NCBI RefSeq assembly: GCF_032191835.1 | Contig: NC_083240.1 | Coordinates: 13,454,001 to 13,518,000 of the forward strand | DNA from: Heteronotia binoei | Lineage: Eukaryota | Length of the DNA stretch: 64,000 nt | Direction of reading: 5' to 3' | In this document: in pieces, positions 1-64,000 of the stretch | How positions within the stretch are numbered: position 1 is the first letter of the stretch | Layout: each line of letters begins with the position of its first letter | Made by a program: the position numbers and the translations under genes | The notes under the pieces: model-generated | Told to the model about the DNA's origin: nothing | Databases searched by the model: none | Seen by the model: only the letters and a program-made list of their open reading frames with translations

Positions 1-939
1 CTAATTACAACCATGGCCGAAGCCCTCAACATTACTCTTCCGTCGGACTCACCTAAGGTCTCTGACCTTGTACACGACCTCGTGCAAACGGACTTTCCAC
101 CGGGCTCGCTTCTTCCCATGCTCCCGGTACACCTCGAAGGCCTCCGCGAAACCTGGGACAAACCTGCCTCGGTTCCACCTACCGCGAAACGCTTTGACTC
201 TCTCTACAGAGTTCACGCTCCTGAGGCTAAATTTCTTGCTTCTCATCCGGCGCCCAACTCCATTATCGTGCACTCAGCCACTAAGGCTAAACCATCCAGA
301 CATCCGACACCTCCTGACCGTGAAGGCAGGAAATTGGACACCCTGGCAAGAAAAATTTTCGGCCTTGCCTCTACAAATTCTAAACTAAACAATTATTTAG
401 CCTACTTTTCAGCCTATGTCTACAACTTGGCTATCCAATTTACGCCTCTTATTTCCGCCCTTCCTGAACCCTCCCAAAGAACGGCCTCCGGCTTGGTATC
501 AGAGCTATCTAGAGTGTCCAAGCAACAGATCAACACCATACGCCATGCTGTTTCTTGCTCGTCCAGGGTTTTTGCATCCTCTGTTGCCTTACGACGCCAC
601 GCCTGGCTGAGGTCCACAAATCTACAACCGGACATTAAACAAAAAATAGAAGACCTTCCCTTCGATGGCCTCGGCCTTTTCCATGCTTCTACTGACGAAG
701 TCTTAGCCTCGGTGGATGATGGCCGCAAACGTGCCAAGCGCTTGGGAGTTTCCCAACCGTTTTCCCAGCGTCCCAACCGTGCAAAGCCCTGGAGACCATC
801 ATTTCAAAGACGCCAAGGGTCACCTAAGCGTACCGACTTCTGGAAGAGGAAGACTGGCCAGCAGAAACCGCAGTTTCAACAAAGACCGCGGTCACAACAG
901 GCCAAAAAACCCTCCCTTCCTTCTAAACAGTCTCTTTGA
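1..939 (+). CDS. DIRS gag (ORF1), 3' part; LAP2alpha-like domain
   Basis: Frame open from base 1 (LITTMAEALN..., matching NLITTMASALN in copy 2) to TGA 937-939; RRHAWLRS..IEDLPFDG motif typical of vertebrate DIRS gag. Confidence 0.9.
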   Translation, partial: LITTMAEALNITLPSDSPKVSDLVHDLVQTDFPPGSLLPMLPVHLEGLRETWDKPASVPPTAKRFDSLYRVHAPEAKFLASHPAPNSIIVHSATKAKPSRHPTPPDREGRKLDTLARKIFGLASTNSKLNNYLAYFSAYVYNLAIQFTPLISALPEPSQRTASGLVSELSRVSKQQINTIRHAVSCSSRVFASSVALRRHAWLRSTNLQPDIKQKIEDLPFDGLGLFHASTDEVLASVDDGRKRAKRLGVSQPFSQRPNRAKPWRPSFQRRQGSPKRTDFWKRKTGQQKPQFQQRPRSQQAKKPSLPSKQSL

Positions 940-2815
940 CTCCCCCGTACCGTTCTTCAACACACGTCTGTCACCGTTCCTTCCGACTTGGAACTCGATA
1001 ACAACCGACTCCTGGGTGCTGACCATCGTGCGTCTAGGTTACGCAATCGAGTTCATTTCTCCACCTCGCCACCACTATTTCACAGCTACCCCCCCCTCTC
1101 CCCTCCTCCGTCAGGAGATCCTGGACTTGCTCCACAAGGAAGCCATAGAGCCCGTTCCCCCCCTCCATCGGGGGACAGGCTTCTATTCAAGATACTTCCT
1201 TGTTCCCAAGAGGGATGGAGGAAGGCGTCCCATTCTAGATCTAAGGAAGCTCAACAAGCACATCGCATACAGGAAGTTCAGAATGATCTCCCTGCAGTCC
1301 ATTCTGCCTCTTATCCCCAGGAATTCCTGGATGGCTTCCCTAGACCTTCAGGACGCTTACTTCCATGTGACAATCCGACCTCAACATCGGAAGTATCTAC
1401 GATTTGCCATGGGCCGGGACCACTACCAATATGTGTCCCTACCTTTCGGCCTCTCCACTGCGCCCCGCGTGTTCACCAAGTGCATGGCGGTTGTGGCAGC
1501 TGCACTTCGCACTCGGAACATTCCAGTCTTCCCGTACATCGACGACTGGCTCCTGGTGGCCCCGACACAACAGCAATTGGAGCACAACCTCGACACAGCT
1601 CTCACTCTTCTGAGCTCCCTGGGTCTCCGCGTGAATACATCAAAGTCGCACCTCACACCTACCCAGGACCTCAAGTTTATAGGCGCCCTTCTCTGCAGCT
1701 CCCTGCATCGAGCTTTTCTCCCAGAGGATCGGGCATGCACTATTATTGCCCTAGCCAAGGCAGTTCAACAGCAACCCCGTCAGTCTGCGTTCACAATCCA
1801 ACGCCTGCTGGGCCTTATGGCTGCAACGACATCTGTCCTTCGATTTGCCAGACTGCGAATGCGACAACTGCAGATCTGGTTTGTTCGAGCCTACAACCCT
1901 CAAACGCAACCGCAAGCTGCTCTGCTCACTATCCCACAGAGAGCGCTTCTATCTCTCACGTGGTGGACTGTGCCCAACAATCTACTAGAGGGCAAGCCGT
2001 TTCTACCGACTTCCCCTACGACCACTATAACAACAGATGCCTCCAAGTGGGGATGGGGAGCCCACCTAGAGGACAAAACTGTCAGAGGGCTTTGGACGAC
2101 CACCGAGAGACTCATGCACATAAACTGCTTAGAACTGATCGCGGTGCACAGAGCTCTTCAATCATTTCTCCCATTAATAAAGGGCCAGCATGTCCAGATC
2201 TCTACGGACAACATGGCGACTGTTTATTATATAAACAAGCAAGGGGGCACCAGATCCCTCCGTCTCTGTCGTATAGCCGTACTGCTCTGGGAATGGTGTG
2301 TCAAACACAACATATTTATGACTGCCATTCATCTCCCCGGTGTGGAGAATACCTTGGCCGATTCCCTCAGCAGGTTTCGGATAGACGACCACGAATGGTC
2401 CATCACTCCGACCTACCTTCGCAGCATCTTCCGCTGCTTCGGAACACCCGAGGTGGACGCCTTTGCATCCAGGAACAATGCCAAGTGTCCTCAGTTTTAT
2501 TGCAGGAGGGGCAACGACGCCTTTCTGCACGATTGGACAGGTCCCCTTCACTACTTCTTTCCACCGACCCCCCTTCTGACACGTGTGTTGGTGAAAATAA
2601 CTCGGGATGGCACAGACTGCATCCTCATTGCGCCATGGTGGCCTCGGCAACCGTGGTTCACGAGGCTGCTTCAACTGTCACGCCACACTTACTGCCGGCT
2701 TCCTCCTGCGGGCGACCTCCTCTCTCAAGCCAACGGTCAGGTTCTTCATCACAACCCTCGGGTCCTGGCCCTGACCGCCTGGAGAATACGGCCACCTTCC
2801 TCTCTACAGAAGTAG
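716..2815 (+). CDS. DIRS pol ORF: reverse transcriptase, RNase H, Dam-like methyltransferase domain
   Basis: LDLQDAYFH, LPFGLSTAPRVF, YIDD (RT); TDAS, LELIA, STDN, ADSLSR (RNase H); DAFAS..FFPP..APWWPRQPWF (MT). True start uncertain (ATG 716 or frameshift from gag). Confidence 0.93.
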   Translation: MMAANVPSAWEFPNRFPSVPTVQSPGDHHFKDAKGHLSVPTSGRGRLASRNRSFNKDRGHNRPKNPPFLLNSLFDSPVPFFNTRLSPFLPTWNSITTDSWVLTIVRLGYAIEFISPPRHHYFTATPPSPLLRQEILDLLHKEAIEPVPPLHRGTGFYSRYFLVPKRDGGRRPILDLRKLNKHIAYRKFRMISLQSILPLIPRNSWMASLDLQDAYFHVTIRPQHRKYLRFAMGRDHYQYVSLPFGLSTAPRVFTKCMAVVAAALRTRNIPVFPYIDDWLLVAPTQQQLEHNLDTALTLLSSLGLRVNTSKSHLTPTQDLKFIGALLCSSLHRAFLPEDRACTIIALAKAVQQQPRQSAFTIQRLLGLMAATTSVLRFARLRMRQLQIWFVRAYNPQTQPQAALLTIPQRALLSLTWWTVPNNLLEGKPFLPTSPTTTITTDASKWGWGAHLEDKTVRGLWTTTERLMHINCLELIAVHRALQSFLPLIKGQHVQISTDNMATVYYINKQGGTRSLRLCRIAVLLWEWCVKHNIFMTAIHLPGVENTLADSLSRFRIDDHEWSITPTYLRSIFRCFGTPEVDAFASRNNAKCPQFYCRRGNDAFLHDWTGPLHYFFPPTPLLTRVLVKITRDGTDCILIAPWWPRQPWFTRLLQLSRHTYCRLPPAGDLLSQANGQVLHHNPRVLALTAWRIRPPSSLQK

Positions 2816-3813
2816 CCAATGTCATCCTCAACGCAAGAAAGCCTTCCACCAGACTTTCTTATCAGCGTAAATGGAAGCGCTTCTGTTCCTTTGCAACATC
2901 TTCTCAGCTGCAGCCGGAAACGGCTCCACTTCCCCTAATTCTGGACTACCTACTTTCCCTACAGAAATCCGGACTCTGTTATTCCTCTGTGAAGGTTCAC
3001 CTTTCTGCGGTTTCTGCTTTCCACAAGCCGATCGATGGCAAGACTGTGTTCTCCCATCCCTTATCAAAGTCCTTTCTCAAGGGCTTGTTGCACCTCAACC
3101 CACCGGTTAAACCATTTGTTCCGACATGGAGTTTATCGTTAGTCCTTTCCTGCTTGATGAAAGCCCCTTTTGAGCCTATGGCTACCATAGACCTCAATCT
3201 CCTTTCCTGGAAGACAGCATTACTCGTAGCCCTCACCTCGGGCAAACGGGCAAGTGACTTATGCGCTTTCCGCTACGATCCTCCCTACACCATTTTCCAC
3301 AAGGACAAAGTTGTTTTGCGACCGGACCCTGCGTTCCTGCCTAAGGTTGTCTCCCAGTTCCACTTATCAACCTCAACTTCTCTACCAACGTTCTTCTCCA
3401 ACCCATCCGACCAGGGACAACGAGCCCTGCATTCCTTGGACGTTAGAAGGGCGTTATCCTTCTACCTTGATCGTACACAACCTTTCCGTAAGGACCCTAA
3501 TCTGTTTGTGGCCTACGGAAACCCCCACAGGGGTCTTAAGATTTCTACCCAACGTCTGTCAAAGTGGGTAGTCAGTGCCATCAGGTTGTGCTACGAACTG
3601 GCTAAACAGCCTTTGCCCGACGGCCTTAAGGGCCACTCTACTAGAGCGGTCTCCACGTCTTCGGCCTTTCTACAAGGCGTGTCTCTAGAGGACATTTGTG
3701 CGGCTGCATCCTGGTCCTCTCCATCCACGTTCGTCTCCCATTATGCGATGGACGTTCGTGCGAGACGTGACGCCTCCTTCGGCCAAGCGGTCCTCAGATC
3801 CATCTTCCTCTGA
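940..3813 (+). CDS. DIRS ORF3: long frame overlapping pol, ending in the tyrosine recombinase (YR domain about 2810-3813)
   Basis: No stop from the codon after the gag TGA to 3813; YR catalytic motifs SGKRASDL (R), GHSTR (HxxR), ASW, SHY (Y). Confidence 0.9.
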   Translation, partial: LPRTVLQHTSVTVPSDLELDNNRLLGADHRASRLRNRVHFSTSPPLFHSYPPLSPPPSGDPGLAPQGSHRARSPPPSGDRLLFKILPCSQEGWRKASHSRSKEAQQAHRIQEVQNDLPAVHSASYPQEFLDGFPRPSGRLLPCDNPTSTSEVSTICHGPGPLPICVPTFRPLHCAPRVHQVHGGCGSCTSHSEHSSLPVHRRLAPGGPDTTAIGAQPRHSSHSSELPGSPREYIKVAPHTYPGPQVYRRPSLQLPASSFSPRGSGMHYYCPSQGSSTATPSVCVHNPTPAGPYGCNDICPSICQTANATTADLVCSSLQPSNATASCSAHYPTESASISHVVDCAQQSTRGQAVSTDFPYDHYNNRCLQVGMGSPPRGQNCQRALDDHRETHAHKLLRTDRGAQSSSIISPINKGPACPDLYGQHGDCLLYKQARGHQIPPSLSYSRTALGMVCQTQHIYDCHSSPRCGEYLGRFPQQVSDRRPRMVHHSDLPSQHLPLLRNTRGGRLCIQEQCQVSSVLLQEGQRRLSARLDRSPSLLLSTDPPSDTCVGENNSGWHRLHPHCAMVASATVVHEAASTVTPHLLPASSCGRPPLSSQRSGSSSQPSGPGPDRLENTATFLSTEVANVILNARKPSTRLSYQRKWKRFCSFATSSQLQPETAPLPLILDYLLSLQKSGLCYSSVKVHLSAVSAFHKPIDGKTVFSHPLSKSFLKGLLHLNPPVKPFVPTWSLSLVLSCLMKAPFEPMATIDLNLLSWKTALLVALTSGKRASDLCAFRYDPPYTIFHKDKVVLRPDPAFLPKVVSQFHLSTSTSLPTFFSNPSDQGQRALHSLDVRRALSFYLDRTQPFRKDPNLFVAYGNPHRGLKISTQRLSKWVVSAIRLCYELAKQPLPDGLKGHSTRAVSTSSAFLQGVSLEDICAAASWSSPSTFVSHYAMDVRARRDASFGQAVLRSIFL

Positions 3814-3821
3814 AGCCAGGG

Positions 3822-3930
3822 GTGAGTGCATCCGCTTCCATCTTTACACTGCAGACCACGTCACATGATGGTTGATTGCGTGATTGCATGTGATTTGATT
3901 TTTCCTGTGACTAACCTTTTTCTTTACCAG
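3822..3930 (+). other. Putative spliceosomal intron in DIRS 3' UTR (109 nt)
   Basis: G|GTGAGT donor, TGACTAAC branch at 3908-3915, pyrimidine tract, CAG acceptor; same signals in copy 2. Confidence 0.7.
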
Positions 3931-3963
3931 CACCCTCCTCCAGTCCATCCAGCTGGCTAGTCA

Positions 3964-4059
3964 CCCATGTGTGGGACTGCACAGAGACCACGAAGAAGAT
4001 AAACAGGTTGCTTACCTGTAACTGATGATCTTCGAGTGGTCATCTGTGCAGTCACACAC
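3964..4059 (+). repeat. DIRS internal complementary region (ICR), copy 1
   Basis: Reverse complement of right end joined to left end; identical to ICR of copy 2. Confidence 0.93.
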
Positions 4060-4127
4060 GCCCACCCAGCCTTCCCCGCTGCTGGCCTCTTGTGATTCTT
4101 CCGTAAACTTATAGTGTCATTGCCGGC

Positions 4128-4347
4128 GGCGGCTGGAAGAAACTGAGTGGAAGGGGCGCTCTCCCCCCGCTCCAGGCATGCGCGGTCGCTGCCTGCTCCC
4201 CAGAGCGGGAGGAAAGCGCGCCAAAAGACGTTATAAACGAGCTATTGGAGCTCCGAGGAATGGATCCGTTGCCTGCGGCAAGACCCATGTGTGTGACTGC
4301 ACAGATGACCACTCGAAGATCATCAGTTACAGGTAAGCAACCTGTTT
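4128..4347 (+). repeat. DIRS right inverted terminal repeat, copy 1
   Basis: Near-identical to 53763-53983; last ~59 nt complementary to ICR 4001-4059. Confidence 0.93.
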
Positions 4348-5132
4348 TTTCCTGACTTGCATTCCTTTATCTCTCTCTCTCTCTCCCCCCACCCCCCGCC
4401 TGCCCGATTTTACTTAGGGCTGCATTCCACTTCTCCTTCTAGGAGAAGGTCTCACATCAGCTCTGGAACTGAAACATGCACAGCTTCTCACAGCATTCAC
4501 TCCCTTCCATTTGTACCTCTGCCACATTACCCATTGTGTGCATCAGTAAAAGCGCTCCGTGCCAAATTCTGAAATATAGAACAAAACAATGGGCAATTTG
4601 TAATGAATTCATTCCAGAACCACTAATTTGGAAACTCCAAAAACCAGGGAGATATTAGGATGAAGAGGAATTTTAGAACTGTTCCAGCAGTATCCACAGA
4701 GAGAAGATGTAGGCTTAGATGGTCTATAGGCAAGCACTGACTGAAAGCCACTGTAGAACCTTCTTGCTTTTCAAGATGGCGTCATGCCAGAATCTGAGTT
4801 CTTTGGGCTTTAACTGGTTTCTTGGTTCTGATGGGCTAGAAAGCTTTATGAGATTCATTCAAATAGCCCCTGCTTTTCTAGAAACAGTATTCAAAGAGAG
4901 AAGAGCCTGCATCAGGCACTCCCCCTCCAGTGACTGATGAAGAGTTGTGGCTCAGTGGTGGAGCACATGCAGAATGTCCCAAGTTCGCTCTTGACTTTTG
5001 CAGCTAAGGAATTTAACTACTGAGAAAGAGTTTTCTCTACCTGAGAAAACAAGGCTGAGATGGACAGTACAACATCAGACAGTGTAATATGCAGCTCCCT
5101 TTGTGTGGCGAAGGCCCATGACTTAGTGCTAA

Positions 5133-5311
5133 GTAGTGGTTAAATGTGCAGACTCTTATCTGGGAGAACTGGGTTTGATGCCCCACTCCTCCACTTGCAG
5201 CTGCTGGAATGGCCTTGGGTCCACCATAGCTCTGGCAGGAGTTGTCCTTGAGGGAGGTATAGGAGATTGTGACTCTGAGATTCAGAGTATAGGGCGGGAT
5301 ATAAATCCAAT

Positions 5312-5353
<42 letters not shown>
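5133..5353 (+). mobile_element. tRNA-derived SINE (Squam3-like), 5'-truncated and internally deleted, (CAT)n tail
   Basis: Matches the family at 24182-24457; TAGTGG A box and GGGTTTGATGCCC B-box-like motif. Confidence 0.85.
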
Positions 5354-5477
5354 TGCTTTGCATACAGAAGGTCCCAGGTTCAATCCCTGGCATCTCCAGT
5401 GGAAAGCTCAGATAGCAGGTGTTTATCTGTCTCTAATAGAGTAGCCAATACTGACCCAAATGAATATATGGTTTCTT

Positions 5478-5755
5478 AGAAGAAGAAGATATTGGATTTA
5501 TATCCCGCCCTCCACTCCGAAGAGTCTCAGAGCGGCTCACAATCTCCTTTACCTTCCTCCCCCACAACAGACACCCTGTGAGGTGGGTGGGGCTGAGAGG
5601 GCTCTCACAGCAGCTGCCCTTTCAAGGACAACCTCTGCCAGAGCTATGGCTGACCCAAGGCCATTCCAGCAGGTGCAAGTGGAGGAGTGGGGAATCAAAC
5701 CCGGTTCTCCCAGATAAGAGTCCGCACACTTAACCACTACACCAAACTGGCTCTC
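5478..5755 (-). mobile_element. tRNA-derived SINE (Squam3-like), full length
   Basis: GAGAGCCAGTTTGGTGTAGTGG head, GGTTTGATTCC B box, L2-like tail, (CTT)n end on minus strand. Confidence 0.9.
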
Positions 5756-6857
5756 CTTTTGTTGTTGTTGTTCCTTTTGATGCTTGTATCTGGGTACACG
5801 TATGAACTTTTAATGTATACCAACTTTTATATATGACTCTTTAGGTTGGGTTAGCCACAGGTCATGGACATCCTAGCCATCTTGTGCTCCTTTCTCTAGC
5901 TCACTTTACCATCGGTCCCTGCATCTCTCGGTGCACACTATCATGGGGCTAGAGCCAAAATGGATACTGACCACCTGGCGCCTCTCATTTTAGAAATGGA
6001 AATGAGACATTTGTTAATACTTCCCCCTCTTCTGATTAAGAGCCAAGAAACATCATTTTCATATGGCAAGTTCCAAATATGTCGGTTGTTGCTGATGGGG
6101 TGACTCTCTTATGCCCATCGGGCACCTGGGGCTTGTTAAAAACCAGCTAGCTGTCTTGCAAACTGCTGGGGTGATCTGTCTGTCTTTTGGGGATGGACTG
6201 CCTACCAGGTGCAAAGGAAGCACTCCTGAATCTCATTATGCAAGCAGTACGTTTGGCTTTTTTTCTCCTAGGGGTATTATGCCACCTTCATTAGAACTTG
6301 GAACTGGGGAAAGTCTTTGAAAACGCCCCAAATAATTGCTGCCAAATGCATGAAGCGAGCGTTTGTCACAGGAGAGTCAAGATCTTAAATCCAGGCAAAG
6401 GGGAAAGGAGCAAATTTCTGAACTTTCCTTATTGTTCCCAGAGGAGAAAACCCCTGGCCAAAATTCCCCTTCTCTTCTGACAAGGATCAGCCAAGGCTTG
6501 AACCAGGAACCTTCTAGTTTGCATTTCGAGAGCATCCATAATTTACCAGCTCCTGGAACTGCATTTCTCTCATTTGATGCAGAATCCCTGGTAGCACATG
6601 AACTGCCCCCCCCCACCAACACCCACCATCCCTTAGAGGTAGATTATCCGATTACCATTTCATCCTATTATAAATCTGTATTAGCAGAAGTGATGGGCAA
6701 CAGCCCCCCTCCCCACACCTCAGTTTGGAGCCAGTGTCCTTGAAGAACAGTGGGGGCAAAGACAGCTCTAAAAAAGAGTTCTAAATAGAGAGAGGTTTTT
6801 TAAAGTGCTCTAAAAATGGTTGGACAAATGTCACTCGTTCCTTTCCGCACTTGTAAC

Positions 6858-7109
6858 GCAGACTCTTATCTGGGAGAATTGGGTTTGATTCCCCACTCCC
6901 CACTCCTTCACTTGCAGCTGCTGGAATGGCCTTGGGTCAGTCATAGCTCTCTCAAGAGTTGTCCTAGAAAGGGCAGCTTCTGTGAGAGCTCTCTCAGCCC
7001 CACCCACCTCACAGGGTGTCTGTTGTGGGGGAAGGAGATAAAGGAGATTGGAAGCCGCTCTGAGACTGATTCAGAGAGGAAGGGCGGGGGGTATAAATCT
7101 CCGGTCTTC
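6858..7109 (+). mobile_element. Squam3-like SINE, 5'-truncated
   Basis: Sequence match to family. Confidence 0.85.
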
Positions 7110-7308
7110 AAATGGGTTTCGGGAGCCAAATCTCCCAGTCAGCAGATGTAGAAGGACAGGGATATTTCATTCAAAATGATCCAGCCATTGTATCTCAAAA
7201 TAAGACACTGAATGTGAAGAAGAGAACACAACACTTTTTTTAAATCTGGGAAGTTGTTTATTTTAAAAGTTAGATTTTTTTAAAAAAAATATTTCCACTG
7301 GGTGTTAT

Positions 7309-7596
7309 GAGAGCCAGTTTGGTGTAGTGGTTAAGTGCATGGACTCTTATCTGGAAGAACCGGGTTTGATTCCCCACTCCTCCACTTGCACCTGCTGGAT
7401 TGGCCTTGGGTTCACCATTAACTCTGGCAGAGGTTGTCCTTGAAAGGGCAGCTGCTGTGAGAGCCCTCTCCAGCCCCACCCACCTCACAGGGTGACTATT
7501 GTGGGGGGAGAAGATACAGGAGATTGTAAGCCGCTCTGAGTCTCTGATTCAGAGAGAAGGGCGGGGTATAAATCTGCAATTCTTCTTCTTCTTCTT
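7309..7596 (+). mobile_element. Squam3-like SINE, full length
   Basis: Head, body, tail and (CTT)n match. Confidence 0.9.
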
Positions 7597-8524
7597 TTGA
7601 CTGAACAGTCTTCACAGGGGCTAGAATCAGGCTTTAAACTTCTGATTCAGCAGTCAAATACATTTTAAAAGAATGGCTGCCTGAATCCACGGCGGGAATG
7701 GTTATTAGTCACAGCCACCCTGGGATAAATAATGTTGCCCAGAGGGGCGCAGTCTTGGCTGCGCCCCCTTGGAGAAGCTCAGCGTCCCGTTCAAGGCCCA
7801 GCGCTTTGGTTCTTGCATAAACATTAGAAAGCCTCCTCCTACACTTGAAATCACACATGATTTTTTTTTTTTTAAGGTTTTCAACACCACCTCTCACATT
7901 TCAAGTCTGAAACGTTTGCAATGAATACAAAAATCTCATTCAGAATCTCCATTAAGACGATTCTGTTTTTGGTGGAGTGGGCAGGAATTAGCTGCAACGG
8001 TGCCAGAACTTTTAATTTAAATCTCCCTTTCCATATTTGTATGCACCAGGACTGAGCAGATGGCGAAGCGTCAGAGATCTCAGTATGTAAAGACATTAAG
8101 ATCTTACCCCTTCTGGTGTGGGGAGAGATCTTAAGCCTTGTACTAGCCTAGAATAAAACTGACCTTTTCATATGTATGTGTGTCTGTCTAGAACTGAGGG
8201 TTTTTTAAAGCCCGGAATTCTCAATAATGCAATACTCTGCTATAAGCATAATAGCAGCTGCCTTAGAGCAGAAAGATAGAGTATCAGTTTTACCAATGAA
8301 TAATAATAAATAAGAGATGAACCAGAAGCAGGGATGGGCACGAACCGGCTCACAAAGTAATGTTCATGATGAATTTTGGGCAGGTCATGGTTCACAGACT
8401 GATGTTTGTGGCAGGTCAACTTTCATGAGCTTTCCATGAACTTTCAAGCAGTTCATGGAGGTTCACTGTGGCTCATGAATGGATACATTTACAGGCAGAC
8501 TGTCTCTGCTCATTATAAATGTTT

Positions 8525-8635
8525 AAGGTAAAGATAGTGCAAGCACCAAGTCATTACTGACCCATGGGGTGACGTCACATCATGACGTTTTCAAGGCAGA
8601 CTTTTTACGGGGTGATTTGCCATTGCCTTCCCCAG
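8525..8635 (-). mobile_element. Sauria SINE (Squam1)-like 3' fragment
   Basis: Minus strand ends in CTTTACCTT after a GGCAATGGCAAA..CACCCC RTE-type tail. Confidence 0.6.
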
Positions 8636-8785
8636 AAATGTTTACCAAATTTCAAATCAACTTGTGGTGGTGTGGCGGGGGGGGGGGGGGGAAGACTTGG
8701 AGAGTATGTAGAGGAGCATCTGGGAGAGGTCCTCTGAGACTTTGATGTCCCTAGCTTGCACAGGATCCATTTTTTATACACTCCT

Positions 8786-11096
8786 TTTTTTTCTTTTTAA
8801 AATCAATTTATTATAATGTAGAGTATTTTAATATATTATCATTTGCTATTAGAAATTAATACACATACATTACATTTTCTCCACCCCCCCTTTTGGTGAC
8901 CCCCCGCAGTGCCAACCCCCTTTACAAACCTTTCCCTATTACTATTTTATTTAATTTGTTAAAAGGTAATAAACTCTTGTCTATTAAATAATCTTTCTTC
9001 ATGAAGAAAAAAAAACATTAAAAAGAAAAAACAACCATATTTATAATCCAGCTTCGTAGCAGTCCTTTTTAGTCATTCACAAAAAACCAAAAAGAATATA
9101 ATCCAATAGTGTCATTTTTTTACTATAATCCATATAAAGTTTCTTTAGAGATTAACCATTCTCAAAGATCGCCAAATATCCTTTAACCTGCCATTCTTTT
9201 TCAATATACTTTTGAAACTTTCCCCACTCATTTTTAAACTTCTCTAAATCTTTTTCTTTTAAGATTCTTGTAAGGTTGTTCATTTCACTCCAATGCATAA
9301 CTTTCATAGTCTATTCCCACATTTCTGGTAATTTGTCTTGTTTCCACTTTTGCGCATACAATGTCCGTGCAGTTGAAAGCATATACCAAATTATCGTTTT
9401 ATCTTGTTTTTGAAATGTTTCCATTTGTAATCCCAACAAAAAAATGTCTGGCGCCTTCTTAATATTATATCCCAAAACTTTCAAAATCTCTTGCTGAATC
9501 ATTTGCCAAAATTTTTTCACCTTTTCACAAGTCCACCACATATGTTTTTTACATTTCCAACACCTATCCGACACCTGATTGTTCATTTTTGCCAATTTCT
9601 TAGGTGTCAGGTACCACCTATATAACATTTTTAAGCAATTTTCTTTAATGTTATAACATGTAGATATTTTCATAGAGTTCTTCCATAAATGTTCCCATGA
9701 CTCCATCTGTATTTCTTTATTTATATTTATCGCCCATTTTATCATTTGTGATTTAACTACTTCATCTTCCGTAGACCATTTCAATAATAGTTTATATGTC
9801 TTTGAAATCAGCTTTTCATTTTCCCCAAACAGCACTCTCTCCAATTCTGTTTGTTCTTGTCTTATTACATAGTTCTTAATGTCCTGTTCAAGCAAACTCT
9901 TTATTTGTTGCAATTGGAACCAATTATTTTTATATTGTATTTCTTCAGCCCATTTTAATTCTACCTTTCCTCCTTGAATTTTTAAAAGTTGTTTATATGA
10001 TAGCCACTTCTTTTCTTTGATATCTGAATACAGTTTTTTTACTTCTGTTGGCACAATCCAAAGTGGTTTCCTCTCGTCCCCATATCTTTTATATTTCAAC
10101 CAAGTATTTAACAAATTACTTCTGATATAGTGATGTGAGAAGAAGCCGTCCATCTTATTTTTCCCATAGTACATATAAGCATGCCATCCAAAAATATTTC
10201 CATGACCTAATACTTGTAACTTTCTGTTTAATAATGTCATCCATTCCTTAATCCACACCAGCCATACTGCATCATGATACAGTTTTAAATTAGGCAGTTG
10301 AAATACGCCCCTTTCTTTCGCATCTGTCAGAATTTTCATTTTAATTTTTGGTTTTTTTCCAGCCCATACACATTCTAAAAGTTTCCTTTGCCATTTATTA
10401 AATTGTTTATTGTCTTTCACTATTGGAATTGTTTGAAACAGGAACATAATTCTCGGTAAGACATTCATCTTAATTGCAGAAATTCTTCCCAACATAGGCA
10501 GATTCAATTTGTTTGATTTTATCATATCTCCGTCGATCTTATGCCAAAGTTTCTCATAATTATTTTTATACAAATCAATATTTTTCATTGTTATTTCCAC
10601 CCCTAAGTATTTTACTTTGGAGGTAACTTCACATTCTGTTAACCTCTGTAGATCTCCCTGTTTGTCCTCTGACATATTTTTGCACATAATTTTTGATTTT
10701 TCTTTGTTGATATAAAAACCTGCCAATTCTCCATATTCTTGTATTTTACGAAGCAACAATGGTGTTACATGAGTGGGATTTTCATTTATAACCATCACAT
10801 CATCTGCAAATGCTCTATACTTATAAGAAAAACCTTTCACTTTCAGGCCCTCTATCTCATTATCTTCTTGGAGTTGCATTAACAAAACCTCTAAAGTCAT
10901 TATAAATATCAGTGGAGATAAAGGGCAACCTTGTCTAGTTCCTTTATTTATTTTCATTTTTTCCGTTAAGTCTGCATTAATACAGAGTCTTGCTGATTGC
11001 TCAGAATATATCGCTTTTACCATTCTTATAAAGTCATCTCCCAATCTCAATTTCTCCATCACTGCAAACATAAAATCCCAATGCACATTATAAAAA
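8786..11096 (-). mobile_element. 5'-truncated L1-clade LINE
   Basis: ORF2 RT motifs, A-rich tail at about 8786-8798, exact 15-bp TSD TTTTTATACACTCCT at 8771-8785 and 11097-11111. Confidence 0.92.
9311..11096 (-). pseudogene. L1 ORF2 fragment (RT C-terminal half plus C-terminal Cys motif)
   Basis: GTRQGCPLSP, FADD, KYLG, KMNVLPR, CWKC; the ORF-track portion upstream of 11096 is flank, not L1. Confidence 0.88.
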
Positions 11097-11415
11097 TTTT
11101 TATACACTCCTGAACCTCCTGGACCAGTGCCTGACATGTCCCCAGAAAGCACTTTCCTGGTGGCACCATCTTTGAGTGTCCATAACTTGGACCCTATAAA
11201 TCAAATCACCAAATTTAAAAGACAGGTAGAAGAAAGTCAACCAGATATCTCTTGTGGGCTTGATGTCTCCAGAAACACTGTGAGACCATCCTACCACACC
11301 ATGAACCTTACAATCTGAACTGGCTCATTTGGCCCCTAAAAGTTCAGATGGTTGGTGGTTCATGAACCAGGCACAGCACAAACCATGAACCGAACCACAT
11401 TTTCTGGCTCATGCC

Positions 11416-11555
11416 CGGGGTGGAATTCTAGCAGGATCTCCTTTGCATATTAGGCTACCCACTGCTGATGGAGCCAATCCTCTAAGAGCTTACAAGGCTC
11501 ATCAGGGGTGTGTGGTTTAATATGCAAAGGAGTTCCTGCTAGAATTCCACCCCTG
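11416..11555. mobile_element. Palindromic hAT-type MITE
   Basis: Fold-back structure; exact 8-bp TSD CTCATGCC. Confidence 0.88.
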
Positions 11556-12077
11556 CTCATGCCCATCCCTATCCAGAACATCCCTGGATCAAGTCGCACT
11601 TCTGCCATGAACTCACTAGGTGAGCTTATAACAGCATTTTCTCTGTCAGGGCTGGTCTGGGTTTTGGGGAGTCCTGAGTAAGATTACCTTTCCTTGTGCC
11701 ACACAAGCCTGCCACCTTCTCATTCTGGCATGTGGGCAGTTTCCTACTTTCTCCTCCACAGAGGACAGCAAAGTGTTTTGGTGCCTATTGGAGCCATTTT
11801 GGTGCTGGCTGAGCTAAAGAAAAAATGTGGAAGAGCCATTCTGTATAGCTTCCAGGGCCTGTAATAAGGAAAACAAATTTGTTCAGAGATCCTCATGCCA
11901 TCACGTGGTAGGAGCTGGCAATGGAAGGGACCAGGGTCACAAATGGACCCAGGATTGCCAACCTCCTGGTGCAGTGTGGAGATCTCCTGGAATTACAGCT
12001 GCTCCCCAGACTACCCAGATCAGTTCCCCTGGAGGAAAATGTTTTGGAGGGTGGATTCTGTGACATTATACCCTGCT

Positions 12078-12353
12078 AAAGCCAGTTTGGTGTAGTGGTT
12101 AAGTGTGCGGACTCTTATCTGGGAGAACTGGGTTTGATTCCCCACTCCTCCACACGCACCTGCTAGAATGGCCTTGGATCAGCCATGGCTCTTGTAGGAG
12201 TTGTCCTTGAAAGGGCAGCTGCTGTAAGAGCTCTCTCAGCCCCACCTACCTCACAGGGTGTCTGTTGCAGGGGGTGGGGAAGGTAAAGGAGATTGTGACC
12301 ACTCTGAGATTCAGAGTATAGAGCGGGATATAAATCCAGTATCTTCTTCTTCT
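12078..12353 (+). mobile_element. Squam3-like SINE inserted in an older GGTTGCCA-type MITE
   Basis: Sequence match to family; host repeat resumes at 12354. Confidence 0.88.
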
Positions 12354-13299
12354 AAAGTCCCTCCCATCCCTAAAACCCACCCTCCCCAGACTCCACCCCC
12401 AAGTCTCCGGGAATTTCCCAAGCAAAAGTTGGCAACCTTCAGTAGACCCTTATCCAGGCCATGGGCCTTGGCATGCTGTTGGTGCCAGCCCTACTTCCTG
12501 CCTGCAGTAAGTCCAGAAGAAGCTCTTGCAATACCATGTGCGGTTATCCGTCTTCTTTCATTACGCTTATTCTTGACAAAAACAAACCTTCTCTCTTCAC
12601 TAAACTGATCCGAAAAAGCAAGACTGCCTCTGCCCAGCATTTTTCGGGTGGTTAATATGGGTATTTTGAGACGCTTGGAGGCAGAAAGGGAAGATAAATA
12701 TTGCCAGAAATGATTTATATTTAAAACAGAGAAGGCAGAAAAGGGTCGGGTTTTTCTTTTGTTTACATAGGGGAAGTTGAATTTTTAAAGCAAGCTTTTC
12801 AGAATACCAAACGCAGCTTCCTCCCAAAGAGCTGATTATACCCCTCTTTTATTCTTGTTCCACTTTAATAGTTTGCACATGTATCAAAGAGAGCCGTACG
12901 GTTGCTTAATTGGTAGAAGTCTCAAACGTATGTGTATGTTTTAAGCACTAACTTCCCTTAGGCCCGGCGCAAAGGGAACTTTCAAGGCCTCCGTGTATGT
13001 GTGTGTGTGTGCAAGTGCCTGTATGTGTGAGAAGGGTTGGACTAAATGTTTCTTAATTGGAGACGTCAACATGAAACCTCCAATTGAACTGGAAAGGCAG
13101 ATGCATATTTTAAGAGTCAGTTGGAAACAAAAAAATCACCGGGGAATACGAAGTGAAGCGGATGGCTGCTAATAAGTCCTCGGATTGCATGCACTGTGGG
13201 GTCGGATGGGAATTGAGGTGGATGCGTGGCTGAAGCAGACAGACATGAGAAACCATCTTTGTTAAGTAATCCTAGTTCAACAGCACTGCACCTTCTCCT

Positions 13300-13598
13300 G
13301 AGAGCCAGTTTGGCATAGTGGTTAACTGCGCAGACTCTTCTCTGGGAGAATCAGGTTTTGACTCCCCGCTCCTCCACATGCACCTGCTGGTGTGACCTTC
13401 GGTCAGCCACAAATTCTGTCAGAACTGTTCTGCTTAAGAGCAGTTCTGGGAGAGCTCTCTCAGCCCCACCTACCTCACAGGGTGTCTGTTGTGGGGAGGG
13501 GAAGGGGAAGGAGATTGTAAGCCTCTCTGAGACTCCTTCAGGTAGTGAAGGGCGGGGTATAAATCCAATCTCCTCCTCCTCTACCTCCTCCTCCTCCT
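13300..13598 (+). mobile_element. Squam3-like SINE, (CCT)n tail
   Basis: Sequence match to family. Confidence 0.85.
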
Positions 13599-14012
13599 GA
13601 ATCTGACCCATAGGGAATTAGTTTGTCTTATATGTGTTCCTGCATGGGAATTAAGATGGCAAGGAGGAAGCCTCCTGACTGTCCCATTGACCAAAGAAAC
13701 TTATCTGGTGGGTAGAAGAGGGCCTTGTCAGTTGCAGCCCCATTATTATTGAAGAACTTCCCCAGAGTGGTGCATCTGGCCTTTTGATCTCCAAAAAACC
13801 CCCCAAAATCTTGTAGTAAATTGTGGTTTTAATTCACAGCTTTTTATGTACTATGTGTGTTTTTATACTTTCCCCCCTTTTATTGATATTGTAAGTTCTT
13901 GAGTTCTGTATGGTAAAAAAACCCACACCCAGATAATATATTTATTATTACATTATTATTTTATTACATTAAGCTTATATCCCGCCCTCTCCGCAAGCGG
14001 ACTCAGGGTGGC

Positions 14013-14472
14013 TGTGGTCTCAGATGGAAAGCCTTTCCTAGCACCTGGTCAACTTGACAGATGTCAGGGACTGAGCCTGGGACCTTCTGTGTGCAAAAGA
14101 TGTGCTGTTTCCCTGAGCTAGTGGGACTTGTCTCTCTATCTGTATATTAGAGAAAGGGAACAGAAAGAAACTAAGGAAGGCCCGAGTGGTGGGGGAGAAA
14201 GGGAGGTAAAAGGAAGAAAAGCCTGAAAGGTCATTTGAACAGTACACGGACTAAGAAAGCCCTGGTGCTTACGAGAGCTGATGCTCCAGTGTGCCGGCAG
14301 GTGCCAGTGGCGTCCACAGGTGCTGCATTGGAAAACCCTGTGATAGAAGCTAGGGAAGTCCCACTAGCTCAGGGATGCAGCACATCTTTTGCACACAGAA
14401 GGTCCCAGGCTCAGTCCCTGACATCTGTCAAGTTGACCAGGTGCTAGGAAAGGCTCTCCGTCTGAGACCACA
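14013..14472. repeat. Inverted repeat: two 117-bp tRNA-SINE (Squam2-like) segments, 226-bp spacer
   Basis: 14013-14129 versus reverse complement of 14356-14472: 4 mismatches. Confidence 0.9.
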
Positions 14473-16900
14473 GACAGCTGTTGCCAGGCAGAGTAGGCAA
14501 TCACGTCTAGGTGGGCTAGTATTTTGATTCTTTGCCAGGCAGCTTGATCTGCTAATCTTCTCTGTATCATTCCAATTTTAGTATATGTGATGCCGAAGCT
14601 TGATGCTTCTTGCTCACCCTTTCAACAAAACAACCGAAGTCCATGTCCTGGTCCTTCCTTAATACATCTCACCCGTGTGTGTTTGCATTTTGAAAACACA
14701 CAGGCAGTCCAGCTGCAATCCAAAATTCCATCCCACATGCTCTGTGCCAGAACTCTTGCCTTGTGTGTGCACGCACATGAGGCTCGGGGTGGTAGAGGGG
14801 AGGGCTTTCCAAAGACCACCTAGGGAAAGTCTGGCTGAGGTCAGGGTTCAACCTGCTGTGACCTGTTTTGGAAATGCATAAAAGAATAGCCAGCTTAAAA
14901 AAAAACATCTGCATGTATTTTTGGACATTTCGGAAAACCCTGCAATTAATAGCCCTGAAGCAATCAGATCCAACAGTTGGCTGCAGACGTGAGCTTCTTT
15001 TTTTTTTTTTCTTCCATTATAAAACCCAACACTTTGCTTTCAATTATTCCTGTGGTAACTCTATCAGCCTTCTCTTGTTCGGCAGTGGGCTTTCTCTGAC
15101 CCAGTAAAAGGACAGCGGGCTCATTACCTGACCTACTTGCTGGGCAGCAATATAGGCTAATTCTCTCTAATCCACAGCAATTAAGCCAGTAGCCAGGAAT
15201 GTTTGTCTAGCATGTGAGAAGAGGGCAGGAAGGCGAAAGGAGCAGACCAGTCTTGTTTCTGCAGTGGTGAAAGAGATGCGAGGGTTTCCTAAGGACATGA
15301 GTGTGCAAATCCTTCCTGAGAAACTTTATCAAAACTCTGTTAGCTTATTTGGGAAATTTCTTTTCCGAAGGGGAATGTCCCCCTCCTCTCTAATTCACTC
15401 CCCATTTTGCTTTGGCCCAAAATTTGAAGGTGATGTAGGACATGATAGGTGTCAGATTAGGGTTGCCTCTGCAGTGTTCTCTCTAAACTGGACACCTGAG
15501 CCCCTCTCAGCAGCAATCTGGAGCCACACAGGAAGAAGAAGACCATAGATTTATACCCCGCCCTTCATAGGCATAAACTATGCGGGGGCTCCGGGGCTGA
15601 AGCCCCCCCCTCCGGATTTTCCCAGTGGGGGCTGAGCCCCCTCTGGGCAACCAACACAGGACTTGGGGGCTTCCACTTTAAATTTTCAAGGAGGAGATTA
15701 TCTTCAAAGGCATGGATGGGGTAGTAGAGTATGGTATGTGTGATTTTCCCTCTGGGCTGCAAAGAAGTCAATGGTGATCTTATAACCTCAGCTTCTTAGA
15801 AATTCTAATTGAGCTAGAAGACACAAATGATTTTGATATTTGGATGGAGAAACTTCTCTTCCCTGGTGCCAGAGGCCAGGTGTCAATATGCATATTAACC
15901 AGTGTTCCTAAGCTCTACTTGGGTAAATCAATACATTGGCAGGGGGTGGGGAGATCTGGTAACTTTCTGGCAATAGCTTTTGCTATTTCTTCAAGCTTGT
16001 GATTCTTTACATTCATTTAAGTGGATTTATTTTATTTTTTATTTTGATTTGATTTGTATCCCGCCCTCCCCGCCGCAGCAGACTCAGGGTTCATGCTGAA
16101 CCAGATCCTTTTGAAAATTAATGGCCCCAACAAGCCTATTTTTTTTCAAAATGACTACACTCTTAAAGACTTGGTCAAGTAGGTGTGCATTGACAATTGT
16201 TCACCACCTAGGCCTCTCTTCAAAACACCATCCAAGTTTCAAAAACATTGGACCAGGGGATCCAATTCTATGAGCCCCAAAAGAAGGTGCTCCTATCCTC
16301 CATCATTTCCAATGGAGGGAAGGCATTGAAAAAGTGTGCAGTCCCTAAATGTGATGGCCAGAACTCCCTTTGGAGTTCAATTGTGCTTGTCACAACCTTG
16401 CTTCTGGCTCCATCCCAATGTCTTCTGACTCCACTCCAAAGTCTTCTGGCTCCACCCCAAGAGTCCCCAGATATTTCTTGAACTGGACTTGGCAACCCTA
16501 CCTAGGCAGATACAACTAACATGAACTGGTTTCTAAGCATATAACAATATTATTGTGTCTTTTTTACATGGTAGTTTTTTTGGATAAAAAGTTATAAAAT
16601 ACTTAGATTTGAAATGCCATTATAACAATTTAGAAGCTGCAGGGATTACATGATTAACATGGCTATCCACTATAACCACTGGCAAATCCCACCTTTTCCT
16701 AGGTTTGGCCCAGTCCATGGACATTGTTGGGGGGGGGTGCTCCCTAAATTTATGGGGAGGGAGCTTCTCCATAAATTCATAGGTAATGATAATGGAGGCC
16801 CCTCCCTGTGATGTCACCGGCTCCTCCCTATGATATCACTGGATCAAATGCCTCTGGCTGGGCCCCAGTCTTCCCCCCTACACCGGGAAATCGAAAAGTC

Positions 16901-17164
16901 TATGCCCCTGCCACCCTTCTCTCTGAATCAGAGTCTCAGAGCGGCTCACAATCTTTTTTATTTTCTTCTCTCACAACAGACACCCTGTGAGGTAGTTGAG
17001 ACTGCGAGAGCTCTCCCAGAAGCTGCCCTTTCAAGGGCAGCTCTGCGAGAGCGATGGCTAACCCAAGGCCACCCCAGCAGCTACAAGTGAAGGAGTGGGG
17101 AATCAAACCCGGTTCTCTCAGATAAGAGTCTGCGCACTTAACCACTACACCAGACTGGCTCTCT
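16901..17164 (-). mobile_element. Squam3-like SINE
   Basis: Sequence match to family. Confidence 0.85.
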
Positions 17165-18353
17165 TGCACTGCCCATTGCCCATTTTAAGATTATGGCAAT
17201 TATATTCTGCTCAGGATGTGAGCTGTTCCACTCAGTGGTGGGAGGTGGGGGTGGGGGAGGGGTCAGAGAGAACATTAGTTGCCAACTCCAAGTTGAGAAA
17301 TTCCTGTGGATTTGGGGGTGGAGCCAGAAGAGGGGTTTGGGGAGGAGAGGGATATAATGCCATAAAGTCCATCCTGCAAGGCAGCCATTTTCTCCAGGGG
17401 AGCTGATCTCTGTAGTCTGGAGAATGAGGGTAATTCCAGCAGATCCCCAGTCACCATCTGAAGACTGGGAACATAGCATTGGGGTGTTGGCATGGTAGGA
17501 CATCAGCAAAGATACACCCGCTTGCAAAGAGCCTACTGCCAACCCGACAGCAGCCTGTGAGCTTCCACAAACACTGGGAATTTTTTCCCTTTTTTCCACA
17601 TCTCAGAGGGGCTGGAGCAGCCATGGGGTGGGGGAGTGCATGCACAAGGGGCAGAAGGTGTGGAGGATAAGGCCATGTCAGTGATAACTTGCTTTATGAG
17701 GAGCACAGGGCATTGGGCATCTTGCTTAAGAGTCAGACCCCCTCCAACACCTCCCCCCCCCAGCTGTTGCTAGCATTATTACCAAAGTGAATGTCTTCAG
17801 ATGTTCCACCTAAGGAGGACTCCCCTTTAAATGAAGTCAGGTTGCTTTCTGCTTTCAAGTGCCCCCCCCCTCCCGTCCTGGAGAAGAACACTTCATTTCC
17901 TCAGAAATATACTTCAGGCTGTGCAGGAGACAGGGCCCGGCAGATCTGGGCATGGGTGGTAAAGAACTAAATGAAATTTGGAGCTTACTGCTTGTTATCT
18001 TTGGCTGTACTGGAGTGGGGGGTGTCACATTTGGGTTCCTGTTGGTTTATCTGTTTTTGTTCTGTGTTTCAGAAATGGGGATGGGTGGAGAAAATAAAGC
18101 CATTTTCTCAATTTTAACTAGAGTTTAAAAAAAAGTTTGATCTGTTTTATGTCCTCTAATTACTTGGATTGTGAGTCCCTTGAGGGCAGATGCCTGGAAG
18201 TAAGGGTATTGTTGTACAGTGGTCAGTGTGTCAGGCTAGGAGGAGGGAGATCTGGGTTCAGATCCCTACTTTGCCATGAAGCTCGCTGGATGACCTTGAG
18301 CCAGTCTCTGTCTCTCTGTCTCCCTGCCTCTCTCTCTCTTCCCACATCTCTCT

Positions 18354-18658
18354 GAGCGTTTTCGCACTCACCTTCAAGTGGTGCGACCACCCTCCTCACG
18401 CCGGCGGATCTGCAGGGATTTCGCACCAGAAGCGCCGGCGCACCCAAAAGAGCCGGCGCACCCAAAAGAGCCGGCGACTTCCGTCGCGAAACCAGCTCAA
18501 ATGTTTTCCTGCTTCTTGGCGGTTTCCGTTTGAGCTGGTTTCGCGACGGAAGTCGCCGGCTCTTTTGGGTGCGCCGGCGCTTCTGGTGCGAAATCCCTGC
18601 AGATCCGCCGGCGTGAGGAGGGTGGTCACACCACTTGAAGGTCAGTGCGAAAACGCCC
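18354..18658. mobile_element. CpG-rich palindromic MITE, PIF/Harbinger-like
   Basis: Near-perfect long inverted arms; termini GAGCGTTTTCGCA / TGCGAAAACGCCC; 3-bp TSD TCT; sits in the (CT)n tract of an older SINE. Confidence 0.75.
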
Positions 18659-19194
18659 TCTGTTTCTCTCTCTCTCTCTCTCTCTCTGCTTTCCCTACCT
18701 CACATGGCTGTTCTGTGTCTGGAACGGAGGAGGGAGGACGGATAGAAATTGAATAGATGGGAGTCTATGCATTTGGGGATACTGCTGTCAGTGACTCTCA
18801 GCTTGTGGGATGATGTTAAAATAAATCCTGCACTAGCAGATTTATCATCAGCGGTGAGGAGTTCACAGTTATTTTGAAAATTCAGCAGTTTGCCTGAGTT
18901 GTGTTTTTCCTGCACGCCAGCTTGAGATTTTCCAGTCTTCCTAAGGTCCTCCGAGCCTAGTCTCTTAAGAACAGCTACACCATATGGGTGCCTGGCGTAA
19001 GCTCCCTAATAAATCCATGCTCAAGATTTTAAGCCCCTCATTTGTGGGGTAGAAGTGGCAGGTGGAAGTTGCCTTGATTACTGCCTACCTTGTCGGCTGA
19101 CCTCCTTTCACCTTGAGCCAGAGATAGGCGGTTTCAAGACCAGCCCTTTAGAATCGTCAATGGTGGAAAGGGCTATCAAGTTGCAGCCAACTCC

Positions 19195-19370
19195 CGGTGA
19201 CTCTGTAAGGTTTTCAAGGCAAGAGACCCTGAGAGGTGGTTTGCCATTGTCTGCCTCTGTATAGCAACCCTGGACTTCCATTGTAGCTTTGCACTCAAGT
19301 GCTAACTAGGGCTGGCTGACCTTGCTGAGCTTCCGAGATCTGATGAAATCAAGCTAGCCTGGGCTGGTCA
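19195..19370 (-). mobile_element. 5S rRNA-derived SINE with RTE-like tail
   Basis: Minus strand resembles the 5S internal region (GATCTCGGAAGCTCAGCAAGGTCAG..TTAGCACTTGA) followed by GGCAGACAATGGCAAACCACCTCTC tail. Confidence 0.7.
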
Positions 19371-19441
19371 TTGCAGTTCGTCAAAAAAGAATGTGTTAAG
19401 GGGGAGATCGCACGATCCCTGAGCCTCCATCCACACACAAG

Positions 19442-19642
19442 AACACACATGAAGCTGCCGTATCCCGGATCCTTGGTCCATCAAGGTCAATATCATGTAC
19501 TCATACTGGCAACAGCTCTCCAGGGTCTCCAGCAGAGGTCTTTCACATCACCTTCTGCCTGGTTCTTTTATCTGGAGATGCAGGGGGTTGAACTGGGACC
19601 TTCTCCATGCTAACCTGAGCCTCTTCCACCGAACCGGAGCCC
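19442..19642 (-). mobile_element. tRNA-derived SINE (Squam2-like)
   Basis: GGTCCCAGTTCAACCCC B box, GAGACCCTGGAGAGCTGTTGCCAGT body shared with 31926-32138. Confidence 0.7.
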
Positions 19643-20020
19643 TTCCTAATCCTCATGGCCACCATTTTGTATGGCTATGGCAATGTGTGTATTTCCCCCC
19701 TTCTGTATGCATGATCAGACGTCCAGATTTATGGACACTATGTGTACCAAAGCTGGGAAAATGCATGTGCCGTATTCACACAAAATGAGGCCTGTGCTCT
19801 CTGGAAGACTGCAGATAGCACAGTGTCTCCTTATGGGCTCTTTCAACACCAAAACTGTCACAACCAAAAAAATGAGCTTTCAAGATGTAAACTTCAAAGG
19901 AACTCAGATATGGGGAAAGACCTGACCAAGTTTGGGACTCTCTGACTGAGTCCCTGGTGAGTTGCTACCAATCCTCTGAGCAGCCCAGCCCAGTCGCCGG
20001 CTATACATGCTACTAAGGAT

Positions 20021-20478
20021 CAGGCCTCAGATTCAGCAGCAGCTCACAGGAGCGCAGCTCCCGAACCTTTCTGAGGGTTCCCCCCCTCCTCTTCCCCACC
20101 TACCTTGTCCATTTAATAGTAGATGCAGCTGCATAACAATCCTGGATTAGGAGAGCGAGCAGCCAGCCAGCCAGGAGCTTTGCCACACCCCCAGCAGCCC
20201 TCATTAACACCTGGAGAAGGCCACACCACCTTTTCTCCACTTCTTATGTGATTTTGGGTGGTGGGTGGCTTGCTGGCCTTTTGACTGGGGGGGTGGGCAG
20301 GAGAACTCCAGGCAAGCGAGGCCGGCTTGGGCTAGCTGGGTCTCTAGCCAGCCCAAGCAGGCCTCACTCGCCTGGGGGTCTCCTTTTTTGCGTTGGGTTG
20401 CTTTTGGCTGGGGGGGGCATATGCTAATGAGTTATGCTAATGAGCTCCACCACCTATTTTTCTACAAAATGACCCCTG
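20021..20478 (+). mobile_element. Non-autonomous hAT element
   Basis: CAGG...CCTG ends, 8-bp TSD CTAAGGAT/CTGAGGAT; second copy at 45989-46457. Confidence 0.85.
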
Positions 20479-21161
20479 CTGAGGATGACCCCAAATTTCT
20501 CATCCCTCACATGTGCAAGTCAAAGCCCACTGAAGTCTCACTGACTTTGTCCATAAGTTATATACATATTTTCCCGATAAGCCTTTTCCAGAGTTGTGGT
20601 GTGCCATCACCATTATGTATTAATTGTATGTTAAATGCACAAATGATCTATGTGGTGTGCATTGAATAAAAACCGTACAGCATGCGTACACAAAACTAAA
20701 GAATCTTTCAAATGACAATTGAAAAGCAGAGGACTGAAACAGCTGACAAAAACTTTAGAGGAACGGAAACTGTTGGTTTGGGCAGCTTCACTTCCTGGAG
20801 TCATATGTTAATGAATTGTTTGTTTATGCATGCTGAGGCCTTAGCTAGTTAGAGGTAGAGCCAATGGGCTACTCTGCAGGTGTTTCCCGCCAGAGGCTAG
20901 GGGTCAATATGCATATGAATCAGTATTGGGGAGCTCCACTCAGGTAATCAGAAGTCCAGTTTTATGGACTTTTGCATTGGGGATGGACTAGGGAGAAAGC
21001 ATTGGGCTTCAGTTTTACGATCCTTTGTGTACATCTCTAGACCTCCACACCAGTTGCTGTTTAGACCACAGAGAGTGAACATGTAGCTAGAGAAGATAGA
21101 TAGGATGTTAAACCCTTTTCTTGTTTTGTAGAATTCCCCCTTCCTCACAAGATAAGAAGAT

Positions 21162-21413
21162 TGCCCTTCTCTCTGAATCAGAGACTCAGAGTGGCTTACA
21201 ATCTCCTATATCTTCTCCCCTCACAACAGACACCCTGTGAGGTAGGTGGGGCTGAGAAAGCTCTCACAGCAGCTGCCCTTTCAAGGACAACTCCTGCGAT
21301 AGCTATGGCTGACCCAAGGCCATTCCAGCAGCTGCAAGTGGAGGAGTGGGGAATCAAACCCGGTTCTCCCAGATAAGAGTCTGCACACTTAACCACTACA
21401 CCAAACTGGCTCT
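21162..21413 (-). mobile_element. Squam3-like SINE
   Basis: Sequence match to family. Confidence 0.87.
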
Positions 21414-22219
21414 AAGTCAAGATTACTATGTTAAAGCTAAATGCATGTGGCTGACTGCTTTGTGCTTTATTCTGCATAACTCTGCTAAGAATCCCTAACA
21501 GAAACAGGCAACATTTGTGCATTCCATATCATGACCCACTTGGCAGCCATCACTCAACCCTGAAACTGACTTGGCCATTCCAAAGCTCCTGTATTCCGTG
21601 TATGCTAAGTCACGGATGCCTTTTACCTCTTGGTCTGAGAGCAGCGGCATTGGTGTCCTGCTTTATTCTGTCTCTGATTCTAGTTGATAGGTTAAATATG
21701 CATATTATTTCGATCCCCATTCTTGCAGGATAAAGTTAGGCTGCTAATCTGGTAACCTGGATCTGGCCTGGAGTATATCCCAAATGTTGGTCGTACGTGC
21801 ACGGAATGGTGGGGGGGAAGGCAGCAGAGAACAACAGTCTCCACAGCCAAGATGCTCCAAGGCTAATCCCCTGAGGACTTGAGAGGTCAATCAAAGCAGT
21901 GAACCTTGTACTATTTAATAGGCATGGATGGCTGGGGAGTCTCGCTCATTAGAACTCTCACAAGTCAGTGGAATTGAAGCAGCTCTTGCATTGTTTTTTT
22001 CCCACGGAAGCAGCAGCTGTTAGCTGTTTGGATGTCATGCACTTCAAATTAATGGCAAAGAGCAACGCTTCTATTTTCCGAGGGCCACTTTGTGAAGGGG
22101 GAAAAGGTTGGTGGAGAGAGATAACACCAACCTGCAACTAAAGCCAACCACCTAGCTCCCACTGGGTTGATCAAAAACACAAGTGACAACTTGTAAAGAA
22201 TTCAACAAACACCCATACA

Positions 22220-22895
22220 CAGGGCTTTTTTTTGTAGAAAAAGACCAGAATGAACTAATTTGCATATTAGGTCACACTCCCTGACATCACCCTTGTTTCA
22301 CACAGGGCTTTTTTGTAGAAAAAGCCCAGCAGGAACCCATTTGCTTATTAAACCACACCCCTGACATCACCCTTGTTTCACGCAGGACTTTTATGTAGAA
22401 AAGGACCAGCAGGAACCCATTTGCTTATTAAACCACACCCCTGACATCACCCTTGTTTCACGCAGGACTTTTATGTAGAAAAGGACCAGCAGGAACCCAT
22501 TTGCTTATTAAACCACACCCCTGACATCACCCTTGTTTCACACAGGGCTTTTTTTGTAGAAAAAGCCCAGCAGGAACCCATTTGCATATTAAGCCACACC
22601 CCCTGACATCACCCTTGTTTCACACAGGGCTTTTATGTAGAAAAAGCCCAGCAGGAACCCATTTGCATATTAAGCCACACACCCCTGACATCACCCTTGT
22701 TTCACGCAGGACTTTTATGTAGAAAAAGCCCAGCAGGAACTCATTTGCATATTAAGCCACACCCCCTGACAGCACCCTTGTTTCACCCAGGACTTTTATG
22801 CAGAAAAAGACCAGCAGGAACTCATTTGCATATTACGCCACACCCCCTGATACCAAGCCAGCCGAAACTGCATTCCTGCTCAAAAAAAAGCCCTG
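22220..22895 (+). repeat. Tandem array of 8 x 80-83 bp units formed from one end of a hAT MITE
   Basis: Unit starts at 22220, 22303, 22383, 22463, 22543, 22625, 22707, 22788; ends with AAAAAAAGCCCTG TIR; flanks CCCATACA/TCCGTACA. Confidence 0.92.
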
Positions 22896-23594
22896 TCCGT
22901 ACAAAAACATCTGAATCTATGCAGTCTTCATCATACAAATAGGTACAAAAAAAAATGTCTACAGGTCCACAAAGAGCTATTTAGTGCAAATTATATCAAA
23001 AATCATCAAGAAGAATCGACCAAAAGAATCAAGCACATGAGAAGTCCCGGGCAATGACTGTTCTCATTTTGATCACCTCCTTCAGTGAGCCTGCTTGAAA
23101 TGTATCTTAATATATACAGGCAGAGTTTATTCTCAGTACAACAATTTGTCTGAAGTCAATTCCGTTTGGATCAAAAAGACAGTCTTACTCATGGGCGCTG
23201 TACAGTCTTCTTTAACATGAATTAATCAGTCTCTCTCCGCTGGTGGCACCTGTACGATGAGCACTGTATAGATGCAGATGTTTTCGTGTGGATATTTGTC
23301 GAATTCTTTACAAACTGTCGCTGTTGTTCTTGTTTGCATTACTGAATAATTACATACATAGTTGTTTGCAAAAGTGGTTCTTTCTTAACTTGAAAGCATC
23401 TTATTACAGTACGCATATTATTTGTGTTGCCTTTTGAATACTGCAATACTTCTTATAATGTCCACTGGGTTGACGGCAGACCTGTACCTGGCCTATCCTA
23501 CTTCAGATTGCTGGCGGGGCCGGTCTGAATGGATCTGTTTGCATATCTAGATCTCACCCCCTTTCTCCCCATCAAGTCCCAGCCAATTTACGGT

Positions 23595-23771
23595 AACCCT
23601 GTGGGGTTTTTCGGTCAAGAGACATTCAGAGGTGGTTTGCCATTGTCTGCCTCCGCATAGAAACCCTGGACTTCCTTGGTGATCTCCCCTCCAAACACTA
23701 ACCAGAGCTGACCCAGCTCGGCTTCTGAGATCTGGTGAGATCAGGCTAGCCTGGGCTATTCGAGTCAGGGC
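23595..23771 (-). mobile_element. 5S rRNA-derived SINE
   Basis: Same family as 55370-55563. Confidence 0.7.
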
Positions 23772-24181
23772 TTATATTTCCTTTCTCCGGGGAAAACTCG
23801 CAAGGCAGGGCGAAAAGTTCAAGTCTTGCCTCCTCTTTGATCCCCAAGTCCAAGAAATGTTGTCCAGAGGAGCATTCAGCCATGCTGACCCTCGCCTCAG
23901 TGGGACTGACAAGTGAAGGTTTATTGCTTGGATGAGAACTTGATCCCACTGTAAAGCCAGGGGTGGAGGCTTCTGCCTTTATGTGGATGATCAGTATGAA
24001 GACCAATATGTCTCACCTAGGCCTGGGCGGGAAGTAGCAGATGTCCCTAGCAGCATCTTGAGCTCCTTCATCTTTATTTCCTAAAACTGCTTTGTCCCAG
24101 GCCAAGTTCTCTGCACTTCTTCTGCCTCTTGCCCGGCAACTGAAGGGTGTGCATGCGAGTGACACAGAAGGCACCCTTTCT

Positions 24182-24457
24182 GAGCCAGTTTGGTGTAGTG
24201 GTTAAGTGTGCGGACTCTTATCTGGGAGAACCGGGTTTGATTCCCCACTCCTCCACTTGTGCCTGCTGGAATGGCCTTGGGTCAGCCATAGCCCTGGCAG
24301 AGGTTGTCCTTGAAAGGGCAGCTGCTGTGAGAGCCCTCTCCAGCCCCACCCACCTCACAGGGTGTCTGTTGTGGGGGAGGAAGGTAAAGGAGATTGTGAG
24401 CCGCTCTGAGACTCTTCAGAGTGGAGGGCGGGATATAAATCCATTATCTTCTTCTTC
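24182..24457 (+). mobile_element. Squam3-like SINE, full length
   Basis: Intact A/B boxes, tail, (CTT)n. Confidence 0.9.
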
Positions 24458-27400
24458 TATCTTCTTCCCTCCAAAGCCACAAATGTTCCTTCTTTCTCCT
24501 CTTTTTAAATTGATCTTCTTGTGGATGTGACAGACAGAGCCTTTTGTCATCTCGCTAGGGACCCTCGAGGAACGTTGTGATTTTCTACTGGTGTACTGGG
24601 CACACGTTTGTGAGTGGGAGGAAGCCGGATCAAGTGCCCTAGCCTTGCTTCTGCATGCTTCCTTCATGTGAATGCAGTGTCTGTCCTGGAGGGGGGTGGA
24701 GGAATGTATCCACATCAACTGTGCCTTCATGCTTGGGAGTGTTTGAAAAGCACTAGTTGGAGCCCACCTGTGCAGTTTGTAGGCATGAGGGTGCTGTGAC
24801 TGTATCAGGGAAAGACGGAGCCATTGCGGGCGGAGCCATTGCGGAGCACTTGAACTGCAGTGTGTGGTGGCTGGTGCATTTGTTTCTGCTGGACCCTTCA
24901 TATGTTGCCCCTGTATGTGCACACATTGTCTGTATGATGCTTTTATGTTTTTTTGGCCTTCTGTTCCCTGCAGGACAGGGGTGGGCAAACTTGCTTAATG
25001 TTAGAGCCACATAGAATAAACATCAGATGTTTGAGAGCCACAGGAGGGAGAGAGAGAGGGAGGAAAGAAAGTAGATGGGGAAGGGAGGAGGGAGGGAGAA
25101 GTGGAAAGAAAGCAACTTTAATTTTTAATACATTTTCAAAGCCACCGGCTGCCTTGGAGAAGTGATTTAAAGAGAGAAATGCCTTCTCCAAGCTGGTCAA
25201 TGGGATGGTGGGGGCTTTGAGAGCCACACAGTATGTGGGACAGAGCCACGTGTGGCTCCTGAGCTGCAGTACAGCCACCCCTGCTCCAGGCGCTTGGTTT
25301 TCTAGGTAGGCTCTGGGTAGTGTCCCATGTGGCACGCCAGCCTGTTTGTCCATTAAGGAGACTTTTTGGGATGCTTGCACTCCTCATACCTAGTTTTGCC
25401 AACCTCCAGACGGGGCCAGGAGATCTGGAATTGCAGCTGATCTCCAGATCACAGAGATTGATTCCTCTGGAAAAAATAATTGTTTTGGAGGGTGGGCTGT
25501 ATGGAATTAGAACCTTCCCCAGGGAGATCCCCAGGAATTCCAAAACCCAGAGTTGGCAACCCTACTGAGAGGTATAGACAGGGAGCTGGTAAGCTGCTTG
25601 ATGAGCTGCTGTGCGCGGAAGATCTTTCTGAGGACGTCCAGTGAGTCGAGAATAGCAGCCTCTTGTAAGAAGCTTAGGGCTCTCCAAAGCACTTCAGCTC
25701 TTCTCCAGGGAAAAGCCTGGAGAAGAATGACGCCGTGTCCCAGCCTTGCCTTCGCCCACCCAGCTTTTTTTGTCCCGGCACAGTTGCCTACTGCCCTAGC
25801 TACAGCTCCCTTTGGAGAAACCCAGTGTTTAGGTGTATTCCCATGGTTTTGTCAATAACCAAGCGGGTGTGCGCTTGCTGCCCAAAGCCTTTCATCCCCC
25901 TCTATGCACGCAAGCCACCTTTGCATATGTCTCACTTGAAGCCTCCTTCTTTCTGCTAGGAATGCATTGAATATGTTCGGATTCTGACGGGGTGTGCGTA
26001 GAAAAATGGTTCAGCGGTGCTGCAAATATCCAACTTTTTAGTGTCATTATAGTAAGTGCACTCCCCCCTCTCCCAATAATGCTTCTTCAGGACCATGGAC
26101 ACCCTCACACACACACACAGCCATACGCTCTAGTTTCTGCTATTTTTTTCTCCTTCCCCAATGAGTCACATGGGGCCTCCCACTTAACGAGGGATGCTAA
26201 GTTGGTCATGATGATGTCAGTGGCACCAAACCAATAAGATGTGGCTGCTTCATGATGTCACTGAAGGCAACTGGGAACGAGGTTAAGTGGTGGTAGTTGA
26301 AATAGATAAAAGGGGTCATTTTTGGTGAGCTGAAAAATTGCCCCAAAGGGAGGCATTGTTAGCATTTTCCAGAAAACGATGAGTGTGTAGGGTTAGGAGG
26401 AATGTCCTGTCATGCTGCTTGCACTTAACGAATTGCCCTACATTCATCCAACCCTGCGTATTGCATAACTGCATCTCTGTCTCTTACCCAGCACTTTGTT
26501 TGACAGGCAGCCTCCGGGCCTGCGAGCGGCATCACTGGGGGGGGCGGGGCGGGCCGGAGAGGGGCAGAACCCCCCCTTGAGAAAGTTTGCCTGTCTACTT
26601 GCAGCTTGCTCTGTGTCCTTGGACATTTTGCCTAAGCAAGACGTCTAGAATTCATTTCTAAATGACACTTGGGATGGGATTGGGTGGCGACTCAAGGAGC
26701 CACTGTCTTCTGTGTAAGACTTTTGTGCCATCCGAGACAGCCAGCTGATTTGTGCAGACGAGGCTCTGATCAGTGCCTCTTTTTGTCTTCCTGCTCTCTC
26801 TCTCTCCCTCCCTCTCTCTCTCTCTCTGTAAATCCTTTCACTGGGTAGGACTAGAGCTGCAGCTTTGGGATTAGCGTACACATAGGATTTAGAGTTTCAG
26901 GCAAACATGTGTTCCCGGGGCCGGATTGGAGGTAGCTCTTTCTTTCCCCCTTCTTGCCGGAGCGAAAGATGTTCTCCTTGTAAAGATGCTGGTTCAGCAG
27001 TTGAAAAAGTCCCTTTGAGCCTGAGGAAAGAGTCAAGACAAAGGCTTTTGGGGATCAGGCCCGTGTGAATTTGCTTTTTTTAATTCAAGGAGAAAATGAA
27101 ATCATGACTTGGCAGAGGAAGAGCTCTCCAGGTGCCTAGATGGAGAACTGGCGTCCAGACTCGGTGGGTGCATTGCACAGAGGGAGAAATCACTTTTGAG
27201 TCCGTCTTATGGAAAGTTTTTAGACACACAGTCTAAAGTGCGTCCCTGTCTGATATACCCAGGAGGATCCAATCTCGTTGGTCCAAAGGGGAAGCGAGAT
27301 GCAGAAGAAATGACTTGGCCTTGGAATAACAGCAGCCGCTGGGTCTCTCCAGCATCGGCAAGGAAGGAAATGTAGCGGTGCAAATTAGGGGCCTTCATCT

Positions 27401-27800
27401 CCATTTCTCACCATGCCACTTTGCCTCACAGGGAACAAACGATGCCTCATTTTTTAAAGCAATGTCTTAAGCGGGAACTTTTTTATTTTTGAAAAGCGCC
27501 TCGATTCAAGTGCTAATGACTCGGACTAATAAGAAACCAATCTCAGAGTTTGTCTTCCGGCCTTGTGGAAGGATGGAAGACGGGCGTGCAAACTGAACTC
27601 GAGAAGCCGGCTGGGAATCGAAACAGCCTGGGATGATGTCTGACTTTTAATTCAAAAACAATAGCTTTAGGGGGTATTTTTTTGCTGGATTTTGTTGTTG
27701 TCGTTGTTGTACTGGGACCTCGTAACTACTTGACCTCAGTCTCTTGGAGGAGAAGTGGAGATCTTGCACTCCAAACACAGAAGCGGCCTTTGCCTCCAAC

Positions 27801-27950
27801 ATGGATCTCTGCAGGTCTCCTTTGCTCCACAGGGATCCCTGCAAGTCTCCTTTGCTCCACAGGGATCTCTGCAGGTCCCCTTTGCTCCACAGGGATCTCT
27901 GCAGGTCTCCTTTGCGCCGCAGGGATCGCAGCAGATCTCCTGTGCTCCAG
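27801..27950 (+). repeat. Coding minisatellite, 5 x 30 bp (decapeptide [M/R]D[L/P/R][C/S][R/K]SP[L/V][L/R][H/R/Q])
   Basis: Directly visible exact-period tandem units. Confidence 0.95.
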
Positions 27951-28041
27951 AATAAGTTTTCGGTTGCTCGCCTAGCAGAGGAGTTTTTCTGGATTGGTGG
28001 GAGCATTGTGGCTACTTCCAAATGGAAAATGGGCCAAATAG
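27801..28041 (+). CDS. PLCH2: PLCH2 first coding exon of this isoform (80 aa plus 1 nt)
   Basis: CCAACATGG Kozak context; NKFSVARLAEEFFWIGGSIVATSKWKMGQI resembles the mammalian PLCH2 N-terminus as I recall it (TVAWLAEVLLWVGGSVVLSSEWQLGPL); G|GTAAGA phase-1 donor joins in frame to 40624. Confidence 0.85.
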
Positions 28042-29270
28042 GTAAGAGGGCAAAGGTGACAATAGTACCTTAAAGGCTTTGAGTGGTATTTATCCATCAA
28101 CAGCTGCGTCTAGTCTTAGTTGGGGTGGGATTTTACGAAAGGACACCGATTACTGGGTAATCCTCCAATCTCTTCTACTGATATATCTGTTATCGGCTAG
28201 GATGCTTCAAAAACTTTGTGGCTGGTAATGTTTGACCATTATTGTAGAACATGCTGGGAGTTCAGAGGGTAGCTGTGTTGGTCTGCAGTGAAAGTCCAGG
28301 AGTGCTATAGAGACCAGCAAGATTTCCGGGGTATCAGCTTTTGAGAGTCAAAAGCTCAGAGGCAGAGATCTGTCATCATGGAAGGCACCACAATAAGCCG
28401 CATGGCATGAGAGAGAAAGTGTTGACTCTCGAAAGCATGTACCCCCCCACCCCCCAAAAATTCTGTTGGTTTCCAAGGTGCTACAGGACTCAAATCTCAC
28501 TTGGCATTGTTAATCGAGGCAGATTTTTATAGCATTTTGTCCAGTTCAGGCGGTGAAATTGTAGGACGTGAGTAGTGTTCCCTATAAGCTGAGTCAGTGT
28601 GAGCCGGCTCACAGTTTTTTTAACTCCCAGCTCACACATGTTCATCTCAACTCAGGGAAAATTGCCCCAGAGCAAACTAATCGATGCAGTAGCTCACAAC
28701 TTTAATGCCAGCAGCTCACAAAGCAGAGGTTTGGCTCACAAGACTCCACAGTTTAGCGGGAACCCTGGATGTGAGTGTTCCCTCTCTATTTTCAGCCTCC
28801 GGAAGGGAGAACCATGTAAAACACTCTGGATTCCTTGGAGACAAAGCAGGACAAAAAGGGATGAGATTCCCCTGCGTTTTACACATGAACATGGAGGCAC
28901 ACTTGTGGTACCCCTATATTGATACCGACCATCCCTCCATCACACATTGTGGAAGGTTGTCCTCAGTATCCTATAGCGATTTCAAATGCCCTTGCAATTG
29001 ACTTAAAGAAGCCAAAGAGGTGTTTGTTCTTCAGGTTAAAGATCCATCAGAAAAAGTGAAATTGCTTAGGTGCCTCCAGTTCTTATTTACGAGGACAGAA
29101 CCAAGTAAGATCAAGATGGGTCACCGTGTGAGTCTGTCTGTAGCAGGAGAAAAGAGCAAGAGCAACGTAAAGGCTAACAAAAGTTGTGGCAGGGGAGGAG
29201 TTTTCGTAAGTGGCTGCTCACTTCTTCAAGACAAGAGCAAGAGTCCAGTGGCATCATAAAGGCTAACAGC

Positions 29271-29541
29271 TTGGTGTAGTGGTTAAGAGTGTGGACTCTT
29301 ATCTGGGAGAACCAGGTTTGATTCTCCACTCCTCCACTTACAGCTGCTGGAATGGCCTTGGGTCAGCCATAGCTCTCATAGGAGTTGTCCTTGAATGGGC
29401 AGCTTCTGGGAGAGCTCTCTCAGCCCCACCCACCTCACAAGAGGGGGTCTGTTGTGGGGAGAGAAGATATAGGAGATTGTAAGCCACTCTGAGTCTCTGA
29501 TTCAGAGAGAAGGGCAGGGTATAAATCTGCAGTCTTCTTCT
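29271..29541 (+). mobile_element. Squam3-like SINE inserted into a probable Penelope-like remnant (about 29140-29652)
   Basis: Family match; CTAACA duplicated on both sides; identity of the host repeat is from recollection only. Confidence 0.8.
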
Positions 29542-30428
29542 AACAAAATTTGCGGCAGGGGCTTTCATGAGTCACCGCTTACTTCTCCAGATATCTGAAG
29601 GAGAGACCAGTGACTCATAAAAGCTCATACGTTGCCACAAATTTTGTTAGTAAAAAGTAAGTCACTCTGCTAATCTGTGATAAGTTACAAATTTGTTCCT
29701 GTTTTGTTTTGGAGGAGATCCCTCTTAAAAATATTGTTGCACTTACTTTATTCATGTCATTCTTCACAGTTTGGCCCTTTACCCATTGTTCTCAAGAAGT
29801 TAAATCTCTGTGCAGGCCTATCACGCATGTCTGTAAACGCATGCGCATGAACGCTAAGGGACCACGTAGCACATCAACAACTTGTTTTACACACTGCAGC
29901 TGGTGTTGAACCTCTCGAACTTTGCAAGTTATTAGATTGCAAAACAGTCCAATGTAGGATACAGGTTACCAGTGAGAGCCTGCAACAATATGTAAGAGTT
30001 TGTGGTGTGACTCTTGGTTTCTGTAGAAGGTCATTTCACAGCCCGGGGACAAGTATCCCTATTGTGCTAGTGACAAGCCTGTCATTGTCTCATGGTCTGT
30101 TGGCAACGGTTCAAAATAAGCCTCACTGTCATGTGAGACAGCAAGCTGTGTAGCAACTTAAGGTTTATGCACAGACACATTGGAAGTAAGACATACCAGG
30201 GCTACCAGCCTCCAGATGGGGCCTGGAGATCTCCTGGAATTATAGCTCTTCTCCAGATGACAGAGATCACTTCTCCTGGAGAAAATGATTGCTTTAGGAT
30301 AACGAACTCTATGGCATTCTACCCTGTTGAGGTCCCTCCTTTCCCTAAACCCCACTCTCCCCAGTCTGCAACCCCACGTTTCCAAGATATGTCCCAAGCC
30401 AGAAGTGGATCTTTCAGTGGGAATGGGT

Positions 30429-30612
30429 CAGGGCTTTTTTTGTAACAGGAATTCCTTTGCATATTAGGCTACACCCCTCCTGATGTAGCCAATCCTCCAA
30501 GAGCTTACAGGGCTCTTCTTACAGGGCCTACTGTAAGCTCCTGAAGGATGGGCTACATCAGGTGGGCGTAGCGTAATATGCAAAGGAGTTCCTGCTACAA
30601 AAAAAAGCTCTG
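30429..30612. mobile_element. Palindromic hAT-type MITE
   Basis: CAGGGCTTTTTTT...AAAAAAAGCTCTG fold-back. Confidence 0.85.
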
Positions 30613-31359
30613 GGGAGGGTACATCTTAGGGTACATCCCTCATGAGACCCCAGTGAAAGAACTGAACCCTGAACTTTGCCCCAGCAAAATATTAATGAGG
30701 CATCCCTAACCAGGGCCAGTATGAAAAACTGCCCTTTGCGGATAGGGGCAGTTGGAATGTCTCGAACAGGCATCTGTCAAGCAGATCTTTATTGCCCCAG
30801 AAGAGAGGGTGCAACGTAGAGGCCCAAGGGCTTTGAAGCTTCTGTGTCTTCCCAGCTGCTGGAATGAAGCATGTGCTGCACAGAAGCAGAGCTTGATGTG
30901 GCTCTGAAACAGTAGTGACTTTGTGCCCCTTCTTGGCAAACCAAGGGTCTGCCACGCGGTGGCAGCTGGGGCCTGGTGCCGTCAGATACTTTGATATGCC
31001 CTGCTGGTGCCATTCTTCTCAAGAGAAACTCCCTCCCCCCGCAATTATTTTAAGCATTCTTTACCAGGAAAGTAAGCCACGTGTGCCAGGATCCCTCCCA
31101 GTCGCAGTCAGCACGGGGAGAGGGTGCACATCTGTGAACGAGCCGTTTAATGCTGCCTGTTTTCAAATTAACAATTTCTCCATTTGTACAACGTAGTCGG
31201 AAGTATAGTGACATGTGAACAAGCCCCAGGGGTGGAATTTTAGCAGTCGTGGATTTGTAAAGCCCCTCTTTGTAAAGTCAGCTATCAGCCCTCGATGCTT
31301 CTCGTGGCGCTAGATTCCATACATTAATGCCGTGTTGCATGAGAACTATCGGGGCTTGT

Positions 31360-31507
31360 CAGGGGTGGAATTCTAACAGGAGCTCCTTTGCATATTAGGC
31401 CACACACCCCTGATGTAGCCAATCTTCCAAGAGCTTACAAAAAAGAGCCTTGTAAGCTCTTGGAGGATTGGCTACATCAGGGGATGTTGCCTAATATGCA
31501 AAGGAAT
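31360..31507. mobile_element. Palindromic hAT-type MITE (right end missing)
   Basis: Family match with 11416-11555. Confidence 0.8.
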
Positions 31508-31627
31508 TGCAAGCCGCATCCGTTGGCTTAGAGAAGGCACCTGTCTTTTAAATCACTTCCCCAAGCCAAGCCAACCATCGGTTTGGACAATACATATAAG
31601 GTTAAAGTTGCTTTCTTTCTACCTCTC

Positions 31628-31783
31628 NNNNNNNNNNNNNNNNNNNNNNNNNNNNNNNNNNNNNNNNNNNNNNNNNNNNNNNNNNNNNNNNNNNNNNNNN
31701 NNNNNNNNNNNNNNNNNNNNNNNNNNNNNNNNNNNNNNNNNNNNNNNNNNNNNNNNNNNNNNNNNNNNNNNNNNNNNNNNNNN
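31628..31783. other. Assembly gap or masked run (N)
   Basis: N run. Confidence 1.
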
Positions 31784-31925
31784 ACCCCTGAGATAAAAAG
31801 ACTGGGCAGTAGGAGACATTTAAAAAAAACAAAAACAAACCTCCGCCTGAGACCCTGGAGAGGCGCTGCCAGTCTGAATAGACAATACTGACCTGGATGG
31901 ACCGAGAGTCTCATGCACGTGTTTA

Positions 31926-32138
31926 GGGGAAGAGCTGTGGCTCACTGGTAGAGTATCTCTGTGGCATGCAGAAGGTTCCAGGTTCTGTTCCCGTCATCTC
32001 AATGAAAAAGGAACCAGCAAGAGGTGATGTGAAAGATCTTTGCTTGAGACCCCAGAGAGCTGCTCCCAGTCTGAGTAGACAATACTGACCTGGATGGACC
32101 ACAGGGGTCTGAGTCTGTAGAAGGCAGTTGCATATGTT
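31926..32138 (+). mobile_element. tRNA-derived SINE (Squam2-like)
   Basis: TGGCTCACTGGTAGAG A box, GGTTCCAGGTTC B-box region, conserved body. Confidence 0.75.
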
Positions 32139-32835
32139 TTGCATGCAAAAAATTTTGATTTCTAGCAAGGGAAAGCAGATGAATGTGTTCAGTAGGGCAA
32201 AACCATGTGCTTTCCATGCAGAAGGCCCCGCATTCTATTACTGCTGCCTCCAGTTTATTGGTTTTGTTTAGGACATTTGTTTTTTACCCCACCCTTTGTT
32301 CAAAGAGGTCATGGGAGCACGCAGCATTCTCCCTTCCTCTTTTTTGTCCTCACAATAACTCCATGCGGTAGGTTAGTCTGAGAGACAGTGTAACTGCAGC
32401 CCACGATCACCCAGCAGGTTTTGTGGCAGACTGGGTGTCCCAGATCATAGTGGGACATGCAACCCCCACCCCACTCCCACTGGTTGTTTCTCAGGTAGCA
32501 AGACTGGGAAAGGTCTGAGAGCCAGTTGGCATAAACAGTGAGGCTTGGTCTGATTGGCAGCTTCTGGGGTTTTCTGGTGGGAAAGATTTGTAGTTTGAGG
32601 TAGGCCCATTTTGCACATTATGAATTCTTTGGGTTCAGAGCCATGTGTGAACTGATGCAAACTACTTCCACACACGTGCCACTCAGAGACACAAAAGTAC
32701 AGACGGGGTGTTGATTTCCCAAGCCTCACTGGACTTCTGACACAATACAAACTCCCATCACATGCGCAGGAGGTAACAATTGGTGTGAACTGTGATGCAG
32801 ATTCTCCAAGGCCATGTCTGCTCACTTTCACTTTC

Positions 32836-33085
32836 AGAGCCAGTTTGGTGTAGTGGTTAAGTGTGCAGACTCTTATCTGGGAGAACCGGGTTTGATTCCC
32901 CACTCCTCCACTTGCACCTGCTGGAATGGCCTTGGGTCAGCCATAGCTCTGGCAGAGGTTGTCCTTGAAAGGGCAGCTGCTGTGAGAGCCCTCTCAGCCC
33001 CACCCACCTCACAGGGTGTTTGTTGTGGGGGAGGAAGGTAAAGGAGATTGTGAGCCTCTCTGAGACTCTTCGGAGTGGAGGGCGG
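32836..33085 (+). mobile_element. Squam3-like SINE, tail lost in gap
   Basis: Sequence match to family. Confidence 0.9.
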
Positions 33086-33272
33086 NNNNNNNNNNNNNNN
33101 NNNNNNNNNNNNNNNNNNNNNNNNNNNNNNNNNNNNNNNNNNNNNNNNNNNNNNNNNNNNNNNNNNNNNNNNNNNNNNNNNNNNNNNNNNNNNNNNNNNN
33201 NNNNNNNNNNNNNNNNNNNNNNNNNNNNNNNNNNNNNNNNNNNNNNNNNNNNNNNNNNNNNNNNNNNNNNNN
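33086..33272. other. Assembly gap or masked run (N)
   Basis: N run. Confidence 1.
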
Positions 33273-33297
33273 GCATTGCCAATGCTTGCAATTTATG

Positions 33298-33481
33298 CAG
33301 GGCTTTTTTTTTGTATCAGGAACTCCTTTGCATATTAGGCCACACACCCCTGATGTAGCCAATCCTCCAGGATCGTACAGGGCTCTTCTTACAGGGCCTA
33401 CTGTAAGCACTTGGAGGATTGGCTACATCAGGGGGGTGTAGCCTAATATGCAAATGAGTTCCTGCTGCAAAAAAAGCCCTG
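33298..33481. mobile_element. Palindromic hAT-type MITE
   Basis: Fold-back, CAGGGCTTTT TIRs. Confidence 0.87.
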
Positions 33482-33707
33482 CATAAGTTGTGGCAGTCAG
33501 GATGACAGCTCTGCTGCAACGACATTTTGTTTCCCCATCGCTCAAACCGCCCTGGGGAAATGCAAACCCTCCTCTCGCTTAGCTCCACTGTGACTATTGC
33601 CAAGGCAGCAGGGAACGCTCAAGAAATGTGGAAGATCCCTGTTGAATAGTTCCTCCTGGAGAAGAACGCGGCTCCTCTAGGGATCCACACTTCTCGGGAG
33701 CAAAATG

Positions 33708-33889
33708 CAGGGCTTTTTTGTAGTAGGAACTCCTTTGCATATTAGGGCATACACCCCTGATGTTGCCAATCCTCCAAGAGCTTACAGGGCTGTTAGTACC
33801 GGGCCTACTGTAATCTCCTGGAGGATTGGCTACATCAGAGGTGTGTGGCCCTAATATGCAAAGGAGTTCTTGCTATAAAAAATGCCCTG
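33708..33889. mobile_element. Palindromic hAT-type MITE
   Basis: 8-bp TSD GCAAAATG/GCAAAAGG. Confidence 0.88.
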
Positions 33890-34813
33890 GCAAAAGGAAG
33901 TGTCGAAAATCACATTCATATCTGCAGGCAAGTGTCCTAATCGACATCAGAGTGGTCACTGCACATTTGTGGGTTAAGAATGGCTTGTGCGAGGAAGTCA
34001 GTTGCATGAAAGTGCAAAGGATCAACATGCAATAGCCAGCTAAGTCAGCTATTTCAATAAGGACCAGTGACGAGCAATAACCTGTTGGGACACATCCAAC
34101 GCAGTAAGTGGCTTTTGCGTCAGGTGCTAAAAAAGATCACAGCTATTCACCGTGTCCCCGCCTGGCTCTGTGGAATCAATTGCTGTCGACAGAAAGAGTG
34201 CAGAGTGGGAAAAGGTGCAGAAATGGAACACACGAAGCTGCCTGATACTGAATCAATCCATTGGTCCATTAAGGTCAATATTCTCTACTCTCCAGGGTCT
34301 CAGGCTATCAACACATATTGACTGTTGTAGGTCACAGGGGCCGTGTCCCTCCAGTCTTGTTCTGTCTACACTGGCTTCCAGTTTGCTTCTGGGCTCCGTT
34401 CAAGGTGCTTGTACGTGTTTCTCTTCTTCTCCATTTGCCTCTGGCTACAGTAGACTTTTGCAATTTGTAGATTCATTAATGGTGATTTTACTTCTTCCAG
34501 GAAAACCTCAAAACTTACATGGGTTAGCTCTAGGAACTGGGAGGAAATCTGTGGTTTTACCATAGCATTTCCAGTTATTCCTAGAGCTACCAGATGTTAC
34601 TTCCAGGCTTTCCCCCCAACAGCCTGGGATGAACATACCTCAATACCTGCCTTTTCCATATGAGCCTACCCACTCCAGTCATCTGTGGGGACCCTGCTTG
34701 AGTTGCCCCCGCCATCTGAGGCTAGACAGATAGCCACTGGAGATGAGACTTTCTCAATCATGACACCTTGTGGAATTCCCTGCCTGGGGAGACTCGTTGA
34801 TCTCCCTCTATAC

Positions 34814-35152
34814 CAGGAGCGTCAAACTCATTTGTTATGAGGGCCGAATCTTCACCTTGTCGGCCGGCCAATATAATGCCAGGTAAAGGAGATATAAACT
34901 TTATAAAGGACACAGACAAACGCACTCAGCCTAATCCACCTCACTGACTTATTGAGTCTCAACTAACAGATGGAAGAGAGGCTTGGCTCAGTAGCTCTGC
35001 TGTGCAATTGAGCAAGCCTGGCAAAGCAAGTTGTGATGCAGAAGGAATTAAGAGAGGGAGAAGGAAGCAGATGATAGTGAGTTGCTTGTGGGCCTGATAA
35101 GAGCCCTCCGGGGGCTTGATTCAGCCCCCCAGCCACATGTTTGACACCCCTG
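34814..35152. mobile_element. hAT MITE (CAGGGGTGTCAAAC-type TIR)
   Basis: CAGGAGCGTCAAAC / GTTTGACACCCCTG termini; exact 8-bp TSD CTCTATAC. Confidence 0.9.
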
Positions 35153-37033
35153 CTCTATACTATTGCTGTCTGCAGGTGAGGACTTCTTTGCCTGCAGATG
35201 AGGACTTGTTTCATTTGTTTCATCATGAAGTGTTGCATTTTGTAAACCCCCCCCCCCCAATAACTCTCCTCTTTGGTCCCATTATTGTTTGTTTAAGCAT
35301 TTTTATTGACTCATGGCTTTCATACTTGGCTGGTGGATTTCTCAGGAGGATGCTGGAATAGCTGGATGTCTGGGTCTAATCCAGTAGGATAACTGCTGTA
35401 GGGTAGCTGCTTGGGGGGACTGCCTTTTCCGGTATATCCCCCAAAGAGCTTTGTGCTCTGAAGACCAAAATTTGCTGATGATCCCTGGCCCAAGAGATAT
35501 CCAGCTGTCCTCAACCAGATCCAGGTGGAACCTGGTGACATCTTCACCCCATGGGACCTAGTACAATTCCACAGGGCATGTGAGACCTGGCCTATGGTTG
35601 AGGACAGCAAAAGCCTCACCATTTTGGCCTATGATCCATCCCCTTACGGAAGGAGAGAAACGGAGAGTATGTGCCATTGATGATTTTTCCACTATATTTT
35701 ATTGATTTTCATTGTAACCGACTGTATATTTTGTATATCTAATTTATAGAATGTTTTCAACAATGATGTACCCTGCCCTGAACCATTTGGGGAGAGAGCG
35801 GTTTATAAATGAAACAAACAAACAAGCAAGCAGGACTTTTTTTGACCCGGAACGCAGTTCCGGCTGGCTTCGTATCAGGGGGTGTGGTCTATTATACAAA
35901 CTAGTTCCTACTGGGCTTCCCCCACCAAAAGCCCAGTTTGAAATAATGGTGGCATCAGGGGTGTGGCCTACTATGGAAATGAGTTCCTGCTGGGCTTTTT
36001 TCTACCACCCCCCCCCCCTTGCAAGTAAGTGCGATGGCTCTGAAGACCATTGTCTTCCAAAAGGGCTGTATCAGTGCTAGGCAACCGTTAGTTAAGCATC
36101 ATTTTGAAACGAGCGTGTCGCTATCACGCCAGTTTGGGCTGACGCTGCTGCACAGCTCTTTACAGAAGCCACCGGTGGCTCTGTGTTGCTTTCCCTTCTG
36201 GTCTTTTGGCTTTCATCTGCATCTGTTTTATGCCGCCAGGCAGGCCCAGAGATGCAAGCTGGCCCCGCTAATGATCATGCCCTGAGCGGTTCAGTAGCGG
36301 AAGGGAAGTTGCCTTAATTGTCTGCTGGAGTTCAGAGCTGCAGCCGGAGCCTCAAAAGATGGGCAGGGGCGGTTTTATCTGTTCAAAGGCCGGGCCTGAG
36401 TGGCGTCGGCGCTTTGGAAATCTCAGTTGCCATTCACACACACACAAAAAAGTCCCAATTCCAATGTCTTTTTAATGGACGTTATCCGCCTTAATTGTGA
36501 GAAGGGCGAGTGATGCTGAGCTTAATGAGAGCTGGCCTTCTTGGCTCATTTCAAGTGCTGGGTAGGGCCGAACTGGCTTGCATCTCCACCTGCCTGCAAA
36601 CAAAACAGATGCGGTAAAAGTCCTACCAATCTGGATTTTCTTTTTTTAATGTGAGCTTTCTGGGGACTGGTGATTTCATCTCCCTCTTTATTGCCTTTTC
36701 ATCCTCCCCTTCTTATCAGGAGCTGAAGGCATCCTACGTGTTTCTCTTCTCCATTTGCCTCTGGCTACAGTAGACTTTTGCAGTTTGTCGATTCATTCAT
36801 GGTGATTTCACTTCTTCAGTCTGATTTCAGGCTGCTGGGAGGCCTCCTGCCAACAGCCCTCACTTCTGCTACCACTACGAGTGGGAGTGGTTGAAAAAGA
36901 AAAGGAAAGTTGGCATCAGCTGCACCACAGAGTCACTTCCAGGAAAACCCCATAAGTTATATGAGTTAGCTTTAGAACCTGAGAGAAAATCTGTGGTTTT
37001 ACAATAGCATTTCCAGTTATTCCTAGAGCTACC

Positions 37034-37415
37034 AATGAAATTGCTGAGCAGTCGGGTTAGAACGGATAATAGGAAGTACTTCTTCACCCAAAGGGTGATT
37101 AACACATGGAATTCACTGCCACAGGAGGTGGTGGCAGCTACAAGCATAGACAGCTTCAATAGGCAATTGGATAAGCATATGGAGCAGAGGTCCATCAGTG
37201 GCTATTAGCAGCAGCGTATCATTGGAATTCTCTGTCCAGGGCAGTGATGCTCTGTATTCTTGGTGCTTGGGGGGGCACTGTTGAAGGCTTCTAGTGTCCT
37301 GGTCCCACTGGTGGACCTCCTGATGGCACTTGGGTTTTTTGGCCACTGTGTGTCACAGAGTGTTGGACTGGATGGGCCATTGGCCTGATCCAACATGGCT
37401 TCTCTTACGTTCTTA
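37034..37415 (+). mobile_element. CR1 LINE 3' end
   Basis: Encodes RKYFFTQRVINTWNSLPQEVV (CR1 ORF2 C-terminus) plus CR1-type 3' UTR; interrupts a repeat seen uninterrupted at about 34395-34620. Confidence 0.85.
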
Positions 37416-37536
37416 CCTAATGTTACTTCCAGGTTTTCCCCCCAGGTCCTTGCCCCAGTAGCTCCCACCAGTTGCCAAAGGTTGCCCTCTAATTTATAGT
37501 GTGCTATTTTCTGATTTCATTTTCCTGTGTTACCAC

Positions 37537-37720
37537 CAGGGCTATTTTTTGTAACAGGAACTCAGTTCAATGTTAGGCCACACCCCCCAGATATAGCCAA
37601 TCCTCCTGGAGCTTACAGTAGGCCCTGTACTAAGAGCCCTGAAAGCTCCTGGAAGATTGGCTACGTCAGGGGTGTGTAGCCTAACATTGAACTGAGTTCC
37701 TGCTACAAACAAAAGCCTTA
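37537..37720. mobile_element. Palindromic hAT-type MITE
   Basis: Family match. Confidence 0.8.
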
Positions 37721-38248
37721 CCACATTGTTCACAGTGTGCCTTACGCTGCTCTGTTTGCATTGTTTCTGTTGTATAATCTTCCTTGCGTCTTCTTGAGAA
37801 AGATAGGCTATAAATGAAGAAAACAGATGGGTTTGACTCAGTTTAAGTAAAAAACACACACACACACACACACACACACAGGGGGTTGGGGTCAAAAAGA
37901 TGAGAAATTTGGAGAAAGGATGAGAAATTCAGAGTCACCCCTGTGTGTATATATATTGCTTTTCTTTCATCACATAGCTTAAAGTGGTAGACAAATTGGT
38001 GCTTAGGGCAGCACGGTGGGGGTTCTCAGGAAATCACTCATCCTGGCATTGAACAGGCTCTGACTTTGCTGTATTGTGTGACTCAGGTAGTGGCCAGCTG
38101 GAAAAGGGAAGGAGTCACTGCTAGGGTTGCCAGCTCCAGGCTAAGAGGTCTGGGAATAGAACCTGGGGAGGGCAGGCCTTGGGGAAAGGAGGGACCTCCT
38201 CTGTGTGCCATGCCATAGACCGCCCCCTTCAGAGCAGTCATTTTCTCC

Positions 38249-38537
38249 AGAAGAAGAAGAAGATGTTATTGGATTTATATCTCACCCTATACTCTGAATC
38301 GCAGAGTCTCAGAGCGGCTCACAATCTCCTTTCCCTTCCTCCCCCACAACAGACACCCGGTGAGGTGGGTGGGGCTGAGAGAGCTCTTGCAGCAACTGCC
38401 CTTTCAAGGACAACTCCTGCAAGAGCCATGGCTGACCCAAGGCCATTCCAGCAGGTGCAAGTGGAGGAGTGGGGAATCAAACCCGGTTCTCCCGGATAAG
38501 AGTCCGCGCACTTAACCGCTACACCAAACTGGCTCTC
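38249..38537 (-). mobile_element. Squam3-like SINE inserted in a GGTTGCCA-type MITE
   Basis: Sequence match to family. Confidence 0.9.
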
Positions 38538-39475
38538 AGAGGAAAATGATCTCTGCAAGCTTGGAGATCAGTTGCAATTCCGGGAAATCTCCAGGCTCTG
38601 TCTAGAGGTTGGCAACTGGCATCGCTTTATAGCTGGCTTCCACTCAGCAAAGGAATTTGGGAAATGTTGTGTGTTAAGGCATGCCTGGTCTGTAGATCCT
38701 CTAGTCCCCCTCATCCTACACACCACAAAGGGAGTAAGTTTTGGAAAGTTCTGCTGGCACCTCCTAACTGGCATCGATCGCAGGTGGTGTAAATTCCCAT
38801 CTTCCTCCTCCAAAATGCTCTTGGGCAGCAGGTCTTCTTGCAGCGAGCCGCCCTCCACATCCATCCCGCAATTCTAATAATCTCGTTGCAGTTAATTTTT
38901 AATGCCCTCTATACCGAACACCACTTGCTTCTAAAGCAATTTGTCCCTGTGAGCCTTTGTGAATTTTTTATCGGGTTTTCCGGAATATTGACAATAATCC
39001 ACACGGCCAAGTTGCGTAATTATTTCCTCCTCCCCCCCCCCTTCTTTCCCTTCGATGTGCATTTATGGCAAGTGGAATGCAAATGAAGCCCAGAGTTTAC
39101 TCCTCAGATGGGAGGATGAGGGAAACACAGCAGCCCAAATTGTTTGTGTTTTGGAAGACAAATGGAGACGATAAAGCTATAGAACTTTGTCTGGGAGGTG
39201 TTAGAAATTCAAGAGCCAGATGGCTAAGCAAACTGAAGTTGAGAGCGTAGTGTTGCATTTGCTGAGCCTTAAAACTTTCAGCATTTGTTCCGTAGTCTTG
39301 CAGTATTATCGAGTGTTTCGTTCCACAACCTTCTCACGATCCTCTGCAAATTTCTGTGAATGTCATTTACATTGCATATTTTAAGGTGTTTGGTCCATTC
39401 TGCAGTCTATACTTCCATAGTTTTTATGTAATGGTAATGAGTAAATGCATGTCTTGTGTACCCTTCCCTCTGTTA

Positions 39476-39776
39476 GGTGTAGTGGTTAAGTGCATGGTGT
39501 AGTGGTTAAGTGCATGGACTCTTATCTGGGTGAACCGGGTTTGATTCCTCACTCCTTCACTCGCAGCTGCTGAAATGGTCTTGGTCATCCATAGCTCTTG
39601 CAAGAGTTGTCCTTGAAAGGGCAGCTGCTGTAAGAGCTCTCTCAGCCCCACCTACCTCACAAGTGTCTGTTGTGTGTGTGTGTGGGGGGGGAAGGTAAAG
39701 GAGATTGTGACCGCTCGGAGACTCTGAGATTCAGAGTATAGGGTGGGATATAAATCCAATATCATCATCTTCTTCT
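39476..39776 (+). mobile_element. Squam3-like SINE with duplicated 5' 20-mer
   Basis: GGTGTAGTGGTTAAGTGCAT occurs twice in tandem. Confidence 0.88.
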
Positions 39777-40623
39777 GTTCAAGGATGTAACCGCGGAAAA
39801 CTGGCAAAAAGGATCATGCACAGTTCTGTTCCACAACATTGGCAACTTAGACTGGGATGGCATGTTCCAGGGAGAATCCCCATCAGTGGCACTCAGATGT
39901 ATCCTAGATCCAGAGGAGTTAGCCATGTTGGTCTGTTGCTGCAAAATAGTAAAGATTAACAAATTCCATCGCAGCATGAACTTTGGAGAAACACAGCTCT
40001 CTTCATCAGACGTATCGTAGGTATCTTGGTAGGCAAGATATTGAATTCCACATGTCATAAAGGTCGCACCCGTATGCTTTGAGTCTCTGGCGCTAGCTGA
40101 GAAAACATGGTAAAGTTCAAGCGGCGTGCAGATCTACAGGCGGACAGGAAAACCTCGCGAGGCTGTGTTCATGGAATACAGCTAGAGCTGAGCCAGATTT
40201 TGGAGAGTTGTCATAGTCATGGTTGAATTTGCCTTTTGGCAAACAAGCTCAGTGAGTCACACAAAAAAGGAAAGTGTGCCTTTGTTTTTTTGTCCAAGGC
40301 CTGGTGTGTATGCATGTGTGTGTGTGTGTAAGAGAGAGAGAGAGAGAACAAAAGCTTCCAGAGGTGCAATTCTTAAAGGTCCAGGGATCTCTGCAGCCTC
40401 TGATCCACTGGCCAAAAGGGCACAGCAAAAGGATCTTCCTGAGCCCTGGCAGAAAGGAAGCTGCCAGTCCATGGGTTTGTGGGACACAGTCACAGGACCC
40501 GCCTCCTTTTCCCACACAGCAGAAGTTGCCTCTCATGTATTTTGCTCACGTGTCTTTCTCGTAGCCCAAGTGTGAAAACTAAGTGGTCGTGTTTTCTCTT
40601 CTTCTTCTTCTTCTTTTCCATAG

Positions 40624-40770
40624 TGGAAAGATGTATGAACTCCATGCAAGCGGGTACTCAGATGATCAAGCTGCGGGGCAGTTCCAAAGGCCTTGTTCGT
40701 TTCTACTACCTGGACGAGCACAAGTCGTGCATTCGCTGGAGACCCTCCCGGAAGAACGAGAAAGCCAAAA
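40624..40770 (+). CDS. PLCH2: PLCH2 exon, PH domain start (VERCMNSMQAGTQMIKLRGSSKGLVRFYYLDEHKSCIRWRPSRKNEKAK)
   Basis: Long pyrimidine tract plus TAG acceptor; A|GTAAGC donor; peptide diagnostic of PLCH2 rather than PLCH1. Confidence 0.97.
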
Positions 40771-42589
40771 GTAAGCAAGCAGGGTTGCCAGTTCCGGGTT
40801 TGGAAATGCCTGGAGCCTGGGAGGGTGGGGTTTAGGAAGGGGAGAGACCCTGGTAGAATATAATGTGTCATACAGGCCGCCATCCGAAGCAGCCATTAAC
40901 TCCAGGAGAAGTGGAATAAATGCTCTGAACAAACAAACACACAGCAATCTATGTAGTCTAGAGAGCAGCTGTAATTCTGGAGATATCCAGCCCCCCCACC
41001 TGGAGGTTGGCAACCTTATCTGCAGCAGAGAGAGAGAGAGAGAGTCTCTCTCTCTCTCTCTTTCCCTCTCTCCCCCCTCACACACTAATCTTTCAAAGCT
41101 GTATGTCCAAAGGCTGCTGAGCGTTTTGATTCTTTTCTTTTCGCACCCGTTTAATATTTTTGTCAATGGTTTCTCCTCTCTGCTTTTTTGCTGGCTTTAT
41201 ATTACAAACCCCTTTCTATTATGTGGAGGAAAGCGATGGAAAATTTGCTATCGGCCACTTTACCCACTCCGCTGCAGTGAACACAATCTGTGCTCATAAC
41301 TCAGGTATCATTTTGCCTGCCTTCCCCACCCTCTTCTGAAGCATTTTCAAGTGCAGAAAAAGAATTGCCCCTATTGGGAGGACCTTGCTGGTCCGCGCTT
41401 TCCCTCTTGAGCGTTTCAGCCTTTGCGACTGCTTACAGCATGACCAGCCGCCCTTTGGAACTGACCAATCCTCAAGAGATTGGTCTGGGATGCAGAAATG
41501 AATCACCGTGTGCTGGGTTTGGGAATTTTTTTTTTTGGAGATAATTTATTTCAGACTTTGGAGGGATCCAGCTGTAATGGGTTTCTGCATCTATAATGTT
41601 CCCGTTATTATTCTGAGAAATTCAGATTACTCATGGGTGGGTGAACCTTTGCTCTAAACTGTAAAAAAGACTAATACGAAAGACTAATAAGAAAAAAGTG
41701 GTTCGTTTTGTCCTACGCAGTTTTGACGGGTTGCGCTTGGCAAATTCAGACCTGCGGACGAATCCAGTCACTTATGTTCCTAGCTTTGCTGTTGGTAATT
41801 GGTGAAAACGCACACCAGTGCGTGCAGCTAGGAAGTTGAGCACAGACATAACAATGACACAATATTTTGCATATTAGGAACATAACAGCTGATTTGTTGG
41901 ATCAGAGCAGTGGTCCATCTGATCCAGCATCCATTCCCAGAAGTAACCCACTAGGTGACTCCAGGAAGCCAGCAACACAGACAAGGCTTGGCATTGAGGA
42001 TTGCATGGCCCGGTACTGGGTCATGACCCTGCAGATGGGAAACACTGGAGTAGAGGATAGCTATCACTTTCACATTTGGCTTCCAAGAGGCATCTCAATG
42101 GATGCTGTCAGAAAAAGGATACTGGACTAGACAGATCTTGGGTGCAGTCCAGCGAGGCGGCTCTTATGTTCTTAGAAATGTTCTTCAGCTGGGCTTCTGA
42201 TCTCTGCTGCTGCATACGAGTCTATTCTCTCTCGCTTCCTTCCTGGCAGAACTCATAGCCTAGTGAACAGATGTCTGATTTTAAAGTGAGGTGCATTTTG
42301 TAATCTCAAGAGTATACCATAATCTCCAAAAACTATGCTCTCTGCTGGGTGCTTTTTAAAAAAATATATATATTTTTTTCATCTTTTCAACTTAATGGCT
42401 GCAATCTTTCAAGGGAATCATGCCTATAATTCCAAAATGGCTCCCAATTTTTTTTGTTTTGCATTTTTGTGTTTGTGCGCATGCCCGCATGTGTTCGTGT
42501 GTGCACCAGGAAGTCATGGCAACCCATGGTGACTGACCCCTACTGGGGGCCTGGAGGAAATTCAGGGAGGTGGTTGAATACAGCCTGCC

Positions 42590-42710
42590 CTCGCCTCCCG
42601 ACTGCTGGTATCCCAAGGAGGTCTCCCCTCCAAGTACTTGCCAGAGTCGACCCTGCATGGCTTTCGAGATCTGATGCGATTGGGCTTGCCTGGAATATCC
42701 AGGTCAGAGT
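42590..42710 (-). mobile_element. 5S rRNA-derived SINE, partial
   Basis: Minus strand CCAATCGCATCAGATCTCGAAAGCC..CAAGTACTTGGAGGGGAGACC resembles 5S rRNA. Confidence 0.65.
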
Positions 42711-43278
42711 GGGTCCTGACATTTGACATGATTCACAACCCTTATAAAAAGTTGTTTGATATGACAATGGGAAGCTACCTTTCTCTGAACTTCTTATTGG
42801 AACGAAACACAACCATATTCTTTAAGTATGTGTTGAAATGGCCTTATGCTAAGCACATTGTATGCAACACACTGATTCGTGGATGGTTTCGTTGTCTGCA
42901 TCTTTGATTTTGGGAGAGACACAAGATGCTAACAGATTCCTGTTGCTGTCAGTTGCCAAATCCTGACATGTTTTTGAGGAGAGAGTCCACAAAAGCAAAA
43001 TGAAAAGGGGGAAGGGGTCCTCAGAAGAATTCTTTTTGATTAGACCAAAGGTCCACCTAGTTCCACATCCTGTTTCTATGGTAGCAAGAAAAGAGATGCT
43101 GCTGGGAGACCCAGGCTGGTTTCATACAGTGAAATTGATGCGATTTCATCCCATTGCAGAAAAACCCACTTGAGTTTGATCCGTTTCTGGGCTATCAGAC
43201 AGACACCGTTGAAGCGGCAGGATCCCACAGCGGCCCATTCACACTGCTAGCGCGGCTCAACCACAGACCAGCTGGGGA

Positions 43279-44250
43279 ATAATAATAATAATAAATTTTA
43301 TTTTATATCCCGCCCTCCCCCACCGAGGCAGGCTCAGGGCGGCTCACAGGACATGGTATATACCATGATTACAACAAAATACAGTCATTACAATAAAAGA
43401 CAGTTAAAATATAATTAAATTACATTGATAAATTAAGTTAAATAAGTCAGTTAAAACCATTATAGGTTATAGAATTAAGGTGCTACAGTTCGATTTATGA
43501 ATAAGGATGGCTGGGTGTCATTACCCGGGTGCCATCTTAAAAGCAAGCTGAAAGAGGACGGTTTTGCAAGCCCTGCGAAACTGATTTAGGTCTCGCAGGG
43601 CTTGCACCTCCTCTGGTAGCTGATTCCACCGTTGGGGAGCCATTGTTGAGAAGGCCTGCTCCCTCGTTTTCAGTCTGGCCTCCCTTGGTCCAGGGATTTT
43701 AAAAAGATTTTGAGAACTACATCTCAGTGCTCTCTGAGGAACATATGGAGAGAGGTGGTCCCTAAGGTAGGTAGGTCCTCGGCCATATAGGGCTTTAAAG
43801 GTAATAACCAGCACCTTGTAACAAACTCGGTACACAATTGGCAGCCAATGCAGTTCCCGCAGCCTAGGCCGTACATGTTCCCACCGAGGTAGTCCCACTA
43901 ACAGCCTAGCCGCTGCATTCTGCACTAGCTGCAGTTTCCGCATTCGGTACAAGGGCAGCCCCATGTAGAGGGCATTACAGTAGTCCAGCCTCGAGGTGAC
44001 CGTTGCATGGATCACAGTTGCCAGGTCGCTATGTTCCAGGAAGGGGGCCAACTGCCTCGCCCTCCTAAGGTGGAAAAAGGCGGATTTAGCAGTGGCGGCT
44101 ATCTGGACCTCCATTGTCAAGGAAGGCTCCAGTAGCACTCCCAAGCTCTTGACCCTGCACACTGGTATCAGTGACGCACTGTCAAAGGCTGGTAGGGCGA
44201 TCTCCCCTCCTGGCCCGCCGCGACCTACGCAAAGGACCTCTGTCTTCGCT
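43279..44250 (-). mobile_element. L2-clade LINE, 5'-truncated
   Basis: VKSLGV, SRLDYCNALY, QLVQNAAARL, LHWLP motifs; (TAT)n tail; 3' tail shared with the Squam3-like SINEs. Confidence 0.9.
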
Positions 44251-44450
44251 GTCTTCGCTGGAAAGGGTTGTCTTTTTTAAAAAGTCCCCCAGTGTGTTCA
44301 TTCAAGCAGAGAAGCGCACAAGCACACCTCCAAGTGGGGTTAGGGAACACCCCCCCCCCCCTTGATCATCCCAGAAATGGCTTGGTGCGATCACACAGCT
44401 CTTCTGCTTATGAGTCACGCTGGGGCATTCAAACAGCAGTCAGTTACCTG

Positions 44451-44467
44451 TGACCTATCAGTGACCT
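44451..44467 (-). promoter_or_regulatory. Perfect DR5 motif (AGGTCA-ctgat-AGGTCA), candidate retinoic acid response element
   Basis: Motif match only; third half-site at 44480-44485; AP-1 site TGAGTCA at 44411-44417. Confidence 0.35.
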
Positions 44468-44921
44468 ATCAGTTATCAGTGACCTATATCTGATTCAGGG
44501 GGATACTACTGGGAAAATCCAGGTAGCTTTTAAATTAGGATAGGAGGCGTCTGGAGATGGGGTGAGAACAGGTGCAGCTCGGAGGGCAGATGTGCTTGTG
44601 TGATCGTGTGCTTTTAATCCGAATGGGAGGCAGGGCTAGGTCGGGCCAAATCTCCCGTGTGAAACCACCCCCAGAATCTGGGTCCCTTGTTGACGTTTGT
44701 CCTCCAGTAACTGCTATTCAGAGGTAGACAGCCACTGAGCCTGGAGGTTCTGGTCAGTTGATGGACTTGTCCTCCTTTGAGTCTTTTGCACCACCTGTAA
44801 GCCAGCGGATGTCACCCACTAAGCCTTTTGAGAGTACAGCTTTATTCCAAACACTGCACTGTTGCCAGGCACGAATTTATACAACTTCTTTATTCTCCTT
44901 TACACCCCCTTCCCCTCACAG

Positions 44922-45165
44922 TCTCTATAGATTCAATCCAGGAGGTGTGCGAGGGCAAACAGTCGGAGATCTTCCAGCGCTACGCAGACGGCAGCTTCGA
45001 CCCCAACTGTTGCTTCAGCATCTACTATGGAGACCACATGGAGTCCCTGGACCTGGTCTCATCCAGCGGGGAAGAGGCTCGGACGTGGATCACAGGCCTC
45101 AAGTACCTGATGGCCGGCATCAGTGATGAAGACAGCCTGTCGAAAAGGCAGAGAACGAGAGACCA
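44922..45165 (+). CDS. PLCH2: PLCH2 exon, PH domain (ISIDSIQEVCEG...KRQRTRD[Q])
   Basis: CAG acceptor, in-frame join, U12-type donor GTATCCTT at 45166. Confidence 0.97.
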
Positions 45166-45343
45166 GTATCCTTCTTAGTGGGCGGGCGGGCAAAGCTGAA
45201 GCTACCCTGTCTTCTTAAAGCTCGTTTTGTTATTTTTTTAAAAACCATTTTTATTTAACAATTTATTGTCGTTTCACAACATAAACATGACAAAAAATAA
45301 AATAATATAGTACAGTGCAATAGTTACAAATTAATAGTAAGAC

Positions 45344-45525
45344 CAGGGCTTTTTTTGTAGTGAGAACTCCTTTGCATATTAGGCCACACCTCTCTTATGT
45401 AGACATTCATTCAAGAGCTTACAGGGCTCTTATTATAGGGCCTACTGTAAGCTCTTGGAGGACTGGCTACATCAGGGGTCTGTGGCCTAATATGCAAAGG
45501 AGTTCCTGCTACAAAAAAAGCCCTA
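45344..45525. mobile_element. Palindromic hAT-type MITE
   Basis: Family match. Confidence 0.85.
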
Positions 45526-45988
45526 AGATAGTAATAAAAATACAGCATTTTACCTAACATGTCTATTTTAAACATACTGGTAATTTTCAGTGTTTAAAAC
45601 GCACTTGTTTTGAACAATTTCTCTGAATAAAAAGCCTTTAGTCTAAGGATTTTGAAATCCAGTAAATTTACCATAAACAGAGTATATCAGTCGACTCAGG
45701 AATATCATATTTGAATAAATGTTCCATGAGCTCTTATGGGAAAGGGCAGAATACAAATCCACAGAAATAAATAATTAACAAACAAGCAAGCAAATAAATA
45801 AATAAATAAGTAAATTTATGGGGAATCAGATTGCCTCAAGACTGAATGAAAATTTTTGAGAAATAGAAAATGGTAAATTGTCAGAGAGTCTGGCCATAAT
45901 ATACATGTCCCGTAACCTTTTGTGCCATATTAATAAATCTGAGGGAGCTTTGACTTTCCAGCGTGAAGCTAAAGTTGATATCGCTGTG

Positions 45989-46457
45989 CAGGCCTCAGAT
46001 TCAGCAGGAGCTCTCAGGAGCACAGCTCCTGAGCCTTTCTGAGGGTTCCCCCTCCTCCTCCCCACCTACCTTGTCCATTGAATAGTAGGTGCAGCTGCAT
46101 AACAATCCCTGGATTAGGAGAGCGGGCAGGCAGCCAGCCACCAGGGCCTTTGCCACACACCCCAGCAGCCCTTATTAACCCCTGGAGAAGCCATATGCTA
46201 CCCTTTCTTCACTTCTTGTGTGATTTGGGGTGGTGGGTGGCTTGTTGACCTTTTGACTGGGGGGAGGGCGGCCCAGGAGAGCCCCAGATGAACAAGGTCT
46301 GCTTGGACTGGCTGGTTCTCTAGCCATCCCAAGCAGACCTCGCTTCCCCAGGGCTCTCTTTTCTTGCATCGGGTTGCTTTTGGCTGGGGGGGGGGAGCAT
46401 ATGCTAATGGTTATGCTAATGAGCCCTGCCACCTATTTTTCTACAAAACAACCCCTG
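45989..46457 (+). mobile_element. Non-autonomous hAT element (second copy)
   Basis: 8-bp TSD TCGCTGTG/TCACTGTG; aligns to 20021-20478. Confidence 0.85.
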
Positions 46458-47677
46458 TCACTGTGAATAAAAAAAATTGAGATAGCTTTAGCTGGAAATG
46501 AGAGGCAAGAATCAGACTTCCAACCATTGAGGAAAAGGTGGTCGAGCCCCCCCCCCTCCCCATTTTTACAATATTCCATCAGCAAAGCCTCAAATAATAG
46601 ATCTGGGATTGACTTAACTGTGGGTTTTTAATAGTCCGAGCAAGGGTTGGCGTGGTGCTTGCCAGAATGTCGGATGCTAAGCAAGGGCTGACTTCATAGA
46701 AGACAGCTTCATGGGCTCAGTTGGCAGGGTTTTGCACGCAGAAGGTTCCAGCTTTGATCCTTGCTAAACCGAGTAAGACCCCCTGCCTTAGATCTTGGAG
46801 AGGTGATGCAGTTCAGAATAATCCGTGCTGGTCCAGACGAACTCGTGGCTAGAAGCAGGTGGACGGTGGCAGGAAGGTGAGCTCCGTGTCTTCTCCTTCC
46901 AGTCCCAGAGGCAGTATGCCTCTTTAGATCAGTTGCCAGGGAACACAGGCAAGAAGATGCTGTCTCAGGTCACCTGCTCACGGGCTTCCTAGAAGCAGCT
47001 GGTCAGCCACTGTGTGAACAGAAGGCTGGATTTGATGGGCCTTGGGTCTGATCCAACAGGCTTTTCTTACACTCTTATGGAGGACTTTTTTTTTGTAGCA
47101 GGAACTCCTTTGCCTATTAGGCCACACCTCCCTGGTGTAGCCAATCCTCCAAGAGCTTACAGGGCTCTTAGTACAGGGGTGTAAGCTCCAGGAGGACTGG
47201 CTTCATCAGGGGTGTGTGGCTGTTGTGTATGCGGACTCATGGTTATGTTCCTTTACCAGCATTCCTGCCTGGCTCATTGGAGCCTTGAGGACTGAGCTTG
47301 GGGACTCTAGAACAATGGGCTGTAGGATCCAAAGCCCTACTGCCCTGGTCCAATCAGAAGCCCTCTGCTGGTTCAAACGATCCAATGCTGTTCTAGCATG
47401 GACTGTATATAGTTGGCCCCGTTGGCCCAGTTAGGCAGTCTTCTTTAGCTACTAGTTACCATGCTGTAACTCCAGTAAAGAGCTATGATCACTGCAGCCG
47501 CGTCTCCTCTGTGCATTGAACCCACTACATTATAGTGACCTAATATACAAAGGAGTTCCTGCTACAAAAAAAAAGCCCTGCTGTTATGCTTCGTTGCCCT
47601 TTTTCAGTGCCTGGATTGGGGTGCTTCCTGTAGCTGGGGGGGGGGGGGGAGGGGGATGCCATCCCAGCCACCTCTTG

Positions 47678-47875
47678 ATCTTCTTCGTGGTCTCTGTGCA
47701 GTCCCACACATGGGGTCTTGCCGCAGGCAACGGATCCGTACCTCGGAGCTCCAATAGCTCGTTTATAACGTCTTTTGGCGCGCTTTCCTCCCGCCCTGGG
47801 GAGCAGGCAGCGACTGCGCATGCCTGGAGCGGGGGGAGAGCGCCTATTCCACTCAGTTTCTTCCCTTCCGCCGCC
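47678..47875 (+). repeat. DIRS left ITR
   Basis: About 47707-47864 is the exact reverse complement of about 53770-53927; first ~37 nt complementary to ICR 53598-53634. Confidence 0.95.
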
Positions 47876-48097
47876 CGGACAACACCTACCTCGTTGCGTT
47901 CCTCCTCTGGCTCGTCTCTTGGTATCGTACTACTCCTCCCTTTTCTTCACTATTTACTCTATTTTTTCCTTCTTCGTCCCATTAATATAAAAAAAAAAAA
48001 AAAAAAGGTTACCCGATTCTGCGCTTCAGCCTTTTTTCTTTCTACCCCCCCCCCCTCTTCTCGTCTCTCCCTTCCCTCCTTCCCCTGTCCGGAACGA

Positions 48098-50614
48098 ATG
48101 GAAGGGAAAATCACCTTTAAAAGGTGCAGGCAGTGTGGTTCTAAAATTCCGTCCTCGGACGGTCATTCACTCTGCCTTTTTTGCTTGGGGGAATCCCACA
48201 GAACCGATAACTGCCACCACTGTGCTTGCTTCGGCAAGCAGGCGCGCAAGAACAGAGCAGCCCGCCTTCGTAGTTTCCTCATGGAATCCTCTCTACGCGC
48301 AGTGTCTACTTCAGATCCGCCGCCTCCCCCACTGAGAGCGGGAGATTCGGCAACTTCGGCCCTTCCTACCGTACCTAGGAAGCATAAGTCCGATAAAAAG
48401 GCTTCTAAGCACTCTGAGGGTCACAAGGCGCCCAAACAGACTCGTCATGGCGAATCCAGCCTGTCGAAGCCACACCACTCGGGCCCGAAAACCTCCAGCC
48501 CGACCACTTCGGCGCCTAAGAAGCATCACGACCCGTCGGCTTCTACCTCCGTGCATACTTCCGCCTTTGCTACGGCTGCGCAATCGTCCGCATCGACCGC
48601 CCAAACGGCCTCCGCGCAATCGAATCCGATTCTACCTATTGAACTCTCGGCTCCTTCCGATGTTATCTCGGAAATGCCTCGCCTCACTCAACCCTCTATC
48701 GAAGTGATTCCGATTGGCTCGAGATCGCCCTCGGTTCACAGCCTTCCTCCTGATGATATCCTCGACACCGAGGCTCCACTTCTCGGACCCGAATCCTTCC
48801 TCGACGTCACAACGCCAGTGCAGAAGGACATTACGACTCCATTGCTTAAAGACACGGCAGCACCACTGCTAAAGGAGTCCTCGACACAAGTTTCCTCTCA
48901 TCGGCTCCGACCTGGATCCCCACGGGCCCGCTCTCGCTTGCGGTCTCCGCTTCGTCCGAGATCTCCGTTCAGAGATCGTCCCTACTCTCCGCATCGATCT
49001 CCGCGTCGTCACGACTACCAGGACCCTCGCCGTGATCGCTCCCGGTCCCGGTATGGTGACTACCTCCGTGACTACCCACGAGACCGTTCTCCTTCTCGGT
49101 CTCCATCACCTCGACTTCACTCGCGCTACCATCGGTACCTGCGTTCACCATCGCACCACAGCTATAGGCATCTCTCCGACTTCGATCCCGAGCCTCTCCC
49201 CAGAGATGTTTATATGCCTCGACTCAGGGATTATTATTCACCCGGAACCCGCGACTACTACCGTTCACGCGACCAACGATCTCCTTATTACCGCCACCTG
49301 TCACCAGATTGCTACGATGATTACCAACACTACTACTCTCCCCGAGAAGAACCAAACCCTCGCACCCGAGATGATGCGGCAGCCCTTCGGACCCGAGACG
49401 TCTTCGACTCCCAGACTGCACCTGTGCAGCCTCCCGTGATTCCTCGAAACCGAGATTCTTCCAGAACAGCATCCGCATCGGTTTCCAAGCCACCGGCTTC
49501 GCCACTCAAGCGTCCCCGGGACCCTTCACCTGTTGAACCCAAGTCTCCACAACGTCCCCTCTCGGCTTCGGATAGAGACACTTCTGATCATTCCGACTCC
49601 GAGGAGGCCCCTGCCTCACCCTCATCCGACCAGCCTCCTAGGCTTTCACCATCCGACAGTTCTAAGGCCTACCTGAATCTCATTACAACCATGGCTTCCG
49701 CACTAAACATCCCTATGTCCTCCGACTCACCAAAAGTTTCGGACGTGGTCCACGACCTAGTCCGCGCAGATTTTCCAGATAGCTCCACGCTTCCTATGCT
49801 CCCTGTACACCTTGAAGGCCTCCAGGAAGCCTGGGAGAAGCCGGCTTCGATCCCTACACTTTCTCGCCGCCTGGATTCTCTTTATAGGGTGCACGTAGCT
49901 GACTGCAAATTCCTCGCATCTCACCCGGCACCCAACTCTGTCGTGGTTCATTCCGCCACCAAGACCAAACAATCTCGCCACCCCGTTCCTCCGGACCGGG
50001 AGGGTCGAAAATTGGACACTCTGGCTAAGAAAATCTACAGTTTTTCTTCAACCAACTCCAAGTTGAACAATTATTTAGCCTACTTTGCGGCTTACTCCTT
50101 CAACTTGGCTAACCAGATTACCCCTCATATTGCATCCATGCCTGACTCATCTCAGAAGACTGTGTCGTCTCTCGTCTCTGAGCTCTCCCGTGTCAATAAA
50201 CAACAAATCAACTCTATCCGCCATGCGGTCTCCTGTTCTTCTCGAATTTTTGCAACTTCGGTGGCTTTACGTCGCCACGCCTGGCTGCGCTCTACCAACT
50301 TGCAGCCGGACATCAAACAGCGTATAGAAGACCTTCCCTTCGACGGTCTGGGACTCTTCCATGCGTCCACGGACGAGGTCCTTGCATCCGTCGATGACGG
50401 CCGCAAAAGAGCCAAACGACTTGGTGTCACACAACCAACCTCACTGCCCTCTAATAGGCAGAGACCGTGGAAGCCATCCTTCCAACGCCGCCAGCGGTCT
50501 CCCAAGTCTCAAGATTTCTGGAAAAGGAAACCTCTCCCAAAGCAACCTTTTCATCAGAGGCCACGGGCCCAACCTTCTAAGAAACAATCTCAGACAGGCA
50601 AGCAGTCTCTTTGA
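48098..50614 (+). CDS. DIRS gag (838 aa): N-terminal Cys/His zinc finger, RS/RP-rich low-complexity middle, LAP2alpha-like C-terminus
   Basis: ATG 48098; Cx2Cx9Hx2Cx2Cx4Hx4Cx2C; aligns with copy 1 gag. Confidence 0.9.
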   Translation: MEGKITFKRCRQCGSKIPSSDGHSLCLFCLGESHRTDNCHHCACFGKQARKNRAARLRSFLMESSLRAVSTSDPPPPPLRAGDSATSALPTVPRKHKSDKKASKHSEGHKAPKQTRHGESSLSKPHHSGPKTSSPTTSAPKKHHDPSASTSVHTSAFATAAQSSASTAQTASAQSNPILPIELSAPSDVISEMPRLTQPSIEVIPIGSRSPSVHSLPPDDILDTEAPLLGPESFLDVTTPVQKDITTPLLKDTAAPLLKESSTQVSSHRLRPGSPRARSRLRSPLRPRSPFRDRPYSPHRSPRRHDYQDPRRDRSRSRYGDYLRDYPRDRSPSRSPSPRLHSRYHRYLRSPSHHSYRHLSDFDPEPLPRDVYMPRLRDYYSPGTRDYYRSRDQRSPYYRHLSPDCYDDYQHYYSPREEPNPRTRDDAAALRTRDVFDSQTAPVQPPVIPRNRDSSRTASASVSKPPASPLKRPRDPSPVEPKSPQRPLSASDRDTSDHSDSEEAPASPSSDQPPRLSPSDSSKAYLNLITTMASALNIPMSSDSPKVSDVVHDLVRADFPDSSTLPMLPVHLEGLQEAWEKPASIPTLSRRLDSLYRVHVADCKFLASHPAPNSVVVHSATKTKQSRHPVPPDREGRKLDTLAKKIYSFSSTNSKLNNYLAYFAAYSFNLANQITPHIASMPDSSQKTVSSLVSELSRVNKQQINSIRHAVSCSSRIFATSVALRRHAWLRSTNLQPDIKQRIEDLPFDGLGLFHASTDEVLASVDDGRKRAKRLGVTQPTSLPSNRQRPWKPSFQRRQRSPKSQDFWKRKPLPKQPFHQRPRAQPSKKQSQTGKQSL

Positions 50615-52484
50615 CTCCCCCATCAGGCATACCAGACTATCCCCTTTTTACCCGAGTTGGAGTTCCATCACCACCGACTCTTGGGTCCTCACCATCGTGC
50701 GTCTAGGTTACGCAATAGAGTTCGTTTCGCCACCACACCACCACCACTTCATAGCCACACCTCCATCTGCTCTCTTGCAGCAGGAAATTCTGGACTTGCT
50801 CCAGAAGAATGCCATAGAACCCGTTCCTCCTCAACATCGAGGCACGGGATTCTACTCAAGATACTTCCTGGTCCCCAAACGCGATGGAGGAAAGCGCCCT
50901 ATCCTAGATCTTCGGAAGCTGAACAATTTCATCGAATGCAGGAAGTTCAGAATGATCTCCCTACACACCATCCTGCCTCTTATTCCCAGGAACTCCTGGA
51001 TGGCTTCCCTAGATCTTCAGGACGCTTACTTCCACGTGACTATCCGACCTCATCATCGGAAGTATTTAAGATTCGCTATGGGGCAAGACCACTTCCAGTA
51101 CGTATCCCTGCCCTTTGGCCTCTCCACCGCACCAAGGGTATTCACCAAGTGTATGGCGGTGGTGGCAGCGGCTCTCAGACTCCGAGACATCACAGTCTTC
51201 CCATATATAGACGACTGGCTTCTCATAGCACCGACTCAGCATCGTTTGCAGACCAATATCAGCACAACGCTCTCCCTCCTCGATTCCCTGGGCCTTCGTG
51301 TGAACACATCCAAATCCCATCTCGAGCCCACGCAGGACATCAAGTTTATAGGAGCTCTCCTTCGCACCTCTCTTCACCGTGCTTTCCTTCCAGAGGATCG
51401 AGCAATCACCATCATCACCTTAGCCAGGTCAATTCAACGACAGCCCTGCCAGTCTGCATTCACAATACAACGCCTGCTGGGCCTCATGGCCGCCACGACT
51501 TCTGTCATCCACTTTGCCAAGCTACGGATGCGACATCTACAGCTCTGGTTTGTGAGAGCCTACCATCCTCTGTTGCAACCGCAGAGCACCCTACTCACGG
51601 TTCCCCAGAGAGCTCTCTCATCCCTTACCTGGTGGACGGTACCCAGCAATCTTCTCGCGGGCATGCCGTTCCTACCGATGCCTCCAGTAGCTGTTGTGAC
51701 AACAGATGCCTCAAAGTGGGGATGGGGAGCCCACTTACAGGACAAGACCGTCAGAGGCCTTTGGACGCCCTCCGAGAGGGCCATGCACATAAACTGCTTA
51801 GAACTGATTGCCGTACACAGGGCCCTCTTATCCTTTCTTCCCCTGATCAACGGGAGCCATGTCCAGATCTCAACGGACAACATGGCAACTGTCTATTACA
51901 TCAACAAGCAAGGGGGAACCAAGTCTCTCAGACTTTGCCGTATAGCCATCGTGCTCTGGGAATGGTGTCTGGAGCACAACATCCATTTGACCGCCGTTCA
52001 CCTCCCAGGCGTAGACAATGTTCTGGCCGACTCTCTGAGCAGGTTTCGTCTGGACGACCACGAGTGGTCCCTCAATCCAACCTACCTCCGACGCATTTTC
52101 AGATGCTTCGGAACACCCATGGTGGATGCCTTTGCTTCACGGGACAATGCCAAATGCCCACGCTATTTCTCCAGAAGGGAGAACGACGCCTTCCTACACA
52201 GATGGACGGGCCCCCTCCACTACATCTTCCCACCAACCCCCCTACTGACTCGGGTTCTGACGAAGATCACACGAGACGGCACGGACTGCATCCTGGTAGC
52301 CCCCTGGTGGCCACGGCAACCATGGTTTACGAGACTTCTCCAGTTATCTCATCACACCTACCGTCGCCTTCCTCTCGTGAGCGACCTCTTGTCCCAAGCC
52401 AATGGTCAGATATTGCACCACAATCCTCAAGTACTGGCCCTAACGGCCTGGAGAATTCGACCTCCCACCTCTCCGCAGAGGTAG
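50394..52484 (+). CDS. DIRS pol ORF: RT, RNase H, MT
   Basis: Same intact motifs as copy 1; ATG 50394 is homologous to ATG 716 (frame also open from 50361); true start uncertain. Confidence 0.92.
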   Translation: MTAAKEPNDLVSHNQPHCPLIGRDRGSHPSNAASGLPSLKISGKGNLSQSNLFIRGHGPNLLRNNLRQASSLFDSPIRHTRLSPFYPSWSSITTDSWVLTIVRLGYAIEFVSPPHHHHFIATPPSALLQQEILDLLQKNAIEPVPPQHRGTGFYSRYFLVPKRDGGKRPILDLRKLNNFIECRKFRMISLHTILPLIPRNSWMASLDLQDAYFHVTIRPHHRKYLRFAMGQDHFQYVSLPFGLSTAPRVFTKCMAVVAAALRLRDITVFPYIDDWLLIAPTQHRLQTNISTTLSLLDSLGLRVNTSKSHLEPTQDIKFIGALLRTSLHRAFLPEDRAITIITLARSIQRQPCQSAFTIQRLLGLMAATTSVIHFAKLRMRHLQLWFVRAYHPLLQPQSTLLTVPQRALSSLTWWTVPSNLLAGMPFLPMPPVAVVTTDASKWGWGAHLQDKTVRGLWTPSERAMHINCLELIAVHRALLSFLPLINGSHVQISTDNMATVYYINKQGGTKSLRLCRIAIVLWEWCLEHNIHLTAVHLPGVDNVLADSLSRFRLDDHEWSLNPTYLRRIFRCFGTPMVDAFASRDNAKCPRYFSRRENDAFLHRWTGPLHYIFPPTPLLTRVLTKITRDGTDCILVAPWWPRQPWFTRLLQLSHHTYRRLPLVSDLLSQANGQILHHNPQVLALTAWRIRPPTSPQR

Positions 52485-53482
52485 CCCACGTTATTCTAAA
52501 CGCTAGGAAGCCCTCCACAAGGCTTTCGTACCAAAGGAAATGGAAACGCTTCTGTTCATTCGCGACTGCTAACCATCTACTCCCAGAATCAGTACCTCTC
52601 AATATGATCCTGGAGTATTTACTTTCCCTACAGAAATCAGGACTCTGTTACTCATCCTTGAAAGTTCATCTCTCTGCCATCTCTGCGTTCCACAACCCGG
52701 TAGACGGCAAAACAGTTTTTTCTCATTCCTTGTCCAAGTCTTTTCTCAAGGGCATGTTGCACCTCAATCCACCCGTTAAACCCCTTGTCCCAACTTGGAG
52801 TTTATCCCTAGTTCTTTCCTCGCTTATGAAAGCACCATTTGAACCTATGGCTACCATAGACCTCAGTCTCCTCTCCTGGAAGACAGCATTGCTGATTGCC
52901 CTTACCTCTGGAAAACGGGCAAGTGACTTATGCGCCTTCCGCCACGACCCTCCCTACACCATTTTTCACAAGGAAAAGGTTGTCCTCAGACCGGACCCTG
53001 CGTTCCTTCCTAAGGTTGTCTCCCAGTTCCACTTATCGACTGCGACCTCTCTGCCGACCTTTTTTCCAAACCCAACAGATCACGGACAACGGGCCCTGCA
53101 TTCGCTGGATGCAAGAAGGGCTTTATCCTTCTACCTTGATCGTACACGGCCTTTCCGTAAGGACCCTAATCTATTTGTGGCATACGGAAACCCCTGCAGG
53201 GGACTCAAAATCTCTACCCAGAGACTATCTAAATGGGTAGTTAGCGCCATTAGGCTGTGCTACGAACTGGCTAAGCAGCCTCTGCCCGAAGGCCTTAAGG
53301 CTCACTCTACCAGAGCGGTCTCGACGTCTTCGGCTTTTTTGCACGGCGTCTCCCTAGAGGACATCTGTGCTGCTGCATCGTGGTCCTCTCCCTCCACGTT
53401 CGTCTCCCATTATGCGTTGGACGTTCGTGCAAGACGTGACGCCTCCTTCGGCCAAGCGGTCCTCAGATCCATCTTTCACTGA
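50615..53482 (+). CDS. DIRS ORF3 / tyrosine recombinase
   Basis: Open from the codon after the gag TGA; R, AHSTR, W, Y catalytic residues intact. Confidence 0.9.
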   Translation, partial: LPHQAYQTIPFLPELEFHHHRLLGPHHRASRLRNRVRFATTPPPLHSHTSICSLAAGNSGLAPEECHRTRSSSTSRHGILLKILPGPQTRWRKAPYPRSSEAEQFHRMQEVQNDLPTHHPASYSQELLDGFPRSSGRLLPRDYPTSSSEVFKIRYGARPLPVRIPALWPLHRTKGIHQVYGGGGSGSQTPRHHSLPIYRRLASHSTDSASFADQYQHNALPPRFPGPSCEHIQIPSRAHAGHQVYRSSPSHLSSPCFPSRGSSNHHHHLSQVNSTTALPVCIHNTTPAGPHGRHDFCHPLCQATDATSTALVCESLPSSVATAEHPTHGSPESSLIPYLVDGTQQSSRGHAVPTDASSSCCDNRCLKVGMGSPLTGQDRQRPLDALREGHAHKLLRTDCRTQGPLILSSPDQREPCPDLNGQHGNCLLHQQARGNQVSQTLPYSHRALGMVSGAQHPFDRRSPPRRRQCSGRLSEQVSSGRPRVVPQSNLPPTHFQMLRNTHGGCLCFTGQCQMPTLFLQKGERRLPTQMDGPPPLHLPTNPPTDSGSDEDHTRRHGLHPGSPLVATATMVYETSPVISSHLPSPSSRERPLVPSQWSDIAPQSSSTGPNGLENSTSHLSAEVAHVILNARKPSTRLSYQRKWKRFCSFATANHLLPESVPLNMILEYLLSLQKSGLCYSSLKVHLSAISAFHNPVDGKTVFSHSLSKSFLKGMLHLNPPVKPLVPTWSLSLVLSSLMKAPFEPMATIDLSLLSWKTALLIALTSGKRASDLCAFRHDPPYTIFHKEKVVLRPDPAFLPKVVSQFHLSTATSLPTFFPNPTDHGQRALHSLDARRALSFYLDRTRPFRKDPNLFVAYGNPCRGLKISTQRLSKWVVSAIRLCYELAKQPLPEGLKAHSTRAVSTSSAFLHGVSLEDICAAASWSSPSTFVSHYALDVRARRDASFGQAVLRSIFH

Positions 53483-53488
53483 AATGGG

Positions 53489-53564
53489 GTGAGTGTATCC
53501 GCTTATGTCTCTATGTCATACAATCTTTGCCTTAGGCCATGTGACTAACCTTTTTCTTCTCCAG
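53489..53564 (+). other. Putative spliceosomal intron in DIRS 3' UTR (76 nt)
   Basis: G|GTGAGT, TGACTAAC at 53542-53549, pyrimidine tract, CAG. Confidence 0.7.
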
Positions 53565-53597
53565 CACCCTCCTCCAGGACACTTAGCTGGCTAGTCA

Positions 53598-53693
53598 CCC
53601 ATGTGTGGGACTGCACAGAGACCACGAAGAAGATAAACAGGTTGCTTACCTGTAACTGATGATCTTCGAGTGGTCATCTGTGCAGTCACACAC
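53598..53693 (+). repeat. DIRS ICR, copy 2
   Basis: Complementary to both element ends; junction at 53634/53635. Confidence 0.95.
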
Positions 53694-53762
53694 GCCCACC
53701 CAGCCTTCCCCGCTGCTGGCTTTTGGTACTTCTTGTCTTACCTTTTTAGTCTCTCTGCCAGT

Positions 53763-53983
53763 GGCGGCTGGAAGAAACTGAGTGGAATAGGCGCTCTCCC
53801 CCCGCTCCAGGCATGCGCAGTCGCTGCCTGCTCCCCAGGGCGGGAGGAAAGCGCGCCAAAAGACGTTATAAACGAGCTATTGGAGCTCCGAGGTACGGAT
53901 CCGTTGCCTGCGGCAAGACCCCATGTGTGTGACTGCACAGATGACCACTCGAAGATCATCAGTTACAGGTAAGCAACCTGTTT
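53763..53983 (+). repeat. DIRS right ITR with terminal extension
   Basis: Inverted match to left ITR. Confidence 0.95.
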
Positions 53984-54014
53984 TTCTCTCTCCTTTCCTT
54001 GACTCCCCCTACAT

Positions 54015-54144
54015 GTGGTTGAAGCAAACCTTCGACGAGGCAGATAAAAACGGCGATGGCAGCCTGAGCATCAACGAAGTTCTCCAGCTGATGCACAAAC
54101 TGAACGTCAACCTGCCCCGGCAGAAGGTCAAGCAGATGTTCAAG
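54015..54144 (+). CDS. PLCH2: PLCH2 exon, first EF-hand (QWLKQTFDEADKNGDGSLSINEVLQLMHKLNVNLPRQKVKQMFK)
   Basis: DKNGDGSLSINE EF loop; AAG|GTGAGG donor; later exons not found in the window. Confidence 0.96.
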
Positions 54145-54859
54145 GTGAGGCGCAGGCCGTGTCTTAATGAGAAGGCGGCAGGCGGCATTCCAGGATGACC
54201 AACCGTGGTAGAAAGCAATCCCAGACAGCTTGCTTTCCTGCTCCCTTCTCCCCGTGGGTCCGTGTCATGCATTTCCAGGCACTGTTCCTAACACCAGATG
54301 CTGTCGGTTTCATGTTTTTCTATAAAGCAGTGCTCCCTGTTGAGTCTGGTTAGTTTCTAGAACTGCTGCACAGTCTTGCCTGCTGTGAAATGCTGAGAAG
54401 TTCAAGCAGTGGAGTCACTTCTTTTAACGCTTCTGTCTGTTAAACGCTCCTTGCAAGCAGAAAACCAGCCCAGCAGGTGAAGTGCAGGCCTAGAATCTTT
54501 CAATGTGCTGCCGTTTTTCTCGCAGAGAAAGTTTTTACTTGCAAGATAAAAAAAAAATGATATCTTCTGCCTACGGCAGGTAGTCTGGTCTACTATCTCA
54601 GGAGTCTACTGGGTCATTCCTACCTCATTCTGAGGCATATGTAGACCTAGGATGAATAATACCCTAGGTCAAGGGTGGCCATGTTGTGGCTTGACAGCCA
54701 CATGTGGCTCTTTCACACGTATTATGTGGCTCTTGAAGCTCCACTTCCCTATCGGCCAGCTTGGAGAGAGCATTTGTCTTTTTAAATCACTTCTCCAAGC
54801 CAAGCCAGCCAGCAGTTAGGAAAATGCATTTAAAGTCAAAGTTGCCTTCTTTTCACCTC

Positions 54860-55071
54860 NNNNNNNNNNNNNNNNNNNNNNNNNNNNNNNNNNNNNNNNN
54901 NNNNNNNNNNNNNNNNNNNNNNNNNNNNNNNNNNNNNNNNNNNNNNNNNNNNNNNNNNNNNNNNNNNNNNNNNNNNNNNNNNNNNNNNNNNNNNNNNNNN
55001 NNNNNNNNNNNNNNNNNNNNNNNNNNNNNNNNNNNNNNNNNNNNNNNNNNNNNNNNNNNNNNNNNNNNNNN
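54860..55071. other. Assembly gap or masked run (N) inside a hAT MITE (about 54670-55150)
   Basis: N run. Confidence 1.
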
Positions 55072-55369
55072 AAACGTGTGACGTTCCTATCTTACGGCTC
55101 TCAAACATCTGATGTTTATTCTATGTTAAGCAAATTTCGCCACCTCTGCTCTAGCTTGCGCTTCTTAGACCAACAGGGGGAAACCTAGGAGAGTTTCTAA
55201 AGCTTGCACTATTTGTTAAGAAGTATTGTCATTTTGATCCTGGACACCTGGGCCCAGGTAACAAAATCAGCACTCAGAAAAACAGGAAGATTTCTGATTT
55301 GTGTGTGCGCTGCGAGCTGCCAGGTCACCTCTAGCACATGGCAACCCTATGAATTAATGACCTATGGAA

Positions 55370-55563
55370 TGTCCTGACCTGGGTAACCCAGGCTAGCCTG
55401 ATCTTATCAGATCTCAAAAACTAAGCAGGGTCAGCCCTGCCTAGAATTTGGATGGGAGACCAACAAGGAAAACCAGGATCGCGATGTGGAGACAGGCAAT
55501 GGCAAACTACCCCTGAGCGCCTCTTGCCTTGAAAACCCCCAAGGGGTCAGCTGTGACTTGATG
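55370..55563 (+). mobile_element. 5S rRNA-derived SINE with RTE-like tail
   Basis: GATCTCAAAAACTAAGCAGGGTCAG..TTGGATGGGAGACC closely follows 5S rRNA, then diverges. Confidence 0.78.
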
Positions 55564-55685
55564 GGTGGGGGGAAGAGCCTTGCTCAGCTCTTGTGGACTG
55601 AATTTCTACCCCAACTTTGAGCTCCATACCCAAACATAAGCGGGAAGTCTTGTCAAGACTTTCCAAAGCTGCTCAGGCTAGGACA

Positions 55686-55970
55686 GAGAGCCAGTTTGGT
55701 GTAGTGGTCAAGTGCATGGACTCTTATCTGGGAGAACCAGGTTTGATTCCCCACTCCTCCACTTGCACCTGCTGGAATGGCCTCGGGTCAGCCATAGCTC
55801 TGGCAGAGGTTGTCCTTGAAAGGGCAGCTGCTGTGAGAGCCCTCTCAGCACCACCCACCTCACAGGGTGTCTGTTGTGGGTGGAGGAGATCTAGGAGATT
55901 GTAAGCCGCTCTGAGTCTCTGATTCAGGGAGAAGGGTGGGGTATAAAACTGCAATTCTTTTTCTTCTTCT
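55686..55970 (+). mobile_element. Squam3-like SINE, full length
   Basis: Sequence match to family. Confidence 0.9.
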
Positions 55971-56699
55971 TTCTCAGTCCTTCAGTCCAAGCACTGAACT
56001 CCATCTCTGTGTTTACATCCAGGTGTGTTCTGCTGGGCTTATCCTGTTTCTCCGGGAAGCCCTATGCATGGGATAGTTTGTAGTGAGATAAAGGGGGGAG
56101 GGGACTTGCATCTGAGTTTCTAGACTGTTGCCTCAGCCCTGGTACGTTGCCTATCCATGATGGGAACATGAGGACTGCAAGCACATTTGAAGTTCTGTTG
56201 CCTTTACAAATGGTGCCTGTTGTGACAGTGTCTATTTTGTGTATGCGTGTGTGGGCAATCCACTCGTCAGGCAAACCGGCGCTTCCCCGACACTTTCTTC
56301 TGCATTTGGCCCTGACCTATTTTATAACCGTATAGGGGAGAAAGAAAGATTAAAGCGACATCAGCGAAACGCGGCACTCGTCAAAAATCTTGCGTGCTTT
56401 GCGATGCTACTGGGGATTCAGTCAGGGGTGGCTTTGTGGTAGGAGAGCGACTGCCTCTCACTTTTCAAGCTATCGCCTGGCATCAGCAGAATCCGGAAGG
56501 GTCTTTGGTGTTGACTGATGTGCCAAGGAGTGAAGGGATTCTTTTTTTGCCTCCCTTCTCAAGGCTGCTCTCATTCGCAGCGATGTGCTGGATCCTGGAA
56601 GTGAGGGGCTGTGTGTTTGTGCATGTTGAGGCTGGAAGCGGGTGGAGATTTCTCTTAAATGACAATCCCCCCTCTGTCATCTGCATGGAGTGCAAAAGT

Positions 56700-56893
56700 C
56701 AGGGCTTTTATTAATTTATTTTTAGCAGGAACGCTCCGGAACGCAGCTTAGCATCAGGGGATGTGGCTTAATATGTAAATGAGCTATGCTCGGGCTTTTC
56801 CTACAAAAAAAAGTCCAGTGTGAAACAATGGTGACACCAGGGGGTGTGGCCTAAATGAGTACCTACTGGGCTTTTTCTACCAAAAAAGCCCTG
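56700..56893 (-). mobile_element. hAT MITE with two copies of the ~80-bp unit amplified at 22220-22895
   Basis: Reverse complement shows CAGGGCTTTTTT..unit..CCATTGTTTCACA..unit..TIR. Confidence 0.75.
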
Positions 56894-56914
56894 GGGAACG
56901 CTATCAGCGACAGG

Positions 56915-57096
56915 CAGGGCTCATTTTGTAGCAGGGACTCCTCTGCATATTAGGCCACACCCTCCTGATGTAGCCAATACTCCAAGATCCTACAGGGCTC
57001 TTCTTACAGGGCCTATTGTAAGCTCTTGGAGGACTGGCTACATCAGCGGGGTGTGGCCTAATATGCAGTGGAGTTCCTGCTATAAAATGAGCCCTG
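56915..57096. mobile_element. Palindromic hAT-type MITE
   Basis: 8-bp TSD GCGACAGG/CCGACAGG. Confidence 0.88.
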
Positions 57097-57648
57097 CCGA
57101 CAGGTGACAGTTAAACAACCATTTGCCGCTCGCTCGTGTATCCAAGACTGTGCCAGTTTGTGTGGCTTCGCCGCTCCCCTTCAGCCTCTCCCTCCCTTTC
57201 CCAGCAGCTGCAAGTCACTCTTCCATGCTCCACTTGAGCATGTCTTCCTATTGTAGATCTGCTGAGGATATAGCTACATTTGGCTGGGCTCTCAAGGCCC
57301 TTCAGGGAAGGCTTTTTGGCATCTGCTGTCAGCTGCAGAAAGGAAAAAAAAAGCAGATGCAAAGCGCCAGGTGGGAGGGATCATCCTGTAGGCAGCGGGA
57401 ACATCTGGCACAACAAACAAACAGACTCAGGGAGCCGTTTGGCTGACAACGGATGAGATTTGGGGATGCAAGACCCGGTTGGCTTCTGCTTCCTTTGCGG
57501 AGAAACGGTAAACTACGTGAATGGTGGCAGCTGGAATATTGCATGCCAGAGAGCAAGAGGGAAAAAAGCATTACTGAAGGAATGGTTAAATAGATGGCAC
57601 AATCGCTTAATGGTGTCTGAGATCCCACTTAATGGTGTCTAAGATCCC

Positions 57649-58016
57649 TTTTGAGCTGTGGTGCTGGAGAAGACTCTTGAGAGTCCCTTGGACTGCAAGA
57701 AGATCAAATCAGTCAGTCCTAAGGGAAATCAACCCTGACTGTTCCCTGGAAGGCCAGATGCTGAAGCTGAAGCTCAAATACTTTGGCCACCAAATGAGAA
57801 GGGAGCACTCACTGGAGAAGACCCTGGGCTGGGAAAGACAGAAGGCAAAAGAAGAAGGGGATGGCAGAAGATGAGATGCCTGGACAGCGTTGCTGATGTA
57901 ACTAACATGAATTTGAGCAGACTTCGGAGGATGGTGGAAGACAGGAGGGCCTGGCGTGAGTTTGTCCATGGGGTCACAAAGAGTCGGACCCGACTGTGTG
58001 ACGGAACAACAACAAA
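57649..58016 (+). mobile_element. RTE-BovB LINE 3' end
   Basis: FELWCWRRLLRVPWTARRSNQS..LKLKYFGH peptide; GGGTCACAAAGAGTCGGAC..(CAA)n end; AAGATCCC duplicated on both sides. Confidence 0.92.
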
Positions 58017-58837
58017 AAGATCCCACTTGGGGGCTAATTGTTCTGCAACTTAGAAGAAAGCAATGAAGCAAACGGGAAGCCCTTTCTGTCTCACCTGGCT
58101 GGCTCACCTCCTCCCTGCCGTCTTCCTATCACGAGTCAAATGGTGGGGGGGAGGCAGAGACCACCAGGCCCCTTCCCTTGACCTGCTTCCCACAAATGCC
58201 ACTTAAAACTGCTTTCTCACCTGCCTTCAGAGTTGTCATCCTCCAGGTGGGTCCTGGAGAGCTCCTGGAATCGCAGCTCAATCAACAGGGTTGCCAGATC
58301 CCCCCCCCCCCAGCCACTAGCAGCAGAGGGGGGGGGGTTACAGTTGCCATCTCCAGGTTGGGAAACTTCTGGAGATTTGGGAGAGTGGAGCCTAGGGAGG
58401 ACAGGGACCTCAGTGAGGTATGGTGCCATAGAGTCCACCTCTCCAAACATCCATTGTTTCCAGGGGAACCGATCTCTGTAGTCGGGAGATGAGCCGTAAT
58501 TCTGGGAGAACCCTGGGTCCCACCTTGAGGCTGCTGGCATCCCAATCAATCTGTGAGTCAGTCAATTTGGTACTTTTTTAGGGCCGTAGACCGGCTGAAT
58601 AAAGCATACCTTAGCAGAGTAGTTTAGAAGAGGGTGAGGGCTCTTTGGAGTTAAGACGTACTTGAAAATCACTCCCATTGGGCTACCAAGGGCTGAAGAT
58701 ATGCCCCAGTGACTGCACATGTGTAACAAGGTGGGCCACGCACTGGCCCTAGGCCTCAGTGGACCTCAAGAGGCATGTGCAGTGCCAAGAAGATGACCCC
58801 AAACTTGAAGATTCCACTCCCAGAGGAGGAGGCTGAG

Positions 58838-58994
58838 TAGAGTTGCCAACCTCCAGGTCGTGGCTGGAGAGCTCCTGGAATTAGTGGGTTCTCTGGCACT
58901 GTGTTCCATCGAAGTCCCCCCTCCCCAACCCCACCCTCTTTAGGCTCCAGCCCCCAAATCCCCAGATATTTCCCAACCGGACCTGGCAACCCTA
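58838..58994. mobile_element. hAT-like MITE with TAGGGTTGCCA-type TIRs (many older fragments elsewhere, e.g. about 11953, 17270, 25400, 30197, 38121, 58230)
   Basis: TAGAGTTGCCA / TGGCAACCCTA; flanks AGGCTGAG/GGGCTGAA. Confidence 0.7.
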
Positions 58995-60934
58995 GGGCTG
59001 AATCTTGAAGAAGGACAACCCTAACACCTTGCACTACCAACATGGGAAGAGGGCATCCCAAAAAGGACCGTGACTTACCTGGGACCGTCCATCTCTGTAG
59101 ACACACACAGCTGAAGCACGCAGATGTTCTGGCTCACACGTATAACCTGGGGAGATCATTTCAGCTGTGTCATTTCCCACCTCCCGCCAGGAAGGAACTC
59201 TGCGCACACAGAACCTGGCTGGAGGCCTCTTTCAAAACCAATGCGGGCGAGTAACCTGCCAACACGGCCTATGAAAAATGGGCTCAGCTTCAGAAGCCTC
59301 TGTTGGCTGTGGACATTAAGAGCCCCACGGGCTCCCTTCTCCTGCCTCTGGCAGCCTCCGCTCCTTTTTGTCATCCGGCCTGAATTATGAGGCCACTAGG
59401 ATCTGAAGACGGAACTTAATCTCTGTCACGGGTCGATCATACTTAATAAAGCTGGCTTTCTTATTCTCTCTCCCCCCTTTTTTTTTGCTGCCCCAGCAAA
59501 TGTCAACTGCGTTGAGGCAGCAACACAGAAAACTAAATATAAAACCATTAAACTCTGAGAATCAAAAACGGCCCTGTTTTCCTCGGTGTTCCTTCCTCCC
59601 AAACAACAACAACAAAGAGAGGAACAAGAATTGAATAGCTAAGCCAGCAAGCTGGGTCTATCGATTATTACTCTACGTGTGTTCCAGATTAAGGCTAATT
59701 CTATAGAATAGGACTTTCTCGATATTTGGTAAAGGGAATATATTTTCCCTCCATAGAAATGTACTTGTGAATCCATGACGATCTGTATTGAAGCTGAAAA
59801 TTAAATTGGTGCTTGGCAGCGTGAAGCTCTCAGTTTTGCTGAGGCGTCTATATATGTTTACGAAGTCCGAGCTAGATTTTGATAGGAAAATAATGGTTTT
59901 GCCAATTTATCCTCTCCGTCCCCAAATCAGAATAAACCAGATAAACTGAAATGAGTTTGAGATGAATTACATGCTGGCTCTGTTAGATTGAAATGAGTCC
60001 TGTCTAGCCATTGCTTTGGACGCTGGGGTGTTAGGGAGTCTTTATAAACATTTCAACTGCTCAGAAGTTTAAAACAATTGCCGGTGCGTGAGACGTAGGG
60101 ACTAATATGAGAGATGGTAGTCTTATCAATGCATGAGTTAGCAGTTATTTCCAAAATACACACATAAACTCGCTTGTCTCTCCACACATCTGAATCTAAA
60201 TAGGAGCTTCCATCTTGATAATTTGGAAAATAATAAATATTGAGCGAGAAACTAGGAAGTAAAAGGGACAATCGATAAAACTGCCAACCATTCCTTTCCT
60301 TTGTTGTTCCAGAATTTCTTTCAAAGCTTGTTCCACTATCCTGAATCTTGAGTGAATGTGGAGACTTTCTAAAATTGATTTTGGAATTGGCGCGTGCTCT
60401 TTTTCCTTCCACTTGCTGCTCCTTCATATTCCCCCTCCTCCCAAAAAACAGGAATAATACTCCTGCACACACATACACCCCATAACTACATTACAAAAAT
60501 TGTTTCCTTTCAAAAAAAACATAAACTCAGTTTCCAGTGCTTATATGCTCAGATCAATCGAGTTGACATCCCTGTGGTATATCAAGGAGAAAAAGCAGAT
60601 TACGTCTACACAAAATTATAAGTGTTATGCACACGTTCATGCATGTGAGGGAAAGGGGAACTAGAAAGAACAGGGAGGAATCTACTTTTTCCTATCTTTA
60701 TTTAAATAAAGCATGTCCCACCGTTGTCCTAGAGAAATGGTACCTGAAGCCACTTTGCAACAGCATGCAGAACAAATGTTTTCAAAAGCTAATAAGGGAC
60801 CAATCTGAAAGCTTCAGTAGTCAACATCACATGAGAAACAGCAGTAGCAAAGCAGGAAAAGAAACAATAAAAATCAGTAGCTGTAAAACTGCATTCTTGA
60901 TGCTATGATATGCATGGCTGTATCAAAAGCCAAT

Positions 60935-61310
60935 GTAGTGGTTAAGAGCGGCAGACTCTAATCTGGAGAGCTGGGTTTGATTCTCCACTCCTCCATATGA
61001 TGCCAGTCATACTGGGACAGTCACAGTTCTCTCCAAACTCTCTCAGCCCCACCTACCTCACAAGGTGCTTGTTGTGGTGAGAAGAAAGGAAGGCGAGATT
61101 TCTTAAGACAGAGAAAAGTGGGGTATAAAAACCAACTCTTCTTGCTCCCCATGAACCTGCTGGATGACCTTGGGCCAGTCACAGTTTTCTCAGAACTCTC
61201 TCAGCCCCACCCACCACACAAGGGGCCTGTTGTGGAGAGAGGAAAGGAAGGCAATTGCAAGCCATTTTGGAACTCTTTATGGCAGCAAAAAGTAGGGAAT
61301 AAAAATAACT
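60935..61310 (+). mobile_element. Two adjacent older Squam3-related SINE copies
   Basis: Diverged head and body matches. Confidence 0.65.
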
Positions 61311-63106
61311 CTGCTCCTTCATCGAGATATGTGTTGCATCATGTTTTGCTGATAGACACATGTCCATCATGTAGGGTTTGGTGAAACACCTATGAAGATA
61401 ACATGTGTTCCTGAATCATAGTTGATTAATGTGCATATGCATGTTTGTAAGACAGAAGGAGTAATGAAGGTTGTAGTGTAATCTACATGTATAGTGTTCT
61501 GCACGAAATTTGGAAATTAAAAAATGGAACAATGCAAGATGTCTAATACAAGATGTCTAATGTGTTGGTTCCACTTTGAAAATCAGGCTGGGTCATTTGA
61601 AATTCCAAGATTGAGGGAGAAATTTGGATGGCAATTTCCAAAGCATATCTAGCTAGGATTTGCCAGTATATTCTCCTGGCTAGTGAATCTTATGGTAACC
61701 CACGGAAGGCAGGAGAATACAGGAACATTGTAAGTTTTGATTGTTTCCTACACACTGACGGCCGGATGGCCCATATTGACAGTGTGGAAGTGTGCTGTGC
61801 TTTGACTTCCAGGGAATTAGTAGTAGAAGGAAGCAACGGAGCTAAAGAAGTAAAAAAATAAATTAATATATGGGAACCCTTCAAATAATTAGCCACCTCT
61901 TGTTTGCGCCAGGCCAGACAGAGAATTAATGAAAACAAAAAAAAATGAAAGAAGCATGCCAAGCAGGCGATGCCTTTTAAGTACAGGCGCAGGGCTGAAA
62001 GACAGATTCTGAATTGATTTCAATTAGTACCGACCATTCAGTGGAATGAAAAAGAGATTAATTTAAAAAAAAAAATTCTAAGGGTGCTTGGCTCCAAAAA
62101 TGAGTATTTATTCCACTTTGTTCCCAGCTCCGTTTTTCTTGCATCAGTCTTTGGTGGTTTCGAGCGACTGACGTGTAATTCTGCTTGAATCACCATTTGA
62201 TTGCAAACGACTAGCAGCGCTCGGGAGCTATAATTTAAAAAGAGTTTGCTTTTCATCCACTGCTTAGAAACATTCTAAATCGTATTGCAAATGGGGTGCG
62301 CAAGTCTGTTCTTGGACTTCTTTCCTGCAGTTGTCCTGCCCCCCCCCGACCTTCGCCTGCTGTCCACCCAACTGACCCTGACAGGGGAAAATTTAAACTT
62401 GTTATCTTGAGCCTGCTGGGGGAAAGCTGTGTCCCTTTTCTTTCTAGGGCCAACCCTTGCCTGTGGTGAAGTGCCCTGGGGCCACCCTGCTGCTGGCCCA
62501 CCTTTCGCTACCAACATCGCAGGTTGATCCGAGTTGGGGGACAGGTCTGCCTCCCGGCACCCATTTTGCCTTTGTGCTCTACAAAGCTGTCTGTTAGAGC
62601 CAAACTAGGCATTCGCTTTTGTAAGGAGCTGGGTCCAGGTTCTGGGTTACCCGGACCTAACTCGGGTTCCCCACTGCCATCATGGGACATGGTTATTAAA
62701 AATTTAAAAAGAGCCCGTTTGGGCTCAGAACACCATTGCAGGGGGTGGAAGAGCTCCTGCCTCCCCCCCAGCCATGTTCCATGTTGAAGCAGCACTGGCG
62801 GGGCTAGTTCCCCTTTTTTTGCTCCGCTTGGAGCATGTGGAGCAGCAAAAACAGGGAAATAGCTCCTGCCTTTCTGAGCTGTTTCAGCACAGAGAATAGC
62901 AGCAGCATTCCGAGCCCGAAGAGGCACTGCTTTATTTTTTTAATAGCTGTTCCCTGCAGCTCCTGTGTGGCTGCAGGGAACCTGGACCCCACCCTTTTAA
63001 AAAAGCGAACGTCTAGTTTGGCCTCTAGTACAGTTTTCTAAAAAAAACTAAATAGGTAATACTTTATGTACTGCAGCCGGGGATCTTCAGTTCAGTCCAG
63101 TGGGAT

Positions 63107-63292
63107 GGGGAAAGCCTCTTTTCAGTGGTAGAGCATCTGCTTTGCATGAAGGATACCCCAGGTTCAGTCTGCTGCATCCCCAATTAAAAGGATCAGGCAA
63201 TGCAGAAAACCTCGGCCTGAGACCCTGGAAAGCATCTGCCAGTCAGAGGAGACCAATGACCTGACTTAGTGTAAGATAGCTTCATTGAGTTC
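63107..63292 (+). mobile_element. tRNA-derived SINE (Squam2-like)
   Basis: Family match. Confidence 0.7.
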
Positions 63293-63424
63293 TCAGCATG
63301 TAGCAATACGGTGGATGCTACCGACAGCACATACACATAAGTGGCACATTTACTGACAAATCCGGTCACATAGATGAGTTTAACCAGGTCTCATAAATTG
63401 AGTCAGCACTGTGTCATGCTGTGT

Positions 63425-63620
63425 AATCTGGAGAACTGGGTTTGATCCTGACTCCTCCATGTGGAGCCTGCTGGGTGACCTTGGGCCAGTCGCAGTTCTC
63501 TCAGAGCTCTCTCAGCCCCACCTAGCTCACAAGGTGCCTGTTGTGGGGAGAGGAAAGGAAGGCGATTGTAAGTCACTTTGAGATTCTGTAAGTGCGAGAA
63601 AATCTCCTCCTCCTCTTCTT
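63425..63620 (+). mobile_element. Older Squam3-related SINE, 5'-truncated
   Basis: Family match. Confidence 0.65.
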
Positions 63621-64000
63621 CTTCTCATAAACTGAAAATCTTTGGTGTCTCAAAAGAAAAGGTCTCAAAAGAAAAGTGGAGTGAAGGTGAGGGAGACTAG
63701 GTTTTCAAGAAAGCCACTGGTACCTAGAATAGAGAAGAGGATCCTTTTGAATGCCATTGATTTGCAAAAGGAGAGGTCTTCTGGTTTGCGTTATGGAGGG
63801 AAACCAGGGCTTTTTTTTAGCAGGAACACACAGGAACGCAGTTCCGGCTGACTTGGTGTCAGGGGTGTGTGGCTTAATATGCAAATTAGTCAACGTTCAG
63901 AGTTCAGACCTTTATTGGCATAAGAGCAATAATGATTCGCAATCAAAAGTGGGTACAAAGATCTGAAATATAGTAAGAACAATACATAAACAATCAATTA

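What the first reader, a model, noticed from the sequence alone, without database searches (positions are those of the whole stretch)
940..2815. Recombinase ORF is in frame with gag, separated by one UGA, and stop-free across about 1.87 kb of pol overlap: read-through to Gag-linker-YR
Seen: in both copies the frame after the gag TGA stays open to the YR stop (957 and 955 codons). In copy 1 the first in-frame ATG is at 1735, 265 codons in. The first ATG shared by both copies is at 2053. The overlapping ~620 aa differ heavily between copies yet neither has a stop. Synonymous divergence is high: YR 2821-2880 versus 52490-52549 shows 14 substitutions and 0 amino-acid changes. In this frame any pol codon ending in T before an AAN/AGN/GAN codon would create a stop, so openness must be selected. 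Established: long pol/YR overlaps are known in DIRS1 elements, and UGA followed by C is a leaky stop context. Inference: the frame is translated from upstream, by UGA read-through giving a ~1794-aa Gag-YR in copy 2. Together with the +1 shift, one codon would set the stoichiometry of Gag, Gag-Pol and Gag-YR.
Basis: partly seen in the sequence, partly recalled or inferred. Interest (0 to 1): 0.85.

Follow-up and report, generated by a model that had tools for sequence, protein, structure and literature searches.

The report
DIRS gag-recombinase frame kept open
In this DIRS1-type retrotransposon the recombinase reading frame continues the gag frame across a single UGA and is kept free of stop codons through about 625 codons that overlap pol; relatives in fish and frogs share the pattern, which points to, but does not prove, a Gag-spacer-recombinase fusion made by stop-codon read-through.

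Summary
In both copies the gag frame and the recombinase (YR) frame are the same frame. One TGA separates them, and 957 and 955 codons follow without a stop. Reshuffling synonymous pol codons predicts 21 and 19 stops in that frame; none is seen. At the 100 and 104 codon junctions where a pol third-position T would make a stop, T is never used.

The avoidance extends upstream of every in-frame ATG. The amino-acid sequence of the overlap is not conserved beyond what pol imposes. The frame is therefore kept open, not kept meaningful.

Five other families with DNA in hand show the same geometry: Xenopus, a carp and three unlabelled assemblies. Two more match by coordinates only.

Two squamate families differ. 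Their YR frame opens only 110 to 225 codons after the gag stop, and NCBI gene models join gag to it by canonical introns.

Read-through of the UGA is the simplest route in this family, but nothing here shows translation. No conserved stimulatory RNA structure was found. Reinitiation, non-AUG starts or splicing remain possible. Long pol/YR overlap is already published for DIRS1-like elements. The scan has noted the same idea on other copies in this genome.

The parts
1..939 (+). Copy 1 gag, 3' part (the element is cut by the window start); ends in CTT TGA C
   Evidence: 76% aa identity to copy 2 gag
937..939 (+). Copy 1 gag stop TGA, the only stop between gag and the recombinase in this frame
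707..2815 (+). Copy 1 pol frame (+1 relative to gag): RT, RNase H, Dam-like methyltransferase; ends TAG
   Evidence: Pfam hits on the copy 2 equivalent
940..2815 (+). Copy 1 stop-free part of the recombinase frame overlapping pol (625 codons); no amino-acid conservation of its own
2816..3813 (+). Copy 1 non-overlapping tyrosine recombinase domain; ends TGA
   Evidence: Phage_int_SAM_1 at residues 634-696 of the frame
3964..4349 (+). Copy 1 internal complementary region and right terminal repeat
47666..47875 (+). Copy 2 left terminus / inverted terminal repeat
   Evidence: 47676-47864 inverted against 53770-53958, 97%
48098..50614 (+). Copy 2 gag from its first ATG (838 aa), ending CTT TGA C
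50328..52484 (+). Copy 2 pol frame (+1): RVT_1, RT_RNaseH, weak Dam
50615..52484 (+). Copy 2 stop-free part of the recombinase frame overlapping pol (623 codons)
52485..53482 (+). Copy 2 non-overlapping tyrosine recombinase domain
53598..53693 (+). Copy 2 internal complementary region (complementary to 47666-47714 and to 53925-53987)
53770..53987 (+). Copy 2 right inverted terminal repeat and terminus

Best explanation
Both copies are DIRS1-like retrotransposons in which the recombinase (YR) can only be reached by translating the gag frame onward. A minority of ribosomes decode the gag UGA (context CUU UGA C) as sense. They then read about 625 codons in the frame that overlaps pol and finish with the YR domain, giving a Gag-spacer-YR protein of about 1794 aa in copy 2. 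The spacer has no sequence function of its own. Selection only removes stop codons from it, because any stop would cut YR off from Gag. Fusion to Gag would carry YR into the particle or complex, as read-through or frameshift Gag-Pol fusions do in retroviruses.

Shown: the geometry, the stop avoidance, its reach upstream of all AUGs, its recurrence in other families, and the lack of amino-acid constraint. Inferred: that ribosomes enter by read-through, that the product is fused to Gag, and what the fusion is for.
For: - One TGA lies between gag and 957/955 open codons.
- There are 0 stops against 21.3 and 18.6 expected, with a minimum of 9 and 7 in 20000 shuffles. T is never used at the 100/104 stop-prone junctions but is used in the control contexts.
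- The stop-free run precedes the first ATG by 265, 107, 196, 82, 134, 27, 20 and 39 codons in the eight sequences. About 28 stops are expected there in sum, and ATG positions are not conserved.
- The same frame, a single TGA, pol at +1 and 0 stops against 11-38 expected are seen in L001, L002, L003, L004, L005 (Xenopus laevis) and L008 (Cirrhinus). P0036 and a Bufo locus match by coordinates.
- The gag stop is TGA in all nine families whose DNA was read, while pol and YR stops vary.
- YR-frame identity in the overlap is 0.478 against 0.493 +/- 0.009 in permutations that keep the pol alignment. Ten of the eleven variants listed across the overlap in RNA-library contigs are pol-synonymous; none creates a stop.
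- In families where the early part is not open (L006, L007), that part carries 7 and 9 stops, as chance predicts. Its emptiness in this family is therefore meaningful.
- No good splice donor lies in gag of either copy by a rough matrix.
Against: - There is no direct evidence of translation. The RNA data are short contigs from a metatranscriptomic library and show only presence.
- The 124 nt after the UGA show no significant or shared fold in seven elements (z from +0.5 to -1.9).
- The 3' context is not uniform (CUC, CGG, CGC, GAU, GGC, GAC), and none is the strongest known motif.
- The TGA-C is also dictated by pol codons (Phe-Asp), so its conservation is not independent evidence.
- In-frame gag/YR follows arithmetically from gag-to-pol being +1 and pol-to-YR being -1. 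The families also share ancestry, so the cases are not independent.
- L006 and L007 keep 521 and 412 stop-free overlap codons without an open path from the gag stop, so another entry route exists in the group.
- Piednoel et al. 2011 (PMC3266345) found a long overlap in only half of 28 DIRS1-like elements.
Confidence: 0.5

Rival explanations
1. The YR frame is translated from close to its 5' end, but not by read-through. Candidate routes are reinitiation after gag termination, a non-AUG start such as the TTG at 988/50657, an internal ribosome entry site, or a spliced subgenomic RNA whose acceptor lies near the gag stop. The product may or may not carry Gag.
For: Stop avoidance only shows that ribosomes traverse the frame, not how they enter it. 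In squamate relatives, NCBI gene models join gag to the YR frame by canonical introns: GTATGT...ACAG over 632 nt in L006, and GTCAGT...ACAG over 753 nt in L007. The frame opens 24 and 10 codons before those acceptors. Acceptor-like sites conserved in both copies lie at 1115/50784 and at 1321/50990; the latter is homologous to the L006 acceptor.
Against: Gag of this family has no good donor (best rough scores -1.7 and 2.4). No canonical joint appears in the RNA contigs. Splicing to 1115 or 1321 would not require 940-1115/1321 to be open, yet it is open here and in five other families. Reinitiation after an 838-codon ORF is inefficient without special signals (established knowledge), and no start codon is conserved near the stop. 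In-frame placement is needed by none of these routes. The squamate introns come from gene predictors that favour acceptors just after an ORF opens, so they are weak evidence.
Confidence: 0.27
2. Ribosomes enter the YR frame from pol by -1 frameshifting. The frame is kept open because shifting happens early in pol or at several places, giving Gag-Pol(N-part)-spacer-YR products.
For: YR is the -1 frame of pol in every family examined, including L006, where gag is in frame with pol. In L006 and L007 the open stretch starts inside pol, which an early -1 shift could serve as well as splicing.
Against: In this family the frame is open right back to the gag stop, before pol has any conserved sequence. 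No slippery heptamer was sought or found. A late shift, the usual arrangement, would need no long overlap.
Confidence: 0.1
3. The open frame is not translated. It reflects codon-pair or dinucleotide bias of pol, or inheritance of an ancestral state without current selection.
For: TpA is somewhat depleted at pol codon junctions (T before AC 6-12%).
Against: T before AT is 18-22% and T before GC/GT is 24-45%, but it is 0% before AA, AG and GA. Four-fold sites between the copies differ at 54%, so stops would have arisen. The same region carries 7-9 stops in L006/L007 while pol stays intact.
Confidence: 0.03
4. The overlap encodes a folded or otherwise sequence-specific N-terminal domain of the recombinase (true dual coding).
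For: The open frame is long and widespread. BLAST finds weak similarity (22-29%) between overlap translations of different families.
Against: That similarity is what the shared pol nucleotides impose. Identity (0.478) and BLOSUM score are not above the pol-preserving permutations. Pfam finds nothing before residue 632. Variants in expressed copies are pol-synonymous and change the YR-frame residue.
Confidence: 0.05

Closest known systems
Long pol/YR ORF overlap of DIRS1-like retrotransposons (Piednoel et al. 2011, PMC3266345; Poulter and Goodwin 2005, recalled from memory, not held)
   Same: The element is gag, then RT-RH-MT pol, then YR, with inverted terminal repeats and an internal complementary region. 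[quoted passage not shown]
   Different: The held literature records the overlap without quantifying the selection for it. It does not note that the ORF is the gag frame continued past one UGA, and it proposes no route of translation.
Gag-Pol by in-frame stop read-through in gammaretroviruses such as murine leukaemia virus (established knowledge)
   Same: One leaky stop at the end of gag lets a minority of ribosomes make a Gag fusion that brings an enzyme into the particle.
   Different: There the stop is UAG followed by a defined pseudoknot, and the downstream frame is unique coding sequence. Here the stop is UGA, no structure was detected, and the first 625 codons are the alternative frame of pol with no conservation of their own.
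Shifty-stop +1 frameshifting: bacterial prfB (CUU UGA C) and antizyme (UCC UGA) (established knowledge)
   Same: The gag stop of this family, and of L003, sits in exactly CUU UGA C. L008 has UCC UGA and L007 has UUU UGA C. Pol lies in the +1 frame, and its conservation begins at that point.
   Different: No stimulators were identified. Three families have CAA UGA, which cannot re-pair. The frameshift was not tested here.
UGA-C / UGA-CGG read-through in alphaviruses and plant viruses (established knowledge)
   Same: UGA followed by C is the leakiest tetranucleotide. L004 has CAA UGA CGG, and L002 has CAA UGA CGC.
   Different: The contexts are not uniform across DIRS families, and they are also constrained by the overlapping pol codons.

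Membership tests
DIRS1-like retrotransposon | gag, pol with RT, RNase H and Dam-like methyltransferase, and a tyrosine recombinase; no protease or DDE integrase | tested here: met
   Pfam finds RVT_1, RT_RNaseH and weak Dam in pol, and Phage_int_SAM_1 in the YR frame. YR homologues are DIRS-type proteins of reptiles, amphibians and fish. Gag has no Pfam hit here, but relatives' gag carries LAP2alpha.
DIRS1-like retrotransposon | Inverted terminal repeats | tested here: met
   47676-47864 is inverted against 53770-53958 at 97%.
DIRS1-like retrotransposon | Internal complementary region matching both termini | tested here: met
   53598-53646 is complementary to 47666-47714, and 53631-53693 to 53925-53987.
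DIRS1-like retrotransposon | Long overlap of the YR ORF with pol (present in about half of described members) | tested here: met
   624 and 622 pol codons are overlapped.
Programmed stop-codon read-through | Downstream ORF in frame with, and open from, the stop | tested here: met
Programmed stop-codon read-through | Leaky stop and context | tested here: inconclusive
   The stop is UGA in all nine families read, and +4 is C in six of the nine. Contexts vary, however, and are co-determined by pol codons.
Programmed stop-codon read-through | Stimulatory RNA structure 3' of the stop | tested here: not met
   Folds of 124 nt in seven elements give z from +0.5 to -1.9, with no common structure. Pseudoknots were not modelled. 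Not all read-through sites need a structure.
Programmed stop-codon read-through | Protein-level conservation of the extension | tested here: inconclusive
   The first 625 residues show no constraint beyond stop avoidance. The distal YR domain is strongly conserved (90% between copies).
Programmed stop-codon read-through | Read-through product or footprints detected | not testable with these tools
   Only short contigs from RNA libraries were available.

The most novel reading that the evidence does not exclude
In a widespread lineage of vertebrate DIRS1-like elements, one UGA at the end of gag is a three-way recoding switch: termination gives Gag, a +1 shift gives Gag-Pol, and read-through gives Gag-spacer-YR. 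The whole pol gene doubles as an obligatory translated spacer whose only constraint is to contain no stop. Lineages that lost the open path (squamates) replaced read-through by splicing gag onto the same frame.
Probability: 0.35. Interest if true: 0.8.

Novelty: new variant of a known kind. Interest (0 to 1): 0.68.

Why it matters
The long pol/recombinase overlap of DIRS elements has been described for decades without an explanation, and how DIRS elements express pol and YR is unknown. The data here turn the oddity into a quantified signature of selection: more than 600 codons kept open but otherwise unconstrained. They also yield a simple hypothesis that a reporter assay, ribosome profiling or mass spectrometry could settle. 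If true, it would be an unusually long translated spacer maintained only by stop avoidance, and a case of one stop codon apportioning three products. It would also give annotators a rule for recognising intact DIRS copies.

Tried and rejected
- **RNA folding** downstream of the UGA in seven elements found nothing significant or shared.
- **RNA evidence.** Only two coded runs hold the family, as short Logan contigs. Laying them showed coverage of the whole of copy 1 and many variants. It gave no canonical joints and cannot show translation, strand or ends.
It found no good donor in gag. Acceptor-like sites exist, but they are common in this pyrimidine-rich coding sequence.
- **Pol-frame openness upstream of the gag stop** runs 32-122 codons but is not more than chance given the gag residues. 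It does not place the gag-to-pol shift upstream.
- **Synonymous rate in the overlap.** Four-fold distance is 0.54 in the overlap, against 0.67 in gag and 0.41 in YR. The comparison is confounded, because identity between the copies rises toward the 3' end. I rely on the permutation test instead.
- **The PA-X-type motif** UCC UUU CGU, noted elsewhere in this genome, is absent from both gag/pol overlaps here.
- **Look-ups that gave no DNA.** P0005 (turtle) is not on record. P0036 and P0033 returned coordinates only. L009 (Varanus) is a decayed copy with a patchwork gene model and was set aside.
- **The 48-nt 'intron' in the Cirrhinus gene model** merely skips the TGA. I treat it as a predictor artefact.
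- **Literature.** Goodwin and Poulter 2001 and Poulter and Goodwin 2005 are not held, so I cannot exclude that they mention the shared frame.
- **Survey bias.** The homologue search only admits YR-frame products of 526-1675 aa. Elements without a long overlap were therefore not sampled.

Full report
**What is there.** The window holds two DIRS1-like retrotransposons.
- Copy 1 (1 to about 4349) is cut by the window start.
- Copy 2 (47666-53987) is complete. Its inverted terminal repeats are 47676-47864 and 53770-53958 (97%). Its internal complementary region, 53598-53693, matches both termini.
- Pfam finds RVT_1, RT_RNaseH and a weak Dam match in pol. It finds only a phage-integrase SAM-like domain, at residues 632-696, in the recombinase frame.
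- The copies are 78% identical over 4.3 kb.

**Checking the observation.**
- In copy 1 the gag frame stops at 937-939 (TGA) and next at 3811, so 957 codons are open.
- In copy 2 the stops are at 50612 and 53480, so 955 codons are open.
- Pol is the +1 frame, at 707-2815 and 50328-52484.
- First in-frame ATGs are at 1735 and 50936, and the first shared one is at 2053/51722.
- The 60-nt recombinase sample differs at 14 bases with no amino-acid change.

**Is it more than chance?** It is, by a wide margin.
- I shuffled synonymous pol codons among positions of the same residue. This gave 21.3 +/- 3.7 stops in the recombinase frame for copy 1 and 18.6 +/- 3.5 for copy 2. The minima in 20000 shuffles were 9 and 7, against 0 observed.
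- A stop arises in this frame only when a pol codon ends in T and the next begins AA, AG or GA. There are 100 and 104 such junctions, and T is never used at them.
- T is used at 6-12% before AC, 18-22% before AT and 8-45% elsewhere. The avoidance is therefore specific to stops and is not TpA depletion.
- The third frame has 29 and 31 stops.

**What kind of constraint is it?**
- Between the copies, pol is 82% identical at the protein level, the free recombinase domain 90%, and the recombinase frame inside the overlap 48%.
- I permuted codon pairs among pol alignment columns of the same residue pair. This keeps the pol alignment and gives 0.493 +/- 0.009 identity in the overlap frame. The observed value of 0.478 is not higher, and neither is the BLOSUM score.
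- Synonymous third positions at stop-prone junctions differ less between the copies (0.28) than other positions do (0.48), as expected if only T is forbidden.
- Of the eleven variants listed across the overlap in RNA-library contigs, ten are pol-synonymous. Nine of those ten change the overlap-frame residue, and none makes a stop.
- The frame is kept open, but its sequence is free. It behaves as a spacer.

**Where must translation enter?**
- The stop-free run begins at the gag stop and precedes the first in-frame ATG by 265 codons in copy 1 and 107 in copy 2.
- In the six related sequences it precedes the first ATG by 20-196 codons.
- The shuffles predict 28 stops in total in these pre-ATG stretches, and none is present. 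ATG positions are not conserved.
- An AUG start inside the frame therefore does not explain the pattern.

**Relatives.**
- A search with the recombinase part found reptile homologues at 52-56% identity and amphibian and fish homologues at about 40%. Many products are 935-962 aa long.
- I read DNA for L001-L004 (unlabelled assemblies), L005 (Xenopus laevis) and L008 (Cirrhinus mrigala).
- All six have gag and the recombinase frame in one frame, exactly one stop between them (always TGA), and pol at +1.
- All six have 0 stops over 612-778 overlap codons, against 11-38 expected.
- Two more loci fit by coordinates only: P0036 and a Bufo locus.
- Stop contexts are CTT TGA CTC (this family and L003), CAA TGA CGG, CAA TGA CGC, CAA TGA GAT, CGC TGA GGC and TCC TGA GAC.

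**Two informative exceptions.**
- *L006 (Sceloporus).* Gag is in frame with pol across a TGA. The recombinase frame, still -1 of pol, carries 7 stops (6.8 expected) in the first 109 codons, then none (10.6 expected) in 521 codons.
- *L007 (Anolis sagrei).* The frames are as in this window, but there are 9 stops in the first 225 codons and none in the next 412. Pol is intact over the same bases.
- *Gene models.* NCBI models at both loci join gag to the recombinase frame by canonical introns, whose acceptors lie 24 and 10 codons after the frame opens.
- *What this shows.* It supports a Gag-spacer-recombinase product as what is conserved. It also shows that the early part fills with stops when it is not needed.
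- *Caveat.* Predictors tend to pick such acceptors, and I could not check transcripts.
- *Consequence.* Read-through cannot be the universal route to the recombinase frame in this group.

**Route in this family.**
- Read-through of the UGA is the simplest explanation of a frame that is open exactly from the gag stop and in frame with gag.
- Against it, no shared or significant RNA fold follows the stop.
- The contexts vary among families. The TGA-C is also imposed by pol's Phe-Asp codons.
- The shared frame follows arithmetically from the +1 and -1 relations, and the families share ancestry.
- Gag has no good splice donor here. The RNA contigs show no canonical joints, but they are too short to decide.
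- I put read-through at about 0.5, other entry near the 5' end at about 0.27, and frameshifting from pol at about 0.1.

**The +1 shift.**
- CTT TGA C is the prfB-type shifty stop.
- Pol conservation between the copies begins at the stop.
- The pol frame's openness upstream of the stop is within chance.
- The idea of one codon giving three outcomes is therefore compatible with the data, but it was not tested.

**Known or new?**
- The long pol/recombinase overlap is published (PMC3266345; also PMC9210276 and PMC3783388).
- In the held literature I found no mention of the shared frame, the single UGA, a test of selection or a read-through proposal. Two older reviews are not held.
- The scan itself has noted the same idea on other copies of this genome. 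One follow-up reached a similar reading.

Noticed in passing
window 3906-4349 versus 53540-53985: The 3' non-coding end (internal complementary region plus right terminal repeat) is 93-100% identical between the two copies, while the coding parts are 74-86% identical. Identity climbs to 0.91 in the last 160 nt of the recombinase gene. This suggests recombination between subfamilies or strong cis constraint on the termini.
   Followed up: partly
L006:3796-5691 (Sceloporus undulatus): Gag and pol are in the same frame, separated by one TGA (AAC TGA GGG). This family would make Gag-Pol by read-through rather than by a +1 shift. The decayed Varanus copy L009 has the same gag/pol frame relation.
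   Followed up: partly
L006:3569-4200 and L007:3569-4321: NCBI gene models (P0014, P0012, P0010) fuse gag to the recombinase frame through canonical GT...AG introns of 632 and 753 nt. The L006 acceptor is homologous to the acceptor-like site at window 1321/50990, in the RT motif ILPL.
   Followed up: partly
window 47489-48097: In copy 2 the gag frame is open for 204 codons upstream of its first ATG, running through the left terminal repeat. I did not test whether this exceeds chance.
   Followed up: no
L005:4917-4925; L008:2974-2982; L007:3613-3622: The other gag-stop contexts are suggestive in different ways. Xenopus has TGAGATG, with an ATG in the pol frame two bases after the stop. The carp has TCC TGA, the antizyme-type shift site. 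Anolis has TTT TGA C.
   Followed up: no
window 55686-55972 and about 15 other places (e.g. 7309-7597, 5478-5755, 21164-21413): A repeat family of about 285 bp (80-93% identity, both orientations) is scattered through the window. A second family of about 135 bp recurs, often as adjacent inverted pairs (47075-47220, 33293-33442, 45350-45486 and others).
   Followed up: no
window 48098-50611: Gag of this family has no Pfam hit, whereas gag of the amphibian relatives (L004, L005, Bufo) and of one Sceloporus model carries LAP2alpha (PF11560).
   Followed up: no

What the first reader, a model, noticed from the sequence alone, without database searches (positions are those of the whole stretch)
50601..50625. 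CTT-TGA-C at the DIRS gag stop: candidate +1 frameshift site producing Gag-Pol (both copies)
Seen: both diverged copies end gag with the identical string CAG TCT CTT TGA CTC CCC C (TGA at 937-939 and 50612-50614). Shifting +1 from CTT reads TTT GAC TCC CCC (F-D-S-P), which is the pol frame. Pol-frame peptides agree between the copies only from S-L-F-D-S-P onward. The ~70 pol-frame codons upstream are unalignable (VPSAWEFPNRFPSV... versus EPNDLVSHNQPHCP...). Established: CUU-UGA-C is the +1 shift site of bacterial prfB, Ty1 shifts +1 at CUU-AGG-C, and vertebrate antizyme shifts +1 at a UGA (UCC-UGA). Inference: RT/RNaseH/MT is made as a Gag-Pol fusion by P-site re-pairing CUU to UUU at a slow UGA. 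I know of no described recoding mechanism for vertebrate DIRS.
Basis: partly seen in the sequence, partly recalled or inferred. Interest (0 to 1): 0.9.

Follow-up and report, generated by a model that had tools for sequence, protein, structure and literature searches.

The report
DIRS gag-stop +1 frameshift site
Two lizard-type DIRS retrotransposons end their gag gene on the slippery string CTT-TGA-C, and comparison with about 50 related families suggests ribosomes slip one base forward there to make the reverse transcriptase, a trick not previously described for these elements.

Summary
Both DIRS1-like copies end gag with CAG TCT CTT TGA CTC CCC C (TGA at 937-939 and 50612-50614). This 19-nt block is identical between the copies, while its flanks are about 65% identical.

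RT/RNaseH/MT lies in the +1 frame. Its conservation starts at the stop.

Relatives support a programmed +1 frameshift:
- Ten reptile and unnamed-source (run or metagenome assembly) families checked as DNA all have NTT-TGA (CTT, TTT, GTT, ATT) with pol at +1.
- Gag ends in V/F/L/I in 39 of 54 families, against 5% in the preceding tail.
- That last codon is NTT in 14 of 16 cases, against 28% inside the same ORFs.
- The upstream pol-frame ATG is absent in most relatives.
- In 39 +1 families the stop is TGA in 36.
- More distant families use TCC or CCC, which with UUU/GUU/AUU match the antizyme shift-site repertoire. Others use CAA or AAA.

So the real motif is N_UUU_GA_N, not CTT-TGA-C. No 3' RNA structure was found, and there are no protein data.

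The recombinase ORF lies in the gag frame and is open from the same TGA, so read-through remains possible. This layout is not universal.

I found no description of DIRS recoding in the searchable literature. Other first readers of this scan flagged the same motif elsewhere in this genome.

The parts
47666..47864 (+). left inverted terminal repeat of copy 2
   Evidence: Inverted repeats I1 and I3 pair 47666-47864 with 53598-53646 and 53770-53941. I1 is 172 nt and 99% complementary.
48098..50614 (+). gag ORF of copy 2 (838 aa plus TGA)
   Evidence: It starts at the first ATG after the left ITR. Its C-terminal half is homologous to DIRS gag / LAP2alpha-like proteins. It is under purifying selection in this frame up to the stop.
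50603..50621 (+). 19-nt block identical between the two diverged copies, spanning the gag stop (copy 2)
50609..50615 (+). candidate +1 shift site CTT-TGA-C (copy 2): P-site CUU, A-site UGA
   Evidence: NTT-TGA with +1 pol in 10 of 10 reptile and unnamed-source (run or metagenome assembly) families checked as DNA.
50610..52484 (+). pol (RT/RNaseH/MT) in the +1 frame, from the shift site to its TAG (copy 2)
   Evidence: Pfam RVT_1 2e-22, RT_RNaseH, Dam-like. Conserved from FDS onward.
50615..53482 (+). zero-frame ORF open from the gag TGA: about 625 codons overprinted on pol, then the tyrosine recombinase (roughly 52490-53479)
   Evidence: There is only one stop in about 6 kb of this frame. Zero stops are seen against about 19 expected under synonymous-codon permutation. 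SAM-like integrase Pfam hit. The overprinted part is only 48% identical as protein between the copies.
53598..53987 (+). internal complementary region and right ITR of copy 2
   Evidence: 88-97% identity to copy 1
1..939 (+). gag of copy 1 (5' part cut off by the window start), ending in TGA at 937-939
934..940 (+). candidate +1 shift site CTT-TGA-C (copy 1), inside the identical block 928-946
935..2815 (+). pol (RT/RNaseH/MT) of copy 1 in the +1 frame
940..3813 (+). zero-frame ORF of copy 1, open from the gag TGA and ending in the recombinase

Best explanation
The two elements are DIRS1-like tyrosine-recombinase retrotransposons. Their gag-pol junction is most likely a programmed +1 ribosomal frameshift site of the 'shifty stop' type. 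A ribosome finishing gag holds peptidyl-tRNA-Leu on CUU in the P site and the poorly terminated UGA (followed by C) in the A site. A fraction of ribosomes let the tRNA re-pair one base forward on UUU. They then read GAC and continue into RT/RNaseH/MT, giving a Gag-Pol fusion with the junction ...K-Q-S-L-D-S-P.... The rest terminate and give Gag. Shown here: the layout, the lack of a conserved pol start codon, and codon-level conservation of N_UUU_GA across families. Inferred: the slip itself, its efficiency, and the fusion protein.
For: (1) Pol is in the +1 frame and its protein conservation begins at the stop. Upstream, the gag frame alone is constrained. (2) The 19-nt block is identical while its flanks are about 65% identical. 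(3) Ten families checked as DNA all have NTT-TGA with +1 pol: CTT x5 (two window copies, L001, L002, L091 from Anolis sagrei), TTT x2 (turtles L003, L005), GTT x2 (L004, L092), ATT x1 (L006). Gag identity to the window is only 25-38%. (4) Among 54 gag proteins from a profile search, the last residue is V/F/L/I in 39, against 5.4% in the preceding 30 residues. The terminal V/F/L/I codon is NTT in 14 of 16 cases, against 28% inside the same ORFs, binomial p about 1e-6. (5) L001, L002, L005, L006, L091 and L092 have no pol-frame ATG upstream of the stop, and L002 has none for 300 nt after it. In the window the first downstream pol-frame Met lies inside the RT domain. (6) In 39 +1 families, including about 30 from metagenome contigs, the gag stop is TGA in 36 and +4 is C in 24. 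The stop typically lies 40-55 nt before the conserved RLxPF...W..IT.D.WVL motif. (7) The P-site codons found (UUU, GUU, AUU, UCC, CCC) match those known to support +1 shifting at UGA in antizyme mRNAs, where UGA is used in about 97% of cases (PMC1874602). CUU-UGA-C is the prfB site (established knowledge).
Against: There is no protein, ribosome-profiling or reporter evidence. No excess RNA structure was found 3' of the stop in eight loci (z between -0.6 and +1.3), and no stimulator was identified beyond a basic K-Q/R-x tail. Many distant +1 families have P-site codons that cannot re-pair (CAA, CAG, AAA, AAG, AGA, CGT, TAC, CAC). In those families re-pairing cannot be the mechanism. The families compared are related, so the p-values overstate independence. 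Sister DIRS lineages use other junction types, so the strategy is evolutionarily labile.
Confidence: 0.65

Rival explanations
1. There is a +1 frameshift at the UGA, but without P-site re-pairing. As proposed for mammalian antizyme (UCC-UGA) and Ty3, the stalled ribosome skips or occludes the U of UGA and accepts Asp-tRNA on GAC. The NUU codon only tunes efficiency.
For: Distant DIRS families keep +1 pol and a UGA stop after codons that cannot re-pair, such as CAA, AAA, CAG, AGA, CGT, TAC and UCC. Four families have the antizyme site UCC-UGA.
Against: In the clade to which the window copies belong, NUU is kept at codon level (14 of 16, against 28% expected). It changes only among CUU, UUU, GUU and AUU. 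That pattern is what re-pairing on UUU predicts.
Confidence: 0.15
2. Pol is made as a separate protein by termination-coupled reinitiation, or by non-AUG initiation, close to the gag stop.
For: Sister DIRS lineages in the metagenome contigs have pol at +2 with stop-start overlaps UAAUG or UGAUG (L064 family, L042 family, L090). So reinitiation is plausibly used elsewhere in the group.
Against: No AUG or conserved near-cognate start lies near the stop in the +1 families. The only conserved letters are TTTGA. Reinitiation gives no reason for an NUU codon before the stop.
Confidence: 0.08
3. Pol starts at the upstream pol-frame ATG (716 / 50394) by leaky scanning, or from a spliced or subgenomic mRNA.
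For: Both window copies have that ATG, and the pol frame is open for 76-94 codons upstream of the stop.
Against: The ATG arises from GAT-GAY Asp-Asp codons of gag. It is absent in L001, L002, L005, L006, L091, L092 and many metagenome families. In some families the pol frame is open for only 21-23 codons upstream. The upstream pol-frame peptide is not conserved, and gag synonymous sites there are saturated. Two contigs from an RNA library cross the junction without a joint, which is weak evidence.
Confidence: 0.04
4. The hydrophobic last residue and the conserved block serve Gag itself (a C-terminal peptide motif) or an RNA or DNA signal unrelated to translation.
For: Gag tails share K at -4 (35 of 54) and Q/R at -3 and -2. 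This could be a peptide motif.
Against: A peptide motif would not fix the synonymous third base as T or the Leu codon as CUU. It would not explain the near-exclusive use of UGA or the constant +1 offset of pol.
Confidence: 0.03

Closest known systems
Antizyme (OAZ) mRNA +1 frameshifting at UCC-UGA and its variants
   Same: Eukaryotic +1 shift with a UGA stop in the A site. ORF2 has no start codon of its own. UGA is used almost exclusively. The known P-site codons UUU, GUU, AUU, UCC and CCC (PMC1874602) all recur at DIRS gag stops.
   Different: Antizyme is a cellular autoregulatory gene with polyamine sensing, 5' modules and often a 3' pseudoknot. Here the setting is a retroelement gag-pol junction, CUU is the commonest codon in the window's subclade, no 3' structure was found, and polyamine dependence is unknown.
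Bacterial prfB (RF2) CUU-UGA-C
   Same: The heptamer is identical, and the same CUU-to-UUU re-pairing opposite a slowly read UGA is proposed (established knowledge).
   Different: prfB is bacterial, depends on an upstream Shine-Dalgarno-like contact with 16S rRNA, and is fed back on by RF2. None of that applies in a vertebrate.
Ty1/Ty2/Ty4 gag-pol (TYA-TYB) +1 frameshift at CUU-AGG-C
   Same: Retrotransposon Gag-Pol made by a +1 slip of tRNA-Leu off CUU. The minimal 7-nt site needs no RNA structure (established knowledge).
   Different: The slow A-site codon is a rare sense codon (AGG), not a stop. These are LTR/copia elements of yeast, and the slip relies on a yeast-specific tRNA-Leu(UAG).
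Euplotes AAA-UAA/UAG shifty stops
   Same: +1 shifting at a stop codon after a codon ending in a run that allows partial re-pairing (PMC4759687, listed). Some distant DIRS families have AAA-UGA.
   Different: This is a genome-wide feature tied to altered termination in one ciliate genus, not an element-specific signal.
Gammaretrovirus-type gag stop read-through and type II UGA-CUA/CGG read-through
   Same: A single leaky UGA followed by C separates gag from a long in-frame ORF, here the recombinase ORF.
   Different: Pol is not the in-frame ORF in this element. No pseudoknot was found. The in-frame layout is missing in intact Anolis sagrei families that keep the shift site.

Membership tests
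Programmed +1 ribosomal frameshift at a shifty stop | The downstream ORF is in the +1 frame and abuts or overlaps the ORF1 stop | tested here: met
   Frames established. The same offset holds in 10 reptile and unnamed-source (run or metagenome assembly) families and about 30 metagenome families.
Programmed +1 ribosomal frameshift at a shifty stop | The downstream ORF lacks a conserved initiation codon of its own | tested here: met
   No pol-frame ATG in L001, L002, L005, L006, L091, L092 or many metagenome loci. The window's ATG at 716/50394 is not conserved.
Programmed +1 ribosomal frameshift at a shifty stop | The P-site codon allows re-pairing in the +1 frame or belongs to the known shift-prone set | tested here: met
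   CUU to UUU in the window. NUU in 10 of 10 families checked as DNA. V/F/L/I is the last residue in 39 of 54 families. NTT is the terminal codon in 14 of 16 cases, against 28% expected.
Programmed +1 ribosomal frameshift at a shifty stop | A slowly decoded A-site codon is conserved | tested here: met
   TGA in 36 of 39 +1 families; +4 is C in 24 of 39.
Programmed +1 ribosomal frameshift at a shifty stop | Nucleotide conservation at the site exceeds what the coding sequence needs | tested here: met
   A 19-nt identical block lies in flanks about 65% identical, where gag synonymous sites are saturated. L032, with pol about 41% identical, has AAACAGTCT-TTT-TGAC.
Programmed +1 ribosomal frameshift at a shifty stop | A cis stimulator is present (3' structure or 5' element) | tested here: inconclusive
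   There is no excess folding 3' of the stop and no covarying structure in a GC-rich subclade. A conserved basic tail (K at -4) might act at the 5' side. Pseudoknots were not tested.
Programmed +1 ribosomal frameshift at a shifty stop | A trans-frame Gag-Pol protein is produced | not testable with these tools
   This needs a reporter, mass spectrometry or ribosome profiling.
DIRS1-like retrotransposon | gag, RT/RNaseH/methyltransferase pol and tyrosine recombinase ORFs, with inverted terminal repeats and an internal complementary region | tested here: met
   Pfam hits. ITR and ICR pairs. The long pol/YR ORF overlap matches what is described for AcDIRS2 and others (PMC3266345).
Termination-reinitiation (stop-start overlap) | A start codon overlaps or lies within a few bases of the upstream stop, in the downstream frame | tested here: not met
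   There is no ATG or conserved near-cognate start at the window's junction. Other DIRS lineages do have it (UAAUG, UGAUG).
-1 programmed frameshift | An X_XXY_YYZ heptamer with the downstream ORF at -1 | tested here: not met
   Pol is at +1 and there is no such heptamer. By contrast, L078 has A_AAA_AAC and the L044 family has A_AAA_AAG with pol at -1.
Stop-codon read-through | A long ORF continues in frame after a leaky stop | tested here: met
   The zero frame is open for about 955 codons after the TGA and ends in the recombinase. Whether it is actually read through cannot be tested here.

The most novel reading that the evidence does not exclude
The single gag UGA is a three-way switch. Termination gives Gag, a +1 slip gives Gag-Pol, and read-through gives a Gag-spacer-recombinase fusion. 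On this reading, the long and so far unexplained overlap of the recombinase ORF with pol exists only to carry zero-frame ribosomes about 625 codons to the recombinase domain. For: in both window copies and in at least 24 diverged families the zero frame is open from the gag stop to the recombinase. Zero stops are seen where 13-38 are expected. The overprinted part is not conserved as protein (48% identity, against 82% for pol). The stop context is UGA-CUN. Against: intact Anolis sagrei families keep the shift site but have the zero frame closed for 732 nt after the stop. Families with pol at +2 also keep the recombinase frame stop-free over pol, although there it is not the gag frame.
Probability: 0.3. 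Interest if true: 0.85.

Novelty: new member of a known kind. Interest (0 to 1): 0.72.

Why it matters
How DIRS elements translate three overlapping ORFs from one RNA has never been worked out. The DIRS papers I read describe the ORFs and their overlaps but give no recoding mechanism. A 2016 review of frameshifting does not mention DIRS in the part of its text that is held. If the inference holds, these elements supply a large natural set of animal +1 frameshift sites at stop codons: dozens of diverged families carrying CUU, UUU, GUU, AUU, UCC or CCC before UGA. At present antizyme is essentially the only well-studied case in vertebrates. Such a set would allow comparative study of which features make a stop codon shift-prone. 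It would also allow gag-pol to be annotated correctly as one fusion, and would predict that the Gag:Pol ratio responds to termination efficiency. The same data show that DIRS lineages have swapped between +1, -1, stop-start and in-frame junctions, as retroviruses have.

Tried and rejected
- Searches with the gag profile for related loci in metagenome and viral contigs found nothing. The pol profile in viral contigs also found nothing.
- P0048 was not on record, and no DNA could be fetched for the Pleurodeles locus.
- No DNA sequencing run of this genome was served. Only contigs from three RNA libraries of one study were available. Two of these contigs cross the junction without a joint, but they show neither strand nor expression level.
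- I looked for a 3' stimulatory RNA structure. Folding energies did not differ from shuffled sequences in eight loci. There was no covarying consensus structure in seven GC-rich relatives.
- A -2 slip (CUU back to CUC) is possible in the two window copies. It is not possible in L001, L002, L091 or the Phe/Val/Ile families, so I rejected it as the conserved mechanism.
- The overlapping AATGA in CAA-TGA families puts the ATG in the wrong frame.
- I tested whether the overprinted zero-frame region is conserved as a protein. It is not clearly so.


Full report
WHAT IS THERE

The window holds two DIRS1-like retrotransposons.

Copy 2 is bounded by inverted terminal repeats at 47666-47864 and 53770-53987. 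The 172-nt arms are 99% complementary. An internal complementary region lies at about 53598-53693. Its gag starts at the first ATG after the left repeat (48098) and ends at TGA 50612-50614.

Copy 1 is cut by the window start. Its gag ends at TGA 937-939.

The two copies belong to different families. Nucleotide identity is 63-85% in coding parts, and gag synonymous sites are saturated.

In both copies RT, RNase H and a Dam-like methyltransferase lie in the +1 frame relative to gag (ORFs 716..2815 and 50361..52484; Pfam hits).

The tyrosine recombinase lies in the gag frame. That frame has a single stop, the gag TGA, over about 6 kb.

CHECK OF THE OBSERVATION

The string CAGTCTCTTTGACTCCCCC is identical in the two copies (928-946 and 50603-50621). 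It sits between stretches that are about 65% identical and contain indels.

Pol-frame peptides of the two copies agree only from SLFDSP onward.

The last 77 gag codons behave as ordinary gag-frame coding sequence (pS 0.84, pN 0.21). This shows no second constraint from the pol frame upstream of the stop.

The bare heptamer CTTTGAC occurs nine times in the window, as chance predicts. Only its position at the gag stop and its conservation count.

RELATIVES WITH HOMOLOGOUS GAG

A word-based search found few relatives. A profile search found 1876 proteins.

I checked ten families at DNA level. All have NTT-TGA with pol at +1:
- CTT in both window copies, in L001 and L002 (sources not named), and in L091 (Anolis sagrei)
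- TTT in two turtle loci (L003, L005)
- GTT in L004 (A. sagrei) and L092 (Carettochelys)
- ATT in L006

Gag identity to the window is only 25-38%.

Among 54 gag proteins whose match reaches the C-terminus, the last residue is F (14), V (13), L (10) or I (2). That is 39 of 54, against 5.4% for these residues in the preceding 30 positions. No other tail position exceeds 5 of 54.

At codon level, the terminal V/F/L/I codon is NTT in 14 of 16 families. Inside the same ORFs the figure is 28%, giving binomial p of about 1e-6. The families are related, so this p-value is generous.

The conserved feature is therefore N_UUU_GA: a UUU available in the +1 frame opposite a UGA.

The +4 base is C in the window's subclade but A or T in turtles.

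The pol alignment starts with FD[ST]. A linker of variable length follows (0-34 extra residues) before the conserved RLxPF...W..IT.D.WVL block. FD therefore looks like a nucleotide constraint rather than a pol protein motif.

START CODONS

It is absent in L001, L002, L005, L006, L091 and L092.

In L005 and L006 the pol frame is open for only 21-23 codons upstream of the stop. L002 has no pol-frame ATG for 300 nt after the stop.

In the window the first pol-frame Met after the stop lies inside the RT domain. Independent AUG initiation of a complete pol is therefore unlikely.

WIDER DIRS DIVERSITY

A pol profile pulled 80 DIRS-like loci from metagenome contigs, with 34-46% pol identity. I analysed their junctions with scripts.

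About 30 distinct families have pol at +1. In these the gag stop usually lies 40-55 nt before the conserved pol motif.

Across 39 +1 families, including the reptile and unnamed-source ones, the stop is TGA in 36 and +4 is C in 24.

The codon before the stop is NTT in some families (L017 GTT, L032 and L033 TTT, L085 ATT). Elsewhere it is TCC (four families, one of them TCC-TGA-T), CCC, CAA, CAG, AAA, AAG, AGA, CGT, TAC or CAC. L007 also has CAA-TGA-A with +1 pol.

[quoted passage not shown] It notes that UGA is used in about 97% of cases (PMC1874602). The overlap with the DIRS set is striking.

The many CAA and AAA sites suggest that a stop-dependent +1 shift can work without good re-pairing. 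If so, NUU acts as an enhancer that became fixed in the clade containing the window's elements.

Other lineages use other junctions:
- Pol at +2 with stop-start overlaps UAAUG or UGAUG (L064 family, L042 family, L090).
- Pol at -1 after the classical heptamers A_AAA_AAC (L078) or A_AAA_AAG (L044 family).
- Pol in frame after UGA (L010, L037, L049).

So DIRS elements appear to have explored the same range of gag-pol strategies as retroviruses and LTR elements.

STIMULATORS

The 120 nt after the stop fold no better than shuffled sequences in eight loci. Seven GC-rich relatives share no covarying structure.

On the 5' side, gag tails share K at -4 (35 of 54) and Q/R at -3 and -2. L032, whose pol is only about 41% identical, has AAACAGTCT-TTT-TGAC against AAACAGTCT-CTT-TGAC in copy 1. 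This may be a 5' element or a nascent-peptide effect. It is untested.

THE RECOMBINASE FRAME

In both window copies, and in at least 24 diverged +1 families, the gag frame stays open from the gag stop for about 960-1140 codons and ends in the recombinase.

Permuting synonymous pol codons gives 13-38 stops in that frame. None are observed, and no permutation out of 500-2000 reached zero.

The overprinted part is 48% identical as protein between the copies, against 82% for pol and 90% for the recombinase. It looks like a stop-free spacer.

This long overlap is known (PMC3266345). I found no statement that it is in frame with gag behind a single UGA. It makes read-through of the same UGA a live possibility.

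Two facts limit that idea:
- Intact A. sagrei families (L004, L091) keep GTT/CTT-TGA-C and +1 pol, but the zero frame is closed for the first 732 nt after the stop.
- Families with pol at +2 also keep the recombinase frame stop-free over pol, although in them it is the gag +1 frame.

The frameshift site therefore stands on its own. The read-through reading remains open.

EXPRESSION DATA

No DNA run of this genome was served. Contigs from three RNA libraries of one study include relatives of the element. Two contigs cross 50357-50842 and 50357-50622 without a joint. This is compatible with an unspliced gag-pol RNA but proves little.

LITERATURE

Full-text searches found nothing on a recoding mechanism in DIRS. 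I also read the DIRS overview, the fungal DIRS paper, the Dictyostelium DIRS-1 mobilisation paper, the Xenopus DIRS paper and a large 2016 recoding review, of which the first 300,000 of 449,034 characters are held and searchable. They gave nothing either. Subscription papers by Goodwin and Poulter could not be read.

Other first readers of this scan noted the same CTT-TGA-C motif, a CAA-TGA variant and the three-way idea in other pieces of this genome. Those notes are unchecked and were not used as evidence.

VERDICT

My confidence is about 0.65 for the slip-type mechanism and about 0.8 for a +1 shift of some kind. It is a new member of a known kind of recoding, in an element class where none had been described.

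Noticed in passing
window 50615-53482 and 940-3813: The recombinase ORF is in the gag frame and open from the gag TGA. About 625 of its codons are overprinted on pol. Zero stops are seen where about 19-22 are expected, and the overprinted part is poorly conserved as protein.
   Followed up: yes
L064 family, L042 family, L090 (metagenome contigs): These DIRS-like families have pol at +2 and a pol ATG that overlaps the gag stop as TAATG or TGATG. This layout suggests termination-reinitiation.
   Followed up: partly
L078:1979-1996; L044, L050, L055 at their gag stops: The classical -1 slippery heptamers A_AAA_AAC and A_AAA_AAG lie directly before the gag stop. In these DIRS-like families pol is at -1 and has no ATG.
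   Followed up: partly
L010:2195-2215; L037; L049: Pol-like sequence continues in frame after a gag TGA (GCT-TGA-CTT, GAC-TGA-A, AAA-TGA-CTA). This is either a read-through layout or, for the single contig L010, an indel.
   Followed up: no
L004 and L091 (Anolis sagrei): In both families the recombinase-frame ORF opens exactly 732 nt after the gag stop. It still overlaps pol by about 430 codons but cannot be reached by read-through of the gag stop.
   Followed up: partly
L064, L076, L078 and other families with pol at +2: The recombinase frame is stop-free across all of pol. It runs 65-227 nt upstream of the gag stop in the gag +1 frame. How ribosomes enter it is unexplained.
   Followed up: partly
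window 48098-48250: Gag of copy 2 begins with a Cys/His-rich stretch (CRQC...H.LC.FC...H...C..C) that looks like a zinc finger. A roughly 450-residue Ser/Pro/Arg-rich low-complexity region follows, making gag 838 aa long.
   Followed up: no
proteins P0004, P0007, P0040, P0086, P0026: Public gene models fuse DIRS gag fragments to host genes or name them after host proteins (a GPCR, Sec61 alpha, OTUD6B, SRRM1-like, proteoglycan 4-like). These look like annotation artefacts. Several gag homologs carry a weak LAP2alpha C-terminal Pfam hit.
   Followed up: no
window 47081-47125 and 47535-47579: A 45-nt inverted repeat pair (91% complementary, 409 nt apart) lies just upstream of copy 2. It may be a small foldback or MITE-like insert.
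   Followed up: no
window 3951-4086 / 53585-53720 and 4284-4348 / 53920-53984: The terminal and internal complementary regions are far better conserved between the two families (blocks of 136 and 65 identical bases) than any coding part.
   Followed up: no

What the first reader, a model, noticed from the sequence alone, without database searches (positions are those of the whole stretch)
53483..53577. A retrotransposon retaining a spliceosomal intron just after its last stop codon
Seen: both copies have GGG|GTGAGTG 8 nt (copy 1, 3822) or 6 nt (copy 2, 53489) after the YR stop. Both end with the shared TGTGACTAACCTTTTTCTT(TA/CT)CCAG|CACCCTCCTCCAG. The interior differs in sequence and length (109 versus 76 nt), the pattern expected of a real intron. 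Established: retrotransposition normally removes introns, and stops more than 50-55 nt upstream of a junction trigger NMD. Inference: the unspliced RNA is the replication template. On the spliced RNA the junction is NMD-neutral for ribosomes stopping at the YR stop but would mark termination at the gag or pol stop as premature. This could link splicing to the recoding switch or serve export. Introns in some YR retrotransposons have been reported, so novelty for this family needs a literature check.
Basis: partly seen in the sequence, partly recalled or inferred. Interest (0 to 1): 0.78.

Follow-up and report, generated by a model that had tools for sequence, protein, structure and literature searches.

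The report
Retained intron in lizard DIRS retrotransposon
Two diverged, apparently active copies of a lizard-type DIRS jumping gene keep a short stretch with textbook splicing signals just after their last gene; it is very probably a real intron that survives copying through RNA, which is unusual for retrotransposons, but no spliced RNA has been seen.

Summary
Both DIRS1-like copies carry G|GTGAGT 6 or 8 nt after the recombinase (YR) stop. Both also carry TGACTAAC, a pyrimidine tract and CAG, giving candidate introns at 53489-53564 (76 nt) and 3822-3930 (109 nt).

- **Rarity:** a composite intron pattern hits only these two sites in the window, and nothing in 68 kb of related loci. About 0.07 hits per window are expected by chance.
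- **Selection:** the copies diverged under strong purifying selection (YR dN/dS 0.07, dS 0.89) with no indels over about 3.8 kb of coding sequence.
- **Conservation pattern:** the candidate intron's interior is randomised and differs in length, yet its first 16 and last 25 nt are kept.
- **Relatives:** removing it leaves 39-41 nt between the stop and the internal complementary region (ICR). Six intron-less relatives have about 32-49 nt there.
- **Caution:** the sister clade has a long spacer at the same place without canonical signals. The spacer may therefore be older than the splice signals.

No closer copies and no RNA data were reachable, so splicing itself is untested. The NMD/recoding idea remains speculation.

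Other agents of this scan noted the same feature on other pieces of this genome (s1-340654, s1-325748). I found no paper describing it in DIRS elements. It is moderately interesting: a new variant of a known kind.

The parts
47678..53983 (+). Copy 2: complete DIRS1-like element (about 6.3 kb)
   Evidence: The inverted terminal repeats 47693-47864 and 53770-53941 are 99% complementary. The termini were read and match the ICR. ORFs are listed. Pfam finds RVT_1, RT_RNaseH, a Dam-like methyltransferase and Phage_int_SAM_1.
1..4347 (+). Copy 1: same family, 5' part cut off by the window start
   Evidence: It is collinear with 49679-53983 at 69-84% identity, with no indels in the coding sequence. 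It has the same ORFs and Pfam hits.
52487..53482 (+). YR (tyrosine recombinase) coding part not overlapped by pol, copy 2; stop TGA at 53480-53482
   Evidence: Translation. Homologues are named Tyr recombinase domain proteins. Against copy 1, dN/dS is 0.07.
53489..53564 (+). Candidate 3'UTR intron, copy 2 (76 nt): donor GGG|GTGAGT, branch TGACTAAC (A at 53548), pyrimidine tract, CAG|C
3822..3930 (+). Candidate 3'UTR intron, copy 1 (109 nt): same donor, branch (A at 3914), tract and CAG|C
53565..53597 (+). Short exon-side box (CACCCTCCTCC, then TAGCTGGCTAGTCA) between the acceptor and the ICR. It holds a second CCAG at 53574-53577.
   Evidence: The box follows the stop directly in intron-less relatives L006 and L013. 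The conserved second acceptor-like AG was found.
53598..53693 (+). Internal complementary region (ICR): reverse complement of the left terminus, a 24-nt centre, then the reverse complement of the right terminus
   Evidence: Read against the termini. It is 100% identical between the copies and folds as a long hairpin with z-score -4.6.
3964..4059 (+). ICR of copy 1
53965..53981 (+). Right-terminal palindromic core ACAGGT-AAGCA-ACCTGT containing CAG|GTAAGC. It is the only other conserved donor-like site in the element.
   Evidence: The motif is conserved in relatives L001, L002 and L006.

Best explanation
The block is a genuine U2-type GT-AG spliceosomal intron in the 3'UTR of one lizard DIRS1-like family. 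It lies between the recombinase stop and the ICR.

Proposed mechanism:
- Pol II transcripts of the element are spliced there in part.
- The spliced pool acts as mRNA. Its exon junction is 6-8 nt past the last stop, so it is harmless to ribosomes that reach that stop.
- Terminal-intron effects on 3'-end formation, export and translation are the likeliest benefit.
- Only unspliced transcripts found lasting lineages. Either they are preferred as reverse-transcription templates, or intron-less progeny are poorer masters.

Shown: the anatomy, its rarity, the selective conservation of the ends, and retention through long functional divergence. Inferred: excision, the split into two RNA pools, and any benefit.
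For: 1. Signals. The donor G|GTGAGT can pair with U1 from -1 to +6. The branch GACUAAC matches the optimal UACUAAC at 6 of 7 positions. The last 14 nt before YAG hold 12-13 pyrimidines, followed by CAG. Lengths of 76 and 109 nt suit intron definition (consensus knowledge is my own).
2. Rarity. These are the only two composite hits in the window on both strands, with 0.07 expected. There are none in 67.6 kb of related loci.
3. Uniqueness within the element. Only two donor-like sites are conserved across the shared 4.3 kb: this one and the terminal core.
4. Selective conservation. Four-fold sites in YR are only 60% identical and dS is 0.89. The intron interior is no more alike than shuffles and differs by 33 nt. 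The intron ends match 15/16 and 23/25. All large indels of the 4.3-kb alignment fall in the interior.
5. Functional divergence. dN/dS of 0.07, intact ORFs, and 99% complementary ITRs in copy 2 show that the block passed through many RNA-mediated generations.
6. Relatives. Without the block, the stop-to-ICR distance is 39 or 41 nt. Six relatives without the block have about 32-49 nt.
7. Origin. The interior is T-rich and matches no other repeat. No Rfam family matches.
8. Template feasibility. DIRS-1 of Dictyostelium reverse-transcribes both spliced and unspliced tagged RNAs, so unspliced templates are possible.
Against: - No RNA evidence of any kind.
- Only two related copies could be read, which is one evolutionary event.
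- The sister clade (L003, L008; support 97/96) has 123-159-nt spacers at the same place without canonical signals. A spacer is therefore tolerated there without splicing, and the splice signals may be secondary.
- L013 has CTCCAG-CACCCTCCTCCAG directly after its stop with no insert. Relatives are thus not exact copies of the spliced form.
- The whole 3' non-coding region is constrained (ICR 100% identical, ITR about 95%), so conserved ends are not specific to splicing. The 5' block is conserved to +16, further than a donor needs.
- The branch A lies only 16 nt from the AG.
- The exon side of the donor is GG, not the consensus. On a rough PWM the donor ranks at the 99.4th percentile of 3216 GT sites.
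- In Dictyostelium DIRS-1, an intron placed near the ICR was spliced and lost on retrotransposition. Retention here therefore needs a special explanation.
Confidence: 0.6

Rival explanations
1. The block is a non-spliced spacer. This family and its sister clade tolerate a variable insert between the YR stop and the ICR. The conserved ends are cis-elements of replication, for example pairing partners of the box before the ICR. They look like splice signals by coincidence.
For: The sister clade has 123-159-nt spacers and Sceloporus has 353 nt at the same place, all without canonical signals. The whole 3' region is under constraint. Predicted folds pair GUGACUA (branch) or GGGUGA (donor) with the conserved UAGUCACCC box. 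The 5' block is conserved beyond +6.
Against: A joint occurrence of a strong donor, a near-optimal branch, a pyrimidine tract and YAG in the right order and spacing is expected about 0.07 times per 128 kb. It is found nowhere else in 263 kb scanned. A vertebrate spliceosome would be expected to act on such a short intron in a Pol II transcript (my knowledge).
Confidence: 0.2
2. The signals recruit U1 and U2AF without productive splicing. They might suppress premature cleavage and polyadenylation, or define the terminal exon so that the transcript ends in the right repeat.
For: Relatives without the block all keep a lone donor-like GGTRAG box just before the ICR, and a consensus CAG|GTAAGC at the right terminus. 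Donor-like motifs are therefore a family trait even where no intron exists.
Against: The GGTRAG box co-varies with the ICR centre in L002 (GGTGAGA with TCTCACC). That points to a role in replication or pairing rather than in U1 binding. A complete branch, tract and AG set is not needed for U1-only effects.
Confidence: 0.08
3. One reading: the intron is spliced, and its exon junction complex makes termination at the gag or pol stop look premature. Spliced RNA would then survive only when ribosomes recode through to the YR stop, coupling RNA stability to recoding.
For: The geometry fits the 50-55-nt rule: the YR stop is 6-8 nt, the pol stop about 1 kb and the gag stop about 2.9 kb upstream of the junction. 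Gag and YR share one frame separated by a single TGA.
Against: Most ribosomes should stop at gag. The spliced RNA would then mostly be destroyed, which looks like a cost rather than a function. Nothing here tests this.
Confidence: 0.08
4. The intron protects the element from HUSH-type silencing of long intronless transcription units.
For: HUSH targets intronless retroelements, and introns counteract it (PMC8770142).
Against: The same paper reports that protection grows with intron length. It also reports that efficiently spliced short stuffers flanked by splice signals do not protect. This intron is 76-109 nt in a transcript of about 6 kb.
Confidence: 0.03

Closest known systems
Penelope-like elements (Penelope of Drosophila virilis, Chlamys-3_cRei)
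   Same: These retroelements keep a short spliceosomal intron through retrotransposition. Penelope has a 75-bp intron in an untranslated region. PMC8557442 calls this ability highly unusual among retroelements.
   Different: Their intron is in the 5'UTR and overlaps an internal promoter. The enzymes differ (PLE reverse transcriptase plus GIY-YIG endonuclease, target-primed). Here the intron is in the 3'UTR of a tyrosine-recombinase element, next to the ICR.
Spliced subgenomic RNAs of LTR retrotransposons (BARE1; also copia and Ogre, from my own knowledge)
   Same: Unspliced RNA is the replication template and a spliced pool serves translation. BARE uses distinct RNA pools (PMC3735527).
   Different: Their splicing removes coding sequence and changes which protein is made. 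Here the intron lies after the last stop and changes no protein.
Dictyostelium DIRS-1 tagged with an artificial intron (PMC7192593)
   Same: It belongs to the same order of elements. An intron placed near the ICR is recognised by the host, and both spliced and unspliced cDNAs can arise.
   Different: That intron was engineered and was lost in new copies. Here a natural intron-like block is retained in two diverged lineages.
Short-UTR DIRS1-like families of other squamates (Phrynocephalus L006, Varanus L009, Eublepharis L002, metagenome contigs L001 and L012, Logan contig L005)
   Same: They share the gene order, the CACC..TCC box, the ICR and the terminal core.
   Different: The stop-to-ICR distance is about 32-49 nt with no intron-like block. 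They carry a GGTRAG box that this family lacks.
Ngaro element of the same genome (scan note s1-325722)
   Same: Another YR retrotransposon reported to use splicing.
   Different: There, splicing is said to join coding parts to make an esterase. I did not test this.

Membership tests
DIRS1-like tyrosine-recombinase retrotransposon (order DIRS) | Reverse transcriptase and RNase H, with a methyltransferase-like domain | tested here: met
   RVT_1 scores E 2e-22 and 1.7e-23, and RT_RNaseH 1.5e-07 and 5.6e-08, all above the Pfam cut-offs. The Dam-like hit (E 1e-4 to 4e-4) is below its cut-off.
DIRS1-like tyrosine-recombinase retrotransposon (order DIRS) | Tyrosine recombinase instead of a DDE integrase | tested here: met
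   Phage_int_SAM_1 gives a weak hit. There are 501 homologues at E<=1e-20, several named Tyr recombinase domain proteins. No integrase or protease family was reported by Pfam.
DIRS1-like tyrosine-recombinase retrotransposon (order DIRS) | Inverted terminal repeats | tested here: met
   Arms of 172 nt, 99% complementary, at 47693-47864 and 53770-53941.
DIRS1-like tyrosine-recombinase retrotransposon (order DIRS) | Internal complementary region matching both termini | tested here: met
   53598-53693 is the reverse complement of the left start, plus a centre, plus the reverse complement of the right end.
U2-type GT-AG spliceosomal intron | 5' splice site close to the MAG|GTRAGT consensus | tested here: met
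   GGG|GTGAGT in both copies. It ranks at the 99.4th percentile of GT sites on a rough PWM recalled from memory. The exon positions -3 and -2 are not consensus.
U2-type GT-AG spliceosomal intron | Branch site yUnAy followed by a pyrimidine tract and YAG | tested here: met
   TGACTAAC, then 12-13 of 14 pyrimidines, then CAG, identical in both copies apart from 2 nt. The branch A is 16 nt from the AG, at the short end of the usual range.
U2-type GT-AG spliceosomal intron | Length above the vertebrate minimum | tested here: met
   76 and 109 nt. The minimum of about 65-70 nt is from my own knowledge.
U2-type GT-AG spliceosomal intron | Ends constrained, interior free to vary | tested here: met
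   Ends match 15/16 and 23/25, against 60% identity at four-fold sites. The interior is no better than shuffles.
U2-type GT-AG spliceosomal intron | Precise excision seen in RNA | not testable with these tools
   No transcript data for this species. No close copies were found in the protein database (best 65% identity) or in the DNA collections.
U2-type GT-AG spliceosomal intron | Precise presence/absence at the GT..AG borders among relatives | tested here: inconclusive
   Removing the block gives the stop-to-ICR spacing of intron-less relatives. L013, however, keeps CTCCAG before the box, and the sister clade has a non-canonical spacer.
Penelope-like intron-retaining retroelements | PLE-type reverse transcriptase with GIY-YIG endonuclease | tested here: not met
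   Pfam shows an LTR-type RT/RNase H and a tyrosine recombinase, not GIY-YIG. The resemblance is functional only.

The most novel reading that the evidence does not exclude
A tyrosine-recombinase retrotransposon acquired a true spliceosomal intron in its 3'UTR and keeps it by design. Splicing would sort its transcripts into a translated pool and an unspliced replicating pool. The exon junction next to the last stop would tie the stability of the spliced RNA to how far ribosomes recode past the gag stop.
Probability: 0.15. Interest if true: 0.75.

Novelty: new variant of a known kind. Interest (0 to 1): 0.55.

Why it matters
Copying through RNA normally erases introns, so a retrotransposon that keeps one tells us which RNA it copies. 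If this block is spliced, the family would be a natural, testable case in a vertebrate of separate RNA pools for translation and replication in DIRS elements, whose replication is still poorly understood. It would extend intron retention, described as highly unusual and typical of Penelope-like elements, to a second, unrelated order. It also provides a built-in marker: the ratio of intron-bearing to precisely intron-less copies in the genome measures how often spliced RNA is reverse-transcribed.

Tried and rejected
- **Closer copies.** Two protein searches, with the whole YR and with the last 120 residues, gave at best 56-65% identity. An exact 21-nt ICR word found nothing in metagenome or viral contigs, and one chance hit in a bacterial MAG. 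A look-up by sequence in the scan's own notes was blank.
- **Gag-only splice.** I tested whether the strong acceptor at 53564 pairs with a donor after gag, as in copia or BARE. No other donor-like site is conserved between the copies except the terminal core.
- **Intron spanning the ICR.** I considered an intron running from the GGTRAG box of relatives to an AG beyond the ICR. Only the donor-like box is conserved, and it co-varies with the ICR centre. I read it as a replication motif. Scan note s1-321123 reached the same negative verdict.
- **Captured repeat.** The interior has no other copy in the window or in the fetched loci.
- **Known RNA family.** Rfam gives nothing near any gathering score. 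The bacterial-type promoter/terminator scan is not meaningful here.
- **HUSH evasion.** Judged unlikely after reading PMC8770142.
- **Literature.** Eight searches found no description of an intron inside a DIRS element. Four DIRS/Ngaro surveys (PMC3266345, PMC2685390, PMC9210276, PMC3783388) do not contain the word intron. The Goodwin and Poulter papers and the Poulter and Butler review are not held, so prior mention there cannot be excluded.
- The joined (spliced) sequence was not built, searched or folded. Only the unspliced stretches were used, by reference.

Full report
**What is there**

The window holds two copies of one DIRS1-like tyrosine-recombinase retrotransposon. Tyrosine recombinase is abbreviated YR below.
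- Copy 2 is complete, about 47678-53983 on the + strand.
  - Its 172-nt inverted terminal repeats are 99% complementary.
  - It has a gag ORF and a pol ORF with RVT_1, RT_RNaseH and a Dam-like methyltransferase.
  - A third frame ends in a YR.
- Copy 1 (1 to about 4347) is cut off by the window start.
- At 53598-53693 lies the internal complementary region (ICR). It is the reverse complement of the left terminus, a 24-nt centre, and the reverse complement of the right terminus.
- The genome looks squamate. The nearest YR proteins come from Varanus, Eublepharis, Sceloporus, Anolis and Phrynocephalus, at only 48-65% identity.

**The observation**

It holds exactly as described.

| Feature | Copy 2 | Copy 1 |
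|---|---|---|
| YR stop (TGA) | 53480-53482 | 3811-3813 |
| Gap before the donor | 6 nt | 8 nt |
| Donor GGG\|GTGAGT, intron start | 53489 | 3822 |
| Branch A in TGACTAAC | 53548 | 3914 |
| Acceptor AG of CAG\|C | 53563-53564 | 3929-3930 |
| Length | 76 nt | 109 nt |

In both copies the branch A lies 16 nt before the AG.

**Is it more than chance?**
- I scanned for a composite pattern: G|GTRAGT, 60-200 nt, CTRAY 12-45 nt before the end, at least 11 of 12 pyrimidines, then YAG.
  - It occurs at these two places only, on either strand of the 64 kb.
  - Markov-1 simulations give 0.07 hits per window.
  - A looser version found nothing in 67.6 kb of related squamate loci.
- Only two donor-like sites are conserved between the copies over the 4.3 kb they share. 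One is this donor; the other is CAG|GTAAGC inside the right-terminal palindromic core.
- The interior matches no other repeat, and no Rfam family matches the region.
- Two caveats apply. The pattern was defined after seeing the site. The two copies are homologous, so this is one event.

**Conservation pattern**
- The copies are 69-84% identical across the coding sequence, with essentially no indels.
- In the YR part not overlapped by pol, dN/dS is 0.07, dS is 0.89, and four-fold sites are 60% identical. The two lineages therefore separated long ago and stayed functional, which means many rounds of copying through RNA.
- Against that background:
  - The first 16 intron nt match 15/16 and the last 25 match 23/25.
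  - The interior differs by 33 nt in length.
  - The interior aligns no better than shuffles; 354 of 500 shuffles score as well.
- That is what selection on splice signals predicts. It is not specific, though:
  - The ICR is 100% identical and the terminal repeat about 95% identical.
  - The 5' block is conserved to +16, further than a donor needs.

**Relatives**

I fetched the stop-to-ICR region from eleven related families. L007's YR stop was not resolved, because the called ORF runs on into the ICR.

| Group | Loci | Stop-to-ICR distance | Notes |
|---|---|---|---|
| Short UTR | L001, L002, L005, L006, L009, L012 | about 32-49 nt | No intron-like block; CACC..TCC box, then a GGTRAG box |
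| This family, block removed | copies 2 and 1 | 39 and 41 nt | Falls inside the short-UTR range |
| Long spacer | L003, L008, L010 | 159, 123 and 353 nt | No canonical signals |
| Short, incomplete | L013 | contig ends before the ICR | CTCCAG-CACCCTCCTCCAG directly after its stop |

- A YR tree puts the two window copies together (support 100/99). Their sister is L003 plus L008 (97/96), and the next branch is L002 plus L013.
- The simplest history is as follows.
  - An insert arose at this spot in the ancestor of the four-row clade.
  - Full splice signals are then either specific to this family or have decayed in the broken L003 and L008 copies.
- L013 suggests that the acceptor AG may predate the insert.
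- Intron loss is a one-step event for a retroelement, so parsimony is weak here.

**Mechanism**

A vertebrate spliceosome should act on a short intron with a strong donor, a near-optimal branch site and a U-rich tract. That expectation is my own knowledge, not a result.
- My best reading (0.6) is a real intron spliced from part of the transcripts.
- Splicing changes no protein and leaves the ICR intact, so spliced RNA should still be copyable.
  - In Dictyostelium DIRS-1, an engineered intron near the ICR was spliced, and intron-free copies integrated.
  - Unspliced cDNAs were seen with another placement (PMC7192593).
- Retention in two lineages therefore implies one of two things.
  - Lasting lineages start from unspliced RNA.
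  - Or intron-less progeny are poorer masters.
- The likeliest benefit is the general effect of a terminal intron on 3'-end formation, export and translation. This is inference.

The idea applies the 50-55-nt rule correctly. Gag and YR share one frame with a single TGA between them. The pol and gag stops lie about 1 kb and 2.9 kb upstream of the junction. However, most ribosomes should stop at gag, which makes this look like a cost.

**HUSH evasion**

This is unlikely. Protection scales with intron length, and short spliced stuffers do not protect (PMC8770142).

**Non-splicing roles**

Predicted folds let the conserved UAGUCACCC box pair with either the donor or the branch. This keeps a non-splicing cis-role open (0.2).

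**Known or new?**
- BARE shows separate RNA pools with a spliced subgenomic RNA (PMC3735527).
- I found no description of an intron in a DIRS element. Four surveys of DIRS/Ngaro elements never use the word. The key Goodwin/Poulter papers are not held.
- Other agents of this scan noted the same feature on other pieces of this genome, with 74 and 116 letters (s1-340654 and s1-325748). I could not read those copies. They are leads, not independent evidence.

**Limits**
- No RNA data and no closer copies were reachable.
- The 555 N in the window were left untouched.

**Verdict**

This is a probable retained 3'UTR intron in a DIRS1-like family. It is a new variant of a known kind, of moderate interest, and awaits one junction read.

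Noticed in passing
window 50612-53482 and 934-3813: In both copies the gag frame continues past a single TGA, with no further stop, for about 955 codons to the YR stop. It overlaps the whole pol ORF, which sits in the +1 frame. Other notes of this scan treat this as a recoding hub.
   Followed up: partly
window 53965-53981 and 4329-4345; ICR centre 53634-53657: The right terminus carries the palindromic core ACAGGT-AAGCA-ACCTGT, which contains a consensus donor CAG|GTAAGC. Its complement in the ICR centre (UUGCUUACCUGU) resembles the 5' end of U1 snRNA. The core is conserved in L001, L002 and L006 and looks like a recombinase core site. Read-through transcripts could splice from it into the host gene.
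   Followed up: partly
L001 4020-4030, L002 7390-7400, L005 1178-1188, L006 6350-6360, L009 about 7240-7250, L012 663-673: All six short-UTR relatives have a GGTRAG box just before the ICR that repeats the terminal motif. In L002 the box and the ICR centre change together (GGTGAGA with TCTCACC, against GGTAAGC with GCTTACC elsewhere). The window family and the long-spacer families lack the box.
   Followed up: partly
window 49871-50560 versus 52487-53479: Divergence between the two copies is uneven. Four-fold sites are 29% identical in gag (saturated) but 60% identical in YR, and the 3' non-coding part is 90-100% identical. This could reflect mosaic ancestry by recombination or very different constraint.
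   Followed up: no
window 5117-5352, 7308-7543, 12076-12311, 24179-24414, 29260-29495, 32834-33069, 39483-39661, 55685-55920 and inverted copies: There are many copies of a tRNA-derived SINE of about 235-250 nt (start ..GGTGTAGTGGTTAAG..), 74-99% alike. This fits a squamate genome.
   Followed up: no
window 22228-22847 and 27799-27948: Two tandem arrays, with units of about 81 nt (7 copies) and 30 nt (4-5 copies).
   Followed up: no
L010 6001-7986: The annotated Sceloporus product (649 aa) does not equal the straight translation of its range. The model therefore contains a small gap or frameshift correction inside a DIRS YR gene.
   Followed up: no
L011 2655-2675: There is a single exact 21-nt match of the ICR word in a Saprospiraceae MAG. 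My rough estimate is that about 0.3 such matches are expected by chance in 596 Gb, so I take it as chance.
   Followed up: no

What the first reader, a model, noticed from the sequence alone, without database searches (positions are those of the whole stretch)
53965..54020. 6.3-kb DIRS inserted 11 nt upstream of the U12 branch site of PLCH2
Seen: the element ends at 53983 and the branch motif TTCCTTGAC starts at 53995. The reconstructed empty site is ...CAGCCACCTCTTG|TTCTCTCTCCTTTCCTTGACTCCCCCTACAT|exon. The element makes up 6306 of 8849 intron bases, and its ITR core matches perfectly, so the insertion is recent. It also moved a long G run (47636-47655) from about 50 nt to more than 6 kb from the branch site. 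Established: U12 3' recognition depends on the branch sequence and not on an upstream pyrimidine tract. Inference: the minor-intron architecture lets such a close, sense-oriented insertion be tolerated. It may still lower PLCH2 output and could be polymorphic.
Basis: partly seen in the sequence, partly recalled or inferred. Interest (0 to 1): 0.7.

Follow-up and report, generated by a model that had tools for sequence, protein, structure and literature searches.

The report
Jumping gene beside minor-intron branch site
An intact 6.3-kb DIRS retrotransposon sits 11 bases upstream of the branch signal of a conserved minor-spliceosome intron in a gecko's PLCH2 gene and is absent from another gecko, but nobody has yet tested whether splicing tolerates it, so it is a well-documented curiosity and not a discovery.

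Summary
A DIRS1-like element occupies 47678-53983 on the + strand, the same sense as the gene. It has 172-nt inverted terminal repeats. Its 96-nt internal complementary region (53598-53693) matches both termini 96/96, which fixes the ends. It fills 6306 of the 8849 bases of intron 45166-54014. The intron carries minor-spliceosome signals: donor GTATCCTTC, and branch TTCCTTGAC at 53995-54003, 12 nt from an unusual AT 3' end.

The orthologous Gekko kuhli intron is 1523 nt with the same donor, branch and AT end. It has no element and keeps a G-run about 32 nt before the branch. The orthologous PLCH2 intron is catalogued as minor in human and mouse.

Not supported:
- Repeat identity is not a clock in DIRS, although terminus/ICR identity and open ORFs do suggest the element is young.
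- "Tolerated because U12" is a plausible inference only.

No reads from this species were available, so acceptor use and polymorphism are untested.

Caveats are the sense orientation and a predicted 59-bp RNA stem that ends 11 nt before the branch.

Side lead: three squamate DIRS copies share a left-flank motif, which hints at target-site preference.

The scan had already noted the GT..AT intron (s1-330293), on this same window.

The parts
44922..45165 (+). PLCH2 exon upstream of the intron (end of the PH domain); ends ..GAGACCA
   Evidence: Pfam PH_12 1.6e-07; 83% identical to Gekko kuhli L001 7992-8512
45166..45174 (+). U12-type donor GTATCCTTC
   Evidence: The same donor is in G. kuhli. ATATCCTTT sits at the same exon edge in L002-L005. 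Human and mouse PLCH2 are listed as CCA|ATATCCTT
45166..54014 (+). Host intron, 8849 nt, GT..AT ends; 2543 nt without the element
47636..47655 (+). G-run (14 G, A, 5 G), now 6.3 kb from the branch site
   Evidence: G. kuhli has a 9-G run at the same place, about 32 nt before its branch motif
47668..47677 (+). 10 nt of left flank (CCACCTCTTG) resembling the element's own right end and the left flanks of two other squamate DIRS copies
   Evidence: no internal template in the element
47678..53983 (+). DIRS1-like tyrosine-recombinase retrotransposon, 6306 nt, same sense as the gene
47693..47864 (+). Left inverted terminal repeat
   Evidence: 172 nt, 99% complementary to 53770-53941
48098..50614 (+). 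gag-like ORF (838 aa from the first ATG), no Pfam hit
50361..52484 (+). ORF with reverse transcriptase, RNase H and a Dam-like methyltransferase (weak hit)
   Evidence: RVT_1 2e-22, RT_RNaseH 1.5e-07, Dam 4e-04 below cut-off
52469..53482 (+). Tyrosine recombinase part of the third ORF (frame open from 50657)
   Evidence: Phage_int_SAM_1 1.8e-04; 54-57% identical to reptile proteins that sources name Tyr recombinase domain-containing
53598..53693 (+). Internal complementary region: complement of the left end abutting complement of the right end
   Evidence: 96/96
53770..53941 (+). Right inverted terminal repeat
53960..53983 (+). Right extension, the last 24 nt with no counterpart at the left end; holds a donor-like CAGGTAAG at 53966
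53984..53994 (+). 11 host bases (pyrimidines) between the element and the branch motif
53995..54003 (+). U12 branch motif TTCCTTGAC; A54002 lies 12 nt from the intron end
   Evidence: identical in G. kuhli; TCCTTAAC in L002-L006
54013..54014 (+). Intron 3' terminal AT
   Evidence: the frame CA|G TGG requires it; no AG or in-frame AC is available
54015..54144 (+). PLCH2 exon with the first EF-hand
   Evidence: EF-hand_7 2e-08; 98% identical to a G. kuhli model that NCBI names eta-2
1..4347 (+). Second, diverged DIRS copy cut by the window start; same right end and ICR

Best explanation
A DIRS1-like retrotransposon integrated, through its tyrosine recombinase and a circular intermediate, into the conserved U12-type (GT..AT) intron of a gecko PLCH2 gene. 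This happened after the split from the Gekko kuhli lineage. It landed in a pyrimidine-rich stretch 11 nt upstream of the branch motif (14 nt if the terminal TTT is assigned to the host), in the gene's sense.

Shown: the element, its exact ends, its open ORFs, the empty ortholog, and the fact that the donor, the branch motif, the 12-nt branch-to-end spacing and the AT end are all unchanged relative to the element-free ortholog.

Inferred: the minor spliceosome recognises the donor and branch sequence cooperatively and needs no upstream pyrimidine tract. The roughly 20 nt it reads at the 3' end are intact, so the intron can probably still be removed, perhaps less efficiently.

Also inferred: the site was probably picked because it resembles the recombinase's preferred sequence, so closeness to the branch need not reflect selection.
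For: Anatomy and ends.

Empty orthologous site: in G. kuhli the donor is at L001 8480 and the intron ends at 10002 (1523 nt). It has the same branch motif and the same AT end, and its sequence is contiguous across the insertion point.

Minor-intron identity: the signals sit exactly at the exon edges and are conserved in six other loci. PLCH2 and PLCH1 are listed with minor introns after the same CCA in human and mouse (PMC6717393 supplement). The consensus is RUAUCCUU / UCCUURAY, and many U12 introns lack a pyrimidine tract (PMC10853781).

Youth: 96/96 terminus-ICR identity and about 5.3 kb of open ORFs.

Site preference: the flanks match the circle junction at 15/24 positions, a level reached by 0.03% of host positions. 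Three squamate copies share a left-flank motif. Right flanks of most copies start with TT.
Against: - No RNA evidence that the 54015 acceptor is used in the allele carrying the element. The run search returned no run of this species.
- Sense-oriented intronic retroelements are often harmful, and transposable elements (TEs) are depleted next to splice sites (PMC3446317).
- The pre-mRNA is predicted to form a perfect 59-bp stem (right half of the ICR paired with the right terminus) ending 11 nt before the branch motif, z = -15. This could hinder binding of the branch-site complex.
- If the insertion is very recent, or is a single-individual allele, its presence says nothing about tolerance.
- The site-preference idea rests on 3 of 6 copies and was chosen post hoc. 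The Pogona and turtle copies do not show the full motif.
Confidence: 0.75

Rival explanations
1. The position is explained by where the recombinase likes to integrate and not by what the minor intron tolerates. The element targets strand-specific, pyrimidine-rich pseudo-sites that resemble its own circle junction. Such sites are common just upstream of 3' splice sites on the sense strand. This partly overlaps the best explanation.
For: - The left flank matches the element's right end at 9/12 positions, and the two flanks together match the circle junction at 15/24 (p about 3e-4 against host positions).
- The left flanks of the window, Eublepharis and Varanus copies agree at 8, 6 and 7 of 10 positions (Monte Carlo p about 1e-5).
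- TG precedes the left end in 5 of 6 copies.
- Right flanks begin with TT in both window copies, in Eublepharis, in one of the two Pogona copies (L017) and in most loose ends of two other organisms. The Varanus and the other Pogona copy do not.
- The G. kuhli empty site keeps CCTCT..TG at the same place, so the motif is host sequence.
- The literature proposes recombination at a 3-bp junction sequence and says the specificity is untested (PMC3266345, PMC7192593).
Against: - Small sample, and the motif was found post hoc.
- Pogona L017 and the turtle copy lack it.
- The motif could be a left extension carried by the element, although no internal template exists.
Confidence: 0.35
2. The insertion is a recent, mildly or strongly harmful allele that lowers PLCH2 output. 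The possible mechanisms are intron retention, a dsRNA stem beside the branch site, or premature processing inside a sense-oriented element. It persists only because it is young or heterozygous.
For: - Sense orientation, with the only AATAAA at 50195.
- A 59-bp perfect stem is predicted to end 11 nt from the branch motif.
- The intron has grown to 3.5 times its former length, while orthologs are 186-1523 nt.
- TEs are depleted at splice sites and sense insertions are selected against.
- The element is young.
Against: - All recognised U12 signals and spacings are intact and identical to the element-free ortholog.
- No conserved sequence upstream of the branch is shared beyond geckos.
- Other young DIRS copies in introns are noted across this genome (unchecked notes).
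Confidence: 0.3
3. Assembly artefact: a DIRS copy was placed into the intron by mis-joining repeats.
For: DIRS is multi-copy in this genome. No reads of this species were available to check the junctions.
Against: Both junctions are clean. The two flanks align head to tail on one contiguous G. kuhli sequence. The element is complete, with both unique-flank junctions inside one intron. There is no N-run nearby; the nearest is 54860.
Confidence: 0.04

Closest known systems
DIRS1-like retrotransposons of vertebrates (for example the Anolis and Xenopus families; Piednoel et al. 2011, PMC3266345)
   Same: Inverted terminal repeats with a conserved inner part and divergent outer parts. A right extension. 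Two abutting ICRs complementary to both ends. gag, RT/RNase H/methyltransferase and tyrosine recombinase ORFs. No target duplication. A T-rich junction trinucleotide (AAA in the ICR, as in XtDIRS3).
   Different: The recombinase is only 54-57% identical to the nearest proteins on record. The base before the left end is G where the junction has T. A longer left-flank motif is shared with two other squamate copies.
Catalogued minor intron of human and mouse PLCH2 (Olthof et al. 2019, PMC6717393 supplement)
   Same: The same exon edge (..CCA|), a U12-type donor and branch motif, and the same position between the PH and EF-hand parts.
   Different: The mammalian intron starts AT and is 186-205 nt long. 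The gecko intron starts GT, ends AT, and is 1523 nt in G. kuhli and 8849 nt here.
Exclusion of TEs from the neighbourhood of splice sites, and bias against sense-oriented intronic retroelements (Nellaker et al. 2012, PMC3446317)
   Same: This is the general rule against which the insertion stands out: it ends 31 nt from an acceptor and lies in sense.
   Different: The rule was measured on mouse introns overall, which are almost all of the major type. No comparable measurement for minor introns was found.
Other notes of this scan on TEs in minor introns of the same genome (s1-341918, solo LTR 81 nt from the DDX54 U12 donor; s1-345566, TTC23L minor intron half filled with TEs)
   Same: A TE close to, or filling, a U12-type intron in this gecko.
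   Different: These are unchecked first-reader notes on other loci, and none places a TE this close to a branch site.

Membership tests
DIRS1-like retrotransposon (order DIRS) | Inverted terminal repeats | tested here: met
   172 nt, 99% complementary; the outer parts diverge, as described for the family
DIRS1-like retrotransposon (order DIRS) | Internal complementary region matching both termini side by side | tested here: met
   96/96
DIRS1-like retrotransposon (order DIRS) | Tyrosine recombinase in place of an integrase | tested here: met
   SAM-like N-terminal integrase domain, 22.1 bits against a cut-off of 22.3; strong homology (E 1e-111 to 1e-60) to reptile, amphibian and fish proteins named Tyr recombinase domain-containing
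DIRS1-like retrotransposon (order DIRS) | RT, RNase H and methyltransferase-like domain in one ORF | tested here: met
   RVT_1 and RT_RNaseH are above their cut-offs; Dam is below its cut-off (20.5 against 28.1)
DIRS1-like retrotransposon (order DIRS) | No target-site duplication | tested here: met
   The flanks ..CTCTTG and TTCTCT.. are not duplicated, and G. kuhli has one contiguous copy
U12-type (minor) intron | Donor RTATCCTT at the exon edge | tested here: met
   GTATCCTTC at 45166
U12-type (minor) intron | Branch motif TCCTTRAY about 10-15 nt from the 3' end | tested here: met
   TTCCTTGAC, with the A 12 nt from the end
U12-type (minor) intron | Terminal dinucleotides AT-AC or GT-AG | tested here: not met
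   The ends are GT..AT, with AT-AT in L002-L005. Rare non-canonical ends are accepted for U12 introns (PMC7367187 Table 2), so this does not exclude membership
U12-type (minor) intron | Orthology to an intron already classed as minor | tested here: met
   Human and mouse PLCH2 and PLCH1 entries have donors after the same CCA
U12-type (minor) intron | Removal depends on U11/U12 snRNPs | not testable with these tools
   Needs RNA from this species or a minigene

The most novel reading that the evidence does not exclude
Squamate DIRS recombinases integrate at strand-specific pseudo-sites (about CA[A/C]CT[C/T][T/C]TG followed by TT) that mimic the pyrimidine-rich sense strand at intron 3' ends. 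New copies would then be drawn, in sense, to the region just upstream of acceptors. Only those beside minor-type branch sites, which need no upstream pyrimidine tract, would survive. This locus would be the first worked example.
Probability: 0.15. Interest if true: 0.55.

Novelty: new member of a known kind. Interest (0 to 1): 0.3.

Why it matters
If carriers splice PLCH2 normally, this is a natural experiment. It would show that a minor intron accepts 6.3 kb of foreign, highly structured, sense-oriented sequence from 12 nt upstream of its branch motif. That would put a tight natural limit on how much sequence the U11/U12 complex needs at the 3' end.

If carriers splice poorly, it is an example of a young retrotransposon damaging a neuronal signalling gene.

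The flank motif, if confirmed genome-wide, would give the first sequence definition of a target site for a vertebrate DIRS recombinase. The specificity of these enzymes is described in the literature as untested (PMC7192593).

As it stands, this is one locus without RNA data.

Tried and rejected
1. Reads. The single run search on 53940-54850 returned only runs holding 4-10% of the words. Laying four of them showed that they are other organisms. They carry the 60-70-nt DIRS terminus/ICR motif and a repeat at 54675-54859, but have zero depth on the unique intron. One RNA run showed only a handful of reads on the exon. This gave no test of acceptor use, junction support or polymorphism.

3. Literature. 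No paper pairs PLCH2 with minor introns in its main text; the gene lists are in a supplement. No paper was found on TE insertions next to U12 branch sites.

4. Close relatives of this DIRS family. The nearest recombinase and RT proteins on record are 52-57% identical, so no further copies of the same family could be fetched for flank statistics. Three ENA/Logan contigs of another family were too short to have flanks.

5. I considered that the left-flank motif is part of the element. No template for it exists inside the element, and G. kuhli keeps a similar string at the empty site, so host origin is favoured but not proven.

6. I considered simple crossover models with a shared AT or TGTT core. 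Neither reproduces both junctions.

7. Steps left out. I did not search a joined exon model; exons were searched one by one by reference. The N-runs were left alone.

Full report
**What is there**

Reading 47400-48000 and 53700-54300 and running the repeat finder shows a pair of 172-nt inverted repeats, 47693-47864 and 53770-53941, 99% complementary. It also shows a 96-nt internal stretch, 53598-53693. Its first 37 nt are the exact complement of 47678-47714 and its last 59 nt are the exact complement of 53925-53983, with nothing in between (96/96). This is the internal complementary region (ICR) that defines DIRS1-like elements, and it fixes both ends to the base: 47678 and 53983, 6306 nt.

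Three long ORFs on the + strand fill the interior:
- a gag-like ORF ending at 50614, with no Pfam hit;
- an ORF at 50361-52484 with reverse transcriptase, RNase H and a weak Dam-like methyltransferase hit;
- an ORF ending at 53482 with an integrase SAM-like domain. Its nearest relatives are 54-57% identical and come from Varanus, Eublepharis, Anolis, turtles, amphibians and fish. Several are named tyrosine-recombinase proteins by their sources.

No target duplication flanks the element.

**The host gene and intron**

The exon ending at 45165 encodes the end of a PH domain, and the exon 54015-54144 encodes an EF-hand. The latter is 98% identical to a Gekko kuhli model that NCBI names phospholipase C eta-2.

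The frame requires CA|G TGG, so the intron is 45166-54014 (8849 nt). It starts GTATCCTTC and ends in AT. TTCCTTGAC lies at 53995-54003, with its A 12 nt from the intron end.

Each motif alone occurs about as often as chance allows in 64 kb. The evidence lies in their exact placement at the exon edges and in conservation:
- G. kuhli has the same donor, branch motif, spacing and AT end.
- Five contigs of unidentified vertebrates have TCCTTAAC and an AT end at the same exon edge, and the four of them that reach the upstream exon also have ATATCCTTT.
- The MIDB supplement lists PLCH2 and PLCH1 of human and mouse as minor-intron genes, with donors after the same CCA and PLCH2 introns of 205 and 186 nt (PMC6717393).

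The published consensus is RUAUCCUU and UCCUURAY, and many such introns lack a pyrimidine tract (PMC10853781).

**The numbers of the finding**

The element ends at 53983. Eleven host bases follow before the branch motif, and the exon starts 31 nt after the element. The element makes up 6306 of 8849 intron bases. The G-run at 47636-47655 is there.

In the 3-bp junction convention of Piednoel et al. (PMC3266345), the left TTG and the right TTT are the junction trinucleotide, one from the host and one from the element. This leaves a 3-nt ambiguity (11 or 14 host bases) but gives the same empty site.

**The empty site**

A word search with the translated exon and its neighbourhood found ORF fragments in many assemblies. 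The one from G. kuhli led to 20 kb of its chromosome. There the intron runs from L001 8480 to 10002 (1523 nt) and contains no DIRS.

The window's left flank and right flank align head to tail on one contiguous stretch, with a 9-G run about 32 nt before the branch motif. Identity in the alignable flanking stretches, each of which also spans an exon, is about 83%.

The window's genome is therefore a gecko that is not very close to G. kuhli.

**Age**

In the accepted model each repeat is copied from its own template, and only the outermost ends are rebuilt from the ICR (PMC7192593, PMC3266345).

The rebuilt ends do give a clock: 0 differences in 96 compared positions, together with about 5.3 kb of open reading frame. 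With an assumed neutral rate near 1e-9 per site per year (my assumption), both give only an upper bound in the order of 15 million years. Absence from G. kuhli gives a looser bound. "Young" is reasonable, but "recent" in the population sense is unproven.

**Is it tolerated?**

Nothing here tests that. The four runs laid hold only the DIRS terminus/ICR motif and another repeat, with no depth on the unique intron.

In favour of tolerance:
- Every recognised signal is intact and identical to the element-free ortholog.
- No sequence upstream of the branch is conserved beyond geckos.

Against tolerance:
- The element is in sense.
- TEs are generally depleted next to splice sites, and sense insertions are selected against (PMC3446317).
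- The transcript is predicted to form a perfect 59-bp stem between the right half of the ICR and the right terminus. The stem ends 11 nt before the branch motif (MFE -236 kcal/mol, z = -15). This is the region that branch-site complexes contact, a point that rests on established knowledge of SF3b and was not tested here.

**Why there?**

The flanks resemble the element's own circle junction at 15 of 24 positions, a level reached by 17 of 52,452 host positions in the window.

Full-length copies fetched from Eublepharis, Varanus, Pogona (two copies) and a turtle have the same build. Their flanks compare as follows:
- The 10 nt before the left end in the window, Eublepharis and Varanus copies agree at 8, 6 and 7 positions (Monte Carlo p about 1e-5, post hoc).
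- TG precedes the left end in 5 of 6 copies.
- Right flanks start with TT in both window copies, in Eublepharis, in one of the two Pogona copies (L017) and in most loose ends from the two other organisms.

The G. kuhli empty site keeps a similar string at the same place, and the element holds no template for it. I therefore read it as target preference for a strand-specific, pyrimidine-rich pseudo-site. That alone could explain both the sense orientation and the closeness to the branch motif. The sample is small, and one Pogona copy and the turtle copy do not fit.

**Verdict**

It is a new instance of known things, with a modest lead on DIRS target choice.

Noticed in passing
window 45166-54014; L001 8480-10002; L002-L006: The PLCH2 minor intron ends in AT and not AC wherever it was seen. 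It is GT..AT in both geckos and AT..AT in four contigs of unidentified vertebrates (L002-L005; L006 shows only the AT end); mammals are listed with AT donors. The first base changed from A to G in the gecko lineage while the 3' AT stayed.
   Followed up: partly
window 47668-47677; L007 4603-4612; L008 2751-2760: Three independent squamate DIRS copies share a roughly 9-nt motif just outside the ICR-defined left end (CA[A/C]CT[C/T][T/C]TG). TG precedes the left end in 5 of 6 reptile copies. It is either a target preference or an untemplated left extension.
   Followed up: partly
window 53966-53973 and its complement in the ICR, 53645-53652: A consensus major-type donor string, CAG|GTAAG, sits in the right extension. 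It is kept in Varanus, Pogona (GTAAGT), Eublepharis and the turtle (GTGAG), although the recombinases are only about 50% identical.
   Followed up: no
window 53590-54030: In the predicted RNA fold, the left half of the ICR (CCCATGTGTGGG) also pairs with the host acceptor region (CCCCCTACATGTGG). The minimum-energy structure therefore buries the branch motif and the intron end. This is probably a chance complementarity.
   Followed up: no
L001 1-10327 (Gekko kuhli, GCA_051903775.1): The deposited annotation splits PLCH2 into two gene models exactly at this intron (169 aa and 68 aa, the latter starting MWLKQ and running into intron sequence). The likely reason is that a GT..AT intron is not modelled.
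   Followed up: no
window 48756-48763: A U12-like donor string, ATATCCTC, lies in sense inside the DIRS gag ORF. No U12 branch motif occurs inside the element.
   Followed up: no
window 54675-54859: A repeat next to the masked run at 54860-55071 is present at very high depth in the DNA and RNA runs of two other organisms. It was not classified.
   Followed up: no
window 53984: Most reads of other organisms show A where the window has T, and then continue as the left end of the element. These are ICR (circle-junction) sequences that map onto the right terminus. They show that the 60-nt terminus/ICR motif is far more conserved across species than the rest of the element.
   Followed up: partly
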